Origin: Bispira polyomma
Taxonomy: Eukaryota
Assembly: GCA_965649765.1 (NCBI GenBank)
Contig: OZ287749.1
Span: 44,640,001 to 44,704,000, forward strand
Length of the DNA: 64,000 nt
Reading direction: 5' to 3'
Part shown: piece by piece, positions 1-64,000 of the stretch
Position numbering within the stretch: the first letter of the stretch is position 1
Layout: each line of letters starts with the position of its first letter
Position numbers and translations under genes: made by a program
The notes under the pieces: model-generated
The model's input: the letters and a program-made list of their open reading frames with translations, nothing else
Database searches by the model: none
What the model was told of the DNA's origin: nothing

Positions 1-1931
1 AAAGCTAAAGTTTTGTGAAAAATATAGTGAGTAAGCTTATTTTATTGCAGTTATTTTGCTTTTTATTGCATACATATCCATTAAGAAATAACGGAGATAT
101 TTAGGTTTAAATACGGGTAGCCATTTTTATATTTGTTTATTTACTTTATCGTTCTCGTATTTGCAGCCATTTAGCGAGTGCTTTGGAAACTAGAGAATAT
201 GTGCTCATATAAGGCAGTATTTTATCATAGAAAGTTATAGACGTGAATAGATGCGTACATGTAAGATATTTATTAAAAAAAATATGTGTAATATAAGACT
301 ATGAATTCATACATTACAGGTTTTCTCCATTACGTCGAATCAATAAAGTATCCTTTTCAACAATAAAATGGCGGAGATGAAAGTTGAAATGTAAGACTTG
401 GCGCAAATCAATAAGAGTACCATCCAGCATTTTTGATATTTTTATTTTACTATTTTAATATGCAAACGGACATTTAATGAAAAATATTTAATTCAATAAA
501 AAGGGCTTTAATGACAATAGTATTGTTTAATAATGAGTTGAAATGTGATATGCCGTCAATAAGTTTAATACGTCGAAATAACAATGCACAACCATACTTA
601 AAAAATTACGTTTATCGTAAAATACGCACAAAGTAAATACGGTGCGTTGAAAACCCCATTGCATCAAAAACATAATGCATGACTATTGTCATATAATGTG
701 TAAATCCTTTGAATTTTACAATATTTGCACACCAAATCTATTCATAAATTGTTATTTTTGTATTTTTTGCTTGAAATATGTATCAAGTATGGTCATCCAT
801 CATGTTGAGTGTATCTTTATTAAGTATGCCAACATTTTTAAAGAACATCATATGCATTTTCTGTTATACTTTAGGATTACCCTGTTTAGCACTAACAAAT
901 ATAATATACATACTACAGTAGAACCTTGATTTTCCGAATTATTATCCAAATATTCAAATTTCTGTCCCAAGATCCAGTATCCTAAATTTACATATTCAAT
1001 TTTCAGACCGTGCAATATTTTTACAGCCCTCTTAATGCTAGTATGCTTATTATCCGCAACCGTTTAAGTTCAACAATACCCCCAAAGCAGTGGACTGATG
1101 AGAAAATAAAAGGTTTCCTTAAAACTACATGTTTACTCATAATTCCCACTCTGACTGTGCATAGGCAGTTAATATGACTTGACAGCTGAAGAAAGTTAAA
1201 GAAATAACACTTGCCGACTATATACAAGATCAGAGAACACACCAACAGGCTTATTGTTGTCTTAATTACAATCATTACAATCCGTATAACCCACACAGAG
1301 GTATTTGAAATAAAATTGTCAGTGAAATAAATGCCTATCATTAAGTTCAAGCCTTAAAAAAGTTCAAGTTTAACCGACTAGCCTCGTCTTTGCTAGTGCT
1401 TTAATATTCAAATTTTACCCCATCTTGTTGCCCTTTCTTTGGGGTTAAATAACTGGGCTTGCTTTAATTTTAAATTTTGAATTTGTGCAAATTTAGTGTT
1501 TCACAATCAACTCGACCCCTCTGGCAAAATAAATATACAATGTATATAAATAAATAAATATATTTTCGGCCCAATCCCGTGGCCCTCACTTTGGGGTTAA
1601 ATGACTGGGCTCAGTGGGCTTGCTTGATTATTAAATTTCAAATTCAGTGTTTCAAAGTCAACTCGACCCCTCTTGCCAAAGGGCTGATTTTTAGCCATTT
1701 TTTAATACAAATTTTATTACGCATTAAAAATTTTAAGTCGTATTCTGAAAAAAAAAACATTTTATAGCTTAATTTTTCATTACCAAGTATTGGGTCACCT
1801 GATTCTAATTCGGGCCACCAAGCTATAAAATCTGGTGGCCCATAGGGCCACCACACTTTTCCGTGAAGTTCACACACTGTTCAAGGAGTTTTTGAAAATA
1901 AATAAAAGCGTTTATTTCACTGAGGTCTTAA

Positions 1932-2809
1932 GGGTTTAGTAACGTAAACACGCAAATACGCCACCGATAAATCATACTGCATTTGTGAAAGTTCATTTTC
2001 GTCTATATACAGACTAAGGTAGCCTTAAAATGATTCTTTAGTGGTGTTTTAAATTATTTTTGGTATGCCTACAAAATTTAACACTTAAGTAGTTTGTCAT
2101 AAAGTGATTAAACACCCATACAGCGACTTTTGTATTGTGACGTCACACAATTTAAAATATATGGTGGAACGTCATATTTGTAAACAATTCTTGTAGAGAG
2201 ACCTTTCTGTTGTGACACAATACGAGTATTGATCCAGCAGATATTAAGGCTACACATACTCTACACAACTTTAAAAAACGTGTATATTATTTTGAATGAT
2301 TTACATTTTTTAATATGTTTCCTTATTTTATAAAAACGAAGAATATATAACATCTTTCTGTTTAGAAGGGTGTACCTTTAATGTTTTTCTTAAATTATCT
2401 CCGTTTTTGTGCTTTTTTTTGAAAAACGAATTCATTCAAAATAATGCTAATGTTTTCCTTTTTCTAGTCATGTACAATACTTCAGTATTGACCCCTTCTT
2501 GGTATATGAATTGTGTCACGTTTGTGAAGCATGTACTCTGAAAATATTACCCATTTTAGTTACAATTTTACACACTGCTATATGTATTGTATGTCTCAAG
2601 ATACATATTAACATCATATGTAAAATATCTGAATTAGTATATAACTAAAATATGTGTTGTTCTTCATTATTTCTACTTATGAAAATGTAAATATGTTATC
2701 CATAAATCGAGTTTAAGGTCACACAGAAAAGTTGTGCAGTTTCTGGGAAGCTCGAGCACACATAACGTGATTATCGGCAATCGCTTTTTGTGTTTACGTC
2801 ACTAAAGCC
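1932..2809. mobile_element. Kolobok-like non-autonomous DNA transposon (TTAA TSD), with a smaller TTAA-flanked MITE nested at ~2248-2377
   Basis: ttaa|gggtttagtaacgtaaacac ... gtgtttacgtcactaaagcc|ttaa imperfect TIRs of ~45 bp. Confidence 0.7.
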
Positions 2810-4201
2810 TTAAGGCAATGTTTACAAATAACTTTATTCTCTCACCAATTTTTGACACAACTTGTTCTATTTTGAGGAGATTTGTACCGCATGGTCGATG
2901 ATGTACATAAATATGTATACAATAGGGTATATTTTATAGCAACACTTCCTATTATCAATCACTTAAAATACATTTTGTATATGTTTCCGCTTACATAGAC
3001 GATAATTGGTAAGCGCAAGGGTATCTTTGTTGCCTGACCATGTTTATTTTTTCTGTTATCCGACCCTTCTACTGTTATCCTAACAAAATCACACTATCCT
3101 AATGGTCTGATAATAGAGTTTTAACATCATTATATCAACCCTAAAGGATCAATTTTCACTTTATTTCGCTTCTTAACTATTGGTTTCAGGGCCTTTTAAT
3201 GTATTGCGAGTGAAAAGAAACCCATGGTCATGGAGTGTATTGCACTAGGGTCGTACTCACATAAAATGCATCTCAAATATCTTCAGCCAATCTAATTACT
3301 TTAGACAAAATTTAAAAGTAAGAATCTTGGTGAATACTGAATACCAGCCCTGGTCAGATTTGACATAATACTTTCGATTCGAGGTCAAACTGCTGCCATA
3401 ATGATTAATTTCTTATATTTTTCTGTTCTATTTCATAAAGTATGGCTTTGAATTCCTGAAACTTACCACAAAATCTGTCTGAAATTTATCAATCTTACTG
3501 TTACATCTGGGATGTTAGGTTTTGTACCAATTAGATTTGGCTTTGGGCTATGTTTATGACTCTAATAGGGTCAGTTTTAAGTTTTAAAATCTTAATGTTT
3601 TGCCTAATGTCTATGAAATACTGGTTTTTGAAACCTTGGAATAAGTAGAGGATATACATAAAATTTTGGTTAGGGAGTATAGTGGACAGGTCATATTTGA
3701 CCAATGACCTGGCAAGTTAAAATTGCTAAAATATTTCCAAAGGGCCTGGCTAAGTGACTGAAAAGGCTTGAACACTGCAGTTTTGTTTTATCAGAATTAA
3801 TTTTTTCTTACACAGTAACAATTAGGCACTCTATTCTTGTAAAAGAATAAGAAAGCTGGGTTTCTTTGTTGGGGAAATTACAAGTAACTCAAGGCATTGC
3901 TTTTTGTTTTAGTTTTGTAAAATTATAACGGCTGTGAATTTATGGTACTACTACCCATTGTCAACCAGGTGCCAATTATCATTTGCTTGAAAATTTGAAG
4001 CCATTATTATTTGGCAAGTATTACCTCAGAATTCAAGCAAAATAGCTCAAACTTTAGCCGATATATTACCGGGGTATATGAACAATTCTTCATTAGTTGT
4101 AAATGACTTGTGATATTTTGATGTTGATATTTTAAATGCAGAGGAAAAACACATTATTCATAGAACAGTCAACTTACTTGAACTTGATGTATTTTTTTCA
4201 G

Positions 4202-4258
4202 CTCTTACCATGCAGTTTGTCTGCAATGAATTTCTGGATTACCATGATCCAACAATAG
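4202..4258 (+). CDS. RIT1: RIT exon (switch I, HDPTIE)
   Basis: tttttttcag acceptor, gtaagc donor, 57 nt, phase 1-1. Confidence 0.93.
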   Translation, partial: LLPCSLSAMNFWITMIQQ

Positions 4259-7200
4259 GTAAGCTGACGTAGGAAATTTCAGTCAAAACTCTCCAGGATC
4301 TATGTTTATGTAAAAATACAGTGAAACCTCTGTTATCTGAACTTCTATTGTTCAAATATTTGATTTTATGTACACACTTTAAAACTCTCCCAAATTGACA
4401 GTTTCTATTATTCAAATATTTGATTTTATGTACACACTTTAAAACTCTCCCAAATTGACAGCTTCATGTTAGTTTCTACTAATATGCCTTTTCTATTTTA
4501 TTAACCTTTTATTATCCAAACAAAATCTTACTCTCCTAACAGGTTTTAAATAATAGCGATTCTACTGTATGTAATTTTATTTTCGCATAATATCTACCTC
4601 CTGAGTGGACTTTTATTTCTCACTTTTATTTTTGTTCATCATTTAATGGGAAAACTCCTATAAAGCTATCCTCAACAAATTTAGTTTGTTATAATACTAG
4701 CCTGCTTGCTTGAAAAAAAAATGGATTCCCCACCTAAAACCTATGAGTGATTTCATTACATTGAATCTCCAGAAAGTTCTGATAAATTGATAATAGTAGT
4801 TCTTCTGTTGATAACTATATTTTAAATTGTTGTAGAGGATGCATACCAACAACAGGCACGTATTGATGGTAAAGCAGCACAACTGGACATTTTAGACACT
4901 GCAGGACAGGTGAGTGAGGTGGGGGAGGGTGAGGATTAAAAAAAAAATGTTATTTTTTTTGCTTTGCTGCCATTTACATATAATTGCCTAGAAGTTGCCC
5001 CGGAAAGTGAGTACTTCCTTATCAGTGCTTTGATATTATTAAACTTACATGTATTAATACTAATAAAGACATACCAGAAAAAAGTGTGTTAAACTAATTG
5101 ACTCTCCATGAAAGAATTTTGGTGTCCTATTACTAACAATTTTCTTCTTTTTAACAATGGCCAAAGTGTGTAAAAGAAAAAAATTATTTTTTCTTTAGAA
5201 ATTCACAAAAACCCACTGATGTTTTTGATAATAATAATTGACAATTAACTGAAAGTTATGTTTGCTACATGTATATTATATAGAAAAGATATGCATGTAA
5301 CTATGTTTGACACATGAGTTGGTAAAGAAGATTGGCATGTTAACTCACAGCATATGTTGAGTAACATTTCCCAGTGGTTTATTGTATCCACCGATCTGGT
5401 GGATACTTTAGTTTAGCGTTCTCTATGCAGCCGCAGCAGAGAGATTTTCGCTGTTAACACCCTCTGCGGAAAACTAGACCAGCTAGCTTCACTAAATTTG
5501 CAGGATATCGTCATTGGGAGGTAAGCTTCTCTGCGACTGAAATTAGCCTTATTCTGAAAAACAACATGGCCGCCATCAGCATTTCTTTGATAATTATCCA
5601 CCTTTTCTACTAGCTGGTTCTCGTAACTAGAAGGTTAAATTTCTTCATAGGTGATATGTCTAACAGATATATATGTCCTCTACAAGCATGCAGACATTTG
5701 ACCTTTAAGCTCTTCATTCAAGGTCATCCACGGAGTGCCAAAGTACCCCGCATAGCTAACTGTAAAAGTGTCTCTATCTCCCTTATTAGTGGAGGTTTAG
5801 CATGTGAAGCCTAACTATAGGAAATCATGGGCTAGGAATCTTCTGATGTGGTCAGGTTTGACCTTGGACCCCTCATTCAAGGTCAAACAAGGTATCCAAA
5901 CTTAAAAGTGCTTATAACACATTTATTATTGGTCCTAGAGGTTCGGCATGAGAAGCCTACCTAGGAAATCATGGGCTGGAAATCTTCTGATGTGGTCAGG
6001 TTTGACTTGGGCCCCTCATTCAAGGTCAAACAAGGTATCCAAACTTAAAGGGGCTTAAAACTTGCTCCCATATTGGTCCTAAAGGTTTGGCATGTGAAGC
6101 CTACCTATAGGAAATCATAGGCTGGGAATCTTCTGGTGTGGTCGGGTTTGACCTTAGGCTCCTCATTCAAGGTCAAACAAGGTATCGAAAACTTAAAAGT
6201 CCTTAAAACTCACTTATTATTGGTCCTGGAGGTTTGCATTGTGAAACCAACTTATAGGTAATCATGGGCTGGGAATCTTCTAATCTGACCTTAGGCCCCT
6301 CCATCTAGGTCAGACGAGGGTAGTTAAACTTAAAAGTGCTTATAACTCACTTATTACTGGTCCTGCATTTTTGAGATGTAAAACCAACCTATAGAAAATT
6401 ATGGGGTCGGAGTCTTCTGATGTGGTCAGGTTTGACCTTGGGCCCCTCCCTCAAGGTCCAATGACAATAGCCAAACTTGTAAGTGCTTATAACTCACTTA
6501 TTTTTGGTCCTACAGGTTTGCAATGTGAAACCAACTTATAGGTAACCATGGGCTGAGAATCTTCTGATGTGGTCAGATTTGACCTTGGGCCCCTCCTTCA
6601 AGGCTAGACGAGGGTAGCCATAGCTTGGGTGCTTCCTACCTAGGGTGCTGTCTTTCTGCTGGATACAAATATGCATCGGTTCTAGGTATGCGCTAGGTCT
6701 AGTTTTCACTTACTTCTAATATACCTAGTACGGTCAAAGTACGGATGTGGAGGGGGTGGTCATTTTAGTTATACCTTAAAATACCAGTAGATACCAGTAG
6801 AGCCTTTATTTAAACAGAGTTATGTTATCTGAGTACAACAGAGCCTTTATAATATGAAATTCTATTTTCTGAATTATTTCGAATTTATAAACTCCTTTCC
6901 AAATTTTATTTTTAAAATTTTTTTTTATGCTTAACATAGTTTTCTATTTTATGAACCTTCTTTAATCTGAACAGAACCTTGCTCCGCGAACATCCATGTT
7001 CTTGTTCTGATAATAGCATTTCTACTTTTGGGGGTTTTATGAATTCGATTTCACTCTCTCATATTTGAGAAAGATAAATTATGTTGTTTGTGAAATTCAT
7101 TAGATGTGAATATAGATCAGCAATTTGAACATTGTGTATGATTGCAGAGTAAGTTACCTGGAAATTAAAATTACTAACATGAAAAGCGTGGCTTCTTCTA

Positions 7201-10200
7201 TGACAGCATATCTTGTTTACTGCACACTTACCTATCAAAGGTTTTAAATTTCTACTCACAATCATCTAAAAAAATATGTCCTGCTGTCTCTTTGTGTATA
7301 TATATAGCTATCTAAATTCTGACTGCATATTTGAGTTAAATATTAAAATAAATGGTAATATGTGTCTAGATGAATGTGGTATGTGAGTTAAAACATGAGT
7401 TGAACTGTTCAAGTAGACCTTCTAAGGTGTACAACCCCTGCTATAGTGGTAACATACTCACCACCCCATCTCTGCAGTCAACAGTTAAAAAAATTTGCAG
7501 GTAACTAGCTGAAGGCAATGTTTGCAGAGCAGAAAACCTTGACCAACTACCCTGCTCTGATTTCCTTAACCAATGAGCTGACCGTCATGATATGAGATAA
7601 GACATGTTAAAAGCGATGTTAAACCCAAACTGAACATAATGCTTCTGTGTGTATTGATGAGTGTAGCCAGAGTTCACAGCTATGAGGAACCAGTACATGT
7701 ATGAGGATGGGGGACTGCCTTATTGTATGTTACTCGGTGATATGTGTGTATTTATGAGTGTAGCCAGCGTTTACACCTTTAAGGGACCAGTACATAAGGA
7801 CAGGGGAAGGCTTCATTATATGTTAGTCTGTGTGTATTTATGAGTGTAGCCAGAGTTCACAGTCATGAGGGACCAATACATGAGGACAGGGGAAGGCTTC
7901 ATTATATGTTACTCTGTGATAGACCGGAGAAGCTTTGAGGAGGCCATTGCTTACAGAGAACTCATCACAAGGTACAGCTGAATTTACCGTATTTGATTTA
8001 ACCAGCTAAATAAAGACTTTTTTGCATTTGATTGTTTAGCTTTGCAAGTTTAGATTACTTTCTTATGAAAATTAATATATTTTGAAAGTTAAAATCTTAA
8101 ATAAGCAAATTGGGACACATCATATTTCCCCAATTATCAATACAAAGAAAAAGACTAGTATTCAGTTAAAATCTTTAGTAGTAGCTCTCTTTGTTAAGAA
8201 TTCAAAGCGCTGACTAACATTTCCTGACTGCACAGTTATAGCCAACCAGCAACAGTAGCTGCCATTCCCTCCAAACTGAAGACAGAGGTTTTGAGGATGA
8301 CCCTTTATCAACCTCTCAATTGCTATGTTTTACCATTTAATTGAGGTATTTAATCCTCCTTTAAGACGCATGTTATTTCATAGAAGGCGTTTGTAGGATT
8401 GTAGGTTGATAACATTTGCTTCTTTTTTTTTCTAAAAATGACATGGAGATATAGTCTTTACTTATTGATAAGAGCCTACATCTCAAAACATTATCCAGCT
8501 TATTTTCAGATTCTGCTCAAGTTGGGAGTCACTATATCTGTGTGGACATTTCACAAACAGTTAAAACTTAAAAGTCTAATCTGGAGGGATCAATTCATAT
8601 ACCTCAACTTAAGCATTCTCGCATAATGGGATAAATTTTAGAAGTAATATTGAGGCAATTCTATGCAAACGTGTTTTGGGGTAAGTATGTGTTAGCTTGA
8701 GTTTATTTTTAGAATTTCAACCATGGTGTCTTCTGGTAAAGGTTTTAACATTTACTTTCTAATTTCTCACAATACAGGGTACGCCATTTAGAAGATATCC
8801 CAATGGTACTGGTTGGAAACAAGTGTGACCTTGAAAATCTGAGAAAGGTCAGTTTGACATTGGCTCCTGCAAAGAATTGTCAATACTTTATGATAAATTC
8901 AGTTGTTGAAAACTACATGTAAAAAACTTTTAAATGTCGATATATCTGGTATCATTTGTATTAGCAAATGCTCACATGTAATTTTATCCACTGTTATAAT
9001 ATCTTGCTCCTGATGAACTTTGGCCTCATTTTGTTAAAACAAGATGGCCGCAATGACAACTTCTTAAAAAATCATTTGCAGAAAGGGAATTACAGATATC
9101 TTTACCATATGTGATAATGATATACAGTTTGCCTTTATGTAAATGTTTCTAAAAGTGAACTTCGGCCTCATTGCGAAAAACAAAATGGCCTCCACAGACC
9201 ATTTGAACATTCTCTTCACTACCACTCTGACAGGAAAACTATTGTGGCCAGCATCACCAAATTTTGCCATAACTTTTTGCTCCTGCCGAAGTTTGGCCTT
9301 ATTCTGAAAGGCAAAATGGCCACCACAACAGAAGAACCATTTCTCAGTTCCGGTGGATACAACAATTTCAAGGATATGTTTACTGCCATAACATGTTTCC
9401 CTGCTAGAGTTTGGCCTCATTCTGAAAGCCAAAATTGCCGCCACAACAGAATTAACTTTTTTGACTTTAATGCTCTCAAATGAATAGTATTGCAGCCACC
9501 GAACCATTTCCCAGTTTCGGTGGATACAACATACATTTTTCCTTCAATGCGATCGATCTTGTTCTTACTAGATTAAAGAAGAATGAACAAAAATCTGTGT
9601 ACTTTTGTTAAAGGTAAGTGAAATTGTGCCATTCCTCAGAAAAATTTGGGAAGGAGCGAGCTATTGACAGTGAAAAAGTTAAATAATTGGTTACTTTATT
9701 TTCAATGCCTTACTTGTTTACAGCAATGAACACACTAAATTAATTCAACAACCTGGTTCCGGCCAATGCACAGGAAGAACTATGACCAGTTATCAATATC
9801 ACAAGAGATTAAGATCCCAATTGTAAAGATAGTCTTATGTGCACTGATTGCTTGTTACCTTTGCCAGGAGGGTATGTTTTCACCCCAGTCTGTTTGTTAA
9901 CAGGATTACGGAAAAACTGCCTAACCAATATTGACCAAACTTAGTGGAGGGCTAGATAAGGCATGGAAGAACCCATTTAAGTTTTAGTAGAGTCCATAAC
10001 CTCTTTGAACGCAACACTTTGTCGAAAGTGGAAAATTTGCTTTTTTTGGGCACTTTGATGATTTCTGTCGGAGGAAAAAACACTTTACTGAGTGTCCCTT
10101 AGGTGAAATTGGAGGAAAGTATCTGTAAATGGCGATGCTTTAAAAGGTACTGTATCATGTAAAAGTAGTTGTAAGTCATATCCTTTGTTTTTGTGATCAG

Positions 10201-10431
10201 GTTGGGTTCGAAGAAGGGAACGCTCTAGCCAGTCAGTGGGATTGCCCCTTCTTAGAAACCTCCGCAGCAGTCAGAACCAACGTGGAGGAAACGTTTTCTG
10301 AACTTGTTCGGGAAATCAGAAATAAAGAAAAGGAGTTGAATAAACTGGACTCCGACAATGGCAAACAGAATTCAGCTAACGGATTGAGAGGGTTTTTTAG
10401 ACATTTTTTTCAGAAGAAAAATAAAACTTGA
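4202..10431 (+). CDS. RIT1: RIT/Ric-family Ras-like small GTPase, 5'-partial; join(4202..4258,4836..4909,7850..7971,8778..8847,10201..10431)
   Basis: Spliced translation with GT-AG introns and consistent phases: (A)[183 protein letters not shown]. The HDPTIEDAY effector loop, ETSAA G5 box and basic/aromatic C-terminus without CAAX mark the Rit/Rin/Ric subfamily. The G1 exon was not found in the window. Confidence 0.95.
4319..4567. mobile_element. Tc1/mariner(pogo)-type MITE with an internal 60-bp tandem duplication
   Basis: ta|cagtgaaacctctgttat ... taatagcgattctactg|ta; 4343-4402 repeated at 4403-4462. Confidence 0.7.
4836..4909 (+). CDS. RIT1: RIT exon (G3 DTAGQ)
   Basis: ttgtag acceptor, gtgagt donor, 74 nt. 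Confidence 0.94.
5382..6705 (+). mobile_element. Helentron-associated (HINE/DINE-1-like) element carrying a ~145-bp tandem array
   Basis: 5' ttgtatccacc with adjacent inverted copy ggtggatac; 3' ggatacaa subterminal IR then short stem-loop and ctagtttt; 6-7 internal units with TGACCTT..TCAAGGTCA (5697-6620). Confidence 0.7.
7430..7635 (+). mobile_element. tRNA-derived SINE, degenerate
   Basis: 3' tail gttaaaagcgatgttaaacccaaac shared with copies at ~23820-23975, ~24800-24990, ~56000-56230 and ~58830-59040. Confidence 0.6.
7645..7849 (+). pseudogene. Two degenerate tandem copies of the RIT switch-II splice acceptor plus exon 5' half
   Basis: tgtgtatt(g/t)atgagtgtag|ccag repeated with exon starts at 7667 and 7764 (intact copy at 7850). 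Copy 1 reads [11 protein letters not shown] then a 4-nt frameshift; copy 2 reads [20 protein letters not shown]. Confidence 0.9.
7850..7971 (+). CDS. RIT1: RIT exon (switch II; the only intact copy of three)
   Basis: [41 protein letters not shown], gtacag donor, 122 nt. Confidence 0.92.
8190..8320 (-). mobile_element. SINE fragment (family of 34250 and 61235 copies)
   Basis: Reverse complement of gttgataaa..tcatcctcaa..cttcagtt core. Confidence 0.55.
8778..8847 (+). CDS. RIT1: RIT exon (G4 NKCD)
   Basis: atacag acceptor, [23 protein letters not shown], gtcagt donor. Confidence 0.94.
8983..9565 (+). mobile_element. Related HINE-type element fragment
   Basis: cggtggatacaa subterminal motif at ~9351 and ~9518; ggcctcatt..aaaatggcc repeats shared with the 5382 element. 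Confidence 0.55.
9853..10103 (+). mobile_element. HINE-like repeat (acctctgccaggag..tatgtttt family)
   Basis: Similar 5' end at ~25455; ends ggagg..cactttactgagtg hairpin. Confidence 0.5.
10201..10431 (+). CDS. RIT1: RIT last coding exon (G5 ETSAA, polybasic tail)
   Basis: gatcag acceptor; TGA at 10429-10431; AATAAA near 10654. Confidence 0.94.
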
Positions 10432-11196
10432 TCATTGTGCCTGTTGTTTTTTTTACTGTATCAGTATGTGCCAAATGGTAAATGTCACACACTCACACAC
10501 AGATACATGTTTGATGTACAGTAAAATCAAGTGTTATTTTGTTTTAGTATTGTTATTATTGCTACTGTGTGTGCAGAATGTTTCTGTGTTTCTCCATTTC
10601 TGCTTCTACTTTTAATCATGCCAAGCATTTCTTCCTTTAAAAAAAAAAACTGAAATAAAGTTTACATTACATTTAATAATTGACTGTATATTTTAACACT
10701 TGTTATGGTAAAAAATATAGTAATGTGTTCCAAGTTCCGTTTATGGAATTCTGCATCTTATCCTTTGGAAAGGGAGAATGGTGTTTTTGTGTTTTCTTTT
10801 TGTTGACCAATTCATTTGGTGCTAAACTAACTCCATAGACAACTCCCAAAGAATTGAATTTGGTTGTATCTTACTTTTTAGAGTTTTTCCACTAAAATAA
10901 AGATTTTGTTGATACATCGAAACACTGCTATTGTCAAAAGTACAATCATAAATTATTATTACTTCAGACAAGAGATAAAGTTGAACATTTGTGAAGAAAA
11001 TATCGGCAATATGGAACTAATTATGTGTAATATATATGTATATGAAGGTAAGAATGGTTTTTGTTAACACATTTGTTGGTATTTGTGCCTTGTCTCAGTA
11101 AAAGTTGATGCCATTTAAACTTGAAACATATTGTTCTTCAGTGCTATTACTAATTGGTGAGATTATTACAAATTTACAATAACACTTTTATAAGTA

Positions 11197-11390
11197 TTAG
11201 GTGGTGACTAGAAGCACCTGTTTTATAATCACTGACCTCTCACCTATGTGGATTTGAATCCCATTCATTCCTTCATGTGGGAAAGTTTGTCAGGTACTTG
11301 CCATAGGTCGGTGGTTTAATTCCACCATTGAATCTAGCCTTTGTGATATGACCTAAGCTGTTGAAAGCCACGTAAAACCCCCAAAAAAAT
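11197..11390 (+). mobile_element. tRNA-derived SINE (tgtgggaaagtttgtcagg core) in the probable RIT 3' UTR region
   Basis: B-box-like atttgaatccc; core and tail gttgaaagccacgtaaaaccc shared with the 25580 and 40270 copies. Confidence 0.7.
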
Positions 11391-11531
11391 CTAATGTATA
11401 ATATTAAATTTGAGAAAATAAATTTCTCCACTAATCTAAATTTGTGATTGTAAAAGTCTGCATTTATGATTACTTAATATTATAAAACCCCAATATATTT
11501 TATCAGCTTAATAAGTGTTTGTCCCAAAATA

Positions 11532-11896
11532 GAGTAGAACTATTTTTATCCGAACATGTAGAGTGTGTAGAGATGTTGTTTGGATAATAGAAGGTTCATA
11601 TAACAGACATTTTTGTACTAAGCAATAGAAAAAACATAAACTGTCTAATAATTCTAAACTGTCTAATATCTAAGTATTCTGTCTAATAGATGCTTGGAGA
11701 ATGGAGAGCCTCTATTATTGGAACTATTACTATTCAACTTTTTAATTTTATGAACTGATTTTCACTCTTCCATAATCTTCCCAAGGTTCCTATTGTTTTT
11801 TACAGAAAAAAAGGCTCTTCAATTTTATATGAAACCTTCTATTATACAAATGAAATCTTGTCCTTCCGACATGTTCGGATAACAGAGGTTTGACTG
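11532..11896. mobile_element. Tc1/mariner-type MITE
   Basis: agtagaac..ttatccgaac ... gttcggataacagaggtttgactg|ta. Confidence 0.65.
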
Positions 11897-12952
11897 TACA
11901 ATGTTTCTTTGTCTCTCTAACCCATGTTTTATTGTAGGACAAATTCTGTATTACTTGTGAGTGATATGATTCCCCACTCTCTGTCTGAAATATATCACTA
12001 TGTCTTATAAATGTTTATTATGCAAGCCCTATTAGGGCGAAGAATATTGCAATGGGCAGTGTGTATGTCGGTGTGTGTATGTTAAAATCATGTAATCAAT
12101 TCAAGATAATTGAAATCCACTATAATGGACATAAATAAACATAAATGATAAATGTGAATAGTTTATAAGCAAAAAGAAGAAGAGAAACAAATACAGTAAC
12201 ATTATACGGCTGATCCTGTACAGTGGACTCTGTACAAGTAGAACCAGTGTGAGTCAAATTTAGGTAATAAGTGGAACCAGTTTTTAGGTCCCAACATCAG
12301 AAAATGATGCACTTTTGTAGGGTGTAAGTGAAAGTTAGCCATAACTAGAACCAAATCCTGTGGGTAGTGAAGGTTGTAGTTATACAGAGTGTGCTCTGTA
12401 TATTATATTGGTATTCTTTCAAATATTTGAAAACCATAATTTTTTAAAGAAAAAATATGAGATTTGGGATAGCTGAAACTTGTAAAGTTAGTTGATTCAA
12501 TACAGAAATTCGTTTCAGCAGAATTTACATTTTATCTCCTGTACTACAGTTTTTTTCTGATTTTTGGTTTCAATTTAAAATGAAGTATATATTTGGCCAT
12601 TACATAATTAGACTGACAAACTTTATTGATTTTTGCTTCTGTACACAAGTTACACCTAATGTTGTGTGTTAATCCTTATTTAGTAGTCCAATGTAATGCT
12701 CATTCCTTCATGTTAATATAGACGTATTATTTGCTACATATACATTTTATATTTTGTAAATCCTCGAAGAACATTATTTTTTATCCAAGAATCCATGGGA
12801 TCAAATTTCTTGGAAAGGCATTGCAAGGTTTATTGACCAAATAAAAGTAAACTGTAATGTTGTAAAGTGAATTTGTTGTTAAGCGAATTTGAGCTAATAT
12901 ATATGTAAGTTTGTGATGTATATACTGTCAGTTGTATTCTCTTATATAAATA

Positions 12953-13174
12953 CAGTAGAAATCTATATTATCTGAACTTTTATTATCCAAACCAATCTCA
13001 TTACCTCATTCTAAAATGTACATGTTGCTATTAGTTTGCAGTAAAATGACTTCTTCTACTTTATGAATTTTCCATTGTTCTTGGTTTATTAGTTGATGAT
13101 TTTGTCTATAATCTCTAATATAACATCAAAAATTATGTTCAGATAATGGTGTTCAGATAATATAGGTTGGAATG
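12953..13174. mobile_element. Tc1/mariner-type MITE
   Basis: ta|cagtagaaatctatattatctgaac ... gttcagataatataggttggaatg|ta. Confidence 0.7.
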
Positions 13175-13619
13175 TATGCTAGTATTTTTTTAGTCTTTTG
13201 AAATCAGTGAATACTCCAGGGTTTCATGTCTTTCAGTTGTGGAAGAGGGTTCTTGTTCAAGTTTTACCTTGTAATATATGGTCATGTTATTTTTTTGACA
13301 AACTTTTACGTTGTATTTGACTATGATGATGTGACCCAGTTTTTAAAAAATCTGTAACTTTTAAGTTGTCTGGTCAGTTTCCCTTGAGATTTGTTAAAGC
13401 TTACTGTGGTACAAAAATGTCCTTTCATCAAGAAGTTACAAACTTGAAATGTTGTTTGTATTCCCTGTAAGTATTAACAGTATATATTTTTTTGTTGTTA
13501 AGTAGGAGCGGTGTACAGTATAAAACATATGAACATATCTGTAGTAAGATAGAACTTTATACCATATTCTTAAACCCCTTTAAGTGGAACCTTTATGGAA
13601 CCAGAAAATATACACTCTA

Positions 13620-14088
13620 CTTAAGCAGGATTTCTACATAAAATACCTCTCCTTTACGCAGAATTTCTACATGAAATACCTTTGCCAAAGCAGAATTTCC
13701 ACATGAAATAGCTTTACTTTAAGCAGAATTTCTACATGAAATACCTTTACTTAAGCAGAATTTCTACATGAAATACCTTTACTAAAGCAGAATTTCTACA
13801 TGAAATATCTTTACTTAAACAGGATTTCTACATGAAATACCTTTACTTAAACAGGATTTCTACATGAAATATCTTTACTTAAACAGGATTTCTACATGAA
13901 ATATCTTTACTTAAACAGGATTTCTACATGAAATATCTTTACTTAAACAGGATTTCTACATGAAATACCTTTACTTAAACAGGATTTCTACATGAAATAC
14001 CTTTAGTTAAGCAGGATTTTTACATAAAATACCTACGCTTAAACAGGATTTCTACATGAAATACCTTTACTTAAACAGGATTTCTACA
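13620..14088. repeat. 32-bp minisatellite, ~14.5 copies
   Basis: Consensus ttaaacaggatttctacatgaaatacctttac. Confidence 0.95.
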
Positions 14089-16726
14089 CTAACAGGGTCA
14101 GTTTTCAAGCGACAGACCTTTGTGGGACTAAAGCTTTTTCTTCCATGTAAAGGAAAATTGACTTCACAGAGTTCTACTTATAGGGGTTGGACTGTATCTA
14201 TTTTGTGTGTAGGTTGTAGTGCTTTGTACATATATGGTATTGCAATGTAACTTTAACGTATTAAACTTTGGACAACAGGTAAACGTTTTCACTCAATATT
14301 CAACAATAATAGTAACAATTTAAATAGTTTATTGTTATAAGATTTATCGCTTAAATATACCTTTGCATATTGACAAAGAAATATATTTGAAAAAGTGAAC
14401 TTTTAATGTGGTTAAAGGTGATTTGCGCCAAAGTTATATATGCGACGAAGTTACATAAAACTACGTTATTCTTATATAAGTCGGGTGAAGGTAAATGTTT
14501 CAGTAAGAATGGCTGCTCTTGGGTCTCCGTAAACATTATTTTCTGTAAGTTGGAAGACACTGGTGCATTAATTATGTCAATTGTTGGCTGTATATTCACA
14601 TATTTTCTCAGTTATCAGGGCCGCAGGCAGATGTTGACATAATCAGTTTGGCGCTATATTTTGGTGTTTAGTAATATCGTCGACGTACCAGTTTCCTTTC
14701 CATTTTACTTTCCAGTCTAAACGTTTTTAACGTCACATTAAAATTGCTTTACACATAAAAATAATAAAACAATCTTTGAAATAGAAAGTGTAATTTATAT
14801 AAATACACATTTCGGCGAGAGATAAGTGCTTTTACTGTTTTCGTTACTGTTTATAAGTGCTACAAAATCAAAAACGTACGCAACTGTTTTAATAGCCTGG
14901 AAAGTGGTACCACCATCATACTAGTTGTAGTACTCTAAAAGAATGAAGTTACAGGTATATGAATTTATCTGCCACAATTGCCTAGTGGGGGTAACACCAA
15001 CAGAGGACCTGGTTTTAATCCCAGTCTGGGGCATCCAGATACAGGCAGATACGTAGAAGTTCAGATGGCCAACTCTTCTCTTGTCATTGATAAATGATCC
15101 TGTCCATGAAAATTACTTAAAGTAACTTCTCTTAGCTTTAGCAAATCAGATTGCTTCATATAATTTGGTGAGCCTGATCGTTGCGTTAATAGAAACTTTG
15201 TTTTATTTTAAATAAGAATCTTTGTGACTACCAGCCTAACCAGCAGTGGAAAGTCCTGTGTTTCTGTCAAAGGTTAGTTAAAATAAGAGAGAAAAAGCCA
15301 ACCATGTCAGATTCGTTGTTGCGCGATTATGTAAATAGGAATCTTACCTGAAGTAAGTTTACATGCCTCAGTCAATGCATTAATGTATTTTTATCTTCTA
15401 AACTGTTTGCTTTTGAGCTTTGAAATACTTGTTGGTTAAGTTGTCTCTTCTTTTTTTTATTATGTAAATGATAGTACATATGCTTGCTATTTATTCTTTG
15501 CAAGTTTTTATTTTGTTTGTTTCAGTAAAGACTTTGTAACCACAAATTCTTAAGCCTTTGTGATCTAGATTTTAATAGGATTGAACACAAACAGATTTGT
15601 AGTTCTGTGTCAAAAAAACAAAGAACCACTTTTATCTCAAAACTTCCAAACTTCTGAACACATTTCCACTCTCCCAAAGTTACGTTTTCCTATTAGGTTC
15701 TACTAGAATGAATCTTCTGTTTTATGAACCTTCTGTAATCCAAACAAACATCTGTTTCTCTATAAACATATTTGGATAATAGAGGTTCTAGTGTACCAAG
15801 AAACTGATTAAGTCCAATCTCTTTGACAAAGTCGACAAAATTGTGTTTTTTTTACATTCATATGCACAATGGAAAACGTGTAAAAAAAAACAATGAATGT
15901 TGCAAAACATAGCCATTTTTTTATTGAAAAGTCCTCGTATGAAGTATACCGGTAAATTTACTTCTATTTACAAAGAGTTCAGTCCATAAAGAGTTCTACT
16001 TTACCATAATCGAATGCAACAGTCGAACCTCAAGGGACCACGAGAAATACCTCTACTCAAGTAACATTGCCAATATACAGAACAGATTCTAAAATAATAG
16101 GTTTAATTGGTACTACAGATTATTCTCCACACAAAAAAAAAAAAAAAATTAATCTAACAGAATTACACTTAAAGGGGTTTGACTGTATTCAAATTGATGG
16201 TCTACCAAGTAAAGAATTTGTGGTGCAATGTTCCTGTGACCTGCAGATTTGAATCAATGTAAAATCTGCTATATAATGAATTATTGTTTAATTTGTTTTA
16301 CATACATGACAAAATAATACAGTAAGTATATTGTATATAATTATGTAGTTTGTTAACTTGACAACACTAATGATGGCCAGGCTTCTGAATCATTACATGT
16401 ACATACTTCCTATTTGTTGTTGTCAATGTGTTGTAGATACTGGAACCTTGATTGGTTAGACAACAATTGCGAAAAATATTGTGGACATTTTATATAATCT
16501 TCAATCGTAGTAAGTTGTACGTGTCTGCAAAATAGCCGTATTGAGTTTTCACAAAAAATATGGGGATATATGACAAGTTTTATTCATAAGTAAACAAAAT
16601 GTCAAACAACCACAAAATGGCCGTCATTTGTTAAATTTTGTGAGTGGTCATGTGATGATTTAAAACAAAAATCTTGAGAAATCTTAAAATGGCAGTAACT
16701 CACAATGGTGGTCCATATGTGGTAGA

Positions 16727-16982
16727 ATTGAATTGAATTTGGATATTTAACGTCCACTCTAGTACCTGTTTAGGTTATATTGGGACGGGTAGTTGGAAAC
16801 GCTGGAGGAAACACTGCATACAGTTGATCAAGGTTCTGCACTGAAACCAGCGGCCCACAGTAAGGAACTACCACCTTTCCCACAGAGGCATCAATGGGAT
16901 TCGAACTCACGCCGCCCAGAGGTGAGAGACCAGTGATTGTGTGAAGCGCAGAGCTTGCTAACCATTAGGCCACCACGGCCCC
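16727..16982 (-). mobile_element. Full-length tRNA-derived SINE with ~15-bp TSD
   Basis: Minus strand GGGGCCGTGGTGGCCTAATGG (A box) and GAGTTCGAATCCC (B box), (attca)n tail; TSD tccatatgt(gg/ag)(t/c)aga. Confidence 0.85.
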
Positions 16983-19900
16983 ATCCATATGTAGCAGAGT
17001 GGTGGCAGATACAAGTTAGACTGTATGTAGTTTTCTTGTGCTAAAACATTTGATTTTCCTGAACAGTTTGACTGCCATGTAACGGGAAAGAGATTCTTTG
17101 TGTCTCCCATAAATTAAGGTTACATTTTGTGAGAAAAAGATACAAGAGGAAAAGATACAAGCGCTCATTTTGTGAATCCTTGTCTGGTTGTGTAACAAAA
17201 GAAATTTTTAATGTTTCTAAAGTAACTGGTTAATATTTTTATGGCCTGTGTTTTTTGATTGTGTGAAGCCCGATCTTTCGGTATAGTTTTAAAACTACAT
17301 GTATATCTATAGTGTAAATTGCAATACAAATCTATATATTTTTTCAATATTATATGTTAAATGTTAACCCATTGTGTCATATATATACATATATATATTC
17401 ATATACAGCCAATACAGAAAATTAAAAGTATATATGTTATGGATACATGTATTTTTTTTCTTGTTCTAGTTCATATCACAAGTGACATTTGTGATCCCAG
17501 TAACTACCTACAAAAGGTAATGTCGTACCTGGTGACAAAATTGCCCGTTGTAACGTGGAGTGACACAGTACATAACATTTTTTTGAGGAGTCCAGAATGC
17601 AGTTTACCGCTACCAGTACGATGTCACCAGCTTTGCTTCCAAATTTTGGGGTTTTGCTAAATTAAAATAAAATATTTCTTTCTAATAATAATCTATTCTG
17701 TATTAATGCCAAACTTATATCTTATTTGTTAATTTTAACAATTTTAAGCGACAACCTTTCCACCTTTTTGAAAAACATTTCTATACAAATTTCCCTGACC
17801 CGTGTTTCATGTACCCTCGCAAAACACATTCCAAGACTCTAAAACCAACAGTAAATGAGATATGAAGCAAAAACATAAAGATTAACCTCTCTGGTTTTAA
17901 AAGTAACCTTAAAACAGGTTTTTAGGGTGAAAACATCACTAGTAACTTTCTTTCATCTTACACAGATATTTTGAGTACATATTCCAATATATGTTTTAAC
18001 ATGTGAAACAAATTTTCGAAAATCTTGCCTGTATGACCCCAGTTTGACTGAAGGTCATAGGTCAGATCTGACCAGTCTATTAGTTTATCAATAACAATAT
18101 ATCCAAGACTCTAGAACGATAGTATAACAGACATAAAGAAAGTATGAAAATCGATTTTAGAAACAGAAAAACGACCTTTAAACAGACCTGCATTAGATTC
18201 CCTGGTTTTATATTTTCTCACAATACATTTCAAGGCTCGAAACGCCATAGAAAATTCCTGACTCTACAATTAAAGTTTTGGACGTAAAGCCATTAACAAG
18301 ATTCAATGTGTACATGGTAACGCATATGTATGCGAGATCTCAGATTGATCGATTAGGTGACAATTTTTGCAGACCCAGGTAATGTTCCAATCCATATGCC
18401 ATGTACAAATAATGGCGGTTCATGGCTGCAAGGTACCCATGGAAAAACAAAAACTCTTGGAACTGCAGTAAAGTAGATGGCAATGTTTCGGTATTTTTTA
18501 AAGTATTGATTATATTGCTGCTTGAGGCATTTTCACGTGTCGGCTGACAACTTCACTAACATAGAAATGTATCGAAACAGTAATTTTAAAATGGTATCTT
18601 TTAACTCCCAAGTGTCTATTTTCGTAATTTTTGATATGAAATCTGCACTACCATTACATGTAATATTGCATTGTACTGCTTGGTGGTTCTTGGATTTTAA
18701 TTCTCTGGGGATATTGTTGACATATGGCACATACCATGCTGTTACAGTTGTCGAGGCAACACAAATTGGCTATCTTCAGTTCAAACAACCTAAACACATG
18801 GGAAATCTGACTCTTTCACCCCGCTGGCATATAAAGCAATAGTAGTAAGAGTTGCCCAAAGATAACTACATGTACATCTTGTGCATAATGTGGCTCCCAA
18901 GGTTCCAAGAACTATCCATAATTCACATATATTAAACTACTTTTTAATGTCAAGACAGATATCTCTAGCTATGAGATGGCAGAAGCTTTCCTTGTTGAGA
19001 AGAATAAAATTAAAAATATACGGGACGGGAACATTATTTATTTATTTTTTTTTTCTGGATAGGGAAAGACCAGCCGCAGACTGTGCCAGCTTATCAGTGC
19101 ACGACAACCCCTTTGTATTCTGTCAGATTGTACAATTGAACATGGAATGCAGTTTAACCACCTGACAGCAGCGATCAGTGACGTGAATGAAGTCCTAGCA
19201 AAAATATGTGTTTAGCTTTTCTAAGCAACAAATACCCCAGTCACACAGCAGTTGCGATCTCTAACAGACCACCTACAACCTCCAAATGATAGAAGATTGT
19301 CAGAAGTTTTCATAATTCTTTAAATAATGTGCCAAGATTTTTTGCTGTTGTCTGGAAGTCTCTTAGACTGGAATTACCAGTTTAGTCGGAAGCAGGTTTT
19401 CGCTTTGCATCAGAAACCTGCTTGCGAATGAACTGGTTGGAGATGGTCTGCAAGTGGCGCCTGTGGTATTACAAACAATGTACGAGATGTTCTGCAAGTC
19501 AGAAGCACTCACCGACCATGTCTGATTGTGTGATGTTCTTCTTACTGAGCATTTCTCAGTGTATTGTATTATTATATATTTTTAGTACACCTTATTGATG
19601 CGAGGCATCTTCTAAAGCGTAACAACAGAATTAGTTAACCTAAGAGAAGTCCATACACATAGCAAAGGTCGTAAGGAAGGATGTGGAGGTGTACAAGGAG
19701 AGAACTAAGGGGGGTGAACAGTGTAAGCAACTGGTTGCACAAAGTATCATAACCAGTCAGGGACTACCAGCTTTCACCACCAACTAGTAACTTCTTTGTT
19801 GACTGTTCGGCCACTGCTCGACCACTGCTCAGTAATCAGTTAAAAATCACCTGTGATCCATGAAAGTTCACCTGTGAAGCTGTGATTACTCGGCGACAGG

Positions 19901-20019
19901 TCGCAAATTAGTTACTTCTCTGTACAAACACCAGATTCTCTGTTATACTGATCAGTCTTCCACCTGTTGTCGATCAGTGAACACATACTGCAGGATTTTT
20001 TTAATGGAGAATTTTAATT

Positions 20020-21560
20020 ATGCCACCAAAGAAGGGGAAGCGCAAGGGTTCATGCCAGTTATTCAAGACATATTGCCAAACAACCAACAGGGATAGTGGA
20101 GATGGCAACATGTCACTGGACTCCAAGGATGACATGAGACAGACTACATCCACTTCTAAAGCCCCAGCCACCACTTAAACCACTCTAGCCACCACTAAAG
20201 CCATGCTAGCCACCACTACTACAGCCACCACTGAAGCCACTCCAGTCGTCACTGAAACCACTACAGCCACAACTAAAGCCACTCCATCCACCACTGAAGC
20301 CATGCTAACCACCACCACTACAACCACTAGTGATGTCACTCCAGCCATCACGAAGCCACTCCAGCCACCACTACTAAAACCATCAGCTCCACCTGAGTCA
20401 CCTCTCCAACCACCACTGGGACAGTCTAAACATATCGGAGCAGCTGACAAATGAGCAGGAGGTGGTGGTTTGTTTTGAGGGCAACCCCATTTTCTATGAC
20501 CAGTTCAGGAGGGACTTTAAGGACAGGGCCAAACGGGAGTGTGTGCGGAGTGACAAAGGTACAATGACAAATAATAAGTGAGTAAAGAAGTTAAAAACTT
20601 AAAATGTTAGTAAAATCGGTTCATTTGTAGGTAAGTTAATGAATAAATGCATTGTATAACAGAATACTGTTAATAATAAATGGTTGTCAGATAATATGTT
20701 TAACTATTATTACTGATATTACAAACAAAATCCTGTGGCATACTTATAGGTACCCAGTGGACATTGTTAATGAAAAAGTCCATGAGGACTGTCTTTGGAA
20801 AGCTGAGTAAAAAATAACTGGCTAGGCAACAAGGTCCTGACATCCAGGCAGAAGCGGACCCTGGCCTCTTGCACCTTCCTGAGTGTGCAACTCACTGTCT
20901 GGATTCAGAGTAGAATTCTGGCCAACTGTATGGATGTTGCGCTTTAGAGGATGCCTAAACAGTAATTTGGGAACTAAGTAATTTGTTGTAACACTACATT
21001 GTAGAATGTTGTGTACTTAAATGTAACATCTAGTTTGTAGATTTCTTCAAAGACCTTCATTAATTCAGATGATGAAATACTTATCTAATACTTACCTCTT
21101 GTACTTCTTTTATAGGCCCCAAGTGTCCTAGTAGATGAGGTGGCCCCTGATGGGAGGACTATGCCAGCCAGCTAAGCCCCAGCCAACCAGGTTCCAACCG
21201 GACAGAGGGGGAGGTCATGGTGAAGCTGGCCAACATTGATACCTCTTTCTCACAAGTCACCGAACAGCTGGAGACAGTGGTTCGGAGAGCAACCAATGAG
21301 ATAAGCCACTGAGTGGGCATGAATGCCACCAAGCTGTCTGACCATCTCTGGAAGGGCTCTTTATCATGGCCATGAAGTACCAGCAGCTGCAACAGCCACA
21401 GGAGACTCTCTTGGTACAGCAGCCACTCAAGCTGCCCATGCCAGCAAACGTTTAACCTGCCTCTGCCCCTTCCCCCCCAATTCCATCAACAGCAGACTTG
21501 GCAACCCCCTCAGCATTGGCCCCAGCAGCAACAGCAGATGAACCTGTCCCAGGCAAATTT
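20020..21560 (+). pseudogene. Disrupted, intron-containing MADF/Myb-like gene of the Harbinger element
   Basis: MPPKKGKRK start, TAA at 20176, Thr-rich linker, frameshift to LTNEQEVVVCFEGNPIFYDQFRRDFKDRAKR (20444-20558), then KSMRTVFGKLSKK and LTSRQKRTLASCTFL (20770-20895). Confidence 0.65.
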
Positions 21561-21904
21561 GGGAGAGGGGGGGGAGCTAAACACCTCTGGGCAGTTGGCG
21601 AGTTTGATAAGATCCAGGCCCAGTCATCACAACTAAAGAAGCCTGACAGTGATGGTGATTATTGATTATGGGGTCAGTGATTATGGGGACAGTGTTGTAA
21701 TGGGAATTTAATCAGTACACAGGAACCTTATCATGTCATTGATTTTACACAACAAAACTTATGATGTTTTGTGTCATGCAAATGCAAAATATCTTTCATA
21801 CTACCTACTGTCATGACAGAGTTTAAACCCTGAACAAATGATTGTATGAGGGTAAAGAAGGTTAAAGAATACACATCTAAAATATTTGTGATGTAGCTGA
21901 TTAT

Positions 21905-22215
21905 GATTATTATTATTATTACTTCATTAATTTTTAACGCGCTTTATTGATGTTGGGCATCTTCTAAAGTGTGACAGCAAAATCATTGATCTAATCGTCT
22001 ATCGGCATAGCAAGGTTGCAAGGAAAGATGTGGGGCGTACAGGAGGGAAACTAAGGATAATACCATCCCAAAGAGAAAAATTTAATATGTTGGTTATGGG
22101 TGTGACTAGAATGCCGAGGCATTGATTTAGAATAACAGCTAGGATAGGATCTAGTTGACAATAAATAATAGGAGAGGATTTCATGAGTTTTAGAACATCC
22201 TGCTTAGAAAGTGTG
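21905..22215 (-). mobile_element. L2/CR1-clade LINE fragment with 3' tail
   Basis: DVLKLMKSSPIIYCQLDPILAVILNQCLGILVTPITNILNFSL RT N-terminal segment; tail gaagatgcc..atcaataa..gcgttaaaa shared with copies at ~19580, ~32440, ~33740 and ~41160. Confidence 0.7.
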
Positions 22216-22289
22216 CAGAAATGGAACACCTTATACCCTGGAGTTGGAAGACAGAAATGATACTTCGTTAAAAAAACGTCACGTGGTAT

Positions 22290-22830
22290 ATAGAACTTTA
22301 CTGTGTCTTAGCTGCTTAGTTCCCAAAACATTGCCGCATATAATGGCATACAGGATGTTTTATACAACTTACATTTTACATCTACGTCAGCACACCTGAA
22401 CATAGAATTAATACTATTACACACACTGATGAAGTTAGTCACTACTGTTGTAAAAACTCTGTCATCACACCTAAGTGTTAGGACAAGACCTAAATGAACA
22501 TCATGTGAAGATGTTCTCATAAATACATTATTGTGCCAGATACCATCGATTTCTTTATCTTTAGTACAATGCAGAAACTGATATTAGCCTACATTAAACA
22601 TGACATCAAAGTTACAACTGAACTCTTCACAAATATCTAACATTTGTTTTAGTGCTGTTACAGATGGTGCAATAATTGGCACATCATCAGCATATTCTAC
22701 AGCTCCTTAATAGAAGTGTCACCAATATAGCACTGTCCTTGAGTTTCTTAAGTAAGACATCAATGTAAATGTAAAATAGTAATCCCTCTCTGTTTCACAC
22801 CATTACATACATCCGCATTCTTAATATCAA
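22290..22830 (-). mobile_element. Non-LTR retrotransposon RT fragment, degenerate
   Basis: Minus-strand NGVKQRG..LLFYIYID and EYADDVPIIAPSVTALKQMLDICEEF (YADD at ~22683-22694). Confidence 0.8.
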
Positions 22831-25579
22831 TGCAGTAGTAATATATAAATATATAAGTCCTGTTTTTTCAAGAAAAATATTTTTTTGCTCAATAAAAGAA
22901 ATTGTTTGAAGTCAATCCTGAAACTTCGAACAAATAAAAGATACATATGACCGCTGATGACCTACATGACCCTGATCAATTATGTCTTGGAAAGAATGGA
23001 TTTTAAGGATGATCTTAAAGAAGGATGGTGGCCATTGAAAAGGAATACCTACTAGGACACAAGGCATAACTGGTATAAGTTAAACATAAGGAAAAAAATT
23101 AGATTAACCAAAAAAACAAGGAACAGGTTAGATTCAGGAATACCTTATATTCCAAGGAAGAAACTAGCTTACAAGGAAAAACTTAAACATTTGGTCATTT
23201 TTTCAGCACTAACAGGACAACTGATTGACATTAGTACATGATTTAACAATAACAAACAGGAATCACATGCACCCAATCATAACAATCCTAACTATATTGG
23301 CTCCACCTCTTGAGAAACGTTGGTGGAGCTAAGTATTCCATGGTCTTCTATTTGCCTCTATTAATCTTTAAACATTGGACATAGATGTACTGTGGTATGC
23401 AAACCTGTCTTTGGTTATCTAAATATGCTTTTACACCAGTCACACTCATTTGAAAGACCAATCCTTATAAATTTTAAAACTGGTTGTCCACTTTCGCAGG
23501 CAATCTTTAAAAACTGGTTGTACGTTAATCGCCTACCCAAAGATCTCCTAAACAATTACATTTTTGAGGTTGTACAATAGTTTGTAGGAGATCCCAACCG
23601 CTGTGTATCTGGGACATAACGTTTTAGTTCTTGACATGCAAGTAGAAACAACTTATATGTAAAGAGTAAAATATCAAAAGTTAAGTCAAGAGACAAGGTT
23701 TTGCTGAACCAGACCTTTTATGGGGTTTTACAGTAATAACCTGATCTGACTCGCAGACGTCCTGAGAAATATCCATAATGCTCAAATATATTTAACTATA
23801 TGGCTCACATCAGAAACTGGGGCCTGTAGTGGCGTGGCCCTCAAATATCGGCCCTGGCGTGTATTTGGCAAAGTTGGCACAGTACTTGCTAAAAGCCAGT
23901 GGTTTGCAGAGCAAGAACAATCTATTTTTTTTTCTAGCAGTGTTGAAAGACATGTTGTAAGTGGCGTTAAACCAAACTTACCTTTATATGTCACAGGCCA
24001 AATTAAAATCTAGGCGGATTTTAAATCGGCCTATGCGAGATTAAAATTTTGGTTTCGCCCAGGCGGAATTAAAATTTTCAAGTTAACCTGGGACATTTTT
24101 TTTTTTTTTTGGACAAGGAAAGGCCAGCTATAAGTTGTGTCAGCTTGGTAATATTATTAATAACCACGTACCGCACACTACACCAATTACTTGTCAGAAC
24201 AACATTAATGTCAAAAACAAATATATAGGACAAAGTACAAATTAAATAAATCTGACAAAGTTCGACAACACCAAGTTAGTGTGTGGTGTTTGAAATGAAG
24301 GAGGTGGAATTCTAATTGAACTTTAATTAGTCCTCACTTGTTATGTGACATTTTACTAAATTATAATGTCTTTGTTTTTAGGTTGCCTGAACTCTGTCGC
24401 CTTTTGTGACAAACATATTCTAGATTTTTCTTCTTTGATAAGGGTTTTGTTTTCTTGTTTACCACCTTTGGGTATTATTATTTATGTCATACACTTCTGT
24501 GTTGAATTTTTAAATAGAATAATTAAACCCTCGTTTATTGACGTTAAATCTCTTGTCGCCGCCTGGTACCTGAAAACAATGTTCCCTGTTTAAACAATAA
24601 GAACCACCGAGCTCCTACCACAAACACATTCACTGCCAGATCTACAAGCCAAATAGGATGCAGGTTTAATGTCTTAAAAGTTGTTTAATTTGGGTTGCAA
24701 ATCAAACTCTGCTTTGTGAATATACACACAGACTTGGTAGGTAGGTAGTCTTGCTTAGAATTAGGCGTATGCTGCAGGCAAAAAGAAATAAACCCTCACA
24801 GACATCATTTGGATTGTGGGAAACAATATATGGTTTGCATCCTGCAGTCATGAATCTCGGGCTTGGCATGTATGTGGAAAAGTTGGCGGTAGATTTGCAA
24901 GCAGGACTGTTTTCTCCACTGTCTGAACTTCCCGCCGTAATATAACAACACCAGACGTGTTGAAAAAAAGACATTGAATCCAAACTAAAATTGGAAAGAA
25001 GAATTAGTTACTTATATATGTGTACATTATGCTGAATTAAATATATACATATTCTTTTTTAATTAGTTTTAAATTGAAGGAAACTTTCTGACAAACTTGA
25101 GCCGTATATAAGGCTAACAGAATGGTGAACAAGAAATGTATCACTCACTGGCCTTCACACATCGTTGCTGGGGCTTCTGTGGTTGGTTCAAGAAGGGTAC
25201 TAATTCCAAGTGGAAGATTCTGTGTACATACACTACTGTCCAGGAAGAAAATAAACCTCTCCCCAATACACTACCCAACAAAAAAACTAACTCTTGGAGG
25301 AATCCTTCCTAATTATTGGTAGAAACTTAGTATTGCGTTTTCTCATAAAGAAATATACATTCTGCATTGCCAAGGAAGCTTCTGAGTGAAGTTTTAGCAT
25401 AAAGTAAGTACAAAGAGACAAAAATCTCAATACTTCAATTCAAATATCTCACTTTTTGACCTCTGCCAGGATGTTATGTTTGCGCCTGTGTCTATTTGTT
25501 TGTTTGTTACAAGGATTGTACAAGATCTACTGAACTAATTATTGGAATTTGGTGGAGAGATAGTGCATAGGGTGAAGGA

Positions 25580-25816
25580 TTTATTTATTTATTTCTATTT
25601 GGGTTACACGTCGCTTTAAACAGCTTTGGTCACATTTCAATAGCCAAGATTAGTGGTGGGGGAAACCAGTGCTGAGGCACTGTAAACCACTGACTAACGA
25701 TAAGTACCCGACAAACTTTCTTAAATGAAGAAGGAATCTGTGGGATTTGATCCCCAGAGGCAAGAGGCCAGTGATTTTAAAACAGGTGCTTATAACTTCT
25801 GGGCCATCGTGGCCCC
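25580..25816 (-). mobile_element. tRNA-SINE inserted in a HINE-like element (~25455-25945)
   Basis: GGGGCCACGATGGCC 5' end; imperfect TSD atagggtgaagga / atgggtgaaaga. Confidence 0.75.
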
Positions 25817-40269: not shown

Positions 40270-40460
40270 CTTTAATATCACTGGCCTCTCACCTCTGGGG
40301 TTCGAATCCGATGGATTCCTTCTTCATGTGAGAAAGTTTGTCAGGTACTTGCCGTAGGTCGTTGGTTTACAGTGCATCAGCACTGGTTTCCCCCACCACT
40401 AATCCTGGCCATCTCGATATGACCAATGCTGTTAAAAGCGACGTAAACCCCAAATTTAAA
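40270..40460 (+). mobile_element. tRNA-SINE, 5'-truncated
   Basis: gggttcgaatcc B box; core and tail as in the 11197 and 25580 copies. Confidence 0.75.
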
Positions 40461-40829
40461 TGTGACGTCTGCGAGCCAGATATTAGCCTAGGTTTCCATG
40501 TAGCCGATATCGATTTTGGCCTACATCAAAGATATAGACGTTTGGATATAGACTTTTATTCTTCCATGCAACTGATAAAATTTATGTTTCTGTGTGTCTC
40601 ATTTTATTGGAATCACGTTTCAAAAACACATATTGCACAAAAATAACCAAAAATTGGCCAGATTTGCCAATTTTTTTTAACTCGCTGACCCAAAAAATGT
40701 GAAGCCTCTGCCGATATCTGATCTCATCTGATACATGGAAGTTTCTACACTGTGAGTATTGGGATTAAAAAAAAAATCAGGTTAGGGTTGTATGTATTGG
40801 ATACTCCTTTCTCAAAGGGCTACATTGGC

Positions 40830-41217
40830 TACCTGTCAAGTACCGCATCATTTTCAAACTGTAAACCTATGTCAGCCCCCATATCTTGCCTCATTGTTGT
40901 CTTTCAGCAGACTTACCAGGGAAAACAGAATTTCAGTCTCTGATACCAGGACCAGTAAATGGATTGGATCCTATGCCTTCTCTGTTGCAGTACATACCCT
41001 ATGGAATAATTTTCCTATCCAATATACGATCCCAGGAAACACTCTCTGGCATTAGAAGTAACCTTAAGACCCATCTCTTGACCCTCGCTTACCCTCCATG
41101 AACATCATTTTCCTCCTCGTCACCCCAATCACGAATTTGCTTTGGAAATGATTTTGCGCTTCAGAAGATGCCTGGCATCAATAAGGAGCATTAAAAATCT
41201 ATCATATCATATCATAC
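40830..41217 (+). mobile_element. L2-clade LINE 3' end
   Basis: PPYLASLL..GSYAFSVAVHTLWNNFP and IRSNLKTHLLTLAYPP* C-terminal motifs, 3' UTR, (tatca)n tail. Confidence 0.8.
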
Positions 41218-41288
41218 ATGAAAGCTTATAGGTTTAGTTTGACATATTACTTCTTTATATTTCAGTAGAGCTGACATTGTACGACAAG

Positions 41289-41355
41289 ATGGCACTGAGT
41301 AGTGCCCGTGTTACCAGAAGTACTACCATAGTGCTACTGCTGCTGGTGGCCATAT
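41289..41355 (+). CDS. Signal-peptide exon MALSSARVTRSTTIVLLLLVAI
   Basis: ttcag acceptor at 41265, caagATGG start context, hydrophobic core, gtgagt phase-1 donor in frame with the 45274 acceptor (LCQESKS/QSTC). Confidence 0.82.
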
Positions 41356-44300
41356 GTGAGTGACTTTGTTTTATTTATAGCTTTTTTTAGACCGAGTTTT
41401 CTGTCCTTGACAATGCATTGATTTTTTTTTCTGATGGTATGCATAACGAGGACAGAGTTGTTTACTATAGCAAATCGTTGTAAATGTGTAAAAACACCAA
41501 TAACAGAAAAACTATCATCTTTCCATTTAGTCTGTGGTTGTATATTGAATAATCAAATAGCTGTACACAATATTATAACTTATGGCCAACCAAAAAGTAC
41601 TTGATTAATGAAATATTATTATTTTAAAATATTGCGGTATATTTCCGTTGAACAGAATATAATAAACTGCCGTGTCAGATTTACAATGATTTGCTAATAA
41701 AAATCAAAGTATTATCGAGGACAGAAAACTTGGTCTGAGCATTTGTCTGTCTCTCTACTCCTGTTTATTGTATGTAATACAGTAGAATCTCTACTATCTG
41801 AAAACTGTTGGGGGAGCAAGATTTTGTTTGGTAAATAGGAGAGGGCATAATAAGTTTATCAAATCAAGTTTTTAGAAAATAGAAGTTTGGATAATAGAGG
41901 TTCTACTGTGCTATAGAAGTGTTGTGAATCAATGTTTTACTGTATTTTATGTGCATAAGTCAAATCATAGAGAGACTATATTTATTCATATTTTGTAATA
42001 TTTCATTAAAGGTAATAATGCACCAAATACTGTATATATGGTTAACAACACAAGGACTTGTTTATCTATTTAGTCTATCACAGGTACAATTAAAAGTAAA
42101 TTTAATATTAATTCCTAGCTAAAATAATGGGGTATTTGTTCAAACAATAAATAACATATGTATGTATATTAGCCAAAAGGTAACAAGGGCCTGTAATCGC
42201 GAAAGGGCTAAGCCTGGATTTAGACTTTACTTAAGCCTTTTGTCTTAACTTTTTTGGGGAAAAAGGCTAGGACTTTGTCTTAGACTTATCTTATTGTCTT
42301 AGAAATATCAAACAATCCGAACTCTAACCTGTCATGAATCAAACAATAAGTCATATAATTCCTGATATTTTGAATCATAAATTATCTGAAGGGGCTTAGC
42401 CAGTCTTAAGTCAAAATTTAATGAATTAAAAAAAATTTAAATTGATATTCATTTTATTTTTACTTTGTGACGTTCATATAGGCCAGAATATTTATAGAAT
42501 ATATTATTGTGTGTAAAAATATAAATAATATTGTATTATATTGTGTAATATTGTAAATAAAACAATACAAGTTAATCTCACCATAATCTTAGCTAAGTTT
42601 TTTTTTGTGAATACCATTTAAGACCAAAACTTAGCTGAAACCAAAGTCTTAGATTTAAATTGGAACTTGGCCTCAGTTTTGGCTAAGTCGAAGCCTGTTA
42701 GTGAATATGAGCCCATGGCCCATATTCACTAATGGACTTAGCCAAGTCTTAGGCTTAAAAGTACTATACTTTTGTGCTAGATTATAGCCTAAGACTTGGC
42801 TAAGTCTGTCGGTAAATACGGTCCCTGAGAAACAAGCTCCATCTTACAGAAGTGTAACTTTTCACTATAGTGTATCAATCTTCTCCGTCATACAGGTTCA
42901 ATAGTGACATAAAATGACAAAATTAAGTGAAATTTTATGCTAACCAAAATTTGCACCCATACAATACAGGAGTGGACAGCTTACAGGACAGCGATAGCGG
43001 ACAGTAACTTAAAACAACAAAGTCATCTGTAAATATAAAGTACTTATAACACTAATTTTATTGTAATACAGACTTTGCATCCAAAGTGGGTCAGATTACC
43101 TGTTAAATGGATAAAATGTGTACATTTTAAGTTACTGTCCGCAGTGGCTGTCCCATCCACTAAGCTGGCCACCCGTGTATATACCCTGTATTTTATATAA
43201 TAATAGCGCTAGGGGAGGTAGGGGACGGGGGGGTGTTCAATTTTTCCAAAAGGGGGAATTATGATTAGAGAAAGCAATGTCAATGGCGAATAGGGGTCGG
43301 AATACCCTGACTTGTGACTAAATTTCAAAGCATACAAGTTGGTGTCCAACAATAACTGTAAAGGTGATTCATGATTAAATGCAGTAAAATACATAGATCT
43401 GCTGAAATATTGCCATTCATAATCTCAAAATCTTTTAAAAAGAGAACGGCTATTGTTAGGGAGAGGGCGCTTAATACAAAGCATACAGTATGTAATGCTT
43501 ATTTAAGGTTAAGGAGAGGGGGGGGGTTAGAGGGGGTTGGGACGGCTATTATTTCTGAAGTGGGGTGAAGTGGGGTGTATTACAAAAAACATGGTATGTA
43601 ATATTTGTCACCTATTTTATAACTGGGGAGTGACATTAGTTTTTGTACCAGAGGCTTGTATTCCAACTAAATGTCACATCCCAATCTATATCATTACAGC
43701 ATGGATCCTTTTGAGTTGTAACAAGCAAAGGTATTTGGGTTGTGCAGTACCACATGTGGCTTCCTCCGTTACTCTGTTCAGTGTAAATATATTTTATTAA
43801 GTGCAAGGAGTATGTTAAATCGGAATTTCCTGAATTATTTTATAACCATAAAGTCGAAAACTATAATGCAGTTGAGAGTGGAGACACTTGTCCCAGAATA
43901 ACAGAAAACTACATAGACCCACGTCAATAAAATTATTGCATGTCTTGTCAAAACAAAAGTAAAGGTCAAAACCATGGTTTAAGCAGTACATTAATTTTAT
44001 GGAAAAATTCTGTGCAAATTAAATAACAAAATACTATTGCCTGTGATGTAATAGAACTGCACAATAAAAAGTAAAAAATAATTCAACATCTTCACGATAC
44101 ATAAAATTAGTACGTCTAAACTAATGACAGATATATCAAATTTGGTTGTTAATGCAATACTGCAATGCATGTTCACTATCTGGAAATTAAATCTGTCACT
44201 CTTGTAAAAATTGAACCATGTTTTAAGAAATGAGATCAATGTATATTTTTTTATGTAAAAAGATAATGAGATTTCAAGCAAAGAGTATTAAATGTTTTCA

Positions 44301-47300
44301 GGTCATATAATTTGCACAGGTTTTATTTCATATAGCTTCACATCTTCATAAATGGTAAATATAATAGAGAGAAGCACTAAATGATCAACTTAAAAATTGT
44401 CACAGCTCATGTCATCGAGTATGACCCATGTTACTGAAAAATAGCCTTCTTTCCCCATCTGATTTAGGGTCCCAATTACTTTTAAAAGAACTGGGGTGTT
44501 ATCGGCTTTTGACTAAGCATGTAACAATATTTTTAAAAATCGATGTATTTTTAAAGCAATGTATTGCAATATAAAATTGGAAAATTGGTATTCCGGAAAA
44601 AAAGTTTGAGGCTGTCAGAGCATACAATATATATGTCAACAAAAACAATCAAACATTAAACAATGGATACAGTCTACATTGAATAAATTAAATGTTATTT
44701 CAATTTTCATCACTTTTACAGTTTGTTTACATTCTTCCGAGATCACTGCCTCTGATTTATATTGCACAAGCATTTGCTTATAGACAGAGAAACTCATTTG
44801 ATTTTTATTTAAAACTCGCTTATATTATTGCAAATGTATTACTGGAATATTTGAATACGGCTGGACTATTGCAATATATCGCAATACAGTATTCAAGCAC
44901 AGTACTCACCCCTACTTTTTGACAATATATGATTCAGATGGGTGTAGGTTAGATGCCATATGGCACTATTGGGTGAAGGATTCCTGTGTGGTTGGTTTAA
45001 AAGCCAGAACAATACTCTCAAATTCAACTACCTCTGGTTTGATCATTTATTTCTATGAATATAATATCGTAGTTTTCATATGTAACTGATATTATGTCAT
45101 GTGTCTCTGTCCATGTCAACTTCTTCTTCGAAACTATAAATACAAAAGAGTTTGTGATTCTTTACAGGTATCTTTGGACCATGGCACCATTGATGTTTTA
45201 AAGTCACATAGTTTCAAGAAAGATGAAAATGGCTACAACTTTTATCTTAAATTATTATTTGTCTCATTTTTAGTGTGTCAAGAAAGCAAATCCCAGAGCA
45301 CTTGCAGTGAAGAGGAGTGCTTAATTGAATGTGACCATGGGTTTATGAAAGATGAACATGGTTGTCGCCTGTGCCAGTGCAACGAACAGTCCCCTTGTTC
45401 TGACAACATGTGCATGATAGAATGTGAATATGGCTTTCAGAAAGATAAAAATGGCTGCAACATGTGTGAATGTCAAGAATGCCCCAATACCATGTGTATA
45501 ATGGAATGTGAATTTGGTTTCAAGAAAGATGACAATGGCTGTGACAAGTGTGAATGTGAAGAATGCCCCAATACCATGTGCATGATGGAATGTGAATTTG
45601 GTTTCAAGAAGGATGACAATGGCTGTAACACATGTGAATGTGAACCATGTTCCAAGAAACAATGCAGAAAGTTTTGCCAATATGGATTTAAGAAAGATGA
45701 CAGCGGATGTGAAATATGTGAATGTGAAGAATGCCCCAATACCATGTGTATGATGGAATGTGAATTTGGTTTCAAGAAGGATGACAATGGCTGCAACACG
45801 TGTGAATGTGAGCCATGTTCAAACATTATGTGTGCAATGTATTGTGAGAATGGGTTCAAGAAAGATGACAATGGCTGTGACAAGTGTGAATGTGAAGAAT
45901 GCCCCACTACCATGTGTATGATGGAATGTGAACATGGTTTTAAGAAGGATCAAAATAACTGTGACACTTGTGAATGTGAAGAATGCCCCAATACCATGTG
46001 TATGATGGAATGTGAACATGGTTTTAAGAAGGATCAAAATGGCTGTGACATTTGTGAATGTGAAGAATGCTCCACTACCATGTGTATGATGGAATGTGAA
46101 CATGGTTTTAAAAAGGATCAAAATGGCTGTGACACTTGTGAATGTGAAGAATGCCCCAATACCATGTGCATGATGGAATGTGAACATGGTTTTAAGAAGG
46201 ATCAAAATGGCTGTGACAAGTGTGAATGTGAAGAATGCCTCAATACCATGTGTATGATGGAATGTGAATTTGGTTTTAAGAAGGATGACAATGGCTGTGA
46301 CAAGTGTGAATGTGAACCATGTTTAAACATTATGTGTGCTATGTATTGTGAGTACGGGTTCAAGAAAGATGGCAATGGTTGCAACAAGTGTGAATGTGAA
46401 GAATGCCCCAATACCATGTGTATGATCGAATGTGAATTTGGTTTCAAGAAAGATGGCAATGGCTGCAACACATGTGAATGTGAGCCATGTTCAAACATTA
46501 TGTGTGCAATGTATTGTGAGAATGGGTTCAAGAAAGATGACAATGGCTGTGACAAGTGTGAATGTGAAGAATGCCCCACTACCATGTGTATGATGGAATG
46601 TGAACATGGTTTTAAGAAGGATCAAAATAACTGTGACACTTGTGAATGTGAAGAATGCCCCAATACCATGTGTATGATGGAATGTGAACATGGTTTTAAG
46701 AAGGATCAAAATGGCTGTGACATTTGTGAATGTGAAGAATGCTCCACTACCATGTGTATGATGGAATGTGAACATGGTTTTAAAAAGGATCAAAATGGCT
46801 GTGACACTTGTGAATGTGAAGAATGCCCCAATACCATGTGCATGATGGAATGTGAACATGGTTTTAAGAAGGATCAAAATGGCTGTGACAAGTGTGAATG
46901 TGAAGAATGCCTCAATACCATGTGTATGATGGAATGTGAATTTGGTTTTAAGAAGGATGACAATGGCTGTGACAAGTGTGAATGTGAACCATGTTTAAAC
47001 ATTATGTGTGCTATGTATTGTGAGTACGGGTTCAAGAAAGATGGCAATGGTTGCAACAAGTGTGAATGTGAAGAATGCCCCAATACCATGTGTATGATCG
47101 AATGTGAATTTGGTTTCAAGAAAGATGGCAATGGCTGCAACACATGTGAATGTGAGCCATGTTCAAACATTATGTGTGCAATGTATTGTGAGAATGGGTT
47201 CAAGAAAGATGACAATGGCTGTGACAAGTGTGAATGTGAAGAATGCCCCACTACCATGTGTATGATGGAATGTGAACATGGTTTTAAGAAGGATCAAAAT

Positions 47301-50300
47301 AACTGTGACACTTGTGAATGTGAAGAATGCCCCAATACCATGTGTATGATGGAATGTGAACATGGTTTTAAGAAGGATCAAAATGGCTGTGACATTTGTG
47401 AATGTGAAGAATGCTCCACTACCATGTGTATGATGGAATGTGAACATGGTTTTAAAAAGGATCAAAATGGCTGTGACACTTGTGAATGTGAAGAATGCCC
47501 CAATACCATGTGCATGATGGAATGTGAACATGGTTTTAAGAAGGATCAAAATGGCTGTGACAAGTGTGAATGTGAAGAATGCCCCAATACCATGTGTATG
47601 ATGGAATGTGAATTTGGTTTTAAGAAGGATGACAATGGCTGTGACAAGTGTGAATGTGAACCATGTTTAAACATTATGTGTGCTATGTATTGTGAGTACG
47701 GGTTCAAGAAAGATGGCAATGGTTGCGACAAGTGTGAATGTGAAGAATGCCCCAATACCATGTGTATGATCGAATGTGAATTTGGTTTCAAGAAAGATGT
47801 TAATGGTTGTGACACATGTGAATGTGAACCATGTTCCAAGAAACAATGCAGAAAGTTTTGCCAATATGGATTTAAGAAAGATGACAGCGGATGTGAAATA
47901 TGTGAATGTGAAGAATGTCCCAATACCATGTGTATGATGGAATGTGAACATGGTTTTAAGAGGGATCAAAATGGCTGTGACACTTGTGAATGTGAAGAAT
48001 GCCCCAATACCATGTGTATGATGGAATGTGAATTTGGTTTCAAGAAGGATGACAATGGCTGCAACACGTGTGAATGTGAGCCATGTTCAAACATTATGTG
48101 TGCAATGTATTGTGAGAATGGGTTTAAGAAAGATGACAATGGCTGTGACAAGTGTGAATGTGAAGAATGCCCCAATACCATGTGTATGATGGAATGTGAA
48201 TTTGGTTTCAAGAAAGATGGCAATGGCTGCGACATATGTGAATGTGAGCCATGTTCAAACATTATGTGTGCAATGTATTGTGAGAATGGGTTCAAGAAAG
48301 ATGACAATGGCTGTGACAAGTGTGAATGTGAAGAATGCCCCAATACCATGTGTATGATGGAATGTGAACATGGTTTTAAGAAGGATCAAAATGGCTGTGA
48401 CACTTGTGAATGTGAAGAATGCCCCAATACCATGTGTATGATGGAATGTGAACATGGTTTTAAGAAGGATGACAATGGCTGTGACACTTGTGAATGTGAA
48501 GAATGCCCCAATACCATGTGTATGATGGAATGTGAACATGGTTTTAAGAAGGATCAAAATGGCTGTGACACTTGTGAATGTGAAGAATGCCCCAATACCA
48601 TGTGTATGATGGAATGTGAACATGGTTTTAAGAAGGATCAAAATGGCTGTGACAAGTGTGAATGTGAAGAATGCCTCAATACCATGTGTATGATGGAATG
48701 TGAATTTGGTTTTAAGAAGGATGACAATGGCTGTGACAAGTGTGAATGTGAACCATGTTTAAACATTATGTGTGCTATGTATTGTGAGTACGGGTTCAAG
48801 AAAGATGGCAATGGTTGCGACAAGTGTGAATGTGAAGAATGCCCCAATACCATGTGTATGATCGAATGTGAATTTGGTTTCAAGAAAGATGTTAATGGTT
48901 GTGACACATGTGAATGTGAACCATGTTCCAAGAAACAATGCAGAAAGTTTTGCCAATATGGATTTAAGAAAGATGACAGCGGATGTGAAATATGTGAATG
49001 TGAAGAATGTCCCAATACCATGTGTATGATGGAATGTGAACATGGTTTTAAGAGGGATCAAAATGGCTGTGACACTTGTGAATGTGAAGAATGCCCCAAT
49101 ACCATGTGTATGATGGAATGTGAATTTGGTTTCAAGAAGGATGACAATGGCTGCAACACGTGTGAATGTGAGCCATGTTCAAACATTATGTGTGCAATGT
49201 ATTGTGAGAATGGGTTTAAGAAAGATGACAATGGCTGTGACAAGTGTGAATGTGAAGAATGCCCCAATACCATGTGTATGATGGAATGTGAATTTGGTTT
49301 CAAGAAAGATGGCAATGGCTGCGACATATGTGAATGTGAGCCATGTTCAAACATTATGTGTGCAATGTATTGTGAGAATGGGTTCAAGAAAGATGACAAT
49401 GGCTGTGACAAGTGTGAATGTGAAGAATGCCCCAATACCATGTGTATGATGGAATGTGAACATGGTTTTAAGAAGGATCAAAATGGCTGTGACACTTGTG
49501 AATGTGAAGAATGCCCCAATACCATGTGTATGATGGAATGTGAACATGGTTTTAAGAAGGATGACAATGGCTGTGACACTTGTGAATGTGAAGAATGCCC
49601 CAATACCATGTGTATGATGGAATGTGAACATGGTTTTAAGAAGGATCAAAATGGCTGTGACACTTGTGAATGTGAAGAATGCCCCAATACCATGTGTATG
49701 ATGGAATGTGAACATGGTTTTAAGAAGGATCAAAATGGCTGTGACAAGTGTGAATGTGAAGAATGCCTCAATACCATGTGTATGATGGAATGTGAATTTG
49801 GTTTTAAGAAGGATGACAATGGCTGTGACAAGTGTGAATGTGAACCATGTTTAAACATTATGTGTGCTATGTATTGTGAGTACGGGTTCAAGAAAGATGG
49901 CAATGGTTGCGACAAGTGTGAATGTGAAGAATGCCCCAATACCATGTGTATGATCGAATGTGAATTTGGTTTCAAGAAAGATGTTAATGGTTGCGACACA
50001 TGTGAATGTGAACCATGTTCCAAGAAACAATGCAGAAAGTTTTGCCAATATGGATTTAAGAAAGATGACAGCGGATGTGAAATATGTGAATGTGAAGAAT
50101 GTCCCAATACCATGTGTATGATGGAATGTGAACATGGTTTTAAGAGGGATCAAAATGGCTGTGACACTTGTGAATGTGAAGAATGCCCCAATACCATGTG
50201 TATGATGGAATGTGAATTTGGTTTCAAGAAGGATGACAATGGCTGCAACACGTGTGAATGTGAGCCATGTTCAAACATTATGTGTGCAATGTATTGTGAG

Positions 50301-53300
50301 AATGGGTTTAAGAAAGATGACAATGGCTGTGACAAGTGTGAATGTGAAGAATGCCCCAATGCCATATGTATGATGGAATGTGAATTTGGTTTCAAGAAAG
50401 ATGGCAATGGCTGCGACACATGTGAATGTGAGCCATGTTCAAACATTATGTGTGCTATGTACTGTGAGAATGGGTTCAAGAAAGATGACAATGGCTGTGA
50501 CAAGTGTGAATGTGAAGAATGCCCCAATACCATGTGTATGATGGAATGTGAACATGGTTTTAAGAAGGATCAAAATGGCTGTGACAAGTGTGAATGTGAA
50601 GAATGCCCCAATACCATGTGTATGATGGAATGTGAATTTGGTTTTAAGAAGGATGACAATGGCTGTGACAAGTGTGAATGTGAACCATGTTCAAACATTA
50701 TGTGTGCTATGTATTGTGAGTACGGGTTCAAGAAAGATGGCAATGGTTGCGACAAGTGTGAATGTGAAGAATGCCCCAATACCATGTGTATGATGGAATG
50801 TGAATTTGGTTTCAAGAAAGATGGCAAAGGCTGCAACACATGTGAATGTGAACCATGTTCCAAAAAACAATGCAGAAAGTATTGCCAATATGGATTTAAG
50901 AAAGATGACAGCGGATGTGAAATATGTGAATGTGAAGAATGCCCCAATACCATGTGTATGATGGAATGTGAATTTGGTTTCAAGAAGGATGACAATGGCT
51001 GTGACACATGTGAATGTGAGCCATGTTCAAACATTATGTGTGCGATGTATTGTGAAAATGGGTTCAAGAAAGATGACAATGGCTGTGACAAGTGTGAATG
51101 TGAAGAATGCCCAAACACCATGTGTATGATGGAATGTGAATTTGGTTTCAAGAAGGATCAAAATGGCTGTGACACGTGTGAATGTGAAGAATGCCCCAAT
51201 ACCATGTGCATGATGGAATGTGAATTTGGTTTCAAGAAGAATGTTAATGGTTGCAACACATGTGAATGTGAACCATGTTCCAAAAAACAATGCAGAAAGT
51301 ATTGCCAATATGGATTTAAGAAAGATGACAGTGGATGTGAAATATGTGAATGTGAAGAATGCCCCAATACCATGTGTATGATGGAATGTGAACATGGTTT
51401 TAAGAAGGATCAAAATAGCTGTGACACGTGTGAATGTGAGCCATGTTCAAACATTATGTGTGCAATGTATTGTGAGAATGGGTTCAAGAAAGATGGCAAT
51501 GGCTGCGACATGTGTGAATGTGAAGAATGTCCCAATACCATGTGTATGATGGAATGTGAATTTGGTTTTAGGAAGGATGGCAATGGCTGTAACATGTGTG
51601 AATGTGAAGAATGCCCCAATACCATGTGTATGATGGAATGTGAATTTGGTTTCAAGAAAGATGGCAATGGCTGCGACATATGTGAATGTGAGCCATGTTC
51701 AAACATTATGTGTGCAATGTATTGTGAGAATGGGTTCAAGAAAGATGACAATGGCTGTGACAAGTGTGAATGTGAAGAATGCCCCAATACCATGTGTATG
51801 ATCGAATGTGAATTTGGTTTCAAGAAGGATGACAATGGCTGCGACATTTGTGAATGTGAAGAATGCGCCAATACCATGTGTATGATAGAATGTGAACATG
51901 GATTCAAGAAGGATGTACACGGTTGTGACCACTGTGAATGTGCTGACTTCGCTTGTCCACCTCTGCAGTGCTTTATAAACTGTGAACATGGGATGAAAAA
52001 GGTACTTATATATCATTAAAATGGAGAAAATGATATATGACATGCTAAGCATAGTATTTATTGTTGATAAAACTTTTTAATCAAATTTTATATTATGTTA
52101 TGTCACTTGTTACAATAATGACACTAATGGTTCGAACTGTGGTTTTCACATTTTATCTGATGCCTATATCTGACCAAAAAAATTAGCTGAAACTTGCCGT
52201 ATGTGGGTATTCATAAACCATTTTAAACCAAGATAGAGTGATTAAAAGCCTTTTTTCGAAGGAGCGACTGAATTTTGAAAATAGTTAATATTCATGATTA
52301 TTCCAGCTATTTCTGAAATCTTTAATAAATGCCAAATATCTCCAAAACAAAGTGAGATAGAGGTACTTCAGACTTATTTTAGACCCACCATGGTATAAAG
52401 ATTCTATTAATTAAAAATGTCTTAATCTATTATTTTTGGTATTCATTAACCCGTAATTTCTGTCACTTTCTATTATTCTTTTTTGTATTAATATGATATA
52501 TTGTATTGATATACCATCAAAAAAGAGAAAAACATTCTAATTTTGAAATATAAAGGTACACAAAAAAGCTTTAAAATACAACCAGATCAAATGATACAAA
52601 AGTCAATTTTCAGTGGTTGTAATTGATGCATTGTAGGATGACAAGGGCTGCTTGACCTGTGACTGTTTAGAGAGTCCTGTCTCTTGTTCTGACATTGAGT
52701 GCATGATGGAATGTCCATTCGGTCAGAGAAGAGATGATAATGACTGCAGTCTGTGTTCTTGTAAAGAAAGTGCTTGTGAGGTAACTACAAAATGTTAATT
52801 GTATTGTACTCAAATTTATACTCACTGAATTTGGCTACCTTCATCTGTTATTCAAAGAGCTAATTATCCTTTTCTTGGCAGCCCAAGTACAGCCAACCAG
52901 CCCTAGTAATTTCCATTCCTTTAACTGAAGAGACAGAGATTCAGGGATAAATAATTTATCAATGTTCCCAAGGTTATTTAGCCTGCCACCGAGGATAGGA
53001 CCTGATAATTGAGGACCTCTATTTTAAGTGGTCATCTGAGCCAGTCTGTATCTGTCTGTACCTTATCTCTCAATGCTGGGATTGAACCTAGGTCCACTGG
53101 ATTTCCAAGTGACTGTGTAACTCATTAGAGCACAGTGGAAGATCAATTAAAGAAAACAACAGTTTTCTTCTATAAGCTAGTGATTGTTAATTTAATTAAA
53201 GCCATTGATAGATTGAAATTTTATTTGTTATTATCTAACCACAGTTTTACACAGCTTCTTAATCACATTTGTCTTATTTTAACACAGTGTAATTCATGCA

Positions 53301-56300
53301 AAGTCTATGATATATATTTTAGGGAAAAGTTTGTGCATCAGGTAAGAGGCTTTGGTAAGAGGTTTGTGCCTCAGGTAAAAGCCATTGATATATTGAAAAT
53401 ATATTGAAATTTTATTTGTTATTATCTAACCACAGTTTTACACAGCTTCTTGATCACATTTGTCTTATTTTAACACAGTGTAATCCATGCAAAGTCTATG
53501 ATATATATTCTAGGGAAAAGTTTGTGCCTCAGGTAAGAGGTGTGAAACCAGGAAGTTACCATGTGATAAAACCATGTGCCCTGAGGAAGCTCTCTGTGTC
53601 ACAGAACCAGGTAGGAACAGGCAACATGGAGGGCCTGTGTCAATGGTCTTAAACTCGTACTTAAATGTCACATTAAAAGATTTGCTGATTAATGGAAGTA
53701 GCCTAGACGTTTTAATTCATATTAATGAAGCTTTCAGTAAGAAACCCATATATGCAGAATGTTTATCATACATGAATACAGCCGGACATATTTTGAGATT
53801 TTTAAGTTTTCAATAGGCATTTATATAGTGTGATTACATTGAATCAACAAAGGTACTTGTTCTTCAAGGAGATATAGTCCTACATCATAGCATACATTCT
53901 CATCAAAAAGTAGTTGTCGTTACATCAACGCAAGCTAGTCCAGCTTCTTTGGTTTTTCCTAAATATATAATTACAGAGCCTGGATTTATCTTGTGATGTT
54001 TTGTCAACTATATCATGTATTGTACAATTTCCCCACAACCACCATTTAGTGGTACAACATGTATTTAAAAAGATTGGTATTCATCAATTTTATTGGCTAA
54101 TAATATGGTGAAAAGCATTCTGATTGCCTGGGACTGAGAGTAGATGTCCCAAAAGGGTTGTGGATGATACTTGAGAATCTTTTCTTTGTTCCTTTGTTGA
54201 ACTTGATCTTATTTGACTTTTAGGTGTTTAATCTCTATATAATCTAATGGGAGATTGACAGATTATTTAGTAAAAGTGTTCTATGGTAAAATCTATATGA
54301 TAATCATATGATCATTAGATAAAGACACATTTTTACCCCACAGCCTATATATATATATATAGGTTATGGGGTATTGTTTTTACCTGAAAGGGCAGGCTGG
54401 TAGTGGCTGCTAAAATTTGATCAACCTAGTTCTAGAAAACCGTGAGGCAGAGGAAGTACATATTTAGTCCAAATATTCCTTTGGGGTTATCGGTGTGTAA
54501 CAACATTATGGTCAGATTTCACTTAAAGGCTATGGTTGTTTTGGCATCTCTGATGCTATTTTTTTTTCATGTGGTCAAAACTTTTAAAAAAAGCTTACTT
54601 ATCAAAGTCATTTGCTTTTATTCTTCCAGCAAGTAGTCGCTGCTCTAAAGACACAGATACTGGTGTGTGCAGTAGCAATGGGTTGTCAGTGACGCGTTGG
54701 TTTTATGATAGGAAGAAACAAGAGTGTTCTACATTCAGCTACAGTGGCTGTGGAGGCAATAACAACAACTTCATAACCTCAGATGAGTGTCAGCTTGTTT
54801 GTGAAGGTACCAGCTTCATACAAGTCAACAAAATGTACTTTGTAGTATAATAGCCCTGTGGGCAATGTGTTTCTCCAAAAGGAGGTGGGGGTAGTGGGGT
54901 CTATTATTTCAGAATAGAATGTTGATACATGTGGGTGGGGAAGTATGTTATCCCTAGTAATCATCATGGCATCATCATTTGACTCCATAACTACTATGTC
55001 ATGAAAGATTATCAATGGCGTAGAAATGATTTCCTAGAATTCAAAAGTGAAAAGAAAGAAAATTTGGTAATGACATAGTCTGACACGACACGGCTGTGTG
55101 TCAGCGATTCTGATTGGCCAAAAGCCTTGGTAAAATACTGCATATACCCAATGTCATTGGCTGTTCCATCAGTCCCGCTGCAAACATAATTAAGATGGAA
55201 CAGCCTATGTTTAATTAAGTTTATGACCAAAATATATGATTACTGAAGGGTGTTATTCCTATAAAGACAAATACTGTTTTATTTATTTCTATGTGTTGTG
55301 TATTTTACACCATAAGTAACTGCACAGCTTTCTAGTATCATCCTAACATATATAATTTTATCATTATTGTGATAGATTTTCAGCTTATGCTTATTATTTA
55401 TATCCAAAATCTAAAGATAAGTCACTGCTGTTTACTTTTTATTGTAGCTTTAATCCAAGCTTTATAGTTTTATAACAGTTTTTTTTGTTTTTCTGTCCAG
55501 AAAGTAGGAGACTGACCAAGATCTCTGTCTCAATGAAGTTACTGCATCAAATTCCACCTGTAGAATATGTACACGACGTCTTCCTGAGGTAAGTAATATA
55601 CAAAACTACAACATAAATCAACAGAAAATAAAATGGTCGGTTTTATTAAATAATCAAATATAAATAAAAATGGCCATTTTGAAAACTTCATTTTATGGTT
55701 AAATCATGCTGAACTAAGTAGTAAAATTTTATTTTCTTAAAAGTTAATTATCAAAATGTCCAGACCGCTGTATTTGGGCAACATACAAAAACGTCTAAGC
55801 CTTGCACATTATAAAATCAGTTGATGTCCATATGCGCAAAGAACTACCCATAGGGTTTCAGAAAATGTGTTTTAGTCATTTGGATGGATATGTTATGTTA
55901 ATGAGCAAGTGCTAGATTTTCCGTATTATAGCACATGAAGTGTAGCAATAACAAATAGAGGATTTTTTTAAATTTAACTTCATTTAATCAGAGATGCTTA
56001 GATAGCATAGTTGTAACAATCTTGCCTGCCACCTCTCCCATCTTGGGTTGCAATCTCGGCCATGGTGTTTATGTTAGAAAGTTGGCAAAATACTTGCTTA
56101 AGGCTGGCGGTTTGCCGAGCGAAAAACCTTGACCGGCTACCTAGCTTGGATGGCCTGCACCAGTGAACTGCCCAGCTTTATATGACATGAAGCATGTTGA
56201 AAGCGACATTAAACCCAAAACTAACTAAATAACTATCAAATAAAATACAAAAATGTTTTTAAATACATGGCATTACATTATTTATCTTGTATTTTTCAGT

Positions 56301-59300
56301 TTCTTCCAAAATACACTGAGTCAGTGGATGTTTCTGGAGAAGAACTACTTAATGAATATGCATATGACCCCATTGACCTCAGCACACAGGAAGAGGAAGC
56401 AAGCTGAAGGTGGATTTCAGGAGGTCATTGTCACATTAGATGTTATGGAGGGAGGTCAAACGACACCAACAGAAGCAGTTTCTTTCCTCACAGATAAGGT
56501 AACTAGAACTGTATAGTTTTATTAGAACACATGTTTTCACAAAAGCAGAGGTGGTTTAAATTATAACTACAAGTATATGCCTATTGTTTTAAAGAAGTTC
56601 ACTGGGATATTAATTTCAGTTTTTGTCCATTTCTTTCAAAATTTATACATACCTTTTAAATATAATTCTTTTGTTGGGAATTAATCTTCACCGCTCAACC
56701 CATTATAAAAAATACTTAAATACAGCTAATTTGATGTTTAAAAAATTGCTATCTTTGCACATTGATCTACTCAGTTACTGAGCTTCAACTCGGATCTCAA
56801 AATACTTTGTATCAGTAGACAAGATTAACTTTTTTACATCTTATTAGTGTCCATGCAATGTCACATTAAGCCAGTGACCCAAAAATTCTTATCTTGATTG
56901 CATTCAGGTTGCTGTCCTAATCCTAAAAACTTAGGCCAGTGGCTAGGCCTTTACACTATCCCATACATCAAATCTACTGCCTCTGGGCCATCAAGCCTAT
57001 ATTGATATTACTACCTGTTTATTTAATTCTTTGCTTGTCTTTTTATACATATACAGATTCAGACCAAGACTTCCACATTTTACTACAAAACCTACCTGGT
57101 TACTGTGGATCCTCAGAGCTTGTCCCTTGTAAGTTACTATGATGACACAGAGAAGCCTGTTCCCACTACCTTCAAACCCGAGAAAGGCATGGAGCAGTAT
57201 CAGATTATCATTGTGATTGTGGCCATAGCTTTAGCCCTGGCCTTTATTGCAGCAGTTATTGCTGTGGTAAGTTCAATTTGAAGTTTTGTAAACAAACCTT
57301 AAGAGCAAAGGCTAGTGGTCTCTGTGGCTTAGTAGTTATGACGTTCAACTTTGGAGCATGTGGTCCCAGGATCGATGCTTACTGCAGGTCTGAAGATTAT
57401 TGTTTTGGGCAAGATGTATAAATGTGGTACCTAGCTGGTTGCCAATGGGCATTTTGTTTGTGCAACATGTGACATAATGGCTGGTATGCTCCATTAGGGA
57501 ACTGAGATTGAACAATGAAGAAGTAGACAAACCCATTGGAGGTGATATATATATTAGATTATAAACTATACATTTAGTTGTAGACTTTTGACACATTGGA
57601 AGCCTGGGGTCAGTTCAGACAAAGTAAAATTTAGAAAATATGGTGAAATATTTCTGGAGTTTGTCTTGTTTTACACAAAAGTATTAAATGGTTTTAATTT
57701 ACAGTATATATTATCTAAACGCAGAGAGAGCAAGATATTATTTGTGTCACAGAAGGTTCCTAAAATAGAAGAGGCATTCTAATAAACTTGGTAGCATGAA
57801 ATTGAATTTATAAGTGATTGTGGTATAATTAAGTCAATTTAAAGTCACATAGGTAACACCAAAGATATCCTTTGAGTATTAGACATCAGGTAGATTTTAA
57901 AAGACAATTTTATATGCTGTTTCAATATCTCAAATTATTTGATATATATATACGACAAAAAACACCTGAACAGTGAAACATCTTTTAGACATCTTTTGTG
58001 TGACAAATTTCTTGTGCTTTCCAGTTTGTTTGCCTGAGGCACAAAAAGAGTGGTGGTTATGAAGTGGACTACAAACAGACATCCCAGAATGGCAAGGTAA
58101 GATATCTAAATGGCTGGTATTTTGTATTTCATTTAAAGAGAAAACAAAGTAACCCCAAACTCAAGTACTTAACTCAAATAAAGGCAATTTAGATGTCCAT
58201 TACAGAGGTAATAACCCACCCTACAATGACCATGTACTTTAAACAGACTTTTACTCCTTTTCGTGTCATAGAGTAAGTAGTATAAAATAATACATTGTTG
58301 ATATATTCACTGTAGCCAAAGTTATGGTGAGTTTAGCTAAAGTTTCGGTGAATATCTTTCTTCAAGAAATATACCATATGTGACGTATATGTAGATGTTT
58401 GACACACATACACAACAGGATTTTTCTACGGTGAGTGTTGTGTCAATATTTTGTCCTCTGTCTAACCATGTTATGTATTTGTGGTCATTGGCTTTTTTTT
58501 CTCTTCTGTAAATATTTCACTGTGTATTTAAAGTAAACAGAGTCTGTGCCAAGTCTTTTTCCTTTGTTGTGAGACAATAGAAAGTGTCAGAAATATGAGA
58601 TAAAGTAATTGTGTACATTACATATAGTTTTTTATATAAGTGCATGTGCTTATATTGTCACGCACACCCACAGAAAACAATGTTAAAAATAAGACCAAAA
58701 CAAATTCTTCTCCGTACTTTGTGCTGCAATAAATTTACTCAGTATAGCATAACATGTACTTGAATAGGGCGTCACAAACAGTACTCTACTTATGTATGCT
58801 GAGTATATTTATTGGATTTATTTATATTGTGTAATTGACCTTCTACCTCTGCAGTCATGGGTTTGATTCTCGCCCATGTGGCATGTATGTGGGAAAGTTG
58901 GTAGTAGACTTGCTGAAGGTTGATGGTTTGCAGTAAAGAAAATCTTCCAAACATCCTGTACTGTTTTCCTCCACAAATAAACTGCCCATTGCAATTTAAT
59001 ATTCATTTATTAAAAGCCATGTTAAATCAATAGGTGAATAAATAAGGTAAAGTGTTTTATGTTTTCCTCATATATGTGTCGTACAATAAGTTTGAATCTA
59101 TTGAACATTGAAATTTTAAATAAATGTGATATAAATAATACTTTTTGTTGACAAGAAAAGGTTCAGAGTTAAACTATTATGACATCATGTATGACATAGT
59201 GAAGATAATAATCAACCTTCTCCACTTTGTATGGAAAAATTAATCACAAATTCACCAAATATCCAAAGTATATCACCTATAACTGCCAGTAATTCTAAGC

Positions 59301-59565
59301 TAAATTATATTACTTTTAGCAATAAAATATATATTTTATCATAACAAGCGTAGTTTTTAATCATTTTGCATTCAAGTTTGTCCTAATTAATTGATTTTAG
59401 CAAGGTTTTAGTGTGATGAATTTTAGTGTCAAAATTCAGGTTAATAACTATATTAACATACATGTATTTCTTTTGTAGGTGCCTTCATTTGACAATGCTG
59501 TATATGACCAGCCACCATATGTAGTTTATCCTTCAGACACAAAGGAGAAAATTCCACTGGAATAA
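41289..59565 (+). CDS. Giant type-I membrane protein, ~2622 aa: signal peptide + 81 antistasin-like domains + FOLN-like + Kunitz + SEA-like + TM + FDNAVY tail; join(41289..41355,45274..52001,52637..52780,53514..53610,54630..54806,55501..55588,56300..56498,57057..57266,58025..58096,59479..59565)
   Basis: All nine introns are GT-AG with matching phases (1,0,0,1,1,2,0,0,0); 7869 nt, open to TAA. An antistasin unit split by the 52002-52636 intron is completed across it (CPPLQCFINCEHGMKK/DDKGCLTCDC). TM segment IIIVIVAIALALAFIAAVIAV/FVCL is followed by RHKK. Confidence 0.88.
41780..41908. mobile_element. Tc1/mariner-type MITE
   Basis: ta|cagtagaatctctactatc ... gataatagaggttctactg. Confidence 0.75.
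42187..42826. mobile_element. Two adjacent Harbinger-type MITEs (~42187-42714 and ~42717-42826)
   Basis: gggcctgtaatc..gaatatgagccc then ggcccatattcac..gtaaatacggtccc; the second has a perfect 21-bp inverted repeat gacttagccaagtcttaggct. Confidence 0.65.
45274..52001 (+). CDS. 6728-nt exon encoding 79 complete antistasin-like (PF02822-type) domains plus the start of an 80th
   Basis: Within the 2306-aa ORF; unit C-x4-C-x3-C-xxGFKKDxNG-C-x2-C-x-C; tttttag acceptor and AAG|gtactt donor. Confidence 0.95.
45480..51947 (+). repeat. Coding tandem array: 77 x 84-bp units with 672-bp (8-unit) and 1092-bp (13-unit) higher-order repeats
   Basis: Unit starts at 45480 and 51864 are exactly 76x84 apart; shadow ORFs recur at 45819/46491/47163 (672) and 47546/48638/49730 (1092). 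Confidence 0.95.
52637..52780 (+). CDS. Exon: end of antistasin unit 80 and unit 81
   Basis: DDKGCLTCDCLESPVSCSDIECMMECPFGQRRDDNDCSLCSCKESACE, 144 nt, ttgtag/gtaact. Confidence 0.93.
52830..53138 (-). mobile_element. tRNA-SINE in intron
   Basis: Minus-strand ggttcaatccc B box and core shared with the 34250 and 61235 copies. Confidence 0.65.
53198..53540 (+). repeat. Tandem duplication of intron end, acceptor and first ~27 nt of the 53514 exon
   Basis: aaagccattgata...tagggaaaagtttgtgc(a/c)tcaggtaagagg occurs twice, ~190 bp apart. Confidence 0.9.
53514..53610 (+). CDS. Exon: follistatin-N-like Cys module
   Basis: (CE)GKVCASGKRCETRKLPCDKTMCPEEALCVTEP, 97 nt, phase 0-1; domain label is by Cys spacing only. 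Confidence 0.8.
54630..54806 (+). CDS. Exon: BPTI/Kunitz domain
   Basis: CSKDTDTGVCSSNGLSVTRWFYDRKKQECSTFSYSGCGGNNNNFITSDECQLVC; FxYxGCxGNxNNF signature; symmetric phase 1-1 exon. Confidence 0.95.
55501..55588 (+). CDS. Exon: stalk part 1
   Basis: Long pyrimidine tract ending ccag, ESRRLTKISVSMKLLHQIPPVEYVHDVFL, gtaagt donor. Confidence 0.85.
56300..56498 (+). CDS. Exon: stalk part 2 with RKRK
   Basis: tttttcag acceptor, FFQNTLSQWMFLEKNYLMNMHMTPLTSAHRKRKQAEGGFQEVIVTLDVMEGGQTTPTEAVSFLTDK, gtaact donor. Confidence 0.87.
57057..57266 (+). CDS. Exon: juxtamembrane region and transmembrane helix
   Basis: IQTKTSTFYYKTYLVTVDPQSLSLVSYYDDTEKPVPTTFKPEKGMEQYQIIIVIVAIALALAFIAAVIAV, gtaagt donor. Confidence 0.9.
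58025..58096 (+). CDS. Exon: TM end and cytoplasmic juxtamembrane segment
   Basis: FVCLRHKKSGGYEVDYKQTSQNGK, tttccag/gtaaga. Confidence 0.88.
59479..59565 (+). CDS. Last coding exon with FDNAVY motif
   Basis: VPSFDNAVYDQPPYVVYPSDTKEKIPLE*; ttttgtag acceptor; AATAAA downstream near 60011 and 60464. Confidence 0.88.
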   Translation: MPSFDNAVYDQPPYVVYPSDTKEKIPLE

Positions 59566-60532
59566 ACATCTATGATCTGTTGACATGTGTCTTCCCTTGA
59601 GCAGCAAGAGCTACAAAGAGACACCTATAAGTGTATATAGTGTGGTACATTATAGAATGTGACTTTTTAGAACAGTTTCTTTCATTGATGGAATTATCAG
59701 GCACTTTAAGAAGCTAATATATTTTTTATTCATATTGTTTTTTGTATGATTTTTAATATGATGTATAAATTAAATGAAACAAAAGACAGGTACAGTCTGT
59801 TTTGTTTTTGTAGGGTTTTTTAAATTTTATAAAATTAATGTTTATATTTGCAATATAAAATATTTGCAAACTTTTTATATGTGATATTGACAAGTCATTT
59901 TCTTTTTAAATATACTTAAAAAAAATTTGTACTTAAAAACATAAAATAGAACAGTTATAAGTATGCATTCTGCTATCAATTCGGTTAACCCAGTGATAAT
60001 TTATATTTATAATAAACTTTATTTTTATTTATTTGCATTTCAAAACTAAGCATTTCTTTCTTATTATGTATTCATTATTTCTAAACCAATTGCATAGGTT
60101 TATAATTTGAAGAGATCCATCAAAAATTAATAACTTTACTGTGATAACTATTCCTAAACTGCTCAAGTGTTTTTGTACTTCTCATGTCATACAGCAAAAT
60201 TCAGATGGAATTCTCACTTTGTGTAACACAATTCTAGAAGTGTGCAGATTTTATCTTTGCACATAACATGTGCTAATACATTAGCCTTTTCAGTTATTCA
60301 CAGATATATCATATATTGTAATAAATTGAAATCTCAACATAGAATGCAGGTAAATATTATAACCGGTGTATTTTGGAGGCTCTGTGATTTGCTATTAATT
60401 TTTAATCTATACTGTATTGTTGTTTTTATAATTTATAAATTTGTAAAAAATATACATGTGTAGTAATAAAATTTTGTAGATAAGTAACTGTGCTTAATTA
60501 CAAACAATTTTGGTGGTGTCATAACTTGTTCT

Positions 60533-60972
60533 CAATTAAAACATGTTATGTTAAATCATGTGTCATCAGTTCTGGAAAAATCAGTCCAAACCTAAAAAAG
60601 TGGTTCACCAAACATTTCATGGATTTAAGTGTATCATTGAATGTTGCAAGAATATTGGCCTATTGACAATTTCAAACATGATACAAAGTTTTGCAGATAA
60701 CTGTGGTTAATTATGAGAATATTTATGAGCTTAACAAGAGCATATAGCTTTATCTACACTAATTTTGCCAGTTCTTAATAACCTAGGTGGTCTCATGATT
60801 TTTTCACAATTAAAACATTATATATTAAACCATGTGTAATCAGTTCTGGCAAAATCTGTCAAACCTTAAAAAGTAGTTTCCATGTTCACCAAACATTTCA
60901 TGGGTCTTGGTGTATCAATCAATGTTGCAGGATATTGGCCTATTGACAATTTCAAACATGATACAAAAGTTG
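60533..60972. repeat. Local direct duplication of ~155 bp, period ~275 bp
   Basis: catgtgt(c/a)atcagttctgg..tattggcctattgacaatttcaaacatgatacaaa occurs twice. Confidence 0.85.
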
Positions 60973-61234
60973 CATGAACACAAGATACAGTCTCTTGGGT
61001 CTGTAGTCTCCAAATCATAGGTGCCGTGAAACCACACTGCCCATGAAATACTTTCTGGATTACAGGACAAGCCAAAGTATAAACCAGGACACATAGACCC
61101 ATACTATAATGATTATTTGTACCAAATATGCACTCTCTCTGACACAATGTTCCTGGTACATTGACCACTACAAGATATTTAGGATCATTGCAGTGAATCA
61201 TGCTCAAGTTCAGATATAAACCATAACAAAAATC

Positions 61235-61545
61235 ACTGTGGTCGAGTGGGTAAGACACTCAGGATGAAAAGGATCTGGGTTTAATCCTAGTCTGGGAGAA
61301 CCAGGTACAGGGTGAATACATGGTAGTCCTTTGTCACTGGGTCATATCTCCAGTGGCAAGCTAATGAATGTTGGGATGTTGACAAATGGTCACCCTCAAG
61401 CCTCCCTCTTCAGTTGGCAGAATGACTGTTACTGATGCTAGTTGGCTGTACTCGTACTGTCACAAAAAGTTTAATTACCACTTTTATTAACAGATAAAGG
61501 TGGATAAATGTGCGGAGTATAAATTAGAATACAACACAATGCAAT
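61235..61545 (+). mobile_element. tRNA-derived SINE
   Basis: tggtcgagtgg A box, gggtttaatcct B box, shared core. Confidence 0.65.
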
Positions 61546-64000
61546 AATAGTTGCATACCATGATGGTATTTTTCACCATGTGGGACTGGTTTCTGTGATA
61601 TGCAGTAGACAAGCGTTCTTTAATTCTGGGCCATACATTATTGTTCCTATGATTTTTGTAAGATAAACTCGTTACATGCATGGTCATAACTTCATGACTT
61701 TAAGGTGAAAGTTTTAGCTAAGGTCAGTCCCATGACACTACGTAATAACACTTACCCATGATAATTGATAACATACATTACATTCAGTTGACAACTTGTT
61801 CCTGGGATATACATATACCATCGACAGCATTGTTAAGCTACCACACAGCCTACCACATTTCCAAATATAGAGGACAAAAATTTACATTTCATGCACATAT
61901 AAATTACCTCTGAAAATCCCTCACCTGCAGGTGGCACTTCATTTTACTTGACAAAACAACTGCTTGACATCTATAAATATATGATCCATTAATAGAGAAA
62001 CGGCTTTATTATATTATCATATGGTCTGTCTTTCTACAATCCACCATTAATACAAAGATCTGTGAAGTAAGTTTCCTTCTAAAACAGTAGTAATTTTGAT
62101 GAGGAAGGTTCCATATCTCTGTGTGTTTGAATGGGCCATATTTATAAAAGGACAAAGTTTAGATAGTGTTTAAAAGTACAAAAACCAACCATATATTTGG
62201 CAGAAGAGTATACTTGATCGGTGACACATCATAGGGATCAGCCCTTTTTGAAAATGTCCCATAACAAAAATTTAGTACACTTCTTTCATTATTTAAATTT
62301 TCAATAGTCCAGAATCACAAATAAATTGTTTAGCTTAATCGTAAGGACAGGGAAATGAGTTACGGGGGGAAGCAAGGGATTCACTGTGACTATCTTTTGT
62401 AGAAATAAATGATACATCACAGAAAGCTAATTAGTTATATCTTAGTTTTCATTAATTGTTAAACATATCAAGTAATCTAATAATATTTTACTCTGATTCT
62501 AGCAAGTTTTCAAATATATTATTTTTATGATGTTAGAATGATAAAAAAAGAGATTTTGCGGTATCACTGCTGCTACTAATTTTATGTATGCCCTCTATAT
62601 ATATATATTTATCTGTAGCTTTTGAAACTTTATTTTCCAGTCTGAGTCTGTTTATCTAATCTTGGCTCACCCTATAACGTACGTTACATATCAATTTCTT
62701 GGCATATTTGAACAAAGTACACAATTATAACTTTTTTTTATCATAAAACAATACAGTGTAAAGTGAGAACTACATTAAACATCTTATCTGGATAGCTATA
62801 TGGAGTAATCAAATTTACCTGGAGCCAAAGGTGTCAAATTTGGAATTCGCAAGAAAGCCAAGATCGCCAAAAGGTATTTTATGCTGAAAACGATGTGGTC
62901 TGGAAAATACCAGTGTAATGTACAACAATTTATATTCAGCAGAGTATTTGCCTGTAGTTGAGATTTAAAGCATTCATAGAACATTATGGATTATCATACA
63001 ATGTAAGGGAAACAAAGGCGACTATTGTATTGACAATATTCTATAGTATACATACAAATTAAAGGTTAACCATTATAACCAAAATATTTCACTTATATAG
63101 TGGCTTATTGGATGGTTGATAAAAATCTACACATAATTACAAATCTACAGTAAAAACAAGATGTCTAAAAAGCTTTATGACAATGAAATTCGTTGTTTTT
63201 AACAACATACTGTATGTTCTTCATTCAAATATTCTCTCAGTAAACCTCACCACCACAGACTATAGGTACAAATATTAACATAATTTAAGCTTTTATTGAA
63301 ATAAGCATCTTTAGTTTGAAGACTTATATTTGAAAGGGGATTTGCATTTTCAAGAAAAATATATTAATTATCTGCAAGTGTATCTAAAAAATGTATATAA
63401 TATGTAACAGCATTCTGATGGTTCCAGTAAATATCAATCATAAATGTGCATATTTGAATTAATTTATATGGATGAGTTATTGTTTTCAGAAAAGTGTGTG
63501 ACTCTGAAAGCCGAATTTAAGCATATCTTGGAAACCATGCTCCCGATTTTTTAACATTTCTCGTTTCAAGGGACCAGCTTAATCTTTAACCAGGCAAGTA
63601 CTTCCGTAAACAAAGGTTGCATAATTGATGACTTTGGATTTTCCAATTCTTGTTTTTTTTACCTTAGAAGACAAGAATGATTTTATAATTTGTTCAAATA
63701 AAAATAAATTAAAATGTTTTTTACCGACTACACAGTTAATGTGATGTCATATGCAATGACGATAACTGGTGCTCTAACTTTTGTAGCGTTACAATTTCTA
63801 GATGCCCCTTATGGGCGATATTACAGTTTACAATGGGGCCCTTCTCTTAATGGAAAAGTAGCTTGGTTTCTAATGGAATTACCATCACTGTCAATACCAC
63901 TGGCAACATTTCTTTATAACATGGATATATTACCTATAGAAACATGTGTATTATTTACATGTTTTATAGCTCATTACATTAACAGGTATGAACAAAATGT

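What the first reader, a model, noticed from the sequence alone, without database searches (positions are those of the whole stretch)
41289..59565. Giant membrane-tethered protease-inhibitor array: 81 antistasin domains + Kunitz + SEA-like stalk + TM + endocytic-type tail
Seen: a phase-consistent 10-exon model of ~2622 aa with signal peptide, 81 six-Cys antistasin-type units, a FOLN-like module, a Kunitz domain, a stalk, a TM helix and a ~48-aa tail. Known: leech antistasin, guamerin, hirustasin and piguamerin are small secreted inhibitors, Hydra antistasin has about six repeats, and membrane-bound CRIM1 has four. Inference: ~80 inhibitor heads on a type-I receptor could form a cell-surface protease shield or a capture-and-internalise scavenger. 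I do not recognise this architecture as a described gene family. The ORF track hides the membrane anchor, so automated annotation may split or truncate the gene.
Basis: partly seen in the sequence, partly recalled or inferred. Interest (0 to 1): 0.92.

Follow-up and report, generated by a model that had tools for sequence, protein, structure and literature searches.

The report
Mucin-style giant tethered protease-inhibitor array
An invertebrate gene strings 81 leech-type protease-inhibitor knots plus one Kunitz domain onto a stalk that carries a conserved cutting site, a membrane anchor and a short tail. It is built like a membrane mucin but made of inhibitor heads, belongs to an unnamed family found in several animals, and has not yet been seen as RNA in this species.

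Summary
All splice sites are GT-AG and all phases fit. There are 79 whole six-Cys antistasin units in one 6,728-nt exon, one unit split by an intron and one more in exon 3, which makes 81. After them come a small Cys-rich linker, a Kunitz domain, a stalk, a transmembrane helix and a 52-residue tail.

No RNA run of this species was available. Comparative evidence for one gene is strong:
- An orthologue on a 3.6-Mb contig of another species keeps all 10 exons, phases and splice sites, with 79 units. Omega over the small exons is about 0.11, synonymous sites are saturated and the introns cannot be aligned.
- An intron-free, transcript-like contig from a third taxon (P0024) joins array end, Kunitz, stalk, TM and tail in one ORF.

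New points:
- The stalk folds like a SEA domain (weak support).
- It carries a conserved multibasic, furin-type site in the loop where SEA domains are cut.
- The Kunitz P1 is not basic.
- The tail has no canonical endocytic motif.
- Interior units are homogenised within each species, yet both keep about 80.

The architecture has shorter, unnamed relatives (at most about 30 units) and I found no paper describing it. The scan also noted this array in two sibling findings on the same DNA. Function is inferred only.

The parts
41289..41355 (+). Exon 1: start codon and signal-peptide-like N-terminus (basic N-region, hydrophobic core TTIVLLLLVAI); ends in phase 1
   Evidence: The orthologue keeps the same Kozak context (caagATGGCA), the same donor (ATAT|GTGAGT) and the same phase.
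45274..52001 (+). Exon 2: giant exon of 6,728 nt with 79 whole 28-aa six-Cys antistasin units and the first half of unit 80. P1 residues are Met 53, Ala 18, Arg 6, Leu 1, Ile 1. Higher-order repeats of 8 and 13 units.
   Evidence: PDB alignment to antistasin and bdellastasin. Third codon positions differ twice as often as first or second.
52637..52780 (+). Exon 3: second half of the split unit 80 (DDKGCLTCDC), then unit 81
   Evidence: (PF02822 E 4.7e-6). 81% identical to the orthologue, omega 0.05.
53514..53610 (+). Exon 4: small Cys-rich linker with a follistatin-N-like C-x4-C-x2-G-x2-C pattern
   Evidence: Conserved in the orthologue (66%) and in P0024. No Pfam FOLN hit.
54630..54806 (+). 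Exon 5: Kunitz/BPTI domain with six Cys, P1 Ser and a 3-residue insertion in the binding loop
   Evidence: PF00014 E 1.2e-17. Sequence. Loop gaps against other Kunitz domains.
55501..55588 (+). Exon 6: first strand and start of helix 1 of the SEA-like stalk
   Evidence: Maps to strand 1 of the P0024 model.
56300..56498 (+). Exon 7: core of the stalk (helix 1, strand 2, cleavage loop, strand 3, helix 2)
   Evidence: Single copy in the own genome. Relatives in five other taxa. Omega 0.08.
56388..56399 (+). Multibasic site RKRK within HRKRKQ, a candidate proprotein-convertase (furin-type) cut site in the strand2-strand3 loop
   Evidence: Conserved as HRKRKQ, HRRRRQ, HRSRRQ, RAKRS and RMRRD in relatives. 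Lies in the b2-b3 loop of the model.
57057..57266 (+). Exon 8: last strand of the stalk, short Thr/Pro linker, and TM helix from 57204
   Evidence: 75% identical to the orthologue. Abuts exon 7 in P0024.
58025..58096 (+). Exon 9: end of the TM helix (FVCL), stop-transfer RHKK, conserved GGYEVDY
   Evidence: 89% identical over 18 residues in the orthologue. GGY is kept in P0024.
59479..59565 (+). Exon 10: Tyr-rich end of the tail (YDQPPYVVYP), C-terminus KIPLE, stop TAA overlapping an AATAAA
   Evidence: 71% identical to the orthologue, which ends KVPLE.

Best explanation
This is one gene for a type-I membrane protein laid out like a membrane mucin: signal peptide, a very long tandem array in one exon, a SEA-like juxtamembrane domain, a TM helix and a short tail. 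The array is made of 81 compact three-disulfide antistasin-type knots instead of glycosylated Pro/Thr/Ser repeats.

Each knot corresponds to the C-terminal, protease-binding subdomain of leech inhibitors such as bdellastasin and guamerin, and presents a canonical loop with P1 just after Cys2. There are three head classes: Met (Leu in the orthologue), which points to elastase- or chymotrypsin-like targets; Ala; and Arg/Lys, which points to trypsin-like targets.

Most likely mechanism: the protein is made in the ER and cut at the conserved multibasic site in the strand2-strand3 loop of the stalk by a furin-type convertase. It then reaches the surface as a non-covalent heterodimer, as Notch, GPR126 and (by autoproteolysis) MUC1 do. 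At the surface the very acidic, roughly 80-head brush binds and blocks serine proteases of several specificities. Force or unfolding can release it as a soluble polyvalent inhibitor.

Shown: the sequence anatomy, domain membership, conservation, exon structure and position of the site. Inferred: inhibition, targets, cleavage, surface location and shedding.
For: - Gene model: GT-AG sites and consistent phases; one inhibitor unit is split by the exon 2/3 intron.
- Orthologue L015: all 10 exons collinear, same lengths or within 9 nt (exon 1 is 58 vs 67 nt), same phases, 77+2 units. pN 0.156, pS 0.666, omega about 0.11; eight introns give no blastn hit and intron 1 only a 38-bp island and a 19-bp hit. 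Apart from scattered weak, mostly non-collinear tblastx hits, the conserved islands are exactly the exons, plus that one 38-bp intronic island.
- P0024, an intron-free 1,849-nt contig, joins array, unit, linker, Kunitz, stalk, TM and tail. The junctions E2/E3, E3/E4, E7/E8 and E8/E9 abut.
- Kunitz and stalk exons are also adjacent on L013 and L014.
- Units: Pfam E 1e-80. They align to antistasin 1skz and bdellastasin 1c9p, with P1 at the residue after Cys2. No unit has lost a Cys in either species.
- The same mix of head classes is kept in both species although interior units are homogenised within each species: best match 98% within versus 85% across.
- Stalk: beta-alpha-beta-beta-alpha-beta model, pLDDT 72, with the multibasic site in the b2-b3 loop. 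Best extracellular fold matches are MUC16 SEA5 (Z 8.0) and Gpr126 SEA (Z 7.8). The nearest cluster by language-model features is mucin-16-like SEA at 0.84.
- Precedent: furin or autoproteolytic cutting in exactly this loop, with the halves staying together (PMC6954182).
Against: - No RNA of this species was available, so splicing, expression and tissue are unknown.
- No biochemical data exist for any member of this family.
- The units lack the 4-Cys N-terminal subdomain of the leech inhibitors. Antistasin-like domains in CRIM1 have no proven inhibitor role (my knowledge).
- P1 of the multibasic site is Lys in this species and its orthologue (RKRK), which furin cuts poorly. Cutting after RKR would leave His at P4.
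- SEA membership fails by sequence: no Pfam hit and no GSVVV motif. The fold Z values lie in the range that generic ferredoxin-like folds reach, and Foldseek found nothing below 1e-3.
- The structure was predicted on the relative P0024, not on the window's own joined stalk.
- A net charge of about -304 could point to a non-inhibitor role.
Confidence: 0.55

Rival explanations
1. The knots are structural, not inhibitory. The protein would be a non-glycan surface coat, matrix or cuticle component, or a cation-binding (for example calcium) scaffold, whose acidic disulfide-rich beads serve as a spacer, barrier or mineral-interacting polymer.
For: Net charge about -304, 21% Cys and no N-glycosylation sequon in 2,242 residues. 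A mucin-like layout. Antistasin-like domains occur in proteins with non-inhibitor roles, such as a leech cocoon protein, and a role in segment-polarity signalling has been suggested (PMC7851590). Antistasin transcripts have been linked to shell formation in oyster larvae (PMC5824581).
Against: The binding-loop region is where the units differ in a patterned way (P1 Met/Ala/Arg with matched P1' and P2'), while the scaffold is invariant. The same classes persist in the orthologue. The units are closest to the protease-contacting subdomain of bdellastasin. A Kunitz domain is attached.
Confidence: 0.2
2. It is a capture-and-internalise scavenger receptor. Proteases bound to the heads would be endocytosed through tail motifs.
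For: The tail is conserved (89% over 18 residues of exon 9, 71% for exon 10) and Tyr-rich. Related, shorter proteins P0012 and P0014 carry a true GY(E/D)NP(S/N)Y motif.
Against: The window's tail has no YxxPhi (GGYEVD, YKQT, YDQP and YPSD all fail; YVVY has Tyr at the Phi position), no dileucine and no NPxY (it reads QPPY). A cut in the stalk would uncouple the array from the tail.
Confidence: 0.1
3. The membrane anchor is only a biosynthetic device. The working product would be a secreted giant inhibitor released constitutively at the multibasic site, or made from a transcript that ends just after the giant exon.
For: A conserved multibasic site. Reading through the exon 2 donor meets a stop after five codons, overlapping an ATTAAA. 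The orthologue also stops after four codons.
Against: TM and tail are under purifying selection (omega 0.11-0.25) and are kept in P0024. SEA-type cuts normally leave the halves attached (PMC6954182). Stops and A/T-rich hexamers just inside an AT-rich intron are expected by chance.
Confidence: 0.12
4. It is not one gene, or not a real array: two neighbouring genes, a pseudogene, or a mis-assembled repeat.
For: No RNA evidence in this species. Repeat arrays are hard to assemble. The public runs that hold the stretch may be the assembly's own source.
Against: An inhibitor unit is split by the intron. The orthologue has the same 10 exons and 79 units on an independent assembly. P0024 joins the parts. 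There are no stops or lost Cys in 2,242 codons. Contigs of two samples match exons 6-9 and their introns without a difference.
Confidence: 0.03

Closest known systems
Leech antistasin-type inhibitors (antistasin, hirustasin, bdellastasin, guamerin) and Hydra antistasin
   Same: The same six-Cys unit (PF02822). It aligns to antistasin 1skz and bdellastasin 1c9p with P1 after Cys2. CEHGFKKDDNGC is nearly identical to bdellastasin. P1 Met as in guamerin (my knowledge). Hydra antistasin is likewise built of 25-26-aa six-Cys repeats, six of them (PMC7851590).
   Different: Those are small secreted proteins with 1-6 units. The leech ones add a 4-Cys N-terminal subdomain per head. Here there are 81 bare units, a Kunitz domain, a stalk, a TM helix and a tail.
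Membrane mucins (MUC1, MUC16, MUC17) and other SEA-stalk proteins cut in the b2-b3 loop (Notch, GPR126)
   Same: Signal peptide, huge tandem array in one exon, ferredoxin-like juxtamembrane domain with a cleavage site in the strand2-strand3 loop, TM helix and short tail. Fold match to MUC16 SEA5 (Z 8.0) and Gpr126 SEA (Z 7.8). Furin cutting of this loop is known for Notch2 and GPR126 (PMC6954182).
   Different: The repeats are disulfide knots with no Pro/Thr/Ser tracts and no N-glycosylation sequons. There is no Pfam SEA hit and no GSVVV motif.
Membrane-anchored Kunitz inhibitors HAI-1/HAI-2 (SPINT1/2)
   Same: Type-I membrane proteins that present canonical serine-protease inhibitor domains at the cell surface and are shed (my knowledge).
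   Different: They have one or two Kunitz heads with basic P1, and MANSC or LDLa domains. They have no antistasin array and no SEA-like stalk. Here the Kunitz P1 is Ser with an enlarged loop.
CRIM1
   Same: A type-I membrane protein that contains antistasin-like domains (PMC11922885 listed; domain make-up from my knowledge).
   Different: CRIM1 has an IGFBP-like N-terminus and six VWC repeats with only four antistasin-like domains. None of those other domains is present here.
Unnamed database relatives: P0024 (same subfamily); P0012, P0014, P0022, P0028 and P0050 (sister layouts)
   Same: Antistasin units plus small Cys-rich linkers, Kunitz, an alpha/beta stalk, a TM helix and a short tail, on transcript-like contigs. 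P0024 shares the stalk sequence and the multibasic site.
   Different: The sister layouts have 6-12 units with a Cys-rich linker after most units and 1-2 Kunitz domains. P0012 and P0014 add a thyroglobulin-1 domain and a GSIM(V/A)DF motif in place of the multibasic site. Their stalks show no profile similarity to the window's. None carries a name.

Membership tests
Antistasin family (Pfam PF02822) | 26-aa unit with six Cys in the spacing C-x4-C-x3-C-x10-C-x2-C-x-C, scoring above the curated cut-off | tested here: met
   E 1.2e-80 and 9.3e-86, 10-11 stretches per ~300 aa, cut-off 21.2 bits. 79 of 79 units keep the pattern.
Antistasin family (Pfam PF02822) | Sequence relation to solved inhibitors, with the reactive-site P1 right after the second Cys | tested here: met
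   Matches 1skz antistasin (E 8.5e-6) and 1c9p bdellastasin (E 1.5e-4). In the alignment, antistasin's CRVHC falls on the window's CMIEC. Which residue is P1 in the leech proteins comes from my knowledge.
Leech-type complete antistasin inhibitor domain (10 Cys) | A 4-Cys N-terminal subdomain in front of each six-Cys subdomain | tested here: not met
   Units follow each other with a 2-residue spacer, so there is no room for a further subdomain. This is the Hydra-type repeat (PMC7851590).
Antistasin family | Inhibition of a serine protease | not testable with these tools
   Needs recombinant protein and enzyme assays.
Kunitz/BPTI (Pfam PF00014) | About 53-aa domain with six Cys, above the cut-off | tested here: met
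   E 1.2e-17, 64.3 bits against a cut-off of 21.
Kunitz/BPTI trypsin-type inhibitors | Basic P1 after the second Cys and a binding loop of standard length | tested here: not met
   P1 is Ser, with 3 extra residues before RWFY. The orthologue has Asn, P0024 Tyr and L013 Ala at P1.
SEA domain (Pfam PF01390) | Sequence match to the family profile | tested here: not met
   No SEA hit at E up to 10 on the contiguous stalk of P0024, nor at E up to 1 on the window's stalk exons 7 and 8 (exon 6 was not scanned).
SEA domain | Ferredoxin-like beta-alpha-beta-beta-alpha-beta fold next to the membrane | tested here: inconclusive
   The model of P0024:258-392 has that topology, pLDDT 72, pTM 0.61. VIA Z is 8.0 (MUC16 SEA5) and 7.8 (Gpr126 SEA), but many unrelated ferredoxin-like folds score Z 7-8. 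Foldseek gave nothing below 1e-3.
SEA domain | Cleavage site in the strand2-strand3 loop (GSVVV autoproteolysis, or a furin site as in Notch and GPR126) | tested here: inconclusive
   No GSVVV. A conserved R-x-(K/R)-(R/K) site lies in that loop in six taxa. Actual cutting was not tested.
Membrane mucins | Pro/Thr/Ser-rich, heavily O-glycosylated tandem repeats | tested here: not met
   The repeats are 21% Cys and acidic, with 0 N-x-S/T sequons.
CRIM1 | IGFBP-like N-terminus and VWC repeats | tested here: not met
   Pfam found only a weak VWC hit below the cut-off (15.9 vs 27.6 bits) on exon 3, and no IGFBP domain.
Follistatin-N (FOLN) module | Profile match to PF09289 | tested here: not met
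   No hit on exon 4 or on the contiguous P0024. Only the C-x4-C-x2-G-x2-C pattern is shared.
Endocytic tail motifs | YxxPhi, [DE]xxxL[LI] or NPxY in the cytoplasmic tail | tested here: not met
   Read directly from exons 9 and 10: none is present, and QPPY stands where P0012 and P0014 have NPxY.

The most novel reading that the evidence does not exclude
A previously undescribed class of animal surface protein: a 'proteinaceous mucin'. Its brush is about 80 protease-inhibitor knots of three specificities. It is cut by a convertase in a SEA-like stalk, so it sits on the cell as a force-releasable, polyvalent anti-protease shield. Selection would hold the array near 80 units and keep a fixed mix of head classes, even though the units are continually homogenised within each species.
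Probability: 0.35. Interest if true: 0.8.

Novelty: new variant of a known kind. Interest (0 to 1): 0.64.

Why it matters
If the reading holds, this is by far the largest compound protease inhibitor I could find. It has 81 heads, against about 30 in the next largest database hit and 1-6 in the characterised antistasins. It would also be the first case of a mucin-type layout (giant one-exon array, cleavable SEA-like stalk, TM helix) built from inhibitor domains.

It offers a natural system for three questions:
- How tandem coding arrays keep their length and their mix of variants under concerted evolution. Two species have 81 and 79 units, although only the first unit is one-to-one between them.
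- How multivalency and mixed specificity work in protease control at a cell surface.
- How SEA-type stalks swap autoproteolysis for convertase sites.

The units are also a ready panel of minimal 28-residue inhibitor scaffolds with natural P1 variants.

Tried and rejected
The three holders are DNA contigs with introns, so nothing can be said about splicing or expression in this species.
- The search for homologous proteins with the C-terminal part of P0014 returned only P0014 itself.
- Searching the own genome with the C-termini of P0014 and P0012 found no orthologue. The stalk exons have no paralogue.
Two scans of the metagenome contigs with single proteins found nothing.
- Profile-profile comparison of the window-type stalk with the P0012/P0014 stalk gave no similarity. 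I therefore treat those proteins as sister layouts, not proven homologues of the stalk.
- Foldseek against PDB and the ESM Atlas shape search gave only generic alpha/beta hits.
- Literature searches on antistasin with Kunitz plus transmembrane, SEA domain or furin, and on the phrase 'antistasin-like domains', found no description of this architecture. One search was badly framed and useless.
- Rejected: the in-frame ATG at 45099 as the start. Its hydrophobic stretch lies about 50 residues in, the segment upstream of the acceptor is a decayed unit, and the orthologue supports exon 1.
- Rejected: the minus-strand 127-128-aa ORFs across the array. They are periodic by-products of the repeat, and the codon-position bias fits the + frame.

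Full report
**1. What is in the sequence**

The + strand carries an open frame of 2,306 codons at 45099-52019. Tandem Repeats Finder reports a period of 84 nt with 77.8 copies at 79% matches and no indels. Two pieces of about 300 aa score E 1.2e-80 and 9.3e-86 against Pfam Antistasin PF02822, with 10-11 stretches each.

| Exon | Coordinates |
|---|---|
| 1 | 41289-41355 |
| 2 | 45274-52001 |
| 3 | 52637-52780 |
| 4 | 53514-53610 |
| 5 | 54630-54806 |
| 6 | 55501-55588 |
| 7 | 56300-56498 |
| 8 | 57057-57266 |
| 9 | 58025-58096 |
| 10 | 59479-59565 |

All acceptors are AG with pyrimidine tracts, all donors are GT, and the phases chain without a break. The total is 7,869 nt, that is 2,622 codons plus TAA.

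Exon 2 holds 79 whole 28-residue units. Unit 80 is split by the exon 2/3 intron (…CEHGMKK | DDKGCLTCDC), and unit 81 lies in exon 3, so the count of 81 is right. All 79 whole units keep the six Cys, Gly13 and Phe14. Differences among units fall twice as often on third codon positions. The repeated 127-128-aa ORFs on the minus strand are by-products of the period.

Everything below was done exon by exon or on natural contiguous relatives.

**2. The non-repeat parts**

- Exon 5 is a Kunitz domain (PF00014, E 1.2e-17). Its P1 is Ser and its binding loop is three residues longer than in other Kunitz domains. Relatives have Asn, Tyr or Ala at P1. It is therefore not a trypsin-type head.
- Exon 4 is a small Cys-rich linker with a follistatin-N-like C-x4-C-x2-G-x2-C pattern but no Pfam hit.
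- Exon 8 ends in a 21-residue hydrophobic run (Kyte-Doolittle mean 3.4 over 19 residues). It continues as FVCL and is followed by RHKK in exon 9, which is a type-I topology.
- Exon 1 has a basic N-region and the core TTIVLLLLVAI.
- The 52-residue tail has no YxxPhi, dileucine or NPxY motif. 'Endocytic-type' is not supported.

**3. Is it one gene?**

No RNA run of this organism holds the stretch. The three holders are DNA contigs that include the introns. They match 55107-58499 without a single difference in two samples, but they may be the assembly's own source. The evidence is therefore comparative.

*The orthologue.* A search of 1.84 billion representative proteins with exon 7 alone found four exon-sized ORFs from other taxa at 41-75% identity. 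The closest lies on a 3.6-Mb contig. The 26-kb locus L015 around it carries all ten exons in the same order.
- AG and GT sit at the homologous positions and the phases are the same. The lengths are equal or differ by at most 9 nt (exon 1 is 58 vs 67 nt).
- Even exon 1 keeps caagATGGCA and the donor ATAT|GTGAGT.
- Over the nine small exons pN is 0.156 and pS is 0.666, giving omega of about 0.11. Eight introns give no blastn hit, and intron 1 gives only a 38-bp island and a 19-bp hit.
- A tblastx/blastn sweep shows that, apart from scattered weak and mostly non-collinear tblastx hits, the conserved islands are exactly the ten exons plus that one 38-bp island in intron 1.

*A transcript-like contig from a third taxon.* P0024 is a 486-aa ORF on an intron-free 1,849-nt JGI contig, open to the contig's 5' edge. 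It reads array end, exon-3-like unit, Cys-rich linker, Kunitz, stalk, TM and tail in one frame. The window's junctions E2/E3, E3/E4, E7/E8 and E8/E9 map to directly abutting residues.

*Short scaffolds.* Small metagenome scaffolds of further taxa keep Kunitz, stalk exon and last stalk exon in order (L013), or pairs of them (L012, L014).

I put the one-gene model at about 0.9.

**4. The units**

They align to solved antistasin (1skz, E 8.5e-6) and bdellastasin (1c9p, E 1.5e-4). The known reactive-site residue falls on the residue after Cys2 (the P1 identities of the leech proteins are from my knowledge).

| P1 residue | Window | Orthologue |
|---|---|---|
| Met | 53 | 32 |
| Leu | 1 | 22 |
| Ala | 18 | 15 |
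| Arg | 6 | 5 |
| Lys | 0 | 2 |
| Ile | 1 | 1 |

(Counts.) Each class has its own matched P1'/P2' residues: MME, AMY and RKF/RKY.

The units lack the 4-Cys N-terminal subdomain of the leech inhibitors. They are the Hydra-type six-Cys repeat (PMC7851590). In bdellastasin the protease contacts are made by this C-terminal subdomain (my knowledge).

The array is extremely acidic, with a net charge of about -304, and has no N-glycosylation sequon.

**5. Array evolution**

Similarity peaks at lags of 8 and 13 units confirm higher-order repeats. This agrees with the sibling note s1-596260.

Interior units are homogenised within each species. The mean best match is 98.3% within the window's array against 85.3% to the orthologue's. 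Only the first unit is clearly one-to-one, and unit 2 only marginally so. Yet the two arrays have 81 and 79 units and a similar mix of head classes. That suggests selection on length and composition, but it rests on two species only.

**6. The stalk**

The contiguous stalk of P0024, with the window's and other taxa's exons as alignment rows, folds as beta-alpha-beta-beta-alpha-beta (pLDDT 72, pTM 0.61). Evidence on its fold:
- VIA-align against 48,161 chains puts SorCS2 (Z 8.1), MUC16 SEA5 (8.0), Gpr126 SEA (7.8) and the Trop2 C-domain (7.5) on top. Many unrelated ferredoxin-like folds score only slightly lower.
- Foldseek gives nothing below 1e-3.
- Pfam gives no SEA hit.
- The nearest cluster by language-model features is mucin-16-like SEA at 0.84, below the level that tool calls reliable.

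'SEA-like' is a fair description of the fold. Family membership is not shown.

The new point is a multibasic site. It reads HRKRKQ here and in the orthologue, and HRRRRQ, HRSRRQ, RAKRS and RMRRD in four other taxa. It falls in the strand2-strand3 loop of the model. This is the loop cut by autoproteolysis in MUC1 and by furin in Notch2 and human GPR126, after which the two halves stay together until force separates them (PMC6954182).

Caveat: P1 is Lys in this species and its orthologue, which furin disfavours.

**7. Best reading and rivals**

The best-supported reading is a mucin-style surface protein that is convertase-processed, non-covalently tethered and sheddable, and whose brush is a polyvalent, multi-specificity serine-protease inhibitor. 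The anatomy and conservation are shown. Inhibition, cleavage and location are inferred.

Rivals:
- A structural or cation-binding coat.
The tail lacks the motifs, and a stalk cut would uncouple the array from the tail.
- A chiefly secreted product.
- A two-gene or artefact reading, which the comparative data make unlikely.

**8. What is known**

The literature I could search describes antistasin-like proteins as small secreted proteins with one to a few units: six in Hydra, up to 11 in Naegleria (PMC7851590 and PMC12482156). I found no paper describing an antistasin-Kunitz-stalk-TM family.

The databases do hold unnamed relatives of the layout, on transcript-like contigs:
- P0024, of the same subfamily.
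- P0022, P0028 and P0050 (598-729 aa).
- P0012 and P0014 (1,333-1,411 aa), with a thyroglobulin-1 domain, a GSIM(V/A)DF motif in the stalk and an APP-like GY(E/D)NP(S/N)Y tail.

Among all hits of 385-3,923 aa, the largest arrays have about 30 units.

Caveat: the first protein search failed to return the orthologue's 2,144-aa ORF, although that ORF is on record. Blanks from that tool are therefore weak evidence.

I could not name the organism.

**9. Verdict**

- Observation: confirmed.
- Interpretation: partly supported, and refined by the cleavable stalk, the non-basic Kunitz P1, the lack of an endocytic motif, and membership in an unnamed family.
- Novelty: a new variant of known kinds (compound inhibitors, membrane mucins). 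It is extreme in scale and conserved between species.
- Interest: 0.64.

Noticed in passing
L008:3725-7510 (ENA ERZ26695794 contig): P0001, a 1,261-aa single ORF with about 30 six-Cys antistasin units, lies beside a dUTPase and a run of small same-strand ORFs. The context looks more like a large virus or a protist than an animal gene.
   Followed up: no
own genome G000: C13:10591771-10645575; C9:6134786-6139826; C2:12.90, 17.91, 48.07, 91.66 Mb; C9:7.99, 21.75, 49.28 Mb: Several other multi-exon antistasin loci exist. The C13 locus has a 652-aa open frame plus more than 20 further exon hits. None carries a copy of the window's stalk exons.
   Followed up: partly
window 42721-42758: A 38-bp island in intron 1 is 87% identical to the collinear place in the orthologue's intron 1 (L015 8236-8273). 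It is the only clear collinear conserved non-exon sequence in the locus and could be a regulatory element.
   Followed up: no
window 45200-45272: Just upstream of the exon 2 acceptor, the array's frame reads SHSFKKDENGYNF. This is a decayed antistasin unit that is now intronic, and it explains why the mechanical ORF starts at 45099.
   Followed up: partly
P0012 and P0014 (L007, L006; both from run SRR3624128): These two sister proteins carry a thyroglobulin-1 domain, a stalk with GSIM(V/A)DF (which resembles the SEA autoproteolysis motif) and a tail with GY(E/D)NP(S/N)Y like the YENPTY of the amyloid precursor protein. P0012 ends in VPLE, as the window's protein ends in IPLE.
   Followed up: partly
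window 52700-53100, 54300-54500, 55100-55300, 57700-57900: Depth spikes of hundreds to tens of thousands in the public DNA contigs mark interspersed repeats inside introns 3, 4, 5 and 8.
   Followed up: no
window 52002-52019 and 59561-59566: Reading through the exon 2 donor meets a stop after five codons, overlapping an ATTAAA. The final stop codon overlaps an AATAAA. Either could be a polyadenylation signal or chance in AT-rich DNA.
   Followed up: no
tool behaviour: The word-indexed protein search did not return the orthologue's 2,144-aa ORF, although that ORF is on record in the contig index. Statements that nothing larger exists are lower bounds.
   Followed up: no

What the first reader, a model, noticed from the sequence alone, without database searches (positions are those of the whole stretch)
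45274..52780. Three interleaved reactive-site classes form a specificity code along the array
In antistasin-family inhibitors P1 follows the second Cys of the unit. My manual count over 81 units is Met x54 (CMMEC/CMIEC, like elastase-inhibiting guamerin CMIFC), Ala x18 (CAMYC), Arg x6 (CRKFC/CRKYC, starts 45648, 47832, 48924, 50016, 50856, 51276; CRKYC is the piguamerin loop as I recall it), and one each Leu, Ile and Phe. Each class keeps its own surrounding sequence (PNTM/SNIM/SKKQ) despite strong homogenisation. Inference: one polypeptide covers elastase/chymotrypsin-like and trypsin-like proteases in a set ratio.
Basis: partly seen in the sequence, partly recalled or inferred. Interest (0 to 1): 0.75.

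Follow-up and report, generated by a model that had tools for sequence, protein, structure and literature searches.

The report
Giant membrane-anchored antistasin inhibitor array
One huge exon of an unnamed invertebrate genome encodes 81 tandem antistasin-type protease-inhibitor modules of three old reactive-site types, apparently on a membrane-anchored protein, and their order and ratio come mostly from very recent block duplications.

Summary
There are 81 six-cysteine units, and the residue after Cys2 is Met 54, Ala 18, Arg 6, Leu/Ile/Phe 1 each. All six Arg starts are as given. The units are Pfam Antistasin. Alignments to solved antistasin, hirustasin, bdellastasin and guamerin put that residue on their reactive-site position, and a paper passage confirms CRKYC = piguamerin and CMIFC = guamerin.

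The three classes are old whole-unit lineages. Synonymous sites between them are saturated. They separate on a tree built without the loop codons. The Ala- and Met-type loops recur in paralogs and in database proteins.

The "set ratio" is not supported as a selected code. The order comes from nested 8-unit and 13-unit higher-order repeats whose copies differ by 0-8 of 672 and 1 of 1092 bases. The same scan had already noted these repeats on this stretch (s1-596260).

New here is a 10-exon model: signal peptide, the array, a Kunitz domain, a transmembrane helix and a short tail. It rests on homology and reading-frame phases only, because no RNA run was found.

Inhibition and class-specific targets remain inference. 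Arrays with mixed P1 residues are common in this family (49 of 87 proteins with at least 5 units).

The parts
41289..41355 (+). Putative exon 1 coding part: start codon and signal-peptide-like MALSSARVTRSTTIVLLLLVAI, with a phase-1 donor TAT|GTGAGT
   Evidence: It is the only candidate from a heuristic scan of 30001-45273 for ATG + hydrophobic stretch + phase-1 donor. Sequence read. Inference only; no RNA support.
45274..52001 (+). Giant exon 2 (6728 nt): units 1-79 and the first 16 residues of unit 80
   Evidence: Acceptor ttttag|TG and donor AAG|gtactt. Units. Pfam Antistasin.
45816..47831 (+). Three copies of an 8-unit (672-nt) higher-order repeat, class order A M M M M M A M
   Evidence: copies 1 and 2 are identical (0 of 672 differences); copy 3 differs at 8 of 672.
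47832..51107 (+). 13-unit (1092-nt) higher-order repeat (R M M A M followed by the 8-unit block): two near-identical copies, then a stretch at the third-copy position that no longer matches in this register
   Evidence: copies 1 and 2 differ at 1 of 1092. The third position differs at 125-126 of 1092 when compared in register, because it has lost units.
45648..45725 (+). Arg-class unit (SKKQ-CRKFC)
47832..47909 (+). Arg-class unit (CRKFC)
48924..49001 (+). Arg-class unit (CRKFC)
50016..50093 (+). Arg-class unit (CRKFC)
50856..50933 (+). Arg-class unit (CRKYC, the same five residues as the piguamerin loop)
51276..51353 (+). Arg-class unit (CRKYC)
52637..52780 (+). Exon 3: the end of unit 80 and all of unit 81 (CSDIECMMEC...)
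   Evidence: Pfam Antistasin E 2.9e-6.
53514..53610 (+). Exon 4: short Cys-rich module (GKVCASGKRCETRKLPCDKTMCPEEALCVTEP)
   Evidence: Splice sites. It matches the corresponding part of P0024 by eye. The only Pfam hit is a weak EGF-like one, 17.1 bits against a cut-off of 27.
54630..54806 (+). Exon 5: Kunitz/BPTI domain
   Evidence: PF00014, E 2.6e-18, 66.4 bits. tblastn with P0024 and 23 other database proteins. Splice sites.
55501..55588 (+). Exon 6: juxtamembrane region, part 1
   Evidence: Phase 1 to 2, fitting its neighbours. Resembles P0024 residues about 262-290 by eye.
56300..56498 (+). Exon 7: juxtamembrane region, part 2
   Evidence: tblastn with P0024 residues 293-353, E 3.3e-5. Sequence. 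No Pfam family.
57057..57266 (+). Exon 8: stalk and transmembrane helix (IIIVIVAIALALAFIAAVIAV)
   Evidence: tblastn with P0024 residues 348-383. Sequence, translation.
58025..58096 (+). Exon 9: start of the cytoplasmic tail (FVCLRHKKSGGYEVDYKQTSQNGK)
   Evidence: Resembles the P0024 tail by eye.
59479..59565 (+). Exon 10: end of the tail, containing FDNAVY, and the stop codon

Best explanation
The stretch is the main coding exon, plus one small exon, of a predicted 10-exon gene. The exon lengths sum to 7869 nt, or 2622 codons plus a stop. The predicted product is a type I membrane protein: a signal peptide, a rod of 81 back-to-back antistasin-type modules with only two residues between them, a small Cys-rich module, one Kunitz domain, a stalk of about 130 residues, one transmembrane helix and a short tail.

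Shown:
- family membership;
- all 486 cysteines are intact;
- there is strong purifying selection on the scaffold;
- three unit lineages are old at the DNA level and differ chiefly in the loop around the reactive-site position.

Inferred:
- Each module acts as a standard-mechanism (substrate-like, tight-binding) serine-protease inhibitor head.
- Met, Ala, Leu, Ile and Phe heads (75 of 81) would face elastase-, chymotrypsin- or subtilisin-like enzymes. Arg heads (6 of 81) would face trypsin- or kallikrein-like enzymes.
- The whole would be a protease-trapping brush on a cell surface.

The order and ratio of the classes are by-products of recent unequal-crossover duplication of 8- and 13-unit blocks. 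They are not a fixed code.
For: Family and fold:
- Pfam Antistasin, E 8.5e-83.
- Matches to solved antistasin (E 2e-4), bdellastasin (E 2.9e-4), hirustasin, gigastasin and guamerin, with cysteines and the reactive-site position in register.
- An AlphaFold model of one Arg unit, built from 80 aligned units, has pLDDT 82.7. All 8 of its 8 Foldseek PDB matches are antistasin-family inhibitors, five of them in entries titled as protease complexes. Rmsd is 1.2-1.7 A over 23-29 columns.

The P1 rule in print.

Selection:
- Between classes, nonsynonymous divergence is 0.40-0.58 in the loop and 0.10-0.16 in the scaffold.
- Cys codons show 0 nonsynonymous changes, while their synonymous differences are near or past saturation.
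- Within the Met class, scaffold dN/dS is 0.22.

Classes are lineages. On a tree built without loop codons, P1 changes 3 times, the minimum possible. The shuffled mean is 11.2, and 0 of 200 shuffles are as low. The Arg clade has support 99 and the Ala group 87.

Loops recur elsewhere:
- CAMYC occurs in 12 database proteins (3.8 expected), CMMEC in 5 (1.0 expected) and CMIEC in 4 (0.3 expected).
- Paralogs in the same genome also carry CMIEC and CAMYC.
- Across 549 distinct database units, P1 is among the three most variable non-Cys positions inside the unit (3.69 bits). R, A and M are its commonest residues.

Context:
- A Kunitz domain lies in the same model.
- At least 24 related database proteins also carry a Kunitz domain.

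Gene model: all splice sites are AG/GT, the phases chain, and the total length is divisible by 3. It is co-linear with P0024.

Block duplication.
Against: - No expression evidence. The only three runs holding the stretch are genomic contigs that cover introns evenly.
- No biochemical data exist for any unit.
- Foldseek E-values are about 1 because the model has only 30 residues.
- The four-unit model failed, with pLDDT 46, so the geometry and accessibility of heads in the rod are unknown. With two-residue linkers, neighbouring heads could hardly all bind a protease at once (inference).
- dN/dS between classes cannot be computed because synonymous sites are saturated.
- The exact Arg loops CRKFC and CRKYC are not enriched in database units (1 each, 1.3-1.5 expected).
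- The Met loops carry an acidic P2' Glu, unlike guamerin's Phe, and the rod has a net charge of about -304. That would also suit a structural or cation-binding role.
- The Kunitz domain has Ser after its second Cys and a loop 3 residues longer than the Pfam model, so it may not be a canonical inhibitor.
- Exon 1 and the membrane anchor rest on homology and heuristics.
- No Pfam family was found for the stalk.
Confidence: 0.6

Rival explanations
1. Structural rod or spacer. The array would be a stiff, disulfide-locked, acidic stalk of a membrane protein with mucin-like architecture, or a component of an adhesive or secreted matrix. The reactive-site classes would be inherited relics with no inhibitory role.
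For: - 46 of 81 loops are the same CMMEC, which is more copies than stoichiometric inhibition seems to need.
- A giant single-exon tandem array followed by a stalk, a transmembrane helix and a short tail is the layout of transmembrane mucins (recalled).
- For P0024 residues 255-486, the nearest feature cluster is 'mucin-16-like', SEA domain, score 0.89. The tool itself calls this a lead only.
- Proteins with antistasin domains are found in sea-star footprints, limpet adhesive mucus and mussel byssus (passages).
Against: - Divergence between classes is concentrated in the binding loop and the scaffold is conserved.
- Exact loops recur across paralogs and other proteins.
- The classes carry typical P1 residues.
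- A Kunitz domain sits in the same gene.
- There is no Pro/Ser/Thr-rich sequence and there are 0 N-x-S/T sequons in 2242 residues.
- No SEA Pfam hit.
- The adhesion papers themselves read the domain as a protective inhibitor.
Confidence: 0.2
2. Metal or cation binding. The Cys-x-Cys, Met-rich, highly acidic repeats would sequester metals or calcium, as was proposed for the mussel byssal antistasin-like protein.
For: - Composition is Cys 21.3%, Met 8.6%, Glu 15.5%, with pI 4.27.
- A passage of PMC6508894 proposes metallothionein-like metal binding for a byssal protein with 30-aa, 6-Cys repeats.
Against: - The 6-Cys spacing is that of solved family members. In those, as I recall, all six cysteines are disulfide-bonded.
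- A signal peptide and an extracellular position are predicted.
- The model superposes on the solved inhibitors.
- The metal idea in the paper is a suggestion, not a measurement.
Confidence: 0.07
3. Growth-factor or ligand trap of the CRIM1 type. It would be a membrane protein whose antistasin-like modules bind signalling ligands rather than proteases.
For: Some database relatives are named 'cysteine-rich motor neuron 1 protein-like' (P0011; P0014). The predicted protein is type I membrane.
Against: - No IGFBP or VWC domains were found. The only VWC match is 18.1 bits against a cut-off of 27.6.
- The automatic names rest on the shared antistasin domain.
- The partner domain here is Kunitz.
Confidence: 0.05
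4. Not a working gene. It would be an unexpressed or recently dead array, or an assembly artefact of a repeat.
For: No RNA run holds it. Block copies are identical, which could come from mis-assembly. No close ortholog exists in the protein sets.
Against: - The 2242-codon exon is open, and the exon phases chain to a stop.
- Cys codons show 0 nonsynonymous changes despite many synonymous ones.
- Genomic contigs of three runs match 51500-57499 with no differing letters and a single one-base insertion, carried by a minority of the depth, at 54349. They may, however, come from the sample that was assembled.
Confidence: 0.08

Closest known systems
Leech single-domain antistasin-type inhibitors: guamerin, piguamerin, hirustasin, bdellastasin (the PDB entries matched)
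   Same: The 6-Cys module has the same spacing as antistasin's, and the same GF-KD-NGC core. The reactive-site residue follows Cys2. The CRKYC loop is identical to piguamerin's, and CMIEC is one residue away from guamerin's CMIFC. The single-unit model superposes at 1.2-1.7 A.
   Different: The leech proteins are about 50-residue secreted peptides with an extra N-terminal 4-Cys subdomain. Here there are 81 six-Cys modules in a row with no N-subdomains, on a predicted membrane protein. The P2' residue is acidic in the Met class. No characterised member with Ala at P1 turned up in my searches.
Hydra antistasin (Holstein et al. 1992, as described in a passage of PMC7851590)
   Same: It is built only of repeats of the 25-26-residue, 6-Cys unit that matches the C-terminal part of the leech domain.
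   Different: Six repeats against 81. As I recall it is secreted, with no Kunitz domain and no membrane anchor.
Large predicted antistasin arrays of echinoderms and others (for example P0012, Antedon mediterranea, 5095 aa; P0002, Asterias; P0003, Patiria)
   Same: They have many antistasin units in one protein and often mix P1 residues: 49 of 87 database proteins with at least 5 units mix basic with hydrophobic or small P1 residues. P0016 alternates CAMFC and CRMHC four times.
   Different: Identity is at most 40-45% over long stretches. The most units found in any of the 173 proteins fetched is 35. Partner domains differ (WAP, thyroglobulin-1, Ig, FN3). None of them is characterised.
P0024 (486 aa) and P0026 (575 aa), unnamed metagenome-derived proteins
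   Same: P0024 shares the C-terminal layout: antistasin units, a small Cys-rich module, Kunitz, stalk, transmembrane helix and tail. It carries CMIEC and CMMEC alongside Arg loops. P0026 has CAMYC, CMIEC twice and CMMHC, then a transmembrane helix.
   Different: Only 4-6 units are visible, and both look cut at the 5' end. P0026 has thyroglobulin-1 repeats instead of Kunitz. Identity to the query is 56-63% over the matched stretches.
Membrane-anchored Kunitz inhibitors HAI-1/HAI-2 (abstract start of PMC12940448 in the listing)
   Same: A type I membrane protein that presents canonical serine-protease inhibitor domains at the cell surface.
   Different: They have two Kunitz heads against 81 antistasin heads plus one Kunitz. 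They are not homologous outside the Kunitz domain.
Multi-headed inhibitors with mixed specificities (Bowman-Birk, ovomucoid/ovoinhibitor, LEKTI, the Nicotiana alata six-domain precursor) - recalled, from no call
   Same: One polypeptide carries heads for trypsin-like enzymes and heads for chymotrypsin- or elastase-like enzymes.
   Different: They belong to different folds and have 2-15 heads. Several are cut into single heads, whereas here the two-residue linkers (EE/EP) contain no dibasic site. Only 3 KR/RR pairs occur anywhere in the 2242 residues.

Membership tests
Antistasin family (Pfam PF02822) | Profile match above the curated cut-off | tested here: met
   272.8 bits against a cut-off of 21.2, with 10 stretches in the first 289 residues. 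Unit 81 scores 28.1 bits. The own-genome scan lists matches all along the exon.
Antistasin family (Pfam PF02822) | Six cysteines spaced C-x4-C-x3-C-x10-C-x2-C-x-C, as in antistasin itself | tested here: met
   81 of 81 units. Aligned cysteine for cysteine with 1skz.
Antistasin family (Pfam PF02822) | Fold of the solved members | tested here: met
   Single-unit model with pLDDT 82.7. 8 of 8 Foldseek PDB matches are family members, with TM 0.59-0.72 by query length and rmsd 1.2-1.7 A. E-values are 0.96-4.0 because the model is so short. The four-unit model was unusable.
Antistasin family (Pfam PF02822) | Disulfide pairing 1-4, 2-5, 3-6 (recalled from hirustasin) | not tested
   The model coordinates were not inspected.
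Antistasin family (Pfam PF02822) | Reactive-site residue directly after Cys2, with a residue type that fits a serine-protease S1 pocket | tested here: met
   Position shown by alignment. Residues are M, A, R, L, I, F. Literature rule.
Antistasin family (Pfam PF02822) | Measured inhibition of a serine protease | not testable with these tools
   Needs expression and kinetics.
Kunitz/BPTI (PF00014), exon 5 | Profile match above the cut-off with six cysteines | tested here: met
   66.4 bits against a cut-off of 21.
Kunitz/BPTI (PF00014), exon 5 | Canonical binding loop with a basic or large hydrophobic P1 after the second Cys (recalled from BPTI) | tested here: inconclusive
   Ser follows the second Cys. 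The match spans 56 residues on a 53-position profile, so the loop is 3 residues longer.
Transmembrane mucin / SEA-domain proteins | SEA domain next to the membrane | tested here: not met
   No Pfam family for exons 7 and 8, nor for that part of P0024. The only support is a feature-space neighbour, 'mucin-16-like, SEA', at 0.89, below the tool's 0.9 line.
Transmembrane mucin / SEA-domain proteins | Pro/Thr/Ser-rich glycosylated tandem repeats | tested here: not met
   Ser + Thr + Pro make up 8.8% of exon 2, with 0 N-x-S/T sequons.
CRIM1-like | IGFBP N-terminal domain and VWC repeats beside the antistasin-like domains (recalled) | tested here: not met
   VWC scores 18.1 bits against a cut-off of 27.6 on exon 3 only. 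Nothing of this kind in the other exons scanned. The region upstream of exon 2 was not scanned with Pfam.

The most novel reading that the evidence does not exclude
A cell-surface 'protease-trap brush'. It would be a membrane-anchored rod, possibly more than 100 nm long, made of 81 inhibitor heads. The dosage of each head class (elastase/chymotrypsin/subtilisin-type against trypsin-type) would be retuned quickly by satellite-like unequal crossover of 8- and 13-unit blocks inside a coding exon. The array would then be a length- and composition-polymorphic defence locus against microbial, parasite or digestive proteases.
Probability: 0.2. Interest if true: 0.7.

Novelty: new variant of a known kind. 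Interest (0 to 1): 0.5.

Why it matters
If the heads are active, this would be the most multi-headed canonical protease inhibitor I have seen: 81 units, against 35 in the largest of the 173 database relatives fetched. It would also be the first antistasin array placed on a membrane anchor. My four paper searches on antistasin-like or antistasin proteins listed nothing of that kind.

It also offers a clean natural case for asking how reactive-site diversity is kept while a coding tandem array is homogenised. Here it is kept because homogenisation works on multi-unit blocks, so old unit lineages are copied together.

Practically, the three loop types are ready-made, small, disulfide-locked scaffolds for specificity studies. 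One is identical to piguamerin's loop and one is a residue away from guamerin's.

Tried and rejected
Expression. The look-up of sequencing runs (kind rna) returned 3 runs from one study, none on record as RNA. Laying them on 51500-57499 showed contigs crossing introns at even depth. They are therefore genomic and neither support nor contradict the splice model. The listed 'joints' have 20-25-letter sides and non-GT/AG ends, and I take them for repeat noise.

Orthologs. The whole-exon word search gave 11 hits at 27-40% identity. HMMER with a 13-unit block against 1.84 billion representatives gave 657 hits, the best long one at 40% identity and short fragments up to 70%. The C-terminal part of P0024 gave only Kunitz-based hits. 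There is no ortholog with which to test conservation of the class order.

Organism. It was not determined. Named relatives are a crinoid, sea stars, a gastropod and annelids.

Structure. The four-unit AlphaFold model failed, with pLDDT 46.4, so nothing can be said about head spacing.

Pfam. No family was found for exons 7 and 8, and only a sub-threshold EGF-like hit for exon 4.

dN/dS between classes. It cannot be computed because pS is 0.41-1.08. Within the Met class, loop dN/dS is 1.65, but this rests on 0.17 synonymous differences per pair, so I do not claim positive selection.

Rows left out of counts:
- Searches used the 77 in-register units (units 3-79 of 81). Units 1, 2, 80 and 81 were left out.
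- Searches used only database units with the exact spacing (549 distinct units from 173 proteins).
- One search dropped two W/V-rich low-complexity regex matches in L008 before alignment A2.
- The 173 proteins were fetched because they resemble this array, so family-wide tallies are biased towards it.

Exons were translated and searched one by one.

Supplements were not opened. Supplementary Figures S5-S6 of PMC11897028, which show the loops, were not seen. Only the text passage was read.

Earlier-findings look-ups by place returned only the higher-order-repeat note and two notes on the RIT gene. The look-up by words returned nothing.

Full report
WHAT IS THERE

The + strand carries an open frame of 2306 codons at 45099-52019. 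Most of it is an 84-nt tandem repeat: period 84, 77.8 copies, score 7255. The array stands out from the window by strong G-over-C skew (0.37-0.39, against -0.12 to 0.12 in every bin outside it).

A regex for C-x4-C-x3-C-x10-C-x2-C-x-C finds 79 units in this frame. A looser regex over all six frames of the window finds units nowhere else, except one at 52685 on the + strand.

The sequence shows a good acceptor at 45273|45274 (ttttag|TG) and a good donor at 52001|52002 (AAG|gtactt). The next exon, 52637-52780, completes unit 80 and holds unit 81. That makes 81 units and 486 cysteines, all present.

The residue after the second cysteine is Met 54, Ala 18, Arg 6, Leu 1, Ile 1, Phe 1.

FAMILY AND THE MEANING OF THE POSITION

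The first ten units match Pfam Antistasin at E 8.5e-83, and unit 81 matches at E 2.9e-6.

I searched a four-unit stretch against all PDB sequences. It matches antistasin (1skz, E 2e-4), bdellastasin, hirustasin, gigastasin and guamerin. In the printed alignments the unit's cysteines fall on theirs. The residue after Cys2 falls on the R of CRVHC and CRIRC, the K of CKVKC and the M of CMIFC.

A passage of PMC11897028 names these residues as the reactive ones. It gives CRKYC as the piguamerin loop and CMIFC as the guamerin loop.

A passage of PMC6265900 states the rule: members with Arg or Lys at P1 inhibit trypsin-like enzymes. Guamerin, with Met, inhibits chymotrypsin- and elastase-like enzymes but not trypsin-like ones.

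A no-template AlphaFold model of one Arg unit, built from an alignment of 80 units from the window and from paralogs, reached pLDDT 82.7. All 8 of its 8 Foldseek matches in the PDB are antistasin-family inhibitors, five of them in entries titled as protease complexes, at rmsd 1.2-1.7 A. The E-values are only about 1 because the model has 30 residues. A four-unit model failed (pLDDT 46.4).

THE CLASSES ARE OLD LINEAGES; THE ORDER IS YOUNG

Written as subtypes, the 77 in-register units read abcb | deeeebfg x3 | cebdb+deeeebfg x2 | a less regular tail.

- The first two 8-unit blocks are identical over 672 nt, and the third differs at 8 sites.
- The two 13-unit blocks differ at 1 of 1092 sites.
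- Only 37 distinct DNA units, encoding 30 distinct proteins, exist among the 77.

It means that most of the ratio and order was produced by a few very recent block duplications.

The classes themselves are ancient.

- Between classes, the proportion of synonymous differences is 0.41-1.08, which is saturated.
- Nonsynonymous divergence is 0.40-0.58 in the ten non-Cys codons from the residue before Cys1 to P5', but only 0.10-0.16 in the twelve scaffold codons.
- Cys codons show no nonsynonymous change, although TGT/TGC differences are frequent.
- Within the Met class, the scaffold has dN/dS 0.22 (all).

A maximum-likelihood tree built from the 45 columns left after removing the loop codons still groups the classes. 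P1 changes 3 times, the minimum possible. The shuffled mean is 11.2, and 0 of 200 shuffles are as low. Arg units form a branch with support 99 and Ala units one with support 87. The columns are few and many forks are open.

So class identity belongs to whole units, and there is no sign that loops were exchanged between lineages. That each class 'keeps its own surrounding sequence' is true. It is also what block-wise homogenisation would give without any extra force.

The interleaving is real. None of the 24 Ala/Arg units has an Ala/Arg neighbour. The chance of that under random order is 5.6e-5 for all 81 units. It is 5e-4 to 9e-4 after removing the duplicated blocks. This fits an ancestral two-unit module. 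It could also serve to space unlike heads. I cannot tell which.

THE SAME LOOPS ELSEWHERE

The genome (about 1.04 Gb in 75 contigs) has other antistasin loci (131 profile matches listed, the large majority of them in this exon). I fetched eleven of them.

- One at C9:6.13 Mb has five one-unit exons, all with MMCMIEC.
- Another has CAMYC, CMMYC and CMIEC.
- A 652-codon frame on C13 mixes L, R, D, T, A and R.

Among 549 distinct exact-spacing units from the 173 database proteins fetched:

- CAMYC occurs in 12 proteins (3.8 expected from single-position frequencies), CMMEC in 5 (1.0) and CMIEC in 4 (0.3).
- CRKFC and CRKYC occur once each, about as expected.
- P1 (3.69 bits), P3 (3.71) and P2' (3.72) are the most variable positions between the first and last Cys of the unit.
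- R (119), A (54) and M (52) are the commonest P1 residues.

Units of P0020, P0026, P0107 and P0132 share the Ala-class context (MCAMYCE[NH]GFKKD). Arg units of P0022, P0024 and P0034 share the GCEIC feature of the Arg class.

Mixed arrays are common. 49 of 87 database proteins with at least 5 units carry both basic and hydrophobic or small P1 residues. P0016 alternates CAMFC and CRMHC. All these proteins were retrieved by likeness to this array, so the tallies lean towards it.

THE GENE AROUND IT

P0024 is a 486-residue protein from an unnamed metagenome assembly, 56% identical over its matched stretch. Its layout is antistasin units, a small Cys-rich module, a Kunitz domain, about 130 residues, a transmembrane helix and a tail. 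Its parts are found downstream of the array, in order.

| Exon | Coordinates | Content | Evidence |
|---|---|---|---|
| 4 | 53514-53610 | small Cys-rich module | |
| 5 | 54630-54806 | Kunitz domain, PF00014 E 2.6e-18 | |
| 6 | 55501-55588 | stalk | |
| 7 | 56300-56498 | stalk | tblastn E 3.3e-5, |
| 8 | 57057-57266 | IIIVIVAIALALAFIAAVIAV helix | |
| 9 | 58025-58096 | tail | |
| 10 | 59479-59565 | tail and stop | |

Every junction is AG/GT and the phases chain (1-0, 0-0, 0-1, 1-1, 1-2, 2-0, 0-0, 0-0).

A heuristic scan of the 15 kb upstream gave a single candidate for a signal-peptide exon with the required phase-1 donor. It lies at 41289-41355 and reads MALSSARVTRSTTIVLLLLVAI.

The ten exon lengths sum to 7869 nt, a multiple of three. 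I translated and searched the exons one at a time and never joined them.

The model is homology and inference. The three public runs that hold the stretch are genomic: their contigs run through the introns at even depth.

The array part is 21.3% Cys, 15.5% Glu and 8.6% Met. Its pI is 4.27 and its net charge about -304. It has no N-x-S/T sequon and only 3 KR/RR pairs. I therefore expect an uncut, unglycosylated, acidic rod.

The stalk has no Pfam family. Its nearest feature-space neighbour is a SEA-domain mucin cluster at 0.89, which is only a lead.

HOW IT MOST LIKELY WORKS

Shown:

- an intact, selected array of antistasin modules;
- loop-centred divergence among three old lineages;
- a Kunitz domain and a hydrophobic anchor in a co-linear, in-phase exon chain.

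Inferred: each module presents a canonical loop, held by disulfides on both sides, to the active site of a serine protease. Its P1 residue sets the target class. 75 heads would be for elastase-, chymotrypsin- or subtilisin-like enzymes and 6 for trypsin- or kallikrein-like enzymes. The protein would stand on a cell surface as a protease trap.

The ratio is historical, not a code, and is probably polymorphic.

Rivals, in descending order, are a structural rod, an unexpressed gene, metal binding, and CRIM1-like ligand binding. They are weighed in their own sections.

COMPARISON AND NOVELTY

The module is an ordinary member of a known family. Multi-unit and mixed-P1 antistasin proteins are known or predicted. 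Multi-headed inhibitors with mixed specificity are textbook material.

What differs here:

- the scale: 81 units, against at most 35 in the 173 relatives fetched;
- the satellite-like block structure inside a coding exon;
- the predicted membrane anchor with a Kunitz partner. None of my four paper searches on antistasin-like or antistasin proteins listed such a protein, and no close ortholog exists in the protein sets.

I rate it a new variant of a known kind, with interest 0.5.

Noticed in passing
window 53320-53349 and 53511-53540: The acceptor and first 27 bases of exon 4 occur twice, 191 bp apart, with 1 mismatch in 30. The upstream copy sits in a duplicated intron segment. If it were used as an acceptor, the frame would stop after about 11 codons. 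This is a possible decoy splice site, like the one noted earlier for the RIT gene in this window.
   Followed up: partly
window 45099-45273: Just upstream of the exon 2 acceptor, in the same frame, the intron reads ...SHSFKKDENGYNF..., which looks like a decayed antistasin unit without its cysteines. Many tblastn alignments run into it.
   Followed up: no
window 54630-54806: The Kunitz domain has Ser after its second Cys and a binding loop three residues longer than the Pfam model (56 residues on 53 profile positions). In P0024, by my reading of its sequence, the corresponding loop has the usual length and Tyr follows the second Cys.
   Followed up: partly
window 59479-59565: The cytoplasmic tail contains FDNAVY. 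As I recall, this is one residue away from the FDNPVY internalisation signal of the LDL receptor. It may be an endocytosis motif.
   Followed up: no
window 52900-53099, 54300-54499, 55100-55299: Intron segments where the summed contig depth is 8-27 times that of neighbouring bins in all three genomic runs. They are probably dispersed repeats.
   Followed up: no
L005 (G000:C9:6132000-6141999): A paralog with five exons, each holding one antistasin unit with the same MMCMIEC loop, plus one Lys-type unit (CKMFC). L010 (C9:7.99 Mb) looks like a smaller copy.
   Followed up: no
window 20175-20450 (- strand) and the 20001-22000 bin: GC rises to 0.44, and there is a Val/Ala/Ser-rich low-complexity open frame.
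   Followed up: no
window 63708-63998: An open frame at the window's end reads like an exon of a steroid 5-alpha-reductase-type membrane enzyme. This is by eye only, from the translation.
   Followed up: no
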